Shown: one piece after another, positions 1 through 32,000 of the stretch
Layout: each line of letters begins with the position of its first letter
How positions within the stretch are numbered: the stretch's first letter is position 1
From: Candidatus Hermodarchaeota archaeon
GTDB lineage: Archaea; Asgardarchaeota; Heimdallarchaeia; Hodarchaeales; Hodarchaeaceae
Assembly: GCA_048886185.1 (NCBI GenBank)
Contig: JBHLKY010000001.1
Coordinates: 240,001 to 272,000, forward strand
DNA length: 32,000 nt
Reading direction: 5' to 3'
Notes under the pieces: model-generated
Told to the model about the DNA's origin: nothing
The model's input: the letters and a program-made list of their open reading frames with translations, nothing else
The model's database searches: none
Made by a program: the position numbers and the translations under genes

Positions 1-176
1 CGCTTTCTTATCACTTTAGCTAAAGACAAAACTAAATTTAGAGTCTCTTCATTGATATCGACCATATATAGAGAAGCATTTTGAAGTTTCGGATCCGACA
101 ATATACCATTTAACGTCACAAAACAAAAATTTGTGCTTCCTGCTCCTATTACTACAATCTTTGGCTCATTTGTCAA
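1..176 (-). CDS. Family 4 glycosyl hydrolase (NAD+-dependent alpha-galactosidase/glucosidase type), N-terminal part; runs off the window
   Basis: Not in the ORF track. Manual translation from TTG at 176 gives (M)TNEPKIVVIGAGSTNFCFVTLNGILSDPKLQNASLYMVDINEETLNLVLSLAKVIRK. This matches the GH4 Rossmann start KIxxIGAGS(T)xF ... L.L.DI.EE.L. Confidence 0.8.
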   Translation of the reverse strand, partial: MTNEPKIVVIGAGSTNFCFVTLNGILSDPKLQNASLYMVDINEETLNLVLSLAKVIRK

Positions 177-315
177 AGAAATCACAATTATTATTTTTAC
201 TATTGATTCTTTTCAGTTCAAAGAATCTAACGAGCGAATTTCTTGATATTACTAACAACTGGAAAATATTTAGAAATTTGCCTGTGATATCAAGAAAAGG
301 GTTGTAAGGTAAACA

Positions 316-2886
316 TTATTTATAGAAGAAATTGAAAGAAGGAAGTTTTGATACATCTGTTTCTCTTAAAGACACATTACAGACTGGACAGGTTTTTTTG
401 AATTTCACACTTTCTAGTAGATGGTGACGATGGAAAAAGCTTGAACATTGAGGACACTGAACAACTTCTTCTTCAGTTTGAAGCTCCACCACTGATGCTC
501 GACAGATAATACAGGAAAGCCTCTGGCTACAAAATCCACAATTCTTTTGCTTCTCAAGAATTGGATTACCACATTGCGGACATTGGCTTTGATAAAGGGT
601 GGTGGTTTTTTTTAGGCGACTGTATACATCTTTAAGGCCAGAAATCCAGATTTGTTGGAGTGATTTATGAGAATGGATATCAAATCGGGATGAGAATCTT
701 ATTAGGGCTTTTTCATACTCTCGATAATATTTTTCCTTTTCTGATAAATCCATGAGTTTTGAGAGATTATTCCATGAACAAAATTCCCCCAGAAGTGGTA
801 AAATAGCTCTTTGCGCATCCTCTTTTTCTTTCAATGTCTCATATAAGTTAAAGAAGTATTCTTCGGGTTTTTCAGGAGGGTGAATTTCTAAATGGTAAAC
901 TAAGGTTTTGAGGATATTCTCCTCAAGAGGCTCAATTGGCGATTCAAGAAGAATATTTTCAATTGTATGCACTGAGGTGTTTTCAAAAAGGACTGGTAAC
1001 AAAAGAGATTGACTTCGTGGTCTTTGTTTAAAAATGGAGAAAATTAACAAGTCATCATTAGCTGATTTTCCAATTAGAGAACGAAAAAAATCGTAAAGAA
1101 TTTTTTTCCCTTCAATTGAGAAATCTTGTTCTTCATAATTTGATATTAATTTTCTTAACAGAGGAAGATTCTCTTTCCCACCCTTAGTTAGTTTTTCAAG
1201 TTGGTTTATAACTATTGAATTGAATATGTGGGATTTAAGAGTAACTATAAATGGTAAAATTATATTTTCAACATCTACAAGGGATAACGATGAGAAAAAT
1301 GAATTTACAATGGGGATAAGAGAATTTAACTTTTGAGTGTCGATAATAGTAAGTGTGTTTATTGTATAATGGTTGATGATTTTATCGAGTAAAGAATTTG
1401 TAGAATTACTGAATCTTGAATCTGTGATTATTTTGGATAAACGAATTAGGACAATAATCAACAATTCATCTGGATCTAGTTTTATCAATTCTAGAACAGC
1501 TCTTTGAATCGCAGGTTCTTGAATATATGATGTTCCTTGTCCTGACAAGAGTGAGTACAGTATTTTGGGACTTGTTGTGACACATTGTGGGATAATACGT
1601 TCAAAGATAAAAGACAGATGATCCTTGGGCAATGAAGATATTACCTCTCCAATTATGGTAATACTCAAATCGAAAGCGTGAATAAGAATGGGATGAAGTT
1701 TTGAAAAGCTATTAGGAGGTAACGATTTAAATAAAAACCAAAATTGGTAGAGTTCTAAGCTAATCAGTCTATTCAGCAAAGGAATTAGATAAGCCTTATT
1801 TTTTCCTTCTTGTAAAAAATCGCTCAGTACAATATGAAGAGCATCCCTTGAACATATTATGAGTACATCCTCCCAATACTGCAATAATTCCCTCTTTAAC
1901 CGAATCATGTCTAAAAGAATCTTAAAACTAGAATGATCAATCAACATTGCGATGGATAATTGAGGAAATGAAATTCTTTTTCCTAATTTAACTATCTGAT
2001 CAAAATGTTCAGCAATATGTTGTTGTAAATATGGTTCTAGAAGTGTTTGTGTTGTTATTGTTAATTTTTTCGAGGTTAAGGCCGATTTGAAGATATCAAA
2101 GTCAGTGAAAAGAAATGCTAAACGATCTACCAAGGATTGAGTAATTATGTAATTCCCAATTTTTTGCTTTGTTCTGCTTGAAGTATCAGAAAAAATCCTG
2201 TAAATGACATCAGGAGGGAGATTAGTATTTAGTTCTATCGTTGTATTTATTATCATTTTCCAATTCTTCGTAGCAGCATCTTGGAGAAATGGTAACAGTA
2301 ATCGATGATGTGATTCAGATTTACTTTCAAGAAACGTCTTCAGAATTAAATCAACATTATTAGGAGCATAGATTTTCAGATAATGAGTTAAAACTTTTTC
2401 TCCCCATAGTACCAAAATCTTAATGAATTTTGTATTTCGCTCTGCCTTTTCTTCAGTTATTTTGTCGTATAATAATGTTCCTATACTTGAATCAAGCTGA
2501 GAAAGGATTTTTCGTATTGATTCATGGTTTAAACCAAAATCCCAATGGTTGTAAATCTGATCAAGAATTAATTCTTGTTTTTTTCGCTCTAGAGACGGAA
2601 AATAAGCAATAAATTTATTTGTGGCAATTAAATCAAAGAAAAGAGATGCTTCCTCGTTATCCAACTCCTCAAATGAAGAGAGAATAAAATAAAGACTTTC
2701 TGGGAGTGATTGTTCAAGCCCATATTTCATTTTTGTTGTGTTTTTGCCCTGTTTAAAACTTCTAAAAAAAAATTCTAACGCGTGTTGGTGGTCATCCTTA
2801 ATGAAATTCCTAATCTTCCGTTTCCATAATATTGGTACATGACTAGTCAATTTCAGATCTAATTCAGGGTTTTCTTGAAAAGACAT
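316..2886 (-). CDS. Large alpha-helical (ARM/HEAT-like solenoid) protein with C-terminal zinc ribbon and RING-like finger
   Basis: About 770 aa of Leu/Ile-rich amphipathic helices. These are followed by CPQC-x12-CGFC and CIIC-x15-CPQC-x4-HRHH-x10-CPVC. The ORF is open to 2931; the ATG at 2886 (MSFQENP) is preferred. Confidence 0.7.
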   Translation of the reverse strand: MSFQENPELDLKLTSHVPILWKRKIRNFIKDDHQHALEFFFRSFKQGKNTTKMKYGLEQSLPESLYFILSSFEELDNEEASLFFDLIATNKFIAYFPSLERKKQELILDQIYNHWDFGLNHESIRKILSQLDSSIGTLLYDKITEEKAERNTKFIKILVLWGEKVLTHYLKIYAPNNVDLILKTFLESKSESHHRLLLPFLQDAATKNWKMIINTTIELNTNLPPDVIYRIFSDTSSRTKQKIGNYIITQSLVDRLAFLFTDFDIFKSALTSKKLTITTQTLLEPYLQQHIAEHFDQIVKLGKRISFPQLSIAMLIDHSSFKILLDMIRLKRELLQYWEDVLIICSRDALHIVLSDFLQEGKNKAYLIPLLNRLISLELYQFWFLFKSLPPNSFSKLHPILIHAFDLSITIIGEVISSLPKDHLSFIFERIIPQCVTTSPKILYSLLSGQGTSYIQEPAIQRAVLELIKLDPDELLIIVLIRLSKIITDSRFSNSTNSLLDKIINHYTINTLTIIDTQKLNSLIPIVNSFFSSLSLVDVENIILPFIVTLKSHIFNSIVINQLEKLTKGGKENLPLLRKLISNYEEQDFSIEGKKILYDFFRSLIGKSANDDLLIFSIFKQRPRSQSLLLPVLFENTSVHTIENILLESPIEPLEENILKTLVYHLEIHPPEKPEEYFFNLYETLKEKEDAQRAILPLLGEFCSWNNLSKLMDLSEKEKYYREYEKALIRFSSRFDIHSHKSLQQIWISGLKDVYSRLKKTTTLYQSQCPQCGNPILEKQKNCGFCSQRLSCIICRASVVELQTEEEVVQCPQCSSFFHRHHLLESVKFKKTCPVCNVSLRETDVSKLPSFNFFYK

Positions 2887-2999
2887 TAGATTATAAAGCT
2901 CTCCGAAAGAACTGAGGAAAATGAATTTCAAAAAGATATCTATTGGGGATTTGCAATAGGACTATTGAAGAAAGTTCATATTAGAATGGTTAATTTCTG

Positions 3000-4226
3000 T
3001 TAATTTTCAGTAGAATATACTTCTTTTCCATTTATAAAAACTCTTTCCACCTTACTGTAGAACTCAAAGGGGTGATCTGACCATATCACTATATCAGCAT
3101 CTTTCCCTTTATCTAAAGAACCAACGCGGTCATAGATTCCCAATATTTCTGCTGGGTTTTTAGTTACACATTGTAAAGCTTCTTCTCGTGACAAACCTTC
3201 CTTTATTGCATACATCGGTAACAGCTGGAAGAAGTTCATTGGAGTAAGCGAATCTGTTTGCAAAGCAACTTTAACTCCTGCTTTAACCATGCTTACTACA
3301 GTCTTAAATGATCGCTGTCGCGTTTCTGGTTTAGTTATCCACATGATTGTTGGTCCTAAAACAGCAGGTACTCCTTTTGTTGCGATATAATCTGCAATTT
3401 TCTCCCCTTCTGTACAATGGATAAGAACTAGGCGGATATCAAATTCCTCTGCTATCCTGATAATTGTGGCAATATCATCAGCCCTATGAGCATGAGCGTG
3501 GAGAGGGATCTCTTTTTTAATCACCTTAATTATTATTTCCATGCCCAAATCATGCTTCGGCGGAATTGGAGGCGCTTTTCCAAGTTTTTCAGCTATTTCT
3601 AATCGTTTTCTATAAGTTTCCCATTCATTGATATAATTTTTAGCCTCATTGAAGGTTTTTCTTAATAATCCTGCAATACCCATCCTTGTTTGGGGCATTC
3701 TTTTGTGTTCCTGTCCATGCATCCTCTTTGGATTCTCTCCTAACGCAATTTTTAATCCTGACGGAGCAAGTAGAATCATTTCATCAACAATAGTTTTTCC
3801 CGAGGGTTTCACGATAAAAGCTTGACCAGAAATGACATTTCCTGAACCAGGGCCTGTATTAATACAAGTAACTCCTCCCCTCCACACTTCCTTCAATGAT
3901 GCGTCATCAGGATTAAAAGAATCAAGGCCTCTAAGGTGAGGAGTTATAGGATCAGTCATTTCATTACCATCCATTCCTGCCCATCCTATACCACCTTCAA
4001 ATAGGCCTTGGTGGCTATGTGCATCAATGAACCCTGGTATGACATATTTGTTTGTAGCATTAATTACCTCTGTGCCTTCTGGGATGGTTAAGTCTGGGCC
4101 TATTGTGTGGATTCTCTCCTCATCAAACAGAATACTCCCATTTTCTATTAGTCCTTGATTAGGACAGAGAATTGTAGCATTAACTATAGCTTTCATCATC
4201 AGATCTCCATCAAATATCGTTGCCAT
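3000..4226 (-). CDS. Metal-dependent amidohydrolase (imidazolonepropionase-like)
   Basis: Motifs VIPGFIDAHSH (HxH), HAHRADD, HCTEG, QTDS, NPAEILG..DRVGSL..GKDAD. Confidence 0.92.
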   Translation of the reverse strand: MATIFDGDLMMKAIVNATILCPNQGLIENGSILFDEERIHTIGPDLTIPEGTEVINATNKYVIPGFIDAHSHQGLFEGGIGWAGMDGNEMTDPITPHLRGLDSFNPDDASLKEVWRGGVTCINTGPGSGNVISGQAFIVKPSGKTIVDEMILLAPSGLKIALGENPKRMHGQEHKRMPQTRMGIAGLLRKTFNEAKNYINEWETYRKRLEIAEKLGKAPPIPPKHDLGMEIIIKVIKKEIPLHAHAHRADDIATIIRIAEEFDIRLVLIHCTEGEKIADYIATKGVPAVLGPTIMWITKPETRQRSFKTVVSMVKAGVKVALQTDSLTPMNFFQLLPMYAIKEGLSREEALQCVTKNPAEILGIYDRVGSLDKGKDADIVIWSDHPFEFYSKVERVFINGKEVYSTEN

Positions 4227-4323
4227 TCGAGATTTTCATCTAAAGAAATATGAAAATGAACTAAACAACTAATATTTCCAGCAGGTATAAGTAGTATTTG
4301 GGTTAAAATTTTATCTTCAAGAA

Positions 4324-6105
4324 TTACGTTCGTTTCTCTACAATTGCTTGAAACTCTTTTAATAGCTTCTGAAGATAATCGAAACCTGCTTGCCAAAATT
4401 CAGGTTGGGTTAGATCCAGTCCAACAGAGGCAGCCAAATCCACAGGGAATTGTGATCCACCTGCTTCAAGGATTCGCTTGTATTTTGGGATAAATGATTT
4501 CCCTTCTTCAAGGTATTTTTGATAGAGACCTAGGACAAAAAGTGCTCCAAAAGAGTACGCATAACAGTAAAAGATTCTTGGGTCTAGAAAATGTGGTATA
4601 GTTGCCCAATTCCAACTCTGTTCATGAAGGAAATCGACTGAATCACCATAGGCGTCTTTTACGTGGCTATCCCAGATATCAGACATTTGTTTGGCCGATA
4701 AATTCTCTTTAGCTCCTTTTTCATGGCATTCTTTTTCCCAGAACACATACATGGTTTGACGAGAGATCGTAACAATAGCATCCTCTATCTGGTTAGCAAG
4801 GAGTTTCAGTTTTGCCTCCTCATCAGTTAATGTATTTAACATCTTATCAATTAGTATTTGCTCTCCAAAACCCGAAGCAGTCTCAGCAGCTACCAAGGGG
4901 GGATAATAGTTGAAAAGAGTTTGATTTCGTCCACTGAAAAGATCGTGTAAACCATGTCCCATTTCATGAGCAAGAGTTCTAGCCCCATCAGGTGTACCAT
5001 CATAAGACATATGGATTAAAGGATCTATTCCAGGTGCGATACTTAAACACAATGCGCCAAATCGTTTGGTTTTCCTAACTTCTGAGTCTATGAGATTGCG
5101 ATCAAAGAATCCTTTTGCCATTTCACCAATCTCTGGATCAAATTCGGAATATGCATCAAGTACCATTTGTTTAGTCTCCTCCCAGGTGTATTTGATTACT
5201 TTACCCAGGGGAGCATAAAGATCAGATCCTTTAATTCTATCACCTTGCCCCATCAGCTTAGCTTTCGACTTATAATATTCCTGTACAAGAGAATAATTCT
5301 TTTTAATGATTTCCATCATAGTTTGTACAATTTTCTCGTCTGTTTGATTCCTAAGATGTGCTGGAGTCATTATTGTGGGATATTTACGAAGATCAACATC
5401 TATTCCATGATTTTTCCAAATATTATTGAAACAATGACTTATTGCAATGGATTCGTTTGCATATTTTTGATAATAAGCTCTGAAAACTTTTTCGCGTGTT
5501 TCAGGATTGGGATCACGAAATAAAGGGTAGATTTCTCCTGGAGACATTTTCTTCAATTCTCCTTCGATCTCCACTTCGAATTCGAAAGCCGCGGTGAATT
5601 CTTGGAAGAATTTAAACCAGGCGTCCCGACCCACTAGCGATTTCTGTAGAAGAACCTGTTCAACTGGTTCGGAGAGTAGATAAGGCTTGTTCAGTCGTTT
5701 AACCACGATGTAATGGTGGTAATTAGCCAAAATCGGATCAGAGAGATATTTCTTGACATTCTCTTCAGATAATTCGTTCAATTCTAAGGTAATCCAAAGC
5801 AATTTGTTTGTAATATCTACAGAATGGTGTTCCATTTTTGCATAAAGCGCTTTATGATCTTCATTAGTAGTTTCCTGATAGAAAAGTAGAGCTCCATATC
5901 CTTCTGGCTTTGAGATCAAGGTTTGAGCTTTTTCGGTTTGTTGAAAAAGTTCAAGTAATTCCTTAGCAGATAATTCACCACTTTTTACTTTTCCTCGAAA
6001 TTTCTGCAATTCATCAGCGATTTTGTGAGCCTTATTTACATGTTCATTGATATTTGGATCATTATAACTTTTAAACAGAAAAGAAAGGTCCCAATTGCTA
6101 GTCAT
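4324..6105 (-). CDS. pepF: M3 family oligoendopeptidase F
   Basis: N-terminal WDLS, TLAHEMGHGLH (HExxH), AETAS, W..IPHF, FYCYAYSFG, Y..IL.AGGS. The ORF is open to 6132; the ATG at 6105 has GGAG upstream. Confidence 0.92.
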   Translation of the reverse strand: MTSNWDLSFLFKSYNDPNINEHVNKAHKIADELQKFRGKVKSGELSAKELLELFQQTEKAQTLISKPEGYGALLFYQETTNEDHKALYAKMEHHSVDITNKLLWITLELNELSEENVKKYLSDPILANYHHYIVVKRLNKPYLLSEPVEQVLLQKSLVGRDAWFKFFQEFTAAFEFEVEIEGELKKMSPGEIYPLFRDPNPETREKVFRAYYQKYANESIAISHCFNNIWKNHGIDVDLRKYPTIMTPAHLRNQTDEKIVQTMMEIIKKNYSLVQEYYKSKAKLMGQGDRIKGSDLYAPLGKVIKYTWEETKQMVLDAYSEFDPEIGEMAKGFFDRNLIDSEVRKTKRFGALCLSIAPGIDPLIHMSYDGTPDGARTLAHEMGHGLHDLFSGRNQTLFNYYPPLVAAETASGFGEQILIDKMLNTLTDEEAKLKLLANQIEDAIVTISRQTMYVFWEKECHEKGAKENLSAKQMSDIWDSHVKDAYGDSVDFLHEQSWNWATIPHFLDPRIFYCYAYSFGALFVLGLYQKYLEEGKSFIPKYKRILEAGGSQFPVDLAASVGLDLTQPEFWQAGFDYLQKLLKEFQAIVEKRT

Positions 6106-6613
6106 TAAATAACAACTCCATTTTTCAGACATAATTTACTATTAGCTTGTAACAACTAACCAATTGGTTGAAATATCTAAGATTTATTATTCTGGCATTT
6201 AGTAATCAATTCGAATGAGAAGGGAACTAATTAAATAAGAATCTGTAGTTAATTGCTGTCATATTAGTAATTGTCATTCTTTTTCCCCTATGCAATATTC
6301 CTTAAGAAAAATCCCTTTATGAAACAGAAATAGCTACCTGTCCACTAAGATTTGTATAATAATAATTGGTACTTGTACTTAGTATTAATTGTAGTTGTAC
6401 TTAAAATATCGGACTTTATGTTTTTAAAGTAAAATATATTGGAAGGGATTAATATTATCAAATTGTGAAAATCTCTGAAGTAAGGAAAGAAATGTGAAGA
6501 ATCTATTTGAAAAGCGGAGGAAATTTGAAAATAATTAATAAAACGAAAGGAAAGCTGGATATAAGGATTTTAATAGAGATAAATTGAAAATAAACTATAG
6601 AAAGGGAACAAAT

Positions 6614-7885
6614 ATGAAAACACAGTTAGTAGAAGATGAAGTATTAGATATGATGAAGTTAAAGAATCAATTTGGTGTGTTCAATAACAATATGATGATG
6701 TTACTTGATGACAACGATAAGGCCTACGTTGAAGAAATTCAACAACTTTGTTTGGAGCAAGAAGAGAAAATAAACGGGATTTACGGTCATAATACCTCTG
6801 ATTACTACGATTGGTTTCCTTGGGCTGGTAAACATGGATTAATTAATCGTAGCAATGATTATCCTCATAGAGATGACTTACGTATTGGTATGAAAGCTGA
6901 AATTCTTCGCTGTTGGACAATGGACATCTTTAATCCTCAATTCAATATGGCAATGGGTGCTTCTGTTCTGTGTATTAATCCTATAGCTCATCATCATAAT
7001 GGCCGAGAAAGTCTACTCAAAGATCTTCAAGATCTACTAGATGGTACCAAAATTGGTTGTATTGGAATTACAGAACCAGCTAGGGGTTCCGATGCCGTTA
7101 ACATGCAAGTTAAGGCTGAGAAAACTGATGGTGGATATAATATTAATGGAGCCAAATGTTATACGACTAATAGTCCAAAAGCGGATATGTGTGCAGTTTA
7201 TGCTGTTCTAAATGAAGAAGATCCTCGGGGGACAATGGTACAGGGGATTTCTCACAAGGAATGGGATCGTGGATTTAAGGCGGAAAGAATAGGGATTCCT
7301 TCAGTAAGTAAGGTCCATATTGGTAAAACAATCTTTGAAGATTCATTTATTCCTGAAGAATATATGACAGGTGGTCCTGGTGAAGGATATCATATCTTAT
7401 TCGAAGGTTTAGTACCTGAAAGAATTGGAATTGCTGCAACAAACGTGGGCCAAATGTGGGGAGCATTTGCATTAGCTTCGCTCTATTCAACTGTAAGACA
7501 ACAATTTGGAACAAAAATCTTACTCCATCAAGCTGTTGGTATGTCAGTTCTAGCAAAGTATCATTCTCGATTAATGTCTATATCCATGGCTTTATTAAAA
7601 CTAGCTGAAGCTTATGATGCTAAAAGAGATGAACTTGCAGGAATAAGCCCATTTATGAATCCATTCGTAGCTATGGCCTCACAAATGAAAGAACAAGCAG
7701 CACATTTAGTTCATGAATTAACATATGAATGTATGCATGCAATGGGTGGTACTGGCGTTACTGATCAAACAAAGATGCCAATGTATCAAGGAATTTCAGA
7801 GATTGCGGAAGTCGTTGGCGGAACACGTAATGTACAACTACTTATTGGGAGTAGAACAATTAACACAATGGTAAAGATGATTTGA
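6614..7885 (+). CDS. Acyl-CoA dehydrogenase family protein
   Basis: Motifs GCIGITEPARGSD, YNINGAKCYTTN, ERIGIAA, RQQFG, MGGTG. The MCAD-type catalytic Glu position reads VVGGT, so the Glu in LVPERIG (IVD/LCAD position) is the likely base (inference). The ORF is open from TTG 6584. Confidence 0.9.
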   Translation: MKTQLVEDEVLDMMKLKNQFGVFNNNMMMLLDDNDKAYVEEIQQLCLEQEEKINGIYGHNTSDYYDWFPWAGKHGLINRSNDYPHRDDLRIGMKAEILRCWTMDIFNPQFNMAMGASVLCINPIAHHHNGRESLLKDLQDLLDGTKIGCIGITEPARGSDAVNMQVKAEKTDGGYNINGAKCYTTNSPKADMCAVYAVLNEEDPRGTMVQGISHKEWDRGFKAERIGIPSVSKVHIGKTIFEDSFIPEEYMTGGPGEGYHILFEGLVPERIGIAATNVGQMWGAFALASLYSTVRQQFGTKILLHQAVGMSVLAKYHSRLMSISMALLKLAEAYDAKRDELAGISPFMNPFVAMASQMKEQAAHLVHELTYECMHAMGGTGVTDQTKMPMYQGISEIAEVVGGTRNVQLLIGSRTINTMVKMI

Positions 7886-7900
7886 CCTATATAATCTTCG

Positions 7901-7941
7901 TTCTACTTACTTTTTTTCTTTCTATTTATTCTTCCCTTTTT
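7901..7941 (+). terminator. T-rich archaeal-type terminator after the acyl-CoA dehydrogenase
   Basis: ttctacttactttttttctttctatttattcttcccttttt lies just downstream of the stop at 7885. Confidence 0.45.
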
Positions 7942-8016
7942 AAATTGCTTACAATCTGTTAAAATATGTAAGATTCAAGAAGCTTCTTCGTTTAAAGCTT
8001 TTTGGGGTTATTACCA

Positions 8017-9219
8017 ATGTTTAGTATTAAGAAAGCTGTTGAAATGGTTGATATTAGTGAATTATACAAACATATACTTTCACTTGAAGGAGTGAAACAC
8101 GCCCTCGACGGATACGAAGCATTAATCCAAGCTGGAAGTTATATTGAAAAAAAACTCAGAGATTATGGCTTAAAAACGAATAAACAGCTAATAAATGTTG
8201 AGGGATTTGAAAAAGAATTGTTTAATTTAGAAGGAAGGATAAAAGGAAATATCGACTTCTCCGACCCTACAGTTTTAGTTACTAGTCATTATGATACAGT
8301 ATATTCTACTCCTGGTGCTGATGATAATGCAAGTGGCGTTGCAGTCATGATTGAAGTTGCTCGTGTTCTTAAGGAATTAAATTACGATAAGAATGTTATT
8401 TTTGTGAGTTTCAATTTAGAAGAATTTTCACCTACTTTACAAAAGCCGATAAGAGAGATTGGAACCGAGTATGGAGTTTTTGATGAAAAGTTTCGGTATA
8501 TTTCTTGGCCTGTGAAAAAATTCGCTGACCAATTTAAAAAATTGATAACTCTATCTGGTCCAGCACAACCTTTTCTTAATGACACTGAGTGGGAACAGTT
8601 TCAAGTAGCTGCCAAACAGGAGTTAGAAGATACGGAAATTAAATTCTTTAAAGAACAGAATAGAATATTCCATGATTCAGCACAAATTGATCCATTTGGC
8701 AGAAGCTTTTGTTTGGGGAGTAGTGTTTATTCCGAATATGTAGTTGAAAAGGGCATGAATATAATAGGGGTCATAAATTTAGAATCTGTGGGTTTTGTAT
8801 CTAATGAACCTTATTCTCAACGCCTACCTTCAGGTTTAAGTTTGGATATGTTTAAAACTCATGGTATGGATAAACATCAAATGAGAGGTAACTATATTAC
8901 TGTAATTGGAGATATAAACTCTCAACATCTTACAACTGCTTTTTTTGAATCATCTCAAGATGAATCTATTGAATTACCATGTGCTGCTTTGGATGTTGTA
9001 TTAGGTTATAATGAAATCAAGCAAACAATGGCTGACTTATTACGGAGTGATCATGCCCCGTTCTGGAGATTTGGCATCCCTGCGGTAATAGTGACTGATA
9101 CAGCTAATTTTCGGAATCCTTATTATCATACTGGGGGAGATACGATAAATACATTGGATTTTCCATTTATAAGAGAAGTTTGTAAGGCAACTCTTGCTAC
9201 AGTAATTAAATTGTTTTGA
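8017..9219 (+). CDS. M28 family zinc metallopeptidase with an internal insertion
   Basis: Motifs SHYDT, GADDNASGVA, FNLEE, INLESVG, RSDHAPF, YYHT..D. The ORF is open from TTG 8002; ATGs occur at 8017 and 8044. Confidence 0.9.
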   Translation: MFSIKKAVEMVDISELYKHILSLEGVKHALDGYEALIQAGSYIEKKLRDYGLKTNKQLINVEGFEKELFNLEGRIKGNIDFSDPTVLVTSHYDTVYSTPGADDNASGVAVMIEVARVLKELNYDKNVIFVSFNLEEFSPTLQKPIREIGTEYGVFDEKFRYISWPVKKFADQFKKLITLSGPAQPFLNDTEWEQFQVAAKQELEDTEIKFFKEQNRIFHDSAQIDPFGRSFCLGSSVYSEYVVEKGMNIIGVINLESVGFVSNEPYSQRLPSGLSLDMFKTHGMDKHQMRGNYITVIGDINSQHLTTAFFESSQDESIELPCAALDVVLGYNEIKQTMADLLRSDHAPFWRFGIPAVIVTDTANFRNPYYHTGGDTINTLDFPFIREVCKATLATVIKLF

Positions 9220-9539
9220 AATTTCGGAAAAGGATTATTCGCAACAATTTTAAAGAAACTAAATTAATCTCTGTGTTTGGATCTCTTCTTGATTTCAGAT
9301 CCTTTCTTTTTGTCCCTTTTAATAATTTTTGTCGGATTATTTACTCATAAGGTGCATAGCTAATTATAATAAAAAGTCATGAAGCTGCTATTCTCCTTTT
9401 TGGTGGGATTTAAGACGAATACAATTATCCGGATAGAATGTTCAGGTGCTTTTTTTAAGAGAAGAGTGTTCTATTATTATCAAAATAATTCAGTATTTCG
9501 AAGTTGTACATTTTTATGCCATTAATCGGTGATCTTTGA

Positions 9540-10439
9540 ATGCCTCTTCTCTCAGTTAAAGTTTTTAATGGAAATAACATTGAATTGAATTCGACTGTGT
9601 CCATTTCAAGAGATCATCGAATTTATGAATTAATTCCACTTATTGGAAGATTAGCACGAGAAGCGATTCAAAAAGAACAGACTCATGGATTAATTATTAA
9701 TGATCAATTGATTGTTTTTTGTACCATTAATGATTTGATGCTGGTCTCAATTGCTACTCGCAATACTTCTTTTCAAAGAGTTGAATCATTTTTAAAGCTC
9801 CTTAGAGAATATCTAAGTAATCATCTTCAATCTTCCCAAGCCCTTGTATCCTCAAAAGATTTTCAAGATTTATGTAATTCAATAGTAAAAACTATTGATG
9901 ACTCAACTAAAGAAATAAAAATCTCTCTTCTCGGATTGGATCGTTCAGGAAAAACTACTTTTCTTAATTTCCTAAGGGAAGAACAACCTCTAACTGGGTT
10001 CGAATCTTATAAGCCAACACAACTCCTTGATATAATTAGAATCGATTCCATAAGTAATCTACCCCAAATCCAGTTTATTGATCTTGGGTATGCTTTTCGA
10101 CAGCATTGGTGGAGATTTAGTAATGAATCTGATGCATATATTTTTTTTGTAGATAGCTCCGATTCAAATCGAATAAAGAAGTCTCAGGAGTTATTCAAGG
10201 AAATTCGTAACTTCTGGGATCGTCCTTTTGTAATTGCAGCTAATATGCGTGATGTAAGCAAAATTGTTAACATTAGGAAATATCTTGCCCGTAAGTTTAG
10301 TATTTCAAGCAAGAAAATCTATGAAACGAACACTTGGACTGGGGATGGCATTTTTCCTCTTCTTGAAGGATTAATTACAGAAGAGATGCGAAAAATTCAA
10401 ATTGCACCTATAATCCATTCAAATAAACGTGAGACATAG
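9540..10439 (+). CDS. N-terminal longin-like domain fused to an Arf-like small GTPase with degenerate G3/G4 motifs
   Basis: GLDRSGKTT (G1), KPT (G2), FIDLGYAFRQHW (G3 region), YIFFVDSSDSNRI, AANMRD (G4), TGDGI. The ~120-aa N-terminus has a beta-beta-alpha-beta-beta-beta-alpha-alpha-like pattern; the longin assignment is inferred. Confidence 0.75.
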   Translation: MPLLSVKVFNGNNIELNSTVSISRDHRIYELIPLIGRLAREAIQKEQTHGLIINDQLIVFCTINDLMLVSIATRNTSFQRVESFLKLLREYLSNHLQSSQALVSSKDFQDLCNSIVKTIDDSTKEIKISLLGLDRSGKTTFLNFLREEQPLTGFESYKPTQLLDIIRIDSISNLPQIQFIDLGYAFRQHWWRFSNESDAYIFFVDSSDSNRIKKSQELFKEIRNFWDRPFVIAANMRDVSKIVNIRKYLARKFSISSKKIYETNTWTGDGIFPLLEGLITEEMRKIQIAPIIHSNKRET

Positions 10440-10486
10440 TTCATCTTTTACTCTGTGCAATATTAGCTGATAAACATCCTTTAAGT

Positions 10487-11383
10487 CTAAAATCCTAAGA
10501 AAGGAGATAGAAGAATCCCTAATAAGACCATAATATAAATCGAAATTAGACTAACAATTCCGGCACGTTCCATACGGGCAAAGAATTGAACTGATATTGC
10601 GCGAGTAGATAATAGAATGACCCATAGTTGCAAAATAATGGCTAGTGCTAATGGAAGGAAAGATTGAGATAAATCGAAGACATCAATTACTACTAAAAGA
10701 GGAAAGAGTCCTAAAGGTAATATTGATACGCCTAAAAAGACAGCCATTGTCATAACATCTTCTAGGGATAAGTACTTTTTCCGTAAGAGATACTTAGAAA
10801 GAACTAATACTAAGAATGTGAAAACAAACCAAGATAGCAATATACTTCCCAAGCTTATCAAAATATTCTTGTTCGGATTTACATCAGAATAAAACACAAA
10901 AACTAGTACTAAATCGGCTTGAGCGGTGAAAAAGGCAAATAATAAAAAAAAGAGTATTTGCCAGCCAATGAACAACACAATGGATTTCTTTACGAAGAAG
11001 AAAAATCTGGGAGGGGCTAAAATTTTCCAGATTAACGAAAAAGGATATTTCTGGATAAAATCACTTTGTGTAATGAACTGGTTTCGATCTTGACTTGATG
11101 TTAATAAATTATGAGCAAACCATCCCCGTTCAGAAAGCATCCATGATTTGGATCCCTCATCTTGAGTAATTAAATCTCCTAAAAGGTTAATGTGGTGATA
11201 GATCGTCCCAACTTGAACAGGTTTATTACGGGTTTTACTCTTATTTAACTCATTCTGAAGACTAGTAAATCCTATATCTTCAAATTCTTGGTGTTCTGCA
11301 AGAATGATAATTATATCTTGTCTTAGCGGATGAGAAAGTGCCTTGAAAATTTCGGTAAGGTTCTCATCTGCCTGTTTCGACAT
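10487..11383 (-). CDS. Winged helix-turn-helix (ArsR-like) protein fused to a 5-6 TM membrane domain
   Basis: ALSHPLRQDII...GFTSLQNEL...GTIYHHINLLGDLI...WMLSERG is a wHTH signature. The C-terminal ~160 aa are hydrophobic helices. Confidence 0.75.
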   Translation of the reverse strand: MSKQADENLTEIFKALSHPLRQDIIIILAEHQEFEDIGFTSLQNELNKSKTRNKPVQVGTIYHHINLLGDLITQDEGSKSWMLSERGWFAHNLLTSSQDRNQFITQSDFIQKYPFSLIWKILAPPRFFFFVKKSIVLFIGWQILFFLLFAFFTAQADLVLVFVFYSDVNPNKNILISLGSILLSWFVFTFLVLVLSKYLLRKKYLSLEDVMTMAVFLGVSILPLGLFPLLVVIDVFDLSQSFLPLALAIILQLWVILLSTRAISVQFFARMERAGIVSLISIYIMVLLGILLSPFLGF

Positions 11384-11510
11384 TGCGATTTAGGAGTAAA
11401 CTCTAATCCTTTAAAAAGATGTTTTTTCTTTTTAGAAATAAATTTAATATCAAAAAAAAGAAAATGGTAAAATAAAAAAAGGGGATGAGAGAGGAAATAA
11501 TTGGAATCCC

Positions 11511-14500
11511 CTATTTTCTACTCCTTCGAAATTCCCGAACAGTCAACACGAGAATCGGAATGGCTAACACGACAATCATGAGCCTCATATTCTCATGTAT
11601 GAAGCTTGTCAGGGTTGTGAAGCCATTCACACCACTTGGTTCTCCTGATGTTGGAGGTCCAGATGTGCTGGAAGGTACGGTTGTTGATGGTTCTATTGGT
11701 ACGATCGCTGCATAAGCGGAGAGGAGAGAAGAGTCGCTGTACGATGTCCAACTAGAAGCACTGGAAGTAGTACTCTGTATTCTAAATCTCGTAACAAAAG
11801 AATCTATGTGCATTCTGGTGTTGAATGCCATAGCAACTGCTAAAGGACTGCCTTCTCCGCTTTCTTCACTAGCTCCTTCCATACCTGATGCACCAGCCAT
11901 CGGATAGCGGCTACTATATTCTACAGAGACGGGTGGTACTATTAAGGAGTCTGCATCTGTTACTGTAAGTTTGTAATAGAATATAATAGTAGCTCCAGGA
12001 GCAAGGTGCAATCCTTCAATAGCTGCGATAGTAATAGGCCAATCTGGGTGATCTAAAGCAAAACCTTTGTCATAGGTTTCTGGATCTATTGTATTACCTG
12101 AAATATCCGTGACTTTGTAATTGTAACCATTATAATAATCAGCGTATGGATCAATACTAGCCATCCTCGTAGGGAAATAGCTATATAGTTTGATGGTTGT
12201 AGCCTCGTCTCCAAGGTTTTTTACTTCAGTTCTAATTTCGATGAGATCCCCATTCTCGATGTAATCCCCATTTTCATCAGTCCAAGAAACTGATACATTA
12301 ACAATAGGTGTTGGATAGCTTGGTTCGTCTTCTCCAGCTTTATCGTCCTTTGGTAAAACAACACCTAGTATGAGGTTAGAAACAAGTCCTGTAATTTCTG
12401 TTCGATTGAAGACACCTCCATAACCTTCATCTTCTTCAGTTGTATATACAAGGCCTACTGTGACTGGATGAATGCCAAGGAATGTAGATACATTCCGAAT
12501 GAAGGTGTGAGTTTCTATACCTCCAGCATCGATATTATTTATGGGGATAACTTCAGAAAAGTTATATACATCTCTCAGTTGCCAATCGGGGCCTAGTTGA
12601 GCATGGTACCCCTGAATGAAGATGTTTGTGGCATTTGCATCACCTATGTTTTTAATTGTAACATCGATCTGAGCAACATCATCAATTTTATAGATTGACG
12701 AGTTTAATGATACTGTTGCTTTTAATATCGCCTCTAAATCATAAAGTTGGACAACAAGGCCATTTGACCAACCAAAATACTCACGCTCAGCACTGTCAGA
12801 ATATCGAAACATTACTCCTGGTAGGAATTCGGGATTTCCTATCAAAGATGGGTGGCGTAAATCTTCTCCTTTTGAGAGGGCTTCTTGAACAACATAATCT
12901 ACTAGATTATTTCCAACACCATATGCACTAGTGTTATCAAAAAAAGTCACATTAAACTCATATGGAGTTGATGTCATATCCACCTGTGCATCCCATCCGA
13001 GAACGAGGAATGTATCATCTATTCCAGGAAGTTCACCAATTGACCACCAAAAAGTCTCAGCTGAACCATTTACTAGTTCCGGAATCGTTCCATTCAAGGC
13101 GAAATTTCCATTCTGTAAAGTTGTCTCTTGTAGATTGCTAGAATAATTGAACTCAAAGAAAGATTTATTGATATAAACAACCTTCATTGATTCCTCAAGA
13201 TCAACATCGAACACTTGGTTTGTTTCATTCCAATATGTAACTGGCTGAACGACAGTACCATTCTTATAAGTAAACCACCCCTCGATAAGGAGGTTAACTG
13301 GCCAAGTAGCATTCCAAGAAGGAAGATCTTCCAAAGTTCCAGTGAAATAATTGTAATATTTTTGAATGGTAGCGTTGAATTCGTATAAATCTGAATTAAA
13401 GATTGAAATGTTTATTGATTCGGGTTTTCCTTGAAGATCCCAAGCAAAGGATACATCATACGCGTTTTCATTTCCAGTATTATTCAGTTCTATTGTATAA
13501 TTCAACATTGGATCTGTAAGTGAGTGTAATGCCTGAACATCTACTGACACATCTCCAGCAATCTGAGGAAAGGTCGTTAGTTCTTCAACATTCATATCAT
13601 AGGTCACATAAATGTCTTCATAAGGTCCATTGACCCAAGGGCCAAATTTCAATGTCCATTCAAACTGACCTGTAAGTTCTGGATACAGATTGTTCGTATC
13701 AGGGTATAAATCATAGACATTTGCTATATATGGAAGTTTAAAATTAATGTGACTGATAGAACTATTTTCTGCAGGTGTAATATCGCCCGTGAGTCCAAAT
13801 GCTGATTCAATAGACATATTGTGAACCCCATTCTCATCGATATCTATTCCGTTTTCTAAAATGAAAGCTGTGACAGCTAGAGGAATAAAATTACCAAGTT
13901 CATTTTTGATCAGGCCAGTTCCAACCACTGATACTGGAGCTGATGAAAGTACGTCCCTTGTTATAAAACTAGTAAAACCTTCTTGACTTAAGACATCGTA
14001 GAACTGGGTAGTGATAAAATCAGAGTGGTTCTGAGCTGACATATAACCCCAGTAGAAAAGGGTAGTTACACCTCCAATTTCAACACCATAAAGTATATCT
14101 AGTGTTGTACCCATCCACGTATTCAAAGCTGGAATAATTTCTGATGCATCATCAAGAGCAGCTTGCATTCCTTGTGAGAATTGAAATAGTATGGTTGCAC
14201 CATCACGAAATTCCCAGATTGATCTAGGCCAATAGTCACGCCAGTTTGCTTGATTGGAGCTAATGATGTAAATGAGATCAAGTTCATCAAAAGAGCTATC
14301 AGAGGGATTTAATGGGAAATTTTTCTTACCACTTAATTGATAGTATTGAGCGATAAGAGCATTATCTTCAGCAGCGATTAGTTCAAGTGCTTCAATGAAT
14401 GGATCCTCACCTACAACGGTGTCTGTCAGGATCTTTTTGGGTACAGGCGGAGTCGCTACAGTGATACCTGATTGACTCATCAGTATGAGAGTAATAAGCA

Positions 14501-14540
14501 TCACATTAACAGCTAAAAGCTGAATTCTTTTTTGATTCAT
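11511..14540 (-). CDS. Secreted, C-terminally anchored surface (S-layer-like) glycoprotein with three CARDB/DUF11-like Ig domains
   Basis: Signal peptide MNQKRIQLLAVNVMLITLILMSQS (ATG 14540; ORF open to 14618). Ig signatures are YTIELNNTGNENAYDV, DVTIKNIGDANATNI and RTEVKNLGDEATTI. Many N-x-S/T sequons, a Ser/Thr/Pro linker, a TM helix and a basic RRSRK tail. Confidence 0.8.
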   Translation of the reverse strand: MNQKRIQLLAVNVMLITLILMSQSGITVATPPVPKKILTDTVVGEDPFIEALELIAAEDNALIAQYYQLSGKKNFPLNPSDSSFDELDLIYIISSNQANWRDYWPRSIWEFRDGATILFQFSQGMQAALDDASEIIPALNTWMGTTLDILYGVEIGGVTTLFYWGYMSAQNHSDFITTQFYDVLSQEGFTSFITRDVLSSAPVSVVGTGLIKNELGNFIPLAVTAFILENGIDIDENGVHNMSIESAFGLTGDITPAENSSISHINFKLPYIANVYDLYPDTNNLYPELTGQFEWTLKFGPWVNGPYEDIYVTYDMNVEELTTFPQIAGDVSVDVQALHSLTDPMLNYTIELNNTGNENAYDVSFAWDLQGKPESINISIFNSDLYEFNATIQKYYNYFTGTLEDLPSWNATWPVNLLIEGWFTYKNGTVVQPVTYWNETNQVFDVDLEESMKVVYINKSFFEFNYSSNLQETTLQNGNFALNGTIPELVNGSAETFWWSIGELPGIDDTFLVLGWDAQVDMTSTPYEFNVTFFDNTSAYGVGNNLVDYVVQEALSKGEDLRHPSLIGNPEFLPGVMFRYSDSAEREYFGWSNGLVVQLYDLEAILKATVSLNSSIYKIDDVAQIDVTIKNIGDANATNIFIQGYHAQLGPDWQLRDVYNFSEVIPINNIDAGGIETHTFIRNVSTFLGIHPVTVGLVYTTEEDEGYGGVFNRTEITGLVSNLILGVVLPKDDKAGEDEPSYPTPIVNVSVSWTDENGDYIENGDLIEIRTEVKNLGDEATTIKLYSYFPTRMASIDPYADYYNGYNYKVTDISGNTIDPETYDKGFALDHPDWPITIAAIEGLHLAPGATIIFYYKLTVTDADSLIVPPVSVEYSSRYPMAGASGMEGASEESGEGSPLAVAMAFNTRMHIDSFVTRFRIQSTTSSASSWTSYSDSSLLSAYAAIVPIEPSTTVPSSTSGPPTSGEPSGVNGFTTLTSFIHENMRLMIVVLAIPILVLTVREFRRSRK

Positions 14541-14870
14541 GTTTAATCTCCTATTAAACTCTAATTTTTTAGTTTTGATAAAATAAAAGAAGCAACTTGC
14601 TTTTAAGTTGTAATTCATATTGATTATCCCTCTCTTTTAAGGGCTCTTTTATAGAATTATAGAAAAGACTTATTCTAGTTCTCTTGAATAATCTTCGTGA
14701 GTTCTTAGTTTTCAAGAAAATCTTATATGATAATTGATTTGTATTGTTTATATTTCAAAATGATAAATTTCAACATCATCTCCCGATATTATTATCAATG
14801 AATAAATATCTGGAAGTAGAATACTATATTGTTTTGAATGATTAACTCAACTTATTGTGTGGTAGATATC

Positions 14871-16187
14871 ATGGTAATTAATCTGGAAGAATGGAAAATC
14901 ATATTTAAATCTTTGAATTTTTTTATAGGATCCTGTTTTCTTCTGATACTTTGCCTTCTGTTATTCATTCAGGAAACCATTCTTATCGGGGGAGAATTTC
15001 TTTTTGGTTTGATATTCATTTTTGTGCTTGGGGGATTTTTTGTGTATATATTTATCCCTGAATTAGTCGTGCTAAATCAGAGATTCCTAAATACGCCAAA
15101 GCGACAGATCATCCCTCCATTTTGTGTGTTTACCATTTTTATGATTTTTCATGTTATTGTCCCAACTTCAGCTGATCTATTAATTAATATTATCCAGATT
15201 GTCTCTGGATTCATTTTTATTCTGACTCCTAGCATTCTTTACATGATATTCCATGAAAAAACAAAGAGAGGATTGTCTTGCATCGATGTTGTTGCAGGAT
15301 TATGGGTATGGATCCCAATAGAGTTTGGGATTGCTGATGATTTTCTAGGACTAGTTGAGCTGGGAAAAATACCCTTTGATACATTATTAGCTTTATTTGC
15401 ATTCATTTACGCACTTATCTTTGTTCGTCATCATGACATGGGATTATCTTTTACTTTTTCAAAGGATGATTTATTCATCGTTATTCTAGCTATTGGAACA
15501 CTTTTAATTGTTATTGCTCCCATTGGTATGCTTTCTTACTTTTTAGCTCCTCCACGTTTGATAGTTCAAAATATTGAGAAAATTATATCAGAGATCCCAG
15601 GATCATTGATTGAAATCATCTTCACCTTTATATTAATATTTCTAGGGACAGCGTTAATTGAAGAATTGTTTTTCCGAGGTTTTGTCTTCAAGCTACTCGT
15701 ACAGAAATTTGAGGAAAAAGATCTCTCTAGTAATTGGTGGTATGGAGGAATCGTAGGTCTGGCTGGGTTGATCACCATAACGCCCTGGATTGAGTATATC
15801 CTTCAGAGTCTAAGTTGGATTCCATTATTTTCTCTTTTAAAAGACATTGTGGGTTCAATGGCTAAACCTTTAGGTAATTTTGAAGGAAAAGCTTGGCCTC
15901 TTGTTCAATCCATCCCCTTAGAGGTGTTATATTTAATAGTTGCACTCATTCTTGCCTTTTTTGCTATAATTTTGATCAATGAAACTCATGATTCTCTTGT
16001 TGCAGCGTTAGTTTTAAGTTCAATTCTGTTTGGTTGGGCCCATTTCGAAGATCCCAGATATATTTTATTTGCCAGCCTTGCTGGATTACTTTATGGTTGG
16101 ACTTATTGGAAAACACAGAAAATAGTGCCTGCAGCCTTAGTTCATACCACAGTTAATACAGTTTGGGGAATCTTATTTAGTTTTTAA
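14871..16187 (+). CDS. CPBP family (CAAX/Rce1/Abi-type) intramembrane glutamic endopeptidase
   Basis: EELFFRG, LFGWAH and HTTVN motifs in a polytopic membrane protein. The ORF is open from 14838. Confidence 0.88.
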   Translation: MVINLEEWKIIFKSLNFFIGSCFLLILCLLLFIQETILIGGEFLFGLIFIFVLGGFFVYIFIPELVVLNQRFLNTPKRQIIPPFCVFTIFMIFHVIVPTSADLLINIIQIVSGFIFILTPSILYMIFHEKTKRGLSCIDVVAGLWVWIPIEFGIADDFLGLVELGKIPFDTLLALFAFIYALIFVRHHDMGLSFTFSKDDLFIVILAIGTLLIVIAPIGMLSYFLAPPRLIVQNIEKIISEIPGSLIEIIFTFILIFLGTALIEELFFRGFVFKLLVQKFEEKDLSSNWWYGGIVGLAGLITITPWIEYILQSLSWIPLFSLLKDIVGSMAKPLGNFEGKAWPLVQSIPLEVLYLIVALILAFFAIILINETHDSLVAALVLSSILFGWAHFEDPRYILFASLAGLLYGWTYWKTQKIVPAALVHTTVNTVWGILFSF

Positions 16188-16213
16188 GGTTTTAAAAACC
16201 AATCTGAGATTGT

Positions 16214-16996
16214 TTAGCTTATTAATTCCTTTATAATAGGGATTAGTTCAGTAAGATTTTGAATGATTTTAATTTGTTCTTCTAGAGTATTTTTCATCGA
16301 ATAAATTTTCTTTCGCTTAACCAATATAAACCTCATTCCAAATTTAAGAGCAAGATTTGCTTCTTCAATAGAATCTCCAACGAAAATCGTTCTTTCTGGG
16401 ACTGTGTTGATAATTTGAAGCATTTGCTTAAAATATTTCCCTGATTCTGCCTTTTTTGGTGCTTTTACAGTGTCATAACCTATTAATTCTTGAAAAAAAT
16501 CCGATAAATTGTGGAGATCAACAGCACCTCTAACATGCTTACAAGATGCAGATGAAGCAATATGCATACGTAGATCAGTTATCTTAGCTAGTTCCTTAAG
16601 CACTGTATTGACTTCAGGGTAAAGAATCGGATAAATACCATTAGCTAGAGCTTCATATTCCACTAATGATGTTTTCAGCAAGGGCTTAACTGTGCTTTTA
16701 TGCTCTGATGGTACAAAATTTAAAATGAATTCTTCCCATTTGACATCTATTGCTTTATAGTCTGTCATAAAGGCTTCTGAATCAAAATTTATTTCTTCAA
16801 AATTATTGAAAAGGTGTGTAATATCAGTAATCCAATTTTCAAATGCAATTTCATGAATTTCATTAATTTTTTCGCGTTTTATGCCTGTGGGTGTCAAAAT
16901 TTTCTCTAAATAATTCCCATAATTCTTGTTTACAGCACGAACATCCACTAGGACTCCGTGTAAGTCAAAAATTAGATCCCATTTAGAAGTAGGCAA
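16214..16996 (-). CDS. HAD superfamily hydrolase with non-canonical motif I
   Basis: LIFDLHGVLVD (motif I), IASSA (II), K in APKK (III), FVGDSIEE (IV). TTG start. Confidence 0.82.
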   Translation of the reverse strand: MPTSKWDLIFDLHGVLVDVRAVNKNYGNYLEKILTPTGIKREKINEIHEIAFENWITDITHLFNNFEEINFDSEAFMTDYKAIDVKWEEFILNFVPSEHKSTVKPLLKTSLVEYEALANGIYPILYPEVNTVLKELAKITDLRMHIASSASCKHVRGAVDLHNLSDFFQELIGYDTVKAPKKAESGKYFKQMLQIINTVPERTIFVGDSIEEANLALKFGMRFILVKRKKIYSMKNTLEEQIKIIQNLTELIPIIKELIS

Positions 16997-17069
16997 CGTC
17001 CATCAGGAGAGGTTATATATTCAATTTCTTTATTATTCTTAATTCTATTAAGCTGAAATATTCTAAGTA

Positions 17070-17204
17070 TTAATACAGCTTTTCTCCACATTTAGGACAA
17101 TATTTCACGATATACGTTAATTCATTGCTACAGTATTTACAACGGGGACTCTGTGAATCCTTCCTTTTAGAAGAATTTGTATTTTCATCTAATTCTTCAG
17201 TCAT
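17070..17204 (-). CDS. 44-aa zinc-ribbon (CPxCG-type) microprotein
   Basis: Below the ORF-track cutoff. ATG at 17204 to TAA at 17070 gives MTEELDENTNSSKRKDSQSPRCKYCSNELTYIVKYCPKCGEKLY (CxxC-x10-CPKCG). It is codirectional with, and just upstream of, the HAD gene. Confidence 0.75.
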   Translation of the reverse strand: MTEELDENTNSSKRKDSQSPRCKYCSNELTYIVKYCPKCGEKLY

Positions 17205-17260
17205 GATGGAATTCCCCGATACTCAATCTTAACTCGTAAGAATTAATCTTCAGTCTTTCT

Positions 17261-17274
17261 TAATAAGGTTTTGA
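17261..17274 (+). promoter_or_regulatory. 14-bp motif TAATAAGGTTTTGA upstream of small membrane protein paralog A
   Basis: The identical 14-mer occurs upstream of paralog B at 20969-20982. Confidence 0.35.
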
Positions 17275-17341
17275 AATTCATAAAGCTTGTGGTAACGAAC
17301 AATATTCTTATAATGTGAAATTGAACAAATAGCATAGGAGA

Positions 17342-17641
17342 ATGGAAATGTTTTCAATAAGAAAGAAATTGGATGAATTGGATGTTACTTGGAAAATTGC
17401 TTTCAGAAAAACATTACTTGTATTTGGATGTTTTATCGGCTGGTTATGTGTTTATATCATAGTAATGTTTGGATTGACTCTCCCTCTAAGCCTACTTCCG
17501 CAAGAGGTGTTGTTTACTCAAATTGTTTATTATTTTGTCTCCTTTGGTTCTTATTTTCTACTATTTTTTGGATTCTTCGTTGGTTTGTTCAAAGCCCTAA
17601 TTGACATATCAATACTCACAAAAACAGAATTGCTCCCTTAA
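17342..17641 (+). CDS. Small two-TM membrane protein of unknown function (paralog A)
   Basis: Two hydrophobic helices. Its termini (KKLDELDVTWKIAFRKT, FKALIDISILTK) match the 21087-21386 product. Confidence 0.8.
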   Translation: MEMFSIRKKLDELDVTWKIAFRKTLLVFGCFIGWLCVYIIVMFGLTLPLSLLPQEVLFTQIVYYFVSFGSYFLLFFGFFVGLFKALIDISILTKTELLP

Positions 17642-17678
17642 TTATGAATGTTCCTAGTATGAAAAGTGAGAGATTATC

Positions 17679-18200
17679 TTGAGTTTTCAATTAGAAAAGC
17701 AAAAAAAAATAGTTTTGGAGAATTTTCGTGAGTCTCCTAGTTTTCAAATATTATTTATTTGTTCTGGTAATATTATCAGAAGTCCTTACGCCCATTTACT
17801 TTTTGAACACCTTATTCAAGGAGAACCTGAGCTAGAAAAGATTCGAATAGAATCAGGAGGAGTGACATACAGGAATGATTCTATCTCGTGGGAATCTCGA
17901 GACCTACTGTTAAAAGAAGGTGTTTCCATAGAGAGAATTGCCAAATTCATTCCCCGATATGCTCTGGATTATCCAGAAATGTTCCAACAAGCAGATCTTG
18001 TTCTTGTTATGGAGAAAAACCATTATCAAAAAATCCCCCAAAAGATCAGAGAGAAGTCATTTCTCTTACTTGAATTCACAATGGGGATTTCTGAAAATAT
18101 ACCTGATCCATATTTCGATCCTCCATATGAACGTTCTTTTCAAATGATAAATGAAGCTTTAGTTAAATTAAAAGAATTTTTTAAAGAATATTCAAAGTAA
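17679..18200 (+). CDS. Low-molecular-weight protein phosphatase (LMW-PTP fold)
   Basis: ILFICSGNIIRSP P-loop, IESGG, ADLVLVME, IPDPYF. TTG start. Confidence 0.85.
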   Translation: MSFQLEKQKKIVLENFRESPSFQILFICSGNIIRSPYAHLLFEHLIQGEPELEKIRIESGGVTYRNDSISWESRDLLLKEGVSIERIAKFIPRYALDYPEMFQQADLVLVMEKNHYQKIPQKIREKSFLLLEFTMGISENIPDPYFDPPYERSFQMINEALVKLKEFFKEYSK

Positions 18201-18208
18201 AATTACGA

Positions 18209-19033
18209 TTAACTAGTATCTAGCGTTATTTTACTAGTTATTTCCTTTGGTAAAGCGAAGAATCCCGTTAATATCAGAGCTAAGGAAACAAGAAATAGAT
18301 CAAACCAAATAAAGTAAATATACCTTAGTTCTGAGAAATGCCATGGTGCCCATGCTGCATATGTCAATGCTAACAGGGAAAATCCCATTGTTAGCATCCA
18401 AGCTGATGAAAGCTTGAGATTTTTCCCGTAAGAGTAGAAAAGGTATGCAATCAATATTGAAACTGGGATAAATTCACCAAATAGAAATCCATACATAGTT
18501 AGTTCAATGGAGTTAACATCCACAAAAATTACTAGGCGTATAAAGAACCAAGATTCTCCAGCCAAAAAAACTATCAACGCTGGAACATAAATAGACTTGT
18601 TATCCTCTGTAAATAACATCAATGTGCCTATCATCATTCCTGTGACCCATAAAATCATTGGATTCCGCCATAAAAGGAAAAAAATGGGATCCTCCATATT
18701 AGCAAAATCTAAGCCTAGAGATTGTAAGCACATCCCAATGAATGTAACACTAAAGAGTAAAAAGGAGACTCCCCAATATAATTGGTACATGTTTTCTTTT
18801 CGTGGAGGTGGTTTTAACTGGTACCGATAAATGAGATAACCTCCAATTGCTATTAATAAAATAAAAGCAGAAAAGGAAGGTCCAAAGAGAGTATAACGTT
18901 CTGTGAGTAACGGAATTTCAAATCCTTTTGGCATTGTAAAGACTGTGACCGCTGAGAGAATGTAGATGATGGTTATCAGTATTATAAATGCAGTATGTTT
19001 TTTAAAAAGCTCCTTAATGTTTTCTATCAACAT
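18209..19033 (-). CDS. Hypothetical integral membrane protein (~8 TM)
   Basis: About eight hydrophobic segments and no recognised motif. The ORF is open to 19063; ATG at 19033. It lies directly downstream of the TIM-barrel gene. Confidence 0.7.
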   Translation of the reverse strand: MLIENIKELFKKHTAFIILITIIYILSAVTVFTMPKGFEIPLLTERYTLFGPSFSAFILLIAIGGYLIYRYQLKPPPRKENMYQLYWGVSFLLFSVTFIGMCLQSLGLDFANMEDPIFFLLWRNPMILWVTGMMIGTLMLFTEDNKSIYVPALIVFLAGESWFFIRLVIFVDVNSIELTMYGFLFGEFIPVSILIAYLFYSYGKNLKLSSAWMLTMGFSLLALTYAAWAPWHFSELRYIYFIWFDLFLVSLALILTGFFALPKEITSKITLDTS

Positions 19034-19067
19034 TTTCACTTTTCTCTTTCCTTTGAATATCAATCTA

Positions 19068-19937
19068 TCAACTTAGAGCTTCGGGAATGTTTTCCTTTAT
19101 GTATGTCATTGCGTTCCTTACATCAATGAGGTCTAATTCAAAAACTATTGGACCTGAAAATTGAACTTCTAATAGTCTCTCAAACAAGTCTTTTACTGGA
19201 AGATCGTACGTACCAAGGGGTTGATGATCTATTCGGGGCGCAGCTCCGTCATGAAGATGAAGTTCTATAATTCGTTCTGCGTACATTTCAAAGAAATCTA
19301 ATACTCCATTCCATTCACCAGAATATCCAGCTAGAAGATGTCCTGTGTCAAAACAAATACTTAAATCCAATTCCTCTATACATTCCTCCATTACCCTGAA
19401 AGGAAATTCAACATTTTCCACTGCTAGCTTCCTCGAAGGAATATTTGTGCGATCAATAATTTCCGCTATACTTTTCTGAGCAGCCAAGGCAAATTGCGCA
19501 CTTATAAATGATTTTACATAACTAGGTAAATTTAAAAGGCTAAATTCTGAAACTAATGCACCAGTTGCATGTATTATCCAACAGATGGGCTTTAAATGCC
19601 TAGTTAATTCTATAGATTCTACAAGGCAATCAATTGAGGCTTTTTTAACATGAACATTGGGTGATGCTAGCTCAATTGCCCAAATTGGTAGATGGACTGA
19701 ACAGGAATAGTTGTTGATAATTCTGACCTCATTTAGCTGATCTATGACATCCTTTCTAAGTAAGCCAGGTAAAACATAAGCTAAATCCCCAGTAATCTCA
19801 AAATGTTGGAACCCATCTTGTAGACTTGCTTTTACGATGTCAGTATAGTTCACACTAGATATATCTAGTTTTCCTTGTTCTATCATCCCAATGAAGTCCT
19901 GAAACTCAAAGGGCCTGACACCAAATAGTAGTACCAT
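19068..19937 (-). CDS. Xylose isomerase-like / AP endonuclease 2 TIM-barrel metalloenzyme
   Basis: Motifs SVHLP, IIHA, VENV, CFDTGH, LHLHD, DHQPLG, IVFE. Confidence 0.8.
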   Translation of the reverse strand: MVLLFGVRPFEFQDFIGMIEQGKLDISSVNYTDIVKASLQDGFQHFEITGDLAYVLPGLLRKDVIDQLNEVRIINNYSCSVHLPIWAIELASPNVHVKKASIDCLVESIELTRHLKPICWIIHATGALVSEFSLLNLPSYVKSFISAQFALAAQKSIAEIIDRTNIPSRKLAVENVEFPFRVMEECIEELDLSICFDTGHLLAGYSGEWNGVLDFFEMYAERIIELHLHDGAAPRIDHQPLGTYDLPVKDLFERLLEVQFSGPIVFELDLIDVRNAMTYIKENIPEALS

Positions 19938-20091
19938 GTTGTAATCGCTCCAAAATTTTAAAGAGAGAAAATTAAGATTATATCTGTGGAATCATACGAA
20001 GAGATTAAAAGGATATTTAAGCGAGAATTGTACTAGATTTACCTCTCTTAAAGAGATAATCCTCTATGAATTTATTCTGAGTTGAGCTCTC

Positions 20092-20793
20092 ATGATCGGA
20101 TGGATTATTCCTCCTCCAAAACCTTCAAAAAAGTCAACAGAACTGTTTACAAAGGAAAGACGAAGAAAAGTTATGTCACTGAAAAGAACTGGGTTTCTCA
20201 AGTCTCAGGTAATTGAGAAAGCCATGTTGAAAATACCTCGGGAAATCTTTGTCCCTATTGATTATCGAGATTATACCTATCAAGAACTCCCGTTTCCCCT
20301 CCCAGGAAAAAGATCAACAATTTCTTGTCCTCATTCGTATCCCATGTTTTATGAGGCTATTGAGCTTACTCCTGGAGATAATATGCTAGAAGTTGGTGCT
20401 GGGTCAGGTTATGGAGCAATCCTAGCTGCGGAGATTGTGGGTTCATCCGGTCAAGTTACTTCAGTTGAAATAGATCATGAGACCTTTCTCTATGCTAAAA
20501 AGTGTATTTCCCTTTTTAAATACCCCAATTTATTCTTGGTTGAAGGAGACGGAGGAAAAGGTTATTCTAATCATGCCCCATATGATAAGATATGTATAAC
20601 CGCGGCATGTAATGAGATTCCACCACCCCTAGTTAAGCAACTTAAAGTAGGAGGGAAGTTAATTGCACCTTGTCAAACATCACAAAACATTCAAGACTTA
20701 ATATTACTTGAAAAGGATGTAAACGGAGATATTACTGTGAAATCCATCGAGAAAGTGTTATATGTTCCCCTTCAGGGTGAATATAGTCATTAA
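20092..20793 (+). CDS. pcm: Protein-L-isoaspartate O-methyltransferase
   Basis: Motifs PREIFVP, STISCPH, LEVGAGSGY, GDGGKGY...APYDKI..TAA, P.PLVKQLK.GGKLIAP, YVPL. Confidence 0.93.
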   Translation: MIGWIIPPPKPSKKSTELFTKERRRKVMSLKRTGFLKSQVIEKAMLKIPREIFVPIDYRDYTYQELPFPLPGKRSTISCPHSYPMFYEAIELTPGDNMLEVGAGSGYGAILAAEIVGSSGQVTSVEIDHETFLYAKKCISLFKYPNLFLVEGDGGKGYSNHAPYDKICITAACNEIPPPLVKQLKVGGKLIAPCQTSQNIQDLILLEKDVNGDITVKSIEKVLYVPLQGEYSH

Positions 20794-20861
20794 TCATAGT
20801 TATTTGAGAACAAAAAGTGAAAGAATATAAACTATGTAAAAAGTTTGGACACAGTTCAAAC

Positions 20862-20939
20862 TTGATCGGTAACCCTCTTAAGCCATGTACACTGACGATT
20901 GACTGGCTTGAAATTATTTTTATTGATAGTGTTCACTAA
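20862..20939 (+). pseudogene. Decayed fragment homologous to the 5' end of the downstream MaoC-type gene
   Basis: Translates as LIGNPLKPCTLTIDWLEIIFIDSVH* versus LVDTPLRPYTRTIDWPEIMFFAASVD at 21515. Hand alignment gives 60 of 72 nt identical with one codon gap. Confidence 0.7.
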
Positions 20940-20968
20940 TTTCATTAATCAGTATGTCTGTGATTCCC

Positions 20969-20982
20969 TAATAAGGTTTTGA
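20969..20982 (+). promoter_or_regulatory. 14-bp motif TAATAAGGTTTTGA upstream of small membrane protein paralog B
   Basis: Identical to 17261-17274. Confidence 0.35.
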
Positions 20983-21086
20983 GAAAATAAATTAGGAATG
21001 TACATAGGAAACCTTAAATTTCTTAACGCTATAAATGATATTATGCATTAAGAGAAAAAATGTATAAACACCAAAGGGGAAAAGAA

Positions 21087-21386
21087 ATGCTTTTGATAAA
21101 AAAGAAATTGAATGAGTTGGATATTACATGGAAAATTGCTTTTAGAAAAACAATACTTGTACTTGTATTCTATATTGGAGCAACAATTGTCAGTATAATA
21201 ATATTCATTGGATTAATTATCATTGCTACTGCTTTAAATCCAATCTTTCCACTTGGGAACCTTTTTAATGAAACTACATTACGATTAATCATCAATTCTA
21301 TTGCGCTATTTGCGTCCTTGATTGGCTTTTTTAAAGCCTTAATAGACATATTAATCCTTACTAAGGCAGATTTTCCACCTTCCTAA
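21087..21386 (+). CDS. Small two-TM membrane protein of unknown function (paralog B)
   Basis: Paralog of 17342-17641. The ATG at 21087 aligns with the paralog A start; the ORF is open from 21060. Confidence 0.8.
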   Translation: MLLIKKKLNELDITWKIAFRKTILVLVFYIGATIVSIIIFIGLIIIATALNPIFPLGNLFNETTLRLIINSIALFASLIGFFKALIDILILTKADFPPS

Positions 21387-21514
21387 TATTTAGATAAAGT
21401 AAGGTATTGAATGTAAAATTATAAAAAAGAATTTGGGTCTTACTTTAGTAGAGTAATTTTATTTAATTTCATAAGTCTGATTAGGATGAATCTAAGATAG
21501 AAATCAATACAGAT

Positions 21515-22378
21515 TTGGTCGATACACCTCTTAGGCCTTATACACGGACGATTGACTGGCCTGAAATTATGTTTTTTGCTGCCAGTGTTGATGACAATAA
21601 CCCGTATTATTTTGATGATGAAAGAGAAGCAGGCATTATTGCTCCGCCAATGTTTTGCATGATAGCAAGTTGGCCACTCGTTAAAAACATCAATGATCAT
21701 ATAGAAGTTGAGGAATTCCCGTATGAGGTATTATCAACTATTGTACATTATACAGATCATCTAAAGATTAATCGATTAATAAAACCAGGTGACAGATTAA
21801 CAATAACAGGAAAAATAGTAGCAATATTACCTCATCGTGCTGGAACCCATATTGTTATCCGATTAGATATAAGAGACAAGGAAAATCAATTGGTTTCAGA
21901 GGATTATATTGGTGGATTGTTACGGGAGGTGGAATGTAAGGGTGAAGGCCAAGGGAAAGAAAATTTACCAGAGATTATAAATTTTAAACCTCAAACTGAA
22001 GCGCTTTGGTCAAAGACAATTCATATTGACCCATTAAAACCATACATCTATGATGCTTGTACTGATTTATCTGTTGTTCCTATTCACACATCTAAGCAAT
22101 TTGCTCATCTGGTTGGTCTTCCAGATATCATACTTCATGGGACAGCTACTTTAGCTTTGGCTGTAAAAACAATTACTGATAAGGAATTAACTGGAGATCC
22201 ATTCCATATTAAGGAAATTGCATGCAAATTTACTGGTATGGTACTACCAAATACTGATGTTAATATACTTCTTAATGGAAAAAAATTAGAAGAATCTTCT
22301 GACCATTATTTCTTCGATGTTTATAATAGTGAGGGTCGTAAGGCTATAAGTCAAGGCTTTCTAAAAGTCGAGAATTAA
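21515..22378 (+). CDS. MaoC/PhaJ-like double hot-dog (R)-specific enoyl-CoA hydratase
   Basis: FAASVDDNNPYY, IAPPMF, IVH, and the hydratase-2 motif Y..CTD...PIHTS..FA...G...IILHG. C-terminal CKFTGMVLP. Confidence 0.85.
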   Translation: MVDTPLRPYTRTIDWPEIMFFAASVDDNNPYYFDDEREAGIIAPPMFCMIASWPLVKNINDHIEVEEFPYEVLSTIVHYTDHLKINRLIKPGDRLTITGKIVAILPHRAGTHIVIRLDIRDKENQLVSEDYIGGLLREVECKGEGQGKENLPEIINFKPQTEALWSKTIHIDPLKPYIYDACTDLSVVPIHTSKQFAHLVGLPDIILHGTATLALAVKTITDKELTGDPFHIKEIACKFTGMVLPNTDVNILLNGKKLEESSDHYFFDVYNSEGRKAISQGFLKVEN

Positions 22379-22793
22379 AGGAAATGGTTCTAGCTATGAA
22401 TTAGAACAAAACTTTCAAAGAGAGTAAAAATACTTTTTTTCTGAAATACTTCATTTTTATAATGGTTAAAATGATGGATTAACAGCTCCCGATCTCCTTT
22501 ATCCGCAAGTCCTCATAATACATCAGATCTCCATTTCTTAATAAGATTGATTAGAAATGAATTTTATTTGAATGCTGAATAAAAATAAAACCATAACTGG
22601 CTCAAAATACAGTTTCAACTGGATTTAGATTAATTAATAAAATTTAACAAATGCTTAGAGAACTTCTTATCGAATAGCGGAATTGTTATCTAGTTTTATT
22701 TATTAAAATCTGATTCAATTAAAATACAACCAGTATACTAGAATTCAGATATTTCTTCATTTGGGTTGAATTCTTTATTATTATTACCATAAT

Positions 22794-25700
22794 ATGAAGG
22801 ATAAGGTTAAAACATTGTATTCCATAAAAAATGGATTTAAAATTATGGTTATAGGCATTTTACTCCTAAACAGTCTCTCAATCACAATTTCTTGTAGTCA
22901 AGAAAAGAATTCTGACACTCAAAACTTCATTCTTGATATATTACGAGGTTTTGGCATAACAGGAAAAAAACAAGGGCCTTATCGTGTATTACCACACCTT
23001 ACAAGCACTTCTCAAATAAATCATCAATCAAGTATTAATATTACATCTGGACCACGTTATAGTTGGTCTGAACCAAATTGGCCCTACAAGAAAAATATAA
23101 CTATACTGGCTTCAAAGATCAGTGCTGATCTGACTAATTTTCCTCTAATGATAGATCTTTTTGATTCAGATTTAAGAGATACATCAAAAGTTCAAAACTC
23201 TGGGGAGGATATATTATTTATTAATGAAAACGGCTGGACTTGGACAGATGAACTTTTAACGAATGGTGGTTTTGAAACTGGGAATTTAAATGGGTGGATT
23301 ACATCAGGTAACTGGGAGGTGGGTACAAATCCTCCTATGGGGAATAAAGGGCCTCAATCAGGTAGTTTCTGCGCTTATACTACTGATGGTGGTAGTACTA
23401 CTGATTATATTCAACAAGATGTAGATCTTTCAAGTTACATAGATTATATCGATAGTGGTAAAGTTATTGCTAATGTTTCAGCATGGGCTGTAATGGCGGA
23501 GGATGATTTTGATGAAACAATTATCAGGTTTCAATATCTTGATGCTTCGAAAACAGTAATATCAGCTGTATTAGATACTGGCATACAGATGCCTAGCGTA
23601 TGGACTAAATTTTCCGCACTCTTGAGTCCTATCCCTGTCAATACTAGATATATTAGAGTTTGGGCAAGATGTCATGAACTTGGTTGGGACGCTGGTAGTG
23701 TTGACAGTTTTAGTGTAAAAATTGCAAATATGGGGGTAAAATTAGACCATGAAATTGAACTTTTTGAACAAACATACAACACAACACATGCTCATTTAGT
23801 TGCGTGGGTTAAAACTAATTTGTCAAGCTCTCAAAATACATTCTTGTCAATGTATTATGGTAATCCCACTGCTGGAAATCAAGAAAACCCAGTTGCTGTC
23901 TGGGATGAGAATTATGTTGGTGTGTGGCATTTAGGGGAAGAAAGTGGGAGTGCTACAGATTCTACAACTTATGGAACTAGTGGAACAATTTCTGGAGGAG
24001 TAACGCAAAATATATCTGGAAAATTAGGGAAAGGATATGATTTTGATGGGAATGACGGATCATCAGTGCTTTTTGGTGATCCAGGGGATGGGCATTTAGA
24101 TTTTGGTTTAGGCAGTTTTACCGTTAGTTATTGGATGAATATTGACCAGAGTACTAGTGACTACCAATTACCAATTTATAAAGGAGGAACAACTAATAGT
24201 GAGGCTGGGTATGAAATGGAAACAAATCCAACCGCTGAATCTATTGATTTTATGACTTCAGATGGAACCACAGCCTATTCAAGTGGTAACGCTGGTGTTA
24301 CATTTGACACCTGGGCTTATATGGTTGGAGTGGTTGATCGATCATCTAATTATATTTATCTTTATCAAGATGGGAATGATCAAGGGAGTTCTAGTATCAG
24401 TTCGCTAGGAAGTGTGGATAATTCCCATAGTATGGCCTTATCACCAAATCCTTATCCTGTTGACGGAATGATAGATGAAGTACGAATTTCTAAATCCATT
24501 CGCTCTTCTGCATGGATTGAAACTGAATATAATAACCAATACGATCCTAGCAGCTTCTATTCGATGGGAGAAGTTGAATATAAGTGGGCTTTCCCCACAT
24601 TTGCATATAGAAAAGCAATAACAATAAATGCCACCAAAATAAGTGGAAACTTTACCGATTTTCCCGTCCTTGTTAATTATTATGATAGTGATCTCCATGA
24701 TCCTACCAAAGTACAATCTGATGGTGATGACATCCTTTTTACCAATGTAGTTGGCACACAACTTGACCACGAAATTGAACTTTTTAATCAAAATGGAAAT
24801 GGAACACATGCCAATTTAGTGACTTGGGTAAAAGCAAATCTTTCGAGTGTAGAAGACACTCTCATTTTTATGTATTATGGTAATTATGCAATTGAAAGCC
24901 AAGAGAATCCAGAAGGTGTTTGGGATTCCAACTTTAAGATGGTTCACCATTTTGATGAAACAACAGGTACAACTTCTTATGATTCTACAAGTAATAATGA
25001 AGATGGAACAATTATGGGTAGTATTAGTCTCGAGGTAACGGGTAAAATAGGAAATTCATATCAATTTAACGATACATCTCTGGATCAAAAAGTAGGATTA
25101 CCACCTTTAGGAACATTAAATGCATTCACAATGGAAATTTGGGTGAATCCGAATACTGGTGAGAAAGAAGCTATTTGGGGAAGGGAATTCACAATCGGAT
25201 CAAATGCGCAAGGAGTAGGGATTACATACTCAACATACGACCCCAAACAATTTGGTGCAATCATACCTAATGGAGCTGAGGGATCAGGGAGTACGAGAAT
25301 AGATATTAATGCAAATAGTGAAACATCAGTAAATGCATGGAATCATCTTGTTGTTATATATAATGGGTCAGTTCTTAGGATGTATGTTAATGGAGTTGAA
25401 GTGGCAGATTCACCTAAAACTGGTATGAGTTCTCCTAATTATTTATTTACTCAAGAACCATATTCTCCTTATATGGGATCATATTTTGGCTATACAGGGT
25501 ACAATTGGAACGCTGAAGAAGAATATTTTGACGGTAAACTTGATGAAGCCCGACTTTCAGATATCGCAAGAAGTGCTAATTGGATATTAACTGAATACAA
25601 TAATCAATATAATCCAAGTAGTTTTTATTCAATTGGAGAGGAAGAGGAAAAAGAAGGACCCCCAGCTATTCCAGGTGAATACTATGTAAACAATGACGGA

Positions 25701-28700
25701 TCTAATGTTGATTATTCAGGTGATATGGGGAATTTAGAAGATTTTAATAATATGAAAGGTAAGGATTTGAGTTATGCAAATCTTCAAGAAACAGCTGCAG
25801 TTACAATTGAATGGAATGAATCATTTGAAACTGTTAATGGTGTTCAATCTTATACAAGCGAGAATTGGTGGACTGATTACTGGATTCAAGACACCACTGA
25901 TGACTATAATTGGAGTATTAGCGATACATACCAGACTCCCTCAGCCAATACTGGAGCTAGTGGAGCCCAGCAAGGCACATGGTTTATTTATACAGAAGCT
26001 AGTAGCAGCAGATATGGTAATTTTATTCTTTATACTGCTAATAGTATAGATTTCAGTAGTTTAAACAATGAGAAAATCGAATTTTATTGGAATATGTTTG
26101 GTGCTAATATTGATGCTCTTTATCTTGAACAGAATACTTCGGGATCTTGGTCAAGTGTTTGGAGTCAGGTAGGAGCAGGTTCACCAGATCAATCTACATG
26201 GAATTTTTCTTCTGTTGATTTAAGCGGTCTAAGTGGAATCGGTTTCCTTAGATTTCGCGGTGTTACTTCAGGTGGTTATGCAGGAGATATCTCTCTCGAT
26301 AATGTTAACATAACCTCTATAGCACTTACTACTAATTACCGTCTAGAACAGGAAATTCAATGGACAAATATACCTTACGAATTTGAAAAAGAAGAACTTT
26401 GTTTATATGTCGGAACGACTGGTACGGAGGATATAATTGTAGAGGTTTGGAATGGGAGTAATTGGGTACAGGTTTTTAGTGATTTAATCGCTAATTCATG
26501 GAATAATATTTCAATTACTAGTTATCTGAACTCTTCTACATTCACTGTACGTTTTATTGATGGTACACAAACCTCTGATAACACAACACAAGATCAATGG
26601 CAAATAGATGCCGCCTTAATTCATGTTTGGAATGAGGTAATTGATGAAACACCTCCTGTGATCAATGATTTTGGAATAGATGATTCGGGAACTGGAACAG
26701 GGAGATTTTGGGCTGATGTGATAGATACTGGATCAGGAGTAGCAAATGCAACTATAAAAGTTAATGGAACTAATTATAGTATGAGTTATAACGGTAGCTA
26801 TTGGATTTATCAGCTGCCATCGCTTTCATTTGAAGACTATTTCAGCTATCAAATTGTAAACAGTTCTGATAATAATGGGAATTTCTTAATTAATCCATCA
26901 AACGAGGAAGCTTATACATTTGATTATGATATATTAGCTCCTACAGTCGTGGATTGGGAGTACTACAACACACTCGAGCTATATGGCACCTTCAAGGCGA
27001 ATATTACTGATTCCTGGGGAGAAATCGATACTGTGCGGGTGAATGTCACTACGTACAACATGCAAGCCCTCATGGGACAATACACTACTTTTGGAAGTAC
27101 TATCTTTGCATATTTGAACGATACACTCGAGATGCCTAATGGGCTGATGGATTTTCAGATCATTGTTAATGATACGGCGGGGAACGAGTTCATCTCAACC
27201 ACACATCAGGGAGATGTCTTTTCTAACCACCCCCCCATAGTAGAGAATCTCACGCTCAGTCCCGCTATCCCCTGGAGTAATTGTTCTCTCACCCTCACCT
27301 ATGATTATTATGATGAAGATGACCACAGTGAGGCAGGAACCGAGATTCGGTGGTACAAGAAGAATGACTCTGTTTTCCTGTTAGAATCTGCTTATAATGA
27401 CACTAAGGTGATTCCTGCCTCGGCTCTGGAGGTAGGGGATCAATGGTACGTCAATGTCACCCCGAAAGATGGGGAATTATTTGGTGAGACAAACACCTCT
27501 GCCATCATTACTGTTTTAAATACTCCTCCGTCAGCTTCCAATGCTGTGGTCTTTTATTCAGGTGCCATTCCCTATACAACTTCGACCCTCAATATTGATT
27601 ACACTTATGACGACCATGAGGGGGATGGGGAGGATAGTACGAACCGTCAAGTGGAATGGTATCGAAATGGCGCGCATTATCCTGCGCTTGATAACAGCAC
27701 GAGTGTCTTGCCAGGGAACACTACCAAGGGGGAGACCTGGGCTTATCGGCTCCGTGTCCATGATGGTACCGGTTATTCCAGCTGGGTGACTTCTGATACT
27801 ATCCTGATTCGCAACAGTCTACCGCAAGCAGTCAATCTTGCATTACCCTCTAATCCGACCACGCTGGATGATCTTGTGGCTGATTGGGACATGATTGATG
27901 CTGATGGGGATTCGGAAGATCTCGGGGCGGTACTCATCTATTGGTATAAAGATGGGGAAAATCAATCTACTTGGGTTAATTCAGTGACCATTGGGGCGGG
28001 GAACACCTCTAAGGGGGAGACCTGGCGGTTTGAGATTCGGGTGTATGATGGGGAAAATTATTCGGTTGTGACCCCCCTCAATCCGCCTGTGGTGATCCTT
28101 AATTCTGTGCCCACCGTGAGTACTGTCGAACTTGCTCCGACGATTCCCGTCACCACCGATGGTCTGACTGCGACTTGGGAGGATGCTGATGTTGATAATG
28201 ACGCTCTTACATATACCATACGGTGGTATATTATGGGCGTGGGCTTACAAGCCGCTTACAACGATCTATCAACTGTCCCTGCTAGTGCGACTGTCAAAGG
28301 GCAGATTTGGTACTACAACCTTACAGCTTTTGATGGAGAGGATTATTCCCTGGAAGTAAGCTCACCTCAGGTCACGGTTCAGAATACCCCTCCTGAGGTA
28401 AGTAATTTAGCTCTTACTGCTGCTCCCAAGACGATGACTAATCTTGTGGCGAGTTGGAGTGCTGCTGATAATGACACTGGGGATTCCTTAACCTTTAATG
28501 TTACCTGGTACCTTGAGGGAGTAGTGAACTGCAGTTGGCTCACCTCCGCCACTAGTGCGACACTGACTGCAGGGAACACCACCAAAGGTGACCGCTGGTC
28601 GTTTACAGTTCAGGCATATGATGGGGAGGCGTATTCCAGTGTTATCTCCCTCGGGTATAATCGGACTATTCTCAACACTGCCCCAGTAGTGGCAAACCTT

Positions 28701-31700
28701 ACGCTTACCTCCATGCCGACGACCACAGATCCTTTACTGGCTACCTTTGATTATTCCGATGCAGATCTTGCAGATAATGCGAGTCTCATCTTTAATATCA
28801 CGTGGTATCGGAATGGGCTGGAACAAAGCGCTCTCGCCAATACCACCAGTATTGGTTCAGGAAATACTACGAAATCCGAGTTCTGGTGGTTTACCGTCCA
28901 AGCCTATGATGGAGAAAGTTTCTCTTTGAAGCTCGAGTCGGTTCATGTGCAGATTCTCAATACTGCCCCTGAGGTTAGCAATCTTGTGATTACTCCGCTG
29001 AGTCCCATAACCACCATGGTTCTCAGTGCGAGTTGGGATGAAGTGGATGCAGATGGCGATAGCCTGACTTATACCATTCGGTGGTATGTCGTGGGGCTGG
29101 GGCTGCAAGCGGCGTACAACAATTTACTGAGTGTTCCTGCCAGTGCGACCGCCAAAGGGCAGGCCTGGTACTACAACCTTACCGCCTTTGATGGAGCCGC
29201 TTTTTCCATCGAAACCAGCTCCTCTCAGGTTGTCATCCAAAATTCTTCTCCCGAGATCGATTCCCTCGTGGTCACGACTAATCCGACCACGCTGGATGAC
29301 CTGATTGCTGGTTGGAACGCTAATGATAATGATACCGGGGATTTACTAACCTTTAATGTTACCTGGTATCTGAATGGGGAAGTAAATTGCAGCTGGTTAA
29401 CGTCCACCTCTAGTACTACCCTCGCTGCGGGAAATACCACTAAGAATCAGCTCTGGAATGTGACCGTACGGGCATATGACGGGACATCTTATTCCAACAC
29501 AATTACTCTAGCGACTAATATCACTATCCTCAATTCTAAGCCCACCGTAGAAAGTCCTTCTTTCAATAACACCTCTCCTGATGCAGTGGACGATTTTCAG
29601 ATTACTTACACCTTTGTGGATGCGGATGCTGGAGATGTTGAAGATCCAGGGAAGATGATTGTCTATTGGTATGTCAACTGGAAGTATAATGCCACTTTCC
29701 AGAATCAGACCACGATTTATGCTGCGAATACCACTGCCACAGAGGTGTGGTATTACATTCTCAGGGTGTTTGACGGGGAAACATATAGTGATAATGTCAC
29801 CTCGGAACAGGGGGTCTATATTGGGGGTGGCAGCACCAACACACGTCCGCTAGCTATCGATCTAACATTAACTCCTGCGTCTCCTCTCACACATGAGGCG
29901 CTCATTGCGAATTATAGTTTCTCTGATGGGGATCTCGACCCCCAAGTTGCGTATGAAATTCGCTGGTATAGGAATTCTGGTGGTGGCTTCCAGCTCCAGT
30001 CCCAGTATAATAATTTATTCATTGTGCCAGCGAGTGCCACCTCCAAGGGGCAGGAATGGAATTTTACCGTGAGAGTGTTTGATGGTATTCAATGGAGTGA
30101 GCTCAATGTGTCTACCACGATCACAATTGCAAATACGAACCCTGAGGTTACCATCGCTGATATTACCACGGATCCTCAAACGACTGATGATCTGGTAGCT
30201 AGTTGGACTTCGAGGGATAATGATAGTGATAGTTTAACTTTTATCCTCACTTGGTATATTAATGGGATTGAAAATGCCACGTTTGCAAATAAGACGGTGA
30301 TCGGAGCGGGAAACACCACCAAAGGAGAGAAGTGGTATTTCACTGTCCAGGCCTATGATGGGGAAGGATTCTCCAATGTGTTCCCATTGGCTGCGAATGT
30401 CACCATCCTGAATACCGCCCCAACAGCGGATAATTTAATCATTACCACTAATCCTACGACTATTGATGATTTAGTAGCAACTTGGGATTATTTTGACATT
30501 GACAATGATCCCCGAGATGATGGGCTAGCTCGGATTTGCTGGTTCAAAAATGGGGAAAACCAAACTGCATTAACTAATCAAAAAACTATTGAGGCCACTA
30601 ATACCTCTAAAAATCAGGTTTGGTGGTTTACAGTCCGTGTCTTTGACGGGGAGGACTATTCTGGGCTTTATGAGTCCGCTCACATACAGGTCTTAAATAG
30701 TATTCCTATGGTGGGAAATTTGGAAATTAGGATGTCAGACCCCAAGACCACAGATGAGTTAGAGGCTCAATGGGTTGCTGTTGATGATGACAACGACATC
30801 CTAAGCTACACCATCAAATGGTATAGAGATGCTGTCTATCAGTCAGCTTGGGATAATGAGATCACAATTCCTGCCAGTGCCACCTCAAAAGGCGAAACCT
30901 GGTATTTTACTTTGAAAATGTTTGATGGGAGCGAGTATTCCTTAGAAGAGACCCTTAGTCCTGGTGTCCTTATTCTCAATACTCTTCCTGTCGTTGAAGA
31001 CCTGGCGTTAACCCCGGATCCTCAAACGACTGATGATCTGATAGCTAGTTGGATGTCGAGGGATAATGATAGTGATAGTTTAACTTTTATCGTTACCTGG
31101 TATGTCAATGGGATTGAAAATGCCACGTTTGCGAATAAAACGGTGATCGGGGCGGGAAATACTACCAAAGGGGAGGAATGGTATTTTAGTGTCCAAGCAT
31201 ACGATGGAGAAGGATTCTCCAATGTGTTCTCACTGGCTGCGAATGTCACCATTCTGAATACCGCTCCCACAGCGAGTAATTTGATGATTACTACTAATCC
31301 CACCACGCTTGATGACTTAGTTGCTGCTTGGGATTATTTCGATGTAGACAACGATCCCCGAGATGATACGCTAGCTCGGATTTGTTGGTTCAAGAATGGA
31401 TTGAATCAAAGCACTTTAGTCAATCAGAAAATCATTGGGGCAGGTAATACCTCCAAGAATCAAGTCTGGTGGTTTACTGTTCGTGTCTGTGACGGGGAGA
31501 CCCACTCGCTTAGTATCTACGAGTCCGCTCACATTTCTATTCAGAACTCTCTACCTTATAGTTCCTCCGCTCTCCCCATTCCCGTGAATCCTTCTAAGGC
31601 AAATGGCCTAGTATTGACTCTACCTGCCCTTCTTGCGGCTCTCTCAGACCCTGATCCGAGTGATGACATTGAAGTAGTCAGGATTCGCTGGTATAAGGAA

Positions 31701-32000
31701 GGTGTGCTGCAAGGGACGTTAAATGACTCCTTAATCGTTCCTGGAACCCGATTGACTAAAGGAGAGAGGTGGAATTATTCCATTGTGCCTTTCGATGGAG
31801 TCGGTTATGGGGTGGTGTGTGTGTCTGCGGAGATAGTCATCTTAAACTCTCGACCGACCATCATTAACACTTATTTCACGGCAACAACTGTTACCACCAT
31901 TAGCAACCTCGTGATCAGCTATCAAGCGGAGGATGCCGATGGGGACCCTATTATTGTCTCAGGGGTCCGCTGGTATCGGTATGATGCAGGGATTCCTGGG
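22794..32000 (+). CDS. Giant secreted adhesin-like surface protein, at least 3069 aa, truncated by the window end: signal peptide, 2x(DUF2341-LamG), MAM, Ig-like domains, then >=17 Ig/cadherin-like repeats
   Basis: Absent from the ORF track, consistent with having no stop inside the window. ATG 22794 gives MKDKVKTLYSIKNGFKIMVIGILLLNSLSITISCSQ. The same frame was read by hand through the domains to ...DADGDPIIVSGVRWYRYDAGIPG at 32000. Confidence 0.9.
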   Translation, partial: MKDKVKTLYSIKNGFKIMVIGILLLNSLSITISCSQEKNSDTQNFILDILRGFGITGKKQGPYRVLPHLTSTSQINHQSSINITSGPRYSWSEPNWPYKKNITILASKISADLTNFPLMIDLFDSDLRDTSKVQNSGEDILFINENGWTWTDELLTNGGFETGNLNGWITSGNWEVGTNPPMGNKGPQSGSFCAYTTDGGSTTDYIQQDVDLSSYIDYIDSGKVIANVSAWAVMAEDDFDETIIRFQYLDASKTVISAVLDTGIQMPSVWTKFSALLSPIPVNTRYIRVWARCHELGWDAGSVDSFSVKIANMGVKLDHEIELFEQTYNTTHAHLVAWVKTNLSSSQNTFLSMYYGNPTAGNQENPVAVWDENYVGVWHLGEESGSATDSTTYGTSGTISGGVTQNISGKLGKGYDFDGNDGSSVLFGDPGDGHLDFGLGSFTVSYWMNIDQSTSDYQLPIYKGGTTNSEAGYEMETNPTAESIDFMTSDGTTAYSSGNAGVTFDTWAYMVGVVDRSSNYIYLYQDGNDQGSSSISSLGSVDNSHSMALSPNPYPVDGMIDEVRISKSIRSSAWIETEYNNQYDPSSFYSMGEVEYKWAFPTFAYRKAITINATKISGNFTDFPVLVNYYDSDLHDPTKVQSDGDDILFTNVVGTQLDHEIELFNQNGNGTHANLVTWVKANLSSVEDTLIFMYYGNYAIESQENPEGVWDSNFKMVHHFDETTGTTSYDSTSNNEDGTIMGSISLEVTGKIGNSYQFNDTSLDQKVGLPPLGTLNAFTMEIWVNPNTGEKEAIWGREFTIGSNAQGVGITYSTYDPKQFGAIIPNGAEGSGSTRIDINANSETSVNAWNHLVVIYNGSVLRMYVNGVEVADSPKTGMSSPNYLFTQEPYSPYMGSYFGYTGYNWNAEEEYFDGKLDEARLSDIARSANWILTEYNNQYNPSSFYSIGEEEEKEGPPAIPGEYYVNNDGSNVDYSGDMGNLEDFNNMKGKDLSYANLQETAAVTIEWNESFETVNGVQSYTSENWWTDYWIQDTTDDYNWSISDTYQTPSANTGASGAQQGTWFIYTEASSSRYGNFILYTANSIDFSSLNNEKIEFYWNMFGANIDALYLEQNTSGSWSSVWSQVGAGSPDQSTWNFSSVDLSGLSGIGFLRFRGVTSGGYAGDISLDNVNITSIALTTNYRLEQEIQWTNIPYEFEKEELCLYVGTTGTEDIIVEVWNGSNWVQVFSDLIANSWNNISITSYLNSSTFTVRFIDGTQTSDNTTQDQWQIDAALIHVWNEVIDETPPVINDFGIDDSGTGTGRFWADVIDTGSGVANATIKVNGTNYSMSYNGSYWIYQLPSLSFEDYFSYQIVNSSDNNGNFLINPSNEEAYTFDYDILAPTVVDWEYYNTLELYGTFKANITDSWGEIDTVRVNVTTYNMQALMGQYTTFGSTIFAYLNDTLEMPNGLMDFQIIVNDTAGNEFISTTHQGDVFSNHPPIVENLTLSPAIPWSNCSLTLTYDYYDEDDHSEAGTEIRWYKKNDSVFLLESAYNDTKVIPASALEVGDQWYVNVTPKDGELFGETNTSAIITVLNTPPSASNAVVFYSGAIPYTTSTLNIDYTYDDHEGDGEDSTNRQVEWYRNGAHYPALDNSTSVLPGNTTKGETWAYRLRVHDGTGYSSWVTSDTILIRNSLPQAVNLALPSNPTTLDDLVADWDMIDADGDSEDLGAVLIYWYKDGENQSTWVNSVTIGAGNTSKGETWRFEIRVYDGENYSVVTPLNPPVVILNSVPTVSTVELAPTIPVTTDGLTATWEDADVDNDALTYTIRWYIMGVGLQAAYNDLSTVPASATVKGQIWYYNLTAFDGEDYSLEVSSPQVTVQNTPPEVSNLALTAAPKTMTNLVASWSAADNDTGDSLTFNVTWYLEGVVNCSWLTSATSATLTAGNTTKGDRWSFTVQAYDGEAYSSVISLGYNRTILNTAPVVANLTLTSMPTTTDPLLATFDYSDADLADNASLIFNITWYRNGLEQSALANTTSIGSGNTTKSEFWWFTVQAYDGESFSLKLESVHVQILNTAPEVSNLVITPLSPITTMVLSASWDEVDADGDSLTYTIRWYVVGLGLQAAYNNLLSVPASATAKGQAWYYNLTAFDGAAFSIETSSSQVVIQNSSPEIDSLVVTTNPTTLDDLIAGWNANDNDTGDLLTFNVTWYLNGEVNCSWLTSTSSTTLAAGNTTKNQLWNVTVRAYDGTSYSNTITLATNITILNSKPTVESPSFNNTSPDAVDDFQITYTFVDADAGDVEDPGKMIVYWYVNWKYNATFQNQTTIYAANTTATEVWYYILRVFDGETYSDNVTSEQGVYIGGGSTNTRPLAIDLTLTPASPLTHEALIANYSFSDGDLDPQVAYEIRWYRNSGGGFQLQSQYNNLFIVPASATSKGQEWNFTVRVFDGIQWSELNVSTTITIANTNPEVTIADITTDPQTTDDLVASWTSRDNDSDSLTFILTWYINGIENATFANKTVIGAGNTTKGEKWYFTVQAYDGEGFSNVFPLAANVTILNTAPTADNLIITTNPTTIDDLVATWDYFDIDNDPRDDGLARICWFKNGENQTALTNQKTIEATNTSKNQVWWFTVRVFDGEDYSGLYESAHIQVLNSIPMVGNLEIRMSDPKTTDELEAQWVAVDDDNDILSYTIKWYRDAVYQSAWDNEITIPASATSKGETWYFTLKMFDGSEYSLEETLSPGVLILNTLPVVEDLALTPDPQTTDDLIASWMSRDNDSDSLTFIVTWYVNGIENATFANKTVIGAGNTTKGEEWYFSVQAYDGEGFSNVFSLAANVTILNTAPTASNLMITTNPTTLDDLVAAWDYFDVDNDPRDDTLARICWFKNGLNQSTLVNQKIIGAGNTSKNQVWWFTVRVCDGETHSLSIYESAHISIQNSLPYSSSALPIPVNPSKANGLVLTLPALLAALSDPDPSDDIEVVRIRWYKEGVLQGTLNDSLIVPGTRLTKGERWNYSIVPFDGVGYGVVCVSAEIVILNSRPTIINTYFTATTVTTISNLVISYQAEDADGDPIIVSGVRWYRYDAGIPG
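23064..25640 (+). repeat. Two tandem DUF2341 + LamG (concanavalin A-like) modules in the giant protein
   Basis: Unit 1 starts at 23064 and unit 2 at 24585. Both have W...Y(K/R)K.ITI...KIS...T.FP, LDHEIELF, MYYGN...QENP..VWD, DG..DE.R.S...RS..WI.TEYNNQY.PSSFYS. Confidence 0.85.
25806..26320 (+). other. MAM domain within the giant protein
   Basis: GTWFIYTEASS, IEFYWNMFGANIDALYL, VWSQVG...W...VDL and LRFRGVTSGGYAGDISLDNVNI match the MAM consensus (YxEAS; FxYHMxG; GDIAxDDI). Confidence 0.75.
27225..32000 (+). repeat. Tandem array of 16 complete plus 1 partial Ig/cadherin-like repeats (93-102 aa)
   Basis: N-x-x-P repeat starts at 27225, 27519, 27813, 28101, 28383, 28674, 28959, 29241, 29532, 29838, 30132, 30411, 30696, 30978, 31257, 31545 and 31845. 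Consensus: NxxP...L.A.W...DxDxD.....WY..G........TxKG..W...V..(Y/F)DG. Confidence 0.92.

Follow-up and report, generated by a model that had tools for sequence, protein, structure and literature searches.

Introduction

How far the ubiquitin and membrane-trafficking machineries extended before eukaryotes is an open question, and a gene of Candidatus Hermodarchaeota archaeon, a member of the Hodarchaeales (Asgard) with a source genome that is 96% complete, bears directly on it. The gene lies in the window, meaning the whole 32,000-nucleotide stretch of DNA analysed here, and its product documents for Hodarchaeales a eukaryote-style layout in which a long solenoid is closed by a zinc finger and a RING. 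A preliminary description of the locus had seen in this layout an echo of HOPS/CORVET subunits and had proposed either an archaeal E3-like protein or a tethering scaffold. The former role is now the better supported of the two. We take the protein, with a probability of about 0.5, to be an E3-ligase-like adaptor of the RING type that is specific to its lineage and serves the eukaryote-like ubiquitin system of this Hodarchaeales archaeon.

Gene, neighbourhood and protein family

316..2886, minus strand, whole CDS of 856 aa (stop TAA at 318-316 read directly; start from the orthologue alignment)
3000..4226, minus strand, amidohydrolase gene, upstream and co-directional (Pfam Amidohydro_1, Amidohydro_3)
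4324..6132, minus strand, M3 oligoendopeptidase F-like peptidase gene, upstream and co-directional (Pfam Peptidase_M3, M3_N)

According to the open reading frame list and its translation, the minus-strand frame runs from an ATG at 2886 to the TAA stop. An alternative TTG is found upstream, at 2931; since the orthologues share the same Met as first residue, the start is placed at 2886. The next gene begins 113 bp upstream of the frame. As to the neighbours, the amidohydrolase gene is placed identically in three orthologous loci, and the M3 peptidase gene adjoins the orthologue in five (G058, G063, G074, G067 and CP070665.1). An Arf-family GTPase gene is located 6.6 kb from the solenoid-RING gene.

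The solenoid-ribbon-RING gene is conserved and single-copy in one Hodarchaeales genus. When 400 Asgard genomes were searched by protein and by profile, the solenoid was recovered in 20 of the 21 genomes of this genus and in none of the other 379, and a single-sequence search against 1.84 billion representatives returned no distant solenoid relative beyond the family itself. A protein family of comparable size (about 1020 aa) from a sister family of the archaeon carries the same tail on an N-terminal part that is dissimilar (hhalign probability 0.1). Searching NCBIfam with the 856-aa protein gave nothing useful and the ESM Atlas search by features no usable match. Some orthologues are labelled 'RING finger protein' or 'E3 ubiquitin protein ligase' at NCBI.

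A predicted HEAT/ARM-like solenoid

613..2886, minus strand, all-helical HEAT/ARM-like alpha-solenoid, residues 1-758 (predicted; AF2, Foldseek, VIA)
2362..2394, minus strand, junction of an in-frame internal deletion, about residues 165-175 (alignment gap, profile search, lower pLDDT)

The AF2 model of the whole protein, built from 21 homologues, has a mean pLDDT of 85.2 and contains 47 helices across residues 7-758, with the first strand not before residue 766. The lack of a beta-propeller, already remarked in the preliminary description, is confirmed by this all-helical model and by the next gene upstream, which is so close that it leaves no room for one. Foldseek aligns the region with HEAT/ARM proteins (SF3B1, CAND1, importins) at a probability of 1.00 and an E of about 4e-6, in keeping with the solenoid that had been read from the sequence. 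In whole-model VIA searches the matches are of a generic HEAT/ARM kind and do not exceed Z 10.1, under the threshold of roughly 13 that applies to helical repeats, so that the solenoid cannot be assigned to a particular family. Judged from the model, it looks HEAT/ARM-like rather than coat-like. One generic HEAT-type VIA match was to the beta/delta-COPI adaptin core (5mu7_A, Z 6.9).

The copy in the window lacks about 170 aa that are present in every full-length orthologue (alignment gap at columns about 190-371). Indeed, a profile search of this copy matched profile positions 1-175 and 345-938 only, and the pLDDT of the model dips to 57-79 around the junction. The residues that the orthologues have in addition are internal and not N-terminal, and the length of the solenoid is roughly 750 aa in the window copy against about 930 aa in the orthologues.

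A solenoid followed by a C-terminal RING is also the order found in the HOPS/CORVET class C subunits (Vps11/18/41/8/39), of which the protein could be a true homologue acting as a membrane tether. The Arf-family GTPase gene nearby is in line with this, as is the finding that Asgard archaea have 'a few homologs' of Vps11, Vps16, Vps18 and Vps39 (Eme et al. 2023), and one sub-threshold match to the Clathrin/VPS (CHCR) repeat was obtained as well (E 0.0044, 17.2 bits versus a cut-off of 29.6). However, a propeller is absent, the solenoid has its best matches among HEAT/ARM proteins and it is restricted to a single genus. As for the repeat itself (PF00637, residues 175-274), it scores 17.2-19.3 bits, is seen in 1 of 21 family members and is the only Clathrin-repeat match of the genome, and is for these reasons ascribed to chance. 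PF00995 (Sec1/Vps33), PF04840 (Vps16_C) and PF10367 (zf-Vps39_C) were not found in the 96% complete genome, two of the three being blank in control genomes too. A comparison with Vps, SEA and coat solenoids had been suggested as a check; among the fold and sequence matches listed there was no chain of HOPS/CORVET or another Vps protein, of alpha/beta'-COP or of clathrin. Homology to HOPS/CORVET is disfavoured by these data, and we hold it to be very unlikely. What survives of the proposed echo is a protocoatomer-type layout, which is seen through the tails of IFT-A and GATOR2 and not through any listed Vps match or through the sub-threshold CHCR repeat.

A zinc ribbon and a RING finger at the C-terminus

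529..582, minus strand, C4 zinc ribbon, residues 769-786, CPQC-x10-CGFC (invariant Cys; two short strands, E766-768 and E775-777)
379..513, minus strand, C4H2C2 cross-brace RING, residues 792-836 (zf-RING_2, domain model, VIA, RNF24/RNF4 alignments)

The solenoid is followed by two zinc fingers. The order of ligands given in the preliminary description, C4-H-H-C2 (CIIC, CPQC, HxxH, CPVC), holds as stated, the ligands of ribbon and RING together being encoded at 379-582. The spacing of the RING, C792-x2-C795-x15-C811-x2-C814-x4-H819-x2-H822-x10-C833-x2-C836, fits the pattern C-x2-C-x(9-39)-C-x(1-3)-[CH]-x(2-4)-[CH]-x2-[CH]-x(4-48)-C-x2-C, and alignments to RNF24 and RNF4 assign C792, C795, H819 and H822 to a probable site 1 and C811, C814, C833 and C836 to a probable site 2. 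All 12 ligands of ribbon and RING are invariant in 10 full-length orthologues, and the same 12 are invariant in 99 ribbon-RING modules taken from the family and from other proteins.

The fold agrees with this assignment. Folded alone, the tail gives a predicted model with a pLDDT of 91.9 and the beta-beta-alpha topology of a RING, and the best 50 matches of the tail in VIA-align are all RING or U-box domains, including RNF4 (Z 6.8, rmsd 2.0 A over 60 aa) and Prp19 (Z 6.9, rmsd 1.9 A over 56 aa). The Pfam model zf-RING_2 aligns end to end (model positions 2-44 of 44), scoring 25.9 bits on the isolated tail and 21.2 on the complete protein versus a cut-off of 27.3, and 86 of the 99 modules match it at E<=1e-3 (best E 7.3e-9). 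On the predicted structure, the tail is a C4 ribbon followed by a true cross-brace RING finger. The anatomy initially described, a solenoid with a zinc ribbon and an atypical RING, is thereby borne out by the 47 helices, the invariant ligands and the RING domain model.

The possibility had been raised that residues encoded at 379-582 form two independent ribbons. More generally, the tail could be a string of independent zinc ribbons without any RING, serving for nucleic-acid binding or as a mere fold staple, a view with which many sub-threshold Pfam matches would agree (DZR, Zn_ribbon_9, Zn_ribbon_15), the C4 ribbon itself having such matches to DZR and other Zn_ribbon families. The confident RING topology, the uniformly RING/U-box matches in VIA and the end-to-end alignment of zf-RING_2 stand against it and make it highly improbable.

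The E2-facing surface and the ubiquitin system

409..411, minus strand, Ser826, at the E2-contacting Trp position of RING-H2 fingers (module alignment)
376..378, minus strand, Asn837, at the 'linchpin' position that follows the last Cys (module alignment)

In the adaptor reading, the solenoid of roughly 750 residues would work as a platform for a substrate or partner, and the C4 ribbon, packed beside the binuclear C4H2C2 RING, would form with it a cassette recruiting a ubiquitin-charged E2. Recruitment would occur via the usual RING surface, made of the CxIC knuckle, the helix past the His pair and the CP knuckle.

The genome could supply the partners of such a protein. Indeed, the search for ubiquitin-system genes that had been proposed found an E1, four UQ_con E2s, ubiquitin and a JAB protein, together with six RING-only proteins matching the same profile. 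The same contig carries, about 50 kb from the solenoid gene, an E1-E2-JAB operon and another RING gene, and Asgard E1/E2/RING cascades are functional in vitro (bioRxiv 10.1101/2023.07.25.550441). The solenoid-RING gene is itself outside the ubiquitin operons, its conserved neighbours being the peptidase and the amidohydrolase.

Modelling of the tail in complex with the E2 P0170 yielded a score of 0.62, compared with 0.00 for the best of 3 controls. Of 80 solved complexes 58 attained this mark, and so did 2 of 110 mismatched pairs; since RING-E2 complexes have already been solved, the pass may reflect likeness to known structures. Contacts agreed by at least 96% between runs and the partner had a pLDDT of at least 91. 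The modelled interface is canonical, and involves residues 793-797, 822, 825-826, 829-830 and 834-835 of the RING side and helix 1 with loops 61-63 and 93-95 of the E2. From the complex model we infer E2 binding by the RING tail; ligase activity and a part of the solenoid in binding substrates are putative.

The E2-binding surface is generally defined by a hydrophobic residue at C1+2, a Trp or other aromatic residue on the helix, a Pro at C7+1 and a Lys/Arg linchpin at C8+1. The solenoid family retains the E2-facing Ile794 and Pro834. The helix position is Ser in 12 of 13 members, so the replacement of the Trp that had been noticed in the single sequence extends through the family, whereas other bearers of the module have Trp (60/86) or Tyr (11/86) there. 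Likewise, the linchpin is Asn in 11 and His in 2 of the 13 members, as against 38 Lys and 21 Arg among the 86 other bearers. The family-wide changes of Trp to Ser and of Lys/Arg to Asn suggest that engagement of E2~Ub is weakened or specialised in the solenoid family.

The E3-like reading has to be weighed against the replacement of these two residues, both characteristic of E2 and E2~Ub engagement, against the zf-RING_2 score slightly under the Pfam cut-off and the place of the gene outside the operons, and also against the eukaryotic counterparts of the tail in IFT-A and GATOR2, which serve mainly protein-protein contacts.

A mobile cassette and its eukaryotic counterparts

The ribbon-RING tail is a mobile cassette. 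It occurs in 122 of 400 Asgard genomes fused to unrelated N-terminal domains, as the C-terminal part of many proteins with repeat or adaptor N-termini (HEAT, TPR, LRR, PCI or beta-helix). This arrangement is the common one for a recognition domain coupled to a RING and speaks for the E3-like reading. A profile of the 99 module sequences matches RING-H2 E3s over the RING (RNF4 2.8e-10; RNF24 and Arkadia 1.7e-7) and covers both fingers in human WDR19/IFT144 (3.7e-8, profile positions 8-90 of 91), Leishmania IFT144 (1.9e-7) and IFT122B (4.4e-6) as well as in the GATOR2 subunits MIOS (4.1e-6), WDR24 (3.5e-5) and WDR59 (4.2e-5), values to be read with the Cys-rich nature of the profile, which also matches an unrelated C2H2 protein at 1.2e-6. 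The link to IFT-A and GATOR2 is significant only with this broad profile; against the PDB, a family-only profile gives marginal RING matches (RNF4 0.0096) and a non-significant one to IFT144 (E 0.33). A word-index search with the module profile brought nothing new except further Asgard proteins.

Structural comparisons point to the same proteins. IFT-A chains rank 1, 2, 3 and 5 and GATOR2 chains 7 and 9 in the Foldseek search of the tail, IFT144 is at rank 2 for the whole model, and WDR19 clusters are on top of both ESM Atlas shape searches (TM 0.23-0.38). The alignment of WDR19 to the tail is colinear across both fingers with a single gap, and keeps the ribbon Cys and RING site 2.

These matches lend themselves to a different view, in which the protein, its RING being non-catalytic, is a structural scaffold that builds or organises a larger complex instead of transferring ubiquitin, the tail being an assembly junction that links solenoid subunits to one another or to a partner. 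It draws on the profile coverage of both fingers, on the leading positions of IFT-A, GATOR2 and WDR19 in the fold and shape searches and on the family-wide loss of the Trp and the linchpin residue. In IFT-A the RINGs mediate subunit and adaptor contacts, and the tails of IFT-A and GATOR2 are used mainly in protein-protein contacts (Hesketh et al. preprint). Against it, neither zinc site has been lost, unlike in WDR19, which is without site 1, and the E2-facing Ile and Pro are intact; the complex model docks the E2 canonically; every TM-score is below 0.5; and the likeness in sequence falls away with the family-only profile and is shared, for the broad one, by the C2H2 protein. A scaffold of this kind is the main rival to the adaptor reading, and the less probable of the two.

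If the similarity of the tails reflects descent, it would place the beginnings of a hallmark of the protocoatomer type in prokaryotes, which is a testable idea. The Asgard cassette could then be the source of the ZF+RING tails in IFT-A, GATOR2/SEA and perhaps COPI and HOPS/CORVET, and the solenoid protein a propeller-less, pre-protocoatomer-like scaffold that kept both zinc sites and an E2-competent face, a scenario that we consider improbable. If it does not reflect descent, what is left is an E3-like adaptor peculiar to its lineage, whose E2-facing surface is unusual.

Comparison with known systems

Small RING E3s of Asgard/Caldiarchaeum ubiquitin operons (bioRxiv 10.1101/2023.07.25.550441), reportedly also described by Hennell James in 2017, likewise place an archaeal RING alongside eukaryote-like E1, E2 and Ub. 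They are short, whereas the solenoid protein is large, is encoded outside the operons, has an additional zinc ribbon and has lost the Trp.

With HOPS/CORVET (Vps11, Vps18, Vps41, Vps8, Vps39) the protein shares a long helical region and a C-terminal RING-type finger, but it has neither a propeller nor a supported CHCR repeat. Its zinc tail resembles those of IFT-A and GATOR2 rather than those of HOPS/CORVET. Indeed, IFT-A (IFT144/WDR19, IFT122, IFT121) and GATOR2 (MIOS, WDR24, WDR59) have a ribbon and then a RING at the extreme C-terminus of a solenoid, and provide the tail's best fold matches as well as the proteins nearest in shape to the complete chain. They differ by their N-terminal beta-propellers and by solenoids of the TPR or coat type, where the archaeal one is HEAT/ARM-like on its model, and TM-scores to them stay below 0.5.

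The RING itself is close to that of RING-H2 E3s (RNF4, RNF24, Arkadia/RNF165; Pfam zf-RING_2, Prok-RING_1), with which it has in common a binuclear cross-brace finger of equal spacing, the motif H-x2-(H/C)-L-x-E-x-(I/V)...C-P-x-C, a superposition of about 2 A, module-profile E values of 1e-7 to 1e-10 and a canonical predicted E2 interface. In contrast to these, the archaeal finger is C4H2C2, with ligand 4 a Cys on the C-P-x-C knuckle and ligands 5 and 6 His, it is directly preceded by a fused C4 ribbon and a genus-specific solenoid, and its family carries Ser in place of Trp and Asn in place of the Lys/Arg linchpin.

The gene, its internal deletion and its distribution

The window corresponds to G000:C1:240001-272000, and the gene and its deletion are placed in it as follows.

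316-2886, minus strand: single open reading frame of 856 codons, with ATG at 2886 and stop TAA at 318-316
2362-2394, minus strand (residues about 165-175): in-frame deletion junction, located by comparison with orthologues (excised loci L025-L028)

The gene limits of the preliminary description hold, since every orthologue in the alignment starts at a Met aligned with 2886 and not at the in-frame TTG lying 15 codons upstream of this ATG. According to the alignment and the solenoid profile, about 170 residues (profile positions 176-344) present in every full-length orthologue are missing from the window copy. Six recorded contigs encode the identical 856-aa protein, so a one-off assembly error does not explain the deletion. 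In another Asgard genome (G064), the matching open frame has 695 aa and its profile match begins only at position 346, while in a further one (G065) about 1 Mb separates the coding sequence of the N-terminal 124 residues from that of the remainder. With the window deletion, these two cases make the segment around profile positions 176-345 look dispensable or prone to rearrangement.

Apart from the query itself, a word-index search returned 20 homologues of 34-60% identity; full-length members span about 1025-1050 aa and are recorded as hypothetical, 'RING finger protein' or 'E3 ubiquitin protein ligase', and the named homologues all come from Hodarchaeales or Heimdallarchaeota-type Asgard MAGs. 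When 1.84 billion representatives were searched exhaustively with phmmer, only 19 matches fell below 1e-30, each a member of the solenoid family. The distribution of the solenoid was then followed in 400 Asgard genomes with residues 1-750 and subsequently with a 15-sequence solenoid-only profile: of the 21 other genomes in the window's GTDB genus, 20 encode it, as a single-copy gene, and it was found in none of the 379 genomes outside this genus, even at E<=1e-3. The protein evolves fast, with about 31% identity where the neighbouring M3 peptidase keeps 67-69%.

Genomic neighbourhood

A short distance upstream, and co-directional with the gene, lies this M3 oligoendopeptidase, both in the window (with an amidohydrolase between) and in five orthologous loci, and the adjacency is kept even where the solenoid protein is only about 31% identical. 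As all compared genomes come from a single genus, the arrangement may have been inherited without any functional meaning; that it ties the protein to peptide turnover following ubiquitin-dependent degradation is speculation. Other genes of the window include the following.

9540-10439, plus strand: 299-aa protein with an Arf-family GTPase domain (residues 114-276) behind a 113-residue N-terminal extension
22794-32000, plus strand: giant open reading frame of >3,069 aa, running off the window end

The GTPase protein has an orthologue in CP070665.1 with the same neighbourhood. Inside the giant frame, G+C climbs from about 0.36 to 0.47-0.49 from 27 kb onward. The 1,035-aa (11511-14618, minus strand) and 298-aa (10487-11383, minus strand) proteins matched no Pfam family at E<=1e-5.

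A generic solenoid followed by a zinc ribbon and a RING

The preliminary description had proposed an N-terminal solenoid, and the AlphaFold2 model on the 21-sequence alignment (mean pLDDT 85.2, pTM 0.56) agrees, with 47 predicted helices over residues 7-758 and no strand before residue 766. Foldseek against the PDB retrieved HEAT/ARM solenoids such as SF3B1, CAND1, importins and UTP20-type proteins (E about 4e-6 to 8e-5), with human IFT144 (8bbg_A) at rank 2 for the whole model. VIA-align, used for a re-check and again for an independent wide search, returned API5, TOG domains, B56, She4/UNC-45 and exportins, with a top Z of 10.1, a level at which, by the program's own warning, helical repeats share no more than 'a common arrangement'. 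Given these matches and a Z of at most 10.1, the modelled region appears as a solenoid of generic HEAT/ARM type without a specific family assignment. The one Pfam match in the direction of Vps proteins, to the Clathrin/VPS repeat, is taken as chance (17.2 bits against a cut-off of 29.6, in one of 21 members, and the sole such match in the genome).

The tail carries two zinc-binding units.

residues 769-786: C4 ribbon
residues 792-836: RING, C-x2-C-x15-C-P-x-C-x4-H-x2-H-x10-C-P-x-C

All 12 zinc ligands are invariant across the family and across 99 aligned modules. Folded alone on the 99-module alignment, the tail reaches pLDDT 91.9 and pTM 0.80; its predicted topology comprises a beta-hairpin, a helix and a knuckle. 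In VIA-align, run independently of Foldseek over 48,161 representative chains, the top 50 matches are exclusively RING and U-box domains, among them the Prp19 U-box at Z 6.9 (56 aa superposed, rmsd 1.9 A) and RNF4 at Z 6.8 (60 aa superposed, rmsd 2.0 A, 27% identity); by this fold prediction, the tail accordingly includes a RING and is not a pair of independent ribbons, the outcome that would have spoken against the initial reading. Since the RNF24 and RNF4 HMM alignments place H819 and H822 as ligands 5 and 6, and the C-P-x-C knuckle as ligands 3 and 4, the cross-brace would comprise C792, C795, H819 and H822 at site 1 and C811, C814, C833 and C836 at site 2.

The ribbon and RING in other Asgard proteins

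About 190 further phmmer matches among the 1.84 billion representatives cover only residues ~760-845. These always lie near the C-terminus of host proteins of 60 to 1,700 aa, whose N-termini include HEAT, TPR, LRR, PCI and beta-helix domains, and 86 of the 128 examined hold the full 12-ligand pattern. At a threshold of E<=1e-18, 122 of 400 Asgard genomes encode the tandem, in at most 13 copies each; almost all genomes of the window's class have it, and several large families lack it. In the source genome, only the window gene bears the full tandem, and six other proteins bear the RING part alone. Pfam assigns the tandem to DZR plus zf-RING_2 or Prok-RING_1. It is a mobile cassette, and the window protein belongs among the Asgard RING proteins.

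Two further bearers are conserved. Genome G086 (L038:541-3603, plus strand) and about ten others of its genus, in a sister family, encode a protein of ~1,015-1,022 aa that ends in the same ribbon and RING, whereas its N-terminal part has no detectable similarity to the solenoid family (hhalign probability 0.1). This protein may be a scaffold of analogous kind, or else an orthologue that has diverged past recognition. Many genomes of family f4 encode a ~690-aa protein with PCI and winged-helix-like N-terminal matches and the same tail (L039:597-2654, plus strand, genome G011), a pairing that recalls proteasome-lid and COP9-type scaffolds.

Ubiquitin system and predicted E2 docking

The source genome (G000) encodes a ubiquitin system, with four UQ_con proteins and two ubiquitin matches above the Pfam cut-offs. 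Two neighbourhoods carry genes of this kind.

G000:C1:293137-298030 (loci L008, L014, L035): ubiquitin cluster with an E1-E2-JAB/MPN operon, ~50 kb from the window gene on the same contig and about 21-26 kb past the window end
G000:C14:34641-45573 (loci L006, L007, L010, L013): second neighbourhood, on another contig, with two UQ_con proteins, the best ubiquitin match (84-aa frame) and a small RING ORF

Besides ubiquitin-like ORFs, the first has genes for RING (390-aa frame), JAB/MPN (306 aa), E2 (175 aa) and ThiF-type E1 (414 aa) proteins; in the second, the small RING ORF match has one TAG inside the six-frame read.

The complex of the tail (alignment A3) with the most canonical E2, P0170 (alignment A6), was predicted with a score of 0.62, a mark that solved complexes attained in 58 of 80 cases and mismatched pairs in 2 of 110, against 0.00 for the best of 3 controls. 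The runs showed at least 96% contact agreement and a partner pLDDT of at least 91, and the modelled interface is the textbook one, with RING residues 793-797, 816, 822, 825-826, 829-830 and 834-835 facing E2 helix 1 and loops 61-63 and 93-95. This pass indicates likeness rather than binding, because RING-E2 complexes have already been solved.

On this E2-facing side, the family departs from the cassette consensus, which continues after the two His ligands as L-L-E-W-(I/V)-K. The replacement of the Trp noted at the outset is confirmed: the position is Ser in 12 of 13 family members, whereas outside modules have Trp (60/86) or Tyr (11/86). Directly behind the last Cys, 59 of the 86 outside modules have Lys or Arg, against Asn in 11 family members and His in 2. 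In established RING biochemistry, the aromatic residue at the first position contacts the E2, and the residue at the second is the 'linchpin' priming E2~Ub. Two further E2-facing residues, Ile794 and Pro834, are retained. The E3-like role proposed earlier stands as the best-supported mechanism, the window protein being a RING E3-like adaptor with a probability of about 0.5; its main rival, a RING serving as a structural junction, is less likely.

Comparison with eukaryotic coat-like proteins

The solenoid, ribbon and RING architecture of the preliminary description stands; its likening to HOPS/CORVET is not supported. Besides the chance-level repeat match, no Vps chain is among the matches listed from the fold and sequence searches, and Sec1, Vps16_C and zf-Vps39_C were not found in the source genome (4.84 Mb, 96% complete). 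'A few homologs' of Vps11, Vps16, Vps18 and Vps39 in Asgard archaea have been mentioned without detail (Eme et al. 2023). A literature search of limited depth, and thus weak evidence of absence, found no paper tying Asgard proteins to IFT-A/GATOR2 tails.

Against PDB sequences, the 99-sequence module profile matched RING-H2 E3s over the RING only (RNF4 2.8e-10; RNF24 and Arkadia 1.7e-7). Over both fingers, it matched human WDR19/IFT144 at 3.7e-8 (profile positions 8-90 of 91, residues 1246-1327), the profile being Cys-rich and also matching a designed C2H2 protein at 1.2e-6; with a family-only profile, the IFT144 match has E 0.33. Further both-finger matches are IFT144 of Leishmania (1.9e-7), Tetrahymena and Chlamydomonas, IFT122B (4.4e-6), MIOS (4.1e-6), WDR24 (3.5e-5) and WDR59 (4.2e-5). 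In Foldseek of the tail, IFT-A chains rank 1, 2, 3 and 5 and GATOR2 chains 7 and 9 (TMq 0.36-0.48 over 81-97 columns), and WDR19 clusters top both ESM Atlas shape searches (TM 0.23-0.38), all TM-scores being below 0.5.

WDR19 is colinear with the cassette with a single one-residue gap and retains the ribbon and RING site 2; it has lost site 1 apart from the first Cys, whereas the cassette has all ligands. The same decay pattern is described in alpha-COP (Kaur and Subramanian, PMC4678705). Among the eukaryotic matches listed, IFT-A and GATOR2 subunits have the tails that come nearest in appearance.

Follow-up and report, generated by a model that had tools for sequence, protein, structure and literature searches.

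What order underlies the stalk of a giant surface protein encoded by a Hodarchaeales archaeon, and is that order a functional pattern or the imprint of how the protein grew? The 32,000-nt stretch of DNA analyzed here (the window) contains the 5′ part of the gene, and an earlier note on this DNA had described the stalk as a super-repeat of three domain types, A-B-C, in which a glycosylation site is missing from every third domain.

A giant membrane-anchored protein

The giant protein, 4,196 aa when the gene is followed through the contig to its end at C1:275384 (3,384 nt past the window), is a type-I membrane-anchored surface protein. A signal/anchor segment is followed by LamG-type and MAM domains, 23 FN3-like domains, a TM helix, and a cytoplasmic tail of ~186 aa. 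Scanning the whole protein with Pfam and NCBIfam matched Laminin_G_3, MAM, and NTTRR-F1 in its N-terminal part and returned no match to the repeats from either library, nor any match to fn3. The genes beside it encode a MaoC dehydratase, PCMT, LMW phosphatase, a beta-lactamase-family protein, DinB, and GNAT, which are unrelated housekeeping genes with no candidate partner among them.

A period of three in the stalk

Repeats were delimited at an N-[TS]-x-P linker, which places the start of the array at nt 27228 and gives 16 complete repeats of 93 to 102 aa within the window (27228-31847), followed by a truncated 17th (Table 1). The same alignment column holds PASA in R1, R4, R7, R10, and R13, PGTR in R16, and N-T-T or N-T-S in the remaining 10 of the 16 repeats, exactly the register that the earlier note had claimed. 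Only 3 of the 8008 placements of six sequon-free domains among 16 are strictly periodic. Repeats three positions apart are on average 47.8% identical, those six apart 40.8%, and those nine apart 43.8%, as against 33-37% at the other lags; neighbors are ~34-35% identical, and lag-3 pairs reach 84%. The expected grouping by index mod 3 is statistically evident in the all-versus-all comparison, with pairs of the same index averaging 43.2% identity versus 34.6% for the rest (label permutation p = 5e-5). R1-R16 thus show two properties of a titin-type super-repeat, in that distinguishable domain types follow one another in a fixed tandem order and equivalent positions are more alike than neighbors, and this part of the stalk is a genuine super-repeat, (A-B-C)×5 + A′.

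Table 1. Positions of the giant gene, the three-domain units, and the individual repeats in the window
Feature	Position (nt)	Strand	Motif at loop column (nt)	Remarks
Giant gene, 5′ 9.2 kb	22794-32000	+		ORF still open at window end; gene runs on past window
Unit 1 (R1-R3)	27228-28103	+		equivalent to ancestral d1-d3
R1, A	27228-27521	+	PASA 27414-27425	unit 1
R2, B	27522-27815	+	NTT 27717-27725	unit 1
R3, C	27816-28103	+	NTS 28002-28010	unit 1
Unit 2 (R4-R6)	28104-28961	+		R4, R5 61% identical to R7, R8
R4, A	28104-28385	+	PASA 28278-28289	unit 2
R5, B	28386-28676	+	NTT 28575-28583	unit 2
R6, C by index	28677-28961	+	NTT 28863-28871	unit 2; adjoins B clade
Unit 3 (R7-R9)	28962-29840	+		
R7, A	28962-29243	+	PASA 29136-29147	unit 3
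R8, B	29244-29534	+	NTT 29433-29441	unit 3
R9, C	29535-29840	+	NTT 29727-29735	unit 3; GGGSTN linker at end; = ancestral d6
Unit 4 (R10-R12)	29841-30698	+		
R10, A	29841-30134	+	PASA 30027-30038	unit 4; ancestral d7
R11, B	30135-30413	+	NTT 30312-30320	unit 4
R12, C	30414-30698	+	NTS 30600-30608	unit 4; ancestral d9 type
Unit 5 (R13-R15)	30699-31547	+		R14 84%, R15 78% aa identity to R11, R12
R13, A	30699-30980	+	PASA 30870-30881	unit 5; d4-like
R14, B	30981-31259	+	NTT 31158-31166	unit 5
R15, C	31260-31547	+	NTS 31446-31454	unit 5
R16, divergent A-position domain	31548-31847	+	PGTR 31740-31751	orthologue of d10 in 17-domain orthologues
R17, first half, cut at window end	31848-32000	+		R17-R23 off A-B-C pattern

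The five units measure 876, 858, 879, 858, and 849 nt. In the full protein the pattern is limited to 16 of the 23 domains: R16 is the last to fit, and beyond it the sequon is present in R22 and absent from R17-R21 and R23. The sequence marks proposed for the individual types were only partly upheld. F(N/I)(V/L)TW occurs in four of the five B repeats but not in R2, and it is also found in the C-type R6; the B-C loops of C-type repeats are indeed longer, by 2-3 residues, and as a rule more acidic, R2 and R6 again being the exceptions. The DxDxD motif of this loop is conserved, with D28 invariant in the family and D30 and D32 nearly so in the genus, and is a putative Ca2+ site.

A tree of the 23 repeats of this protein alone, built from short domains and with 14 of its 20 branches open, resolved only (R4,R7), (R12,R15), and (R5,R8,R11,R14)+R6. 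Tandem Repeats Finder reported no DNA-level arrays between 20 and 32 kb because the repeats are too divergent as DNA. BLAST self-comparison yielded a single match, 83% identical over ~520 nt at an offset of ~846 nt.

Domain fold and family

AF2 models of four domains (pLDDT 92.8) and of a single domain (96.3) predict a seven-strand FN3-type beta-sandwich in which the Asn of the sequon falls within the 3-10 turn that joins strand E to strand F. The single domain comes structurally closest to the titin FnIII A77-A78 tandem (88 residues aligned at 2.8 Å, Z 9.5), and the top 50 from VIA-align are mostly FnIII domains of titin, CD45, and cytokine receptors (Z 9.5-7.8, 83-90 of 93 residues aligned), values that are common for this fold and mark a fold class, not homology. 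Foldseek returned only generic tandem Ig/FN3 rods for the four-domain model (TM 0.2-0.35) and no match at E ≤ 0.001 for the single domain. Neighbors in the ESM-Atlas at TM 0.91-0.93 include clusters labeled Cadherin_4/5 and Big_9, labels that may stem from other domains in those proteins.

At the level of sequence, 83 single domains gave only sub-threshold matches in Pfam. For fn3 (PF00041) the best had E = 0.084 and 13.5 bits versus a cut-off of 25, with 4 of the 83 members matching at E < 1; among the cadherin-like and Big_9 families compared (PF17803, PF17892, PF17963), Big_9 matched 3 of 83, at a sub-threshold best E of 0.018. A profile search against PDB sequences returned no match with E below 0.2. 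The domain family is present in 10,253 representative proteins of archaea and bacteria (E ≤ 1e-3), and it has neither a Pfam model nor a solved structure that matches by sequence.

Age and origin of the period

The period predicted for homologous arrays was found both in the genus and in wider Hodarchaeales arrays. Five other species of the genus have orthologues with 17 domains, (ABC)×3 + A′, that are 37-84% identical, and a best-match table and a tree agree on the positional orthology of their domains with the repeats studied here. In a tree of these repeats and the orthologue domains with the motif columns masked, d1+d7+d10 form a clade (support 97/88), the B domains d5+d8+R5/8/11/14 form another (99/95), and R12/R15 group with d9. 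The tree does not divide the domains into monophyletic A, B, and C types: the d4-type A domains lie outside the other A clade, d2 falls with d6, and R6 stands beside the B clade. In the older orthologues, only d5 and d8 among the B domains and d1, d7, and d10 among the A domains still cluster, and lag-3 identity has fallen to background (29-31%), with the A/B/C motif states retained. Across 11 orthologues, none of 43 A positions carries the sequon; d3 and d5 carry it in all 11, d9 in 9, and d8 in 8, and it is poorly conserved at d6 (6/11) and d2 (2/11). Out of 151 sequon sites, only two are conserved throughout, those in the loops of d3 and d5. As judged from these alignments, the period is older than a recent duplication alone. 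Domains 1-16 are derived from a genus-conserved (A-B-C)×3 + A′ core, to which two three-domain blocks were added in this lineage.

Among wider Hodarchaeales homologues, the pattern '.NN.NN' occurs in 27 of 43 arrays, compared with 3.3 ± 1.7 after shuffling, and sequon states agree at 0.76 for lag 3 versus 0.39 for lags 1 and 2. Best-match A/B/C typing with the motif masked gave no A-B-C order in distant paralogues (P0005, P0009, P0031, and others); there '.NN' does not follow the same domain bodies, and this typing therefore does not tell common descent of the unit from repeated origin.

The A motif, PASAT-KGx-W, is also the consensus of the bacterial homologues, which do not have the Asn. By sequence comparison, A thus has the ancestral family consensus and lost nothing, and the sequon was gained by B and C. 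The earlier description of a site 'missing' from every third domain is correct in that A is without it, but it is B and C that changed.

A candidate glycosylation site

The ten N-T-T/S triplets conform to N-X-S/T (X not Pro) and lie N-terminal to the single C-terminal TM helix, in the extracytoplasmic part of the protein. Thr at +1 is a structural residue in all types across the family, bacterial members included, and the +2 residue is Ser or Thr in 82% of Asn-containing domains versus 39% of the others (Fisher p = 5e-62, for sequences that are not independent). Asn was absent from 48 of 48 arrays without such a sequon, including all those tallied as bacterial. The ectodomain contains 107 sequons, or ~1 per 37 residues, versus 56 ± 6.5 after shuffling, and the 186-aa tail contains 1. 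STT3/AglB is encoded in the genome (PF02516, 171 bits, G000:C3:99109-100296). The reading of N-T-T/S as a putative sequon is reasonable because of the +2 coupling, the ~2-fold ectodomain enrichment, the presence of STT3/AglB, and the lack of the Asn in bacteria, and N-glycosylation of the B/C loop Asn is plausible. Glycosylation at N-X-S/T has been demonstrated in cultured Asgard archaea (PMC11284389; bioRxiv 10.1101/2025.02.26.640444). In the closest clade, the A domains R4, R7, and R13 have 0-1 sequons versus 5-6 in B domains; those of other orthologues have 2-5 elsewhere in the domain, so A is not generally glycan-free.

Discussion

We consider it probable that the 23-domain FN3-like stalk, with its (A-B-C)×5 + A′ array grown from the genus core, is a glycan-shielded spacer. 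The two three-domain blocks were most likely added by unequal homologous recombination between domains of the same type, as suggested by its outcomes, the increase from 17 to 23 domains and the mosaic unit 5. Recombination of like with like would retain the register automatically and would never set near-identical domains adjacent to each other. Adjacent domains that resemble each other are known to be under pressure against misfolding (PMC4660218, PMC6863430), and the combination of low neighbor identity with high lag-3 identity is consistent with this pressure. The A domains retain the ancestral P-x-S-x-T loop, and the N-T-[ST] sequon of B and C sits in the E-F loop, at the pole of the domain that is C-terminal and beside the junction to the following domain. 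AglB would most likely N-glycosylate this Asn, placing glycans at the B-to-C and C-to-A junctions and leaving the A-to-B junction without that glycan. The resulting semi-rigid, shielded spacer would keep the N-terminal lectin-type domains off the membrane.

The period could instead be functional in itself, with the A domains, free of the loop glycan, acting as contact faces at a fixed spacing, by our own estimate roughly 11-13 nm from A to A if an FN3-like domain is ~4 nm long. Through such faces, stalks could pack side by side, zip together homophilically between cells, or match a surface lattice in the manner of titin super-repeats and the thick filament. The persistence of the motif states in orthologues with background lag-3 identity would fit such a role, as would a register held through both expansions, mosaic unit 5 included, and the scarcity of sequons in R4, R7, and R13. 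However, recombination between like domains keeps the register in any case, A domains elsewhere do carry sequons, the period covers only part of the stalk, and the neighboring housekeeping genes are unrelated, and we regard this reading as unlikely. A complex prediction for two copies of the four-domain unit had a score of 0.00 and gave no answer, which speaks neither for nor against self-association. That period-3 glycan placement is a structural code, in which every third domain, A, presents a zipper-like face that may serve homophilic or partner-cell adhesion or lateral palisade bundling, we judge decidedly doubtful.

If, on the other hand, the period were a mere trace of block duplication and N-T-T/S a structural variant of the loop rather than a glycosite, one would point to R11-R12 and R14-R15, still 75-84% identical as DNA, to the structural Thr at +1, to the altered loop chemistry when S-A becomes G-N, and to the finding of only one highly N-glycosylated protein in the Asgard species that was examined first (PMC11284389). 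The strong coupling of +2 Ser/Thr to the Asn, the absence of the Asn from every sequon-free array, the standing of the loop Asn as the most conserved sequon site in the orthologues, and an enrichment confined to the ectodomain all argue against this account, which we find quite improbable. An assembly artifact, in which repeats were collapsed or joined chimerically, deserves mention in that the source is a metagenome-assembled genome of 75 contigs with an estimated contamination of 4.96%, and a near-copy of the gene is interrupted by the start of contig C10. Yet independent assemblies (G003, with two copies, P0002, with a protein of 4,259 aa, P0003, P0004, and P0007) give the same order for every domain, the frame is uninterrupted over 12.6 kb, and the repeats, 65-84% identical in nucleotides at best, are too divergent for easy mis-assembly, making this explanation hardly credible.

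Multi-domain super-repeats are a textbook trait of eukaryotic muscle giants. The titin A-band has 7- and 11-domain Ig/FnIII super-repeats, and twitchin and projectin have (Fn3-Fn3-Ig)n (PMC3859903). The Asgard stalk resembles them in the fixed tandem order of distinct beta-sandwich types, in the closeness of equivalent unit positions relative to neighbors, and, for titin, in the best structural matches of its single domain. It differs in that A, B, and C all belong to one domain family, in place of Ig and Fn3, and vary mainly by one loop sequon and the length of the B-C loop; the protein is extracellular, membrane anchored, and archaeal, and there is no sequence-level kinship, the fn3 match being sub-threshold. 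The BIg extenders of RTX adhesins, such as MpIBP region II, likewise form a long beta-sandwich spacer that projects ligand-binding domains and have conserved acidic loops close to domain junctions (PMC4083281, PMC7493085). Those repeats are often near identical (~120 in MpIBP), unlike the Asgard neighbors, and RTX adhesins are stiffened by Ca2+, which the Asgard domains only putatively bind, and are not N-glycosylated. They are also exported by a T1SS and retained in the outer membrane, whereas the protein described here has an archaeal host, a C-terminal TM anchor with a cytoplasmic tail, and no RTX family in Pfam. Alternating-domain stalks are found in Gram-positive surface proteins, namely the G5-E repeats of SasG/Aap and the FIVAR-GA repeats of Ebh/Embp. 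These too are prokaryotic surface rods built of a multi-domain unit in tandem, but they are bacterial and wall anchored and combine two modules of different folds with no glycan patterning. Archaeal S-layer glycoproteins are similar in sequon density, 1 per 30-40 residues in those of thermoacidophiles (PMC11284389), and in the encoded AglB-type OST; they form a lattice, whereas the Asgard protein is fibrillar with a single-pass anchor. We found no description of periodic placement of one conserved sequon in the literature searched.

We know of few descriptions of super-repeats in prokaryotic surface proteins. None in Asgard archaea was described in the literature searched, where giant Asgard proteins receive passing mention (PMC8813620). 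The finding is descriptively solid and of moderate impact: it provides a clean, conserved super-repeat in Hodarchaeales, a simple way in which a register could propagate itself, and, in each B and C domain, one candidate glycosite that is highly conserved, and it brings to notice a large archaeal and bacterial domain family. Since Hodarchaeales strains are in culture and have been studied by glycoproteomics (bioRxiv 10.1101/2025.02.26.640444), occupancy of the site is directly testable. Were the glycan placement a structural code after all, the closest archaeal relatives of eukaryotes would possess a periodically patterned adhesion receptor, with a logic analogous to that of titin super-repeats or cadherin zippers.

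Results

The gene for the giant protein starts at nt 22794 on the plus strand and is still open at the end of the window (G000:C1:240001-272000); extended into the contig, it yields a 4,196-aa protein whose sole Pfam matches are an N-terminal Laminin_G_3 and MAM. At the C-terminus a single hydrophobic helix precedes a tail of ~186 aa, which makes the product a type-I anchored surface protein, and no Pfam match at E <= 0.001 was found in the last 460 aa, including the post-TM tail (L040:2002-3381, plus strand). Close homologues bear source names of Candidatus Hodarchaeales, Kariarchaeaceae or Heimdallarchaeota and are annotated "DUF2341 domain-containing protein." An HMM built from the stalk repeats delimits 23 FN3-like domains (R1-R23) at aa 1479-3726. 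We also observed a sharp compositional switch within the gene, running from about position 26,990 of the window (codon about 1400) to the gene end: GC3 is 0.25 in the N-terminal 1,478 codons versus 0.47-0.52 in the array, TM helix and tail, in a genome of GC 0.35. The same switch is present in a near-copy on contig C10 and in both copies found in a relative's genome, G003. It is absent from 17-domain orthologues and from the remaining paralogues in the window's genome, in which GC3 is about 0.25 from end to end. The switch points either to a chimeric gene whose 3′ two-thirds were acquired long ago or to GC-biased conversion between copies that recombine.

An N-[TS]-x-P linker that recurs along the sequence separates 16 repeats that are complete in the window (93-102 aa each), the first at nt 27228, and a truncated 17th. 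The motif column described in the earlier note is exact, with PASA in R1, R4, R7, R10 and R13, PGTR in R16 (together type A) and N-T-T/S in the other ten (types B and C). The clustering by index modulo 3 that it predicted is evident in a mean identity of 47.8% at lag 3 versus 33-37% at lags not divisible by 3, and only 1 of 20,000 random relabellings of the repeats matched the same-class identity excess. Super-repeat units measure 849-879 nt, and the B-C loops of C repeats are longer than the others by 2-3 residues, as proposed; F(N/I)(V/L)TW holds as a B-type mark in four of five B repeats but is not exclusive to them, occurring also in R6. Beyond the window, R22 carries a sequon at the motif column and R17-R21 and R23 do not, so the three-domain period is limited to domains 1-16 of 23.

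A domain search in 30 relatives gave matches confined to the same genus (15 of 18 genomes). In full-length orthologues, which come from five species, the array has 17 domains (d1-d17); best-hit mapping and a tree built with the motif columns masked show these to be orthologous, position by position, to the domains of the giant protein (see table).

Positional correspondence of orthologue domains with repeats of the giant protein
Orthologue domain	Repeat
d1, d2, d3	R1, R2, R3
d4	R4 / R7 / R13
d5 and d8	B clade R5 / R8 / R11 / R14
d6	R9
d7	R10
d9	R12 / R15
d10	R16
d11-d17	R17-R23

Lag-3 identity in these orthologues is at background (29-31%), yet the order A-B-C can still be read three times from their loops, with a closing A-position domain (A′) after it; the period that the earlier note sought in homologous arrays is thus present. 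An array of (ABC)x3 + A′ is therefore the ancestral state in the genus, and two three-domain blocks were gained in the window's clade (G000 C1 and C10, G003, and database homologues P0002-4 and P0007), taking the array from 17 to 23 domains. R11-R12 and R14-R15 share 84% and 78% amino acid identity, and R4-R5 and R7-R8 share 61%; the period is owed partly, not wholly, to recent duplication. Among 11 orthologues (37-84% identical), the loop sequon occurs at 0 of 43 A positions and is found at d3 and d5 in 11/11, d9 in 9/11, d8 in 8/11, d6 in 6/11 and d2 in 2/11. The loop is the most used sequon column across d1-d13, where the d3 and d5 loop sequons are the only ones of 151 distinct sites kept in all 11.

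The near-copy in the same genome (L033, G000:C10:1-7428; 83% nt identity, 21 domains, truncated by the contig start) keeps the A-B-C pattern except for one lost sequon. Paralogues on contigs C37, C24, C9, C38 and C18 have 12, 9, 11, 4 and 2 domains; in the older copies (C37, C24, C9) the loop is mostly P-x-S-x-T-type and no period was seen. In G003, giant genes stand in tandem at L026 and L027 (contigs C147 and C135): one gene finishes with its array and C-terminus, and ~300-450 nt further on another begins with its N-terminus and array. Contig ends truncate both loci. An open frame of 6,884 aa in the same genome (L031+L032, G003:C5, minus strand) holds 56 domain copies almost devoid of loop sequons, with a weak lag-3 signal (49% versus 44%).

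The domain belongs to a wide family of ~94-aa FN3-like domains with the consensus ...D-x-D-x-D...I-x-W-Y-K-N-G...P-x-x-x-T-x-K-G-E-x-W...D-G...N (alignment A2); of the 10,253 representative proteins that its profile matches at E <= 1e-3, 1,862 also pass E <= 1e-30. No Pfam family scored above threshold for the domain, and no PDB chain matched its profile by sequence. Among the 120 best database homologues, 43 arrays have at least four loop sequons, and 27 of these contain a domain without a loop sequon followed by two with it, twice over, versus 3.3 +/- 1.7 (maximum 9) after shuffling each array; sequon states agree at 76% at lag 3 versus 39% at lags 1 and 2, statistics that are descriptive because the arrays are mutually related. 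Some subfamilies have one sequon per three domains instead. With the motif masked, the domain bodies of distant paralogues did not reproduce the A/B/C grouping, a result compatible with both shared descent and separate origin of their periods. Other periods occur in the family: the super-repeat of P0074 (source name Methanomassiliicoccales) and of P0090 spans two domains (64% and 53% identity at lag 2 versus 31-34%), and the period of P0026 spans five (67% versus 48%).

AF2, run with alignments made from orthologous units, gave models of high confidence, with a pLDDT of 92.8 for R13-R16 and 96.3 for R14 alone, and the models predict an FN3-type sandwich. In structural comparison the titin FnIII A77-A78 tandem ranks first (Z 9.5, 2.8 A over 88 residues), ahead of many more FnIII domains; such a score is typical of a common fold and does not show homology. 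Near-identical predicted domains (TM 0.93) in ESM-Atlas come from other archaea and from clusters with the label bacterial cadherin-like/Big_9.

Discussion

The loop N-T-T/S of B and C repeats is a conserved, periodically placed candidate N-glycosylation site. Across 2,136 unique domains, S/T stands at +2 in 82% of those with the Asn versus 39% of those without, a coupling that marks selection on the whole sequon rather than on Asn alone. The ectodomain has 107 sequons versus 56 +/- 6.5 expected from composition, and the cytoplasmic tail has one. The genome encodes an STT3/AglB homologue, and in cultured Asgard archaea, Hodarchaeales among them, N-X-S/T sites have been shown to be glycosylated (PMC11284389; bioRxiv 10.1101/2025.02.26.640444). 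The earlier note described the sequon as missing from every third domain. A domains do lack it, but 48 of the 120 homologue arrays have no loop sequon, including all those treated as bacterial (several named by sources as Myxococcota genera, Poribacteria or Latescibacteria), and the consensus of the bacterial loops, V-P-[SA]-S-A-T-x-K-G-[EQ], coincides with the A-type motif; A is thus the ancestral type, from which B and C are derived by gain of the Asn.

The models place the sequon Asn between strands E and F, where the chain makes a short 3-10 turn. The P-x-S-x-T...W loop may resemble the "tyrosine-corner" region (L-x-P-x-T-x-Y) of canonical FN3. Standard FN3 topology puts the E-F loop at the C-terminal pole; the B-C loop, here with DxDxD, and the F-G loop, here with an invariant D-G, are at the opposite, N-terminal one. 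Any glycan on B or C would thus be located where that domain meets the following one, opposite the latter's acidic loops, and A-to-B junctions would be without it. By analogy with RTX-adhesin extenders (PMC4083281, PMC7493085), DxDxD could plausibly bind Ca2+.

We propose that the array serves as a long spacer, diverse in sequence and decorated with glycans, that projects the lectin-type head from the membrane. Growth by three-domain blocks would lengthen the stalk while neighbours stay ~35% identical; the level for co-misfolding of adjacent homologous domains lies above ~35% identity (PMC4660218, PMC6863430). Block gain probably occurred by recombination between like domains, as judged from its outcomes; unit 5, a mosaic of a d4-type A domain and copies of R11-R12, is the product expected of such recombination. 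Type-specific features would then be maintained position by position. Recombination between like domains would keep the register without any selection on it. We consider it unlikely that some partner reads the period itself. Overall, the observation in the earlier note is confirmed and its interpretation finds partial support. The super-repeat is a known architectural principle, seen here as a variant in the tandem beta-sandwich stalk of an Asgard archaeal surface protein, where it carries a conserved candidate glycosite at periodic positions.

Follow-up and report, generated by a model that had tools for sequence, protein, structure and literature searches.

The window analyzed here, 32,000 nucleotides of contig C1 in the genome of a Candidatus Hermodarchaeota archaeon (G000; 4.84 Mb in 75 contigs, about 35% GC and 96% complete), carries the gene for a giant single-pass surface protein. 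This gene and all of its parts described below lie on the plus strand. It starts at position 22794, fills the window to its end at 32000, and runs on to window coordinate 35384 (G000:C1:262794-275384). Its product of 4,196 amino acids ends with a membrane span and a 195-residue tail. The first part of the gene, at 22794..26615 (amino acids 1 to 1274), encodes a unique tip with a host-like GC3 of about 0.23, and most of it is covered by single long contigs without differences. The tip contains two LamG domains and one MAM domain, in addition to CBM_4_9-like and DUF2341-like stretches that remain under the Pfam cutoff. It is followed at 26658..26921 (amino acids 1289 to 1376) by the first all-beta domain that occurs family-wide; this domain is homologous in all paralogues, is low in GC3, and is not homogenized. 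From 26946 to 32000, and then on to the membrane span and the tail, extends a multicopy stalk made of repeats of about 95 amino acids, with a GC3 of 0.48. A second copy of the stalk is present at G000:C10:1-7422 (87% DNA identity over 7,432 nt; GC3 of 0.46). Named homologues of the protein come mostly from Hodarchaeales or Heimdallarchaeota, which suggests that the genome itself is from Hodarchaeales. Within the class, 20 of 83 genomes match the C-terminal 696 amino acids of the protein, and all 20 are from two families of one order. Elsewhere in the window, at 9540-10439, a 299-residue open reading frame contains an Arf-family small GTPase domain (residues 114 to 276).

The original prediction for this DNA described an abrupt GC switch inside a single open reading frame. 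The switch is real, with GC3 rising from 0.228 before to 0.477 after it, and the GC counts per 60-nt line, which had been made by hand, were exact in 7 of 7 lines on recount. The best change point in GC3 is codon 1385 (26946), with a 2-log interval of 26931..26958, and its log-likelihood ratio of 103.7 compares with a maximum of 10.0 among 1,000 permutations. High identity to the G003 contigs C135 and C147 begins in the same interval. Fourfold-site GC per 100 codons changes from 0.08-0.33 to 0.42-0.70, while codon positions 1 and 2 are nearly unchanged across the switch; hence, this is an effect on silent sites. The possibility that GC3 might prove flat, raised together with the original prediction, falls with these values. 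High GC3 persists to the last codons of the gene, and a GC3 of at least 0.44 is found in just 7 of the 2,702 open reading frames of at least 200 amino acids in G000 (median, 0.27). The switch had been placed at the start of a second Ig-like domain, and it is indeed at a predicted domain boundary: the D of the motif DILAP is encoded at 26928, and the frame is open throughout. In an AlphaFold2 model of amino acids 1275 to 1500 (mean pLDDT of 86), one all-beta domain ends at residue 1376 and the next begins at residue 1384, and the switch sits at the predicted linker and the opening strand of the second domain. Sequencing data, the proposed check on the junction, bridge it: contigs of the public runs X1, X2, and X4, which possibly are the source sample, cross it without a difference, and one of run X7, which belongs to a separate study, does so with 42 mismatches over 392 letters.

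Other upstream sequences are joined to the same stalk. The summed contig depth in run X2 is 72-285 from position 26969 onward, up from about 30 before it, although summed depth is no copy number, and other upstream sequences enter the stalk at 26982-27000 in all 4 runs examined, with an additional join at about 26950 in runs X5 and X7. The zone where these sequences meet the stalk, 26982..27011, contains the loose ends, the convergence point of the gene on G003:C158 (about 26997), and the end of a 41.8-kb unbranched contig at 27011. The one loose-end 30-mer that we sought in the G000 assembly was absent (0 of 1); hence, that tip is either unassembled or from another organism.

The sister species G003 provides the comparison with relatives that had been recommended. 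On each of its contigs C135, C147, and C158, one family gene finishes and another begins with its tip, which turns high in GC3 in the same domain as in the focal gene. GC3 in the four junction genes (G000:C1 and G003:C135, C147, and C158) is 0.20-0.25 before the switch and 0.48-0.60 after it. Separate phylogenies of the two halves, also recommended, gave different trees. For the 105 amino acids upstream of the switch, the four genes are scattered, with end branches of 0.46-0.87, and for the 255 amino acids downstream, they form one clade with a support of 98 and branches of 0.09-0.15 (quick trees, 42 rows). The genes converge onto the stalk at about 26946-26960 (C1, C135, and C147) or about 26997 (C158), a variability expected from homologous crossing over. 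The C147 junction also occurs, on a full stalk, in protein P0002 (4,259 amino acids), which comes from another assembly. The stalk appears patchy and is attached to different tips at slightly different points within one conserved domain. The presence of four genes with different tips on one stalk in two species supports the suggestion, made from the sequence at the outset, that tips are swapped by recombination.

Synteny places a tandem array of family genes between the end of C19 and the start of C10 in G000, and the focal gene is a dispersed copy outside this array. G000 and G014 share the tip of the first array gene (77% alike), and G003 has a different tip on it. The spacers between array genes have a GC content of 0.27-0.32. 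The array is flanked on both sides by genes for Gtr1/RagA-type GTPases (G000:C19:88279-92342 and G000:C10:7448-16606), and its surroundings include genes for a metallophosphoesterase, a HEAT/TPR protein, and a tubulin-like protein. Short-read assemblies collapse this tip-shuffling array of surface proteins, which our analysis exposes. We rejected a site-specific shufflon: the crossovers lie about 15 codons apart, conservation is lacking at silent sites, and there are just short, chance-like repeats. No recombinase family was detected among the 12 neighbors scanned. We also rejected a diversity-generating retroelement, as the 96% complete G000 has no RVT_1 match; the variation from copy to copy involves all four bases and consists mostly of transitions.

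The stalk copies are 87% identical within G000, 84% identical within G003, and 78-79% identical between the species, and 374 of the 507 informative sites group them by species. The tree of the C-terminal part, ((C1,C10)100,(C147,C135)96)100, has as its sister a G010 gene with a GC3 of 0.28 (quick tree, 42 rows). The part from stalk to tail is multicopy and is grouped by species where whole 3' ends are comparable. Discordant sites cluster, with 359 being like their neighbors against a shuffle maximum of 320, and C1 and C10 share an identical run of 198 nt (shuffle maximum, 87). Both observations exceed the shuffles, yet assembly paths through repeats could partly mimic both. At some stalk sites, the letter of the window occurs in no contig of the runs examined. 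The discordant trees and the step in identity at 26946-26997 show a regional homogenization with a discrete boundary.

The switch is the edge of a multicopy stalk. On balance, we think that this stalk is probably under concerted evolution with a conversion-linked, gBGC-like GC bias, in which repeated copying pushes its silent sites toward G/C, and that the tip keeps the composition of the host. We hypothesize that homologous recombination within the tandem array, and between the array and the dispersed focal copy, homogenizes the stalk and swaps the tips. Homogenization would reach all that lies downstream of the second domain, and a bias in the repair of mismatches in heteroduplex DNA would raise GC where partners exist. 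As in gBGC, GC3 is raised in the converted part only, its equilibrium is above that of the genome, and nonoptimal G/C codons have also become more frequent. We withhold membership in gBGC because the symmetry test failed: the shift is not strand symmetric and uniform across codon families, as simple gBGC would predict.

The divergence of the stalk was compared with that of ordinary genes. For 115 of 144 open reading frames from G003, the best hit in G000 was full length, and 75 of these were above 70% identity; in these 75 pairs, a median of 52% of fourfold sites differ, the median identity is 77%, and fourfold GC is 0.24-0.25. The corresponding values for the stalk between the species are 48-52%, 78-79%, and 0.53-0.58; the stalk has thus diverged to the same degree as ordinary genes but at a far higher fourfold GC. 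A nonstationary model over 496 sites gave an equilibrium GC of 0.54 and rejected the host value of 0.25 by 27.9 log units. Terminal branches alone also rejected the host value, with equilibria of 0.47 in G000 (7.2 units) and 0.54 in G003 (11.9 units). Within the 211 most tree-like sites, a 3' subset, the G000 terminal branches do not reject the host equilibrium (1.7 units), and parsimony counts on the same subset indicate an equilibrium GC of about 0.40. Simulated decay (25 runs) produced a statistic of at most 3.8, compared to 52.9 observed. The silent sites of the stalk are at a GC equilibrium near 0.5, above that of the genome, and are not decaying to 0.25.

A raised GC3 recurs elsewhere. 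We surveyed 78 stalks taken from hit lists, which do not contain every family member, and dropped 2 for which there was no background. After exclusion of the focal clade and of the membrane and tail portions, and with breakage at contig edges as a proxy for repeats among kin that are not independent, GC3 was at least 0.07 above that of the own genome in 12 of the 36 broken stalks versus 1 of 32 fully assembled ones. Broken stalks exceed complete ones in 10 of 11 genomes, and raised stalks lie at or beside genes of the array locus in G000, G003, G006, G010, G014, and G019. The relation of GC3 to an assembled partner is not significant when the focal clade is excluded (rho of 0.19, P of 0.12, 69 stalks). 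An unrelated repeat gene for a surface protein of 12,625 amino acids (G000:C15:81941-119818) shows a gradation of GC3 with the DNA identity of its internal repeats, from 0.248 (no partner) to 0.263 (below 70%), 0.293 (70 to 75%), and 0.387 (at least 75%); it also has a GC3 step of its own, from 0.35 to 0.27, near codon 6141. Genome-wide, the duplicated part is the higher one in GC3 in 12 of 19 genes (mean of +0.03, P of 0.04). Some array members stay low, namely, the 3' end on G003:C158 (0.29) and the stalk start of the second gene on C155 (0.26), and G003:C90 has partners and a GC3 of merely 0.39. The gene on G014:C292 (L134:2986-9900) shows the reverse arrangement, with a GC3 of 0.44 in the tip and 0.34 in the stalk. 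Apart from C74 (0.36) and the distant C38 (0.33), the remaining paralogue frames in G000 have a GC3 of 0.21-0.28. Within the focal stalk, GC3 dips to 0.20-0.36 at codons 3250 to 3400 (window 32544-33000), where the summed depth is also lower; less homogenization in this stretch was not borne out, as C1 and C10 are 88-90% alike there.

Every one of the homogenization and equilibrium results would also be expected if concerted evolution operated without any repair bias and the GC gain came from weak selection for G/C, amplified by recombination and copy number. The uneven response of the codon families is easier to understand under such selection: compared to the low-GC paralogues, the log-odds at fourfold sites shift by +1.66 for G/A, +0.89 for C/T, and +0.59 for T/A, and those of NAR and NAY codons shift by +0.94 and +0.33, respectively. 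The focal codon shift is common to the C74/C155 lineage (rho of 0.74). Selection is also preferred to gBGC for bacteria in the available text of PMC11879095. However, the tip and the stalk are on one mRNA, and selection for translation fits poorly. The clearest biased gene, that of actin (G000:C2:134527-135669; GC3 of 0.45), shows a preference for twofold codons that end in C (Phe, 0.90; Asn, 0.58) and an avoidance of fourfold codons that end in G, and genes for EF and chaperonin show no bias. Unlike in actin, G-ending fourfold codons in the stalk rise from 0.11 to 0.26, with the optimal codon set judged from few genes. The pattern of the stalk is the reverse of that of actin, and we rejected translational selection. 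Selection of some kind in place of a repair bias appears rather unlikely to us.

The original prediction proposed a chimeric gene in which a host-like tip was joined to a foreign stalk from a higher-GC donor. The chimerism stands, given the discordant trees and the four tips on one stalk, and the tip is host-like and unique. The donor lacks support: no homologue above 52% was found outside the own and the sister species among 400 genomes of the phylum, the stalk shows no decay toward host composition, and it is native and multicopy. In its strongest form, the donor would be an unsampled Hodarchaeales lineage or a codiverging mobile element, whose stalk spread to several paralogues by crossing over in the second domain. 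The sharp break at a recombination boundary speaks for such an origin, as does the A-poor, NAT-keeping codon pattern, which is like that of mid-GC genomes; moreover, the sampled kin are incomplete assemblies, and repeated imports would mimic an equilibrium. Against it, the best match outside G000 and G003 was at 52% in a search of 400 genomes of the phylum, 15 of them with a match and 3 candidates scored per genome. A search of genome contigs yielded three loci: two of them, at 78-79%, carry the title Ca. Hodarchaeota, and the third is at 36%. A metagenome scan found one locus at 49%, and none of the 47 and 5 pattern matches for a viral relative or carrier was confirmed. The sister gene in G010 has a GC3 of only 0.28, background GC3, sampled in 19 related genomes (2 to 36 open reading frames each), reaches 0.37-0.42 at most, and decay would require a fourfold GC of 0.8 in the ancestor. 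In addition, three stalk lineages that are 45-52% alike (focal, C74/C155, and G010 336k) are all raised, and every assembled tip in these lineages is host-like. We regard a higher-GC donor as unlikely, and copying between paralogues explains the switch better than a foreign stalk. Intragenic GC steps in Asgard genomes hence need not mean horizontal transfer.

At fourfold sites of the stalk, A drops from 0.35 to 0.15 and T from 0.39 to 0.30. Such a loss of A, far exceeding that of T, is what would be left by a strand-polar process of mutation or repair in recombination tracts, e.g., error-prone repair synthesis or mismatch filtering, that removes A from the coding strand and raises GC as a by-product. 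Consistent with this, GC3 excess and ln(T/A) covary over 68 nonfocal stalks (rho of 0.55), and local plus-strand genes share the sign of the T/A skew, weakly. The outcome was ambiguous when the skew was tested against replication-strand polarity. However, C rises as much as G, and the homogenized parts of C15 and C22 gain GC without an A-specific loss. The lack of RVT_1 and the transitions in both directions between copies argue against a retroelement-type A-to-N process. We consider a strand-polar cause improbable.

That the switch is an assembly chimera or an effect of amino acid composition is almost certainly wrong: repeats do fragment these assemblies, and several copies may be mixed in the consensus of the stalk, but the contigs of X1, X2, X4, and X7 that span the junction rule out a chimera, homologous junctions occur in the three G003 genes and in P0002 from another assembly, and composition is ruled out by the shift in GC3 and at fourfold sites and by low-GC paralogues that have the same domains at a GC3 of 0.21-0.28.

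A conversion bias in favor of GC is well known in eukaryotes and disputed in microbes. The dispute persists because the prokaryotic evidence consists of gene-level correlations, which selection can explain as well. The focal gene makes the question testable, because one mRNA has a unique and a multicopy part with a twofold step in GC3 within 10 codons; the step recurs in several lineages, and an unrelated gene shows it in graded form. Among the closest counterparts of concerted evolution with a conversion-linked bias are mammalian paralogue pairs with gBGC, where, in the available text of PMC2720389, the raised GC3 is likewise confined to the concertedly evolving part and nonoptimal G/C codons also become more frequent. 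Unlike the mammalian and bacterial cases, the process proposed here is ectopic and takes place in an archaeon, and its shift is neither uniform nor symmetric. The bacterial gBGC hypothesis is based, in the portion of PMC4450053 at hand, on gene-level correlations of allelic recombination, and the accessible part of PMC11879095 disputes it. Intermolecular gene conversion in Haloferax volcanii is described in the accessible sections of PMC8223754 as very efficient, with kilobase tracts, and GC content might not set its direction there. That conversion is allelic, between genome copies, whereas the conversion proposed here is between paralogues. In the open-access literature, taken without supplements, we found no published account of this gene family or of such a GC step in archaea.

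The arrangement resembles the protocadherin clusters of fugu, which, in the available text of PMC1852091, are tandem adhesion genes with divergent 5' parts and homogenized 3' parts separated by a discrete boundary in the ectodomain. GC3 in these genes is about 40% before the boundary and 54-69% after it, and the shared part confuses assemblies (PMC1852091). The focal genes differ in being archaeal and intronless, in having one copy, the focal one, outside the array, in their strand-asymmetric shift, and in that their copies are 84-87% alike, compared to more than 99% in fugu (PMC1852091). Membership in the protocadherins is withheld because no cadherin family was found in Pfam scans of the focal protein; protocadherin is an analogy only.

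The cytoplasmic tail, encoded beyond the window end at window coordinates 34790-35384, has a mean column identity of 71% in 18 paralogues. Its 195 residues were modeled with a pLDDT of 85, and the top Foldseek hits of this model are a chain of the FLCN-FNIP2-Rag-Ragulator complex (E value of 4e-5) and a Lokiarchaeote longin (E value of 5e-4), with TM-scores of only 0.39-0.53. The tail is predicted to adopt a longin fold that is joined to the giant ectodomain via one membrane span. The best fold matches of the focal tail are among longin regulators of Rag GTPases (FLCN-FNIP, GATOR1, and Asgard longins; available text of PMC10933270), from which it differs in that a membrane span links it to a giant ectodomain. 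In the main text of PMC10933270 on Asgard longins, the word "transmembrane" is absent. A Rag-like open reading frame is located about 300 bp away from the first array gene, compared to a background of 1.2% within 3 kb. Such a frame is present within 12 kb of 2 of the 8 tail-bearing open reading frames in G000 (C9, 28 bp; C10, 7 kb), and none is present within 12 kb of the focal gene. A complex prediction for the longin tail with the Rag-type GTPase of the array scored 0.31 against a mark of 0.32 and allows no verdict. The protein likely works as an adhesin or receptor whose tip varies while its stalk and signaling tail are constant. Hodarchaeales are among the closest archaeal relatives of eukaryotes. 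We tentatively raise the possibility, which we would not call likely, that they already had a GC-favoring conversion bias predating meiosis and that it acted in a protocadherin-like receptor array, with swappable lectin tips, a homogenized stalk, and a longin tail signaling to neighboring Rag-type GTPases.

Three tandem genes that are about 82% alike, at G000:C2:82281-88035, have a GC3 of 0.40-0.44 without an A-specific loss. Just past the focal gene, at window coordinates 35611-35884 (G000:C1:275611-275884), lies a fragment of 274 nt with 94% identity to the end of a gene on C16, and it is apparently a remnant.
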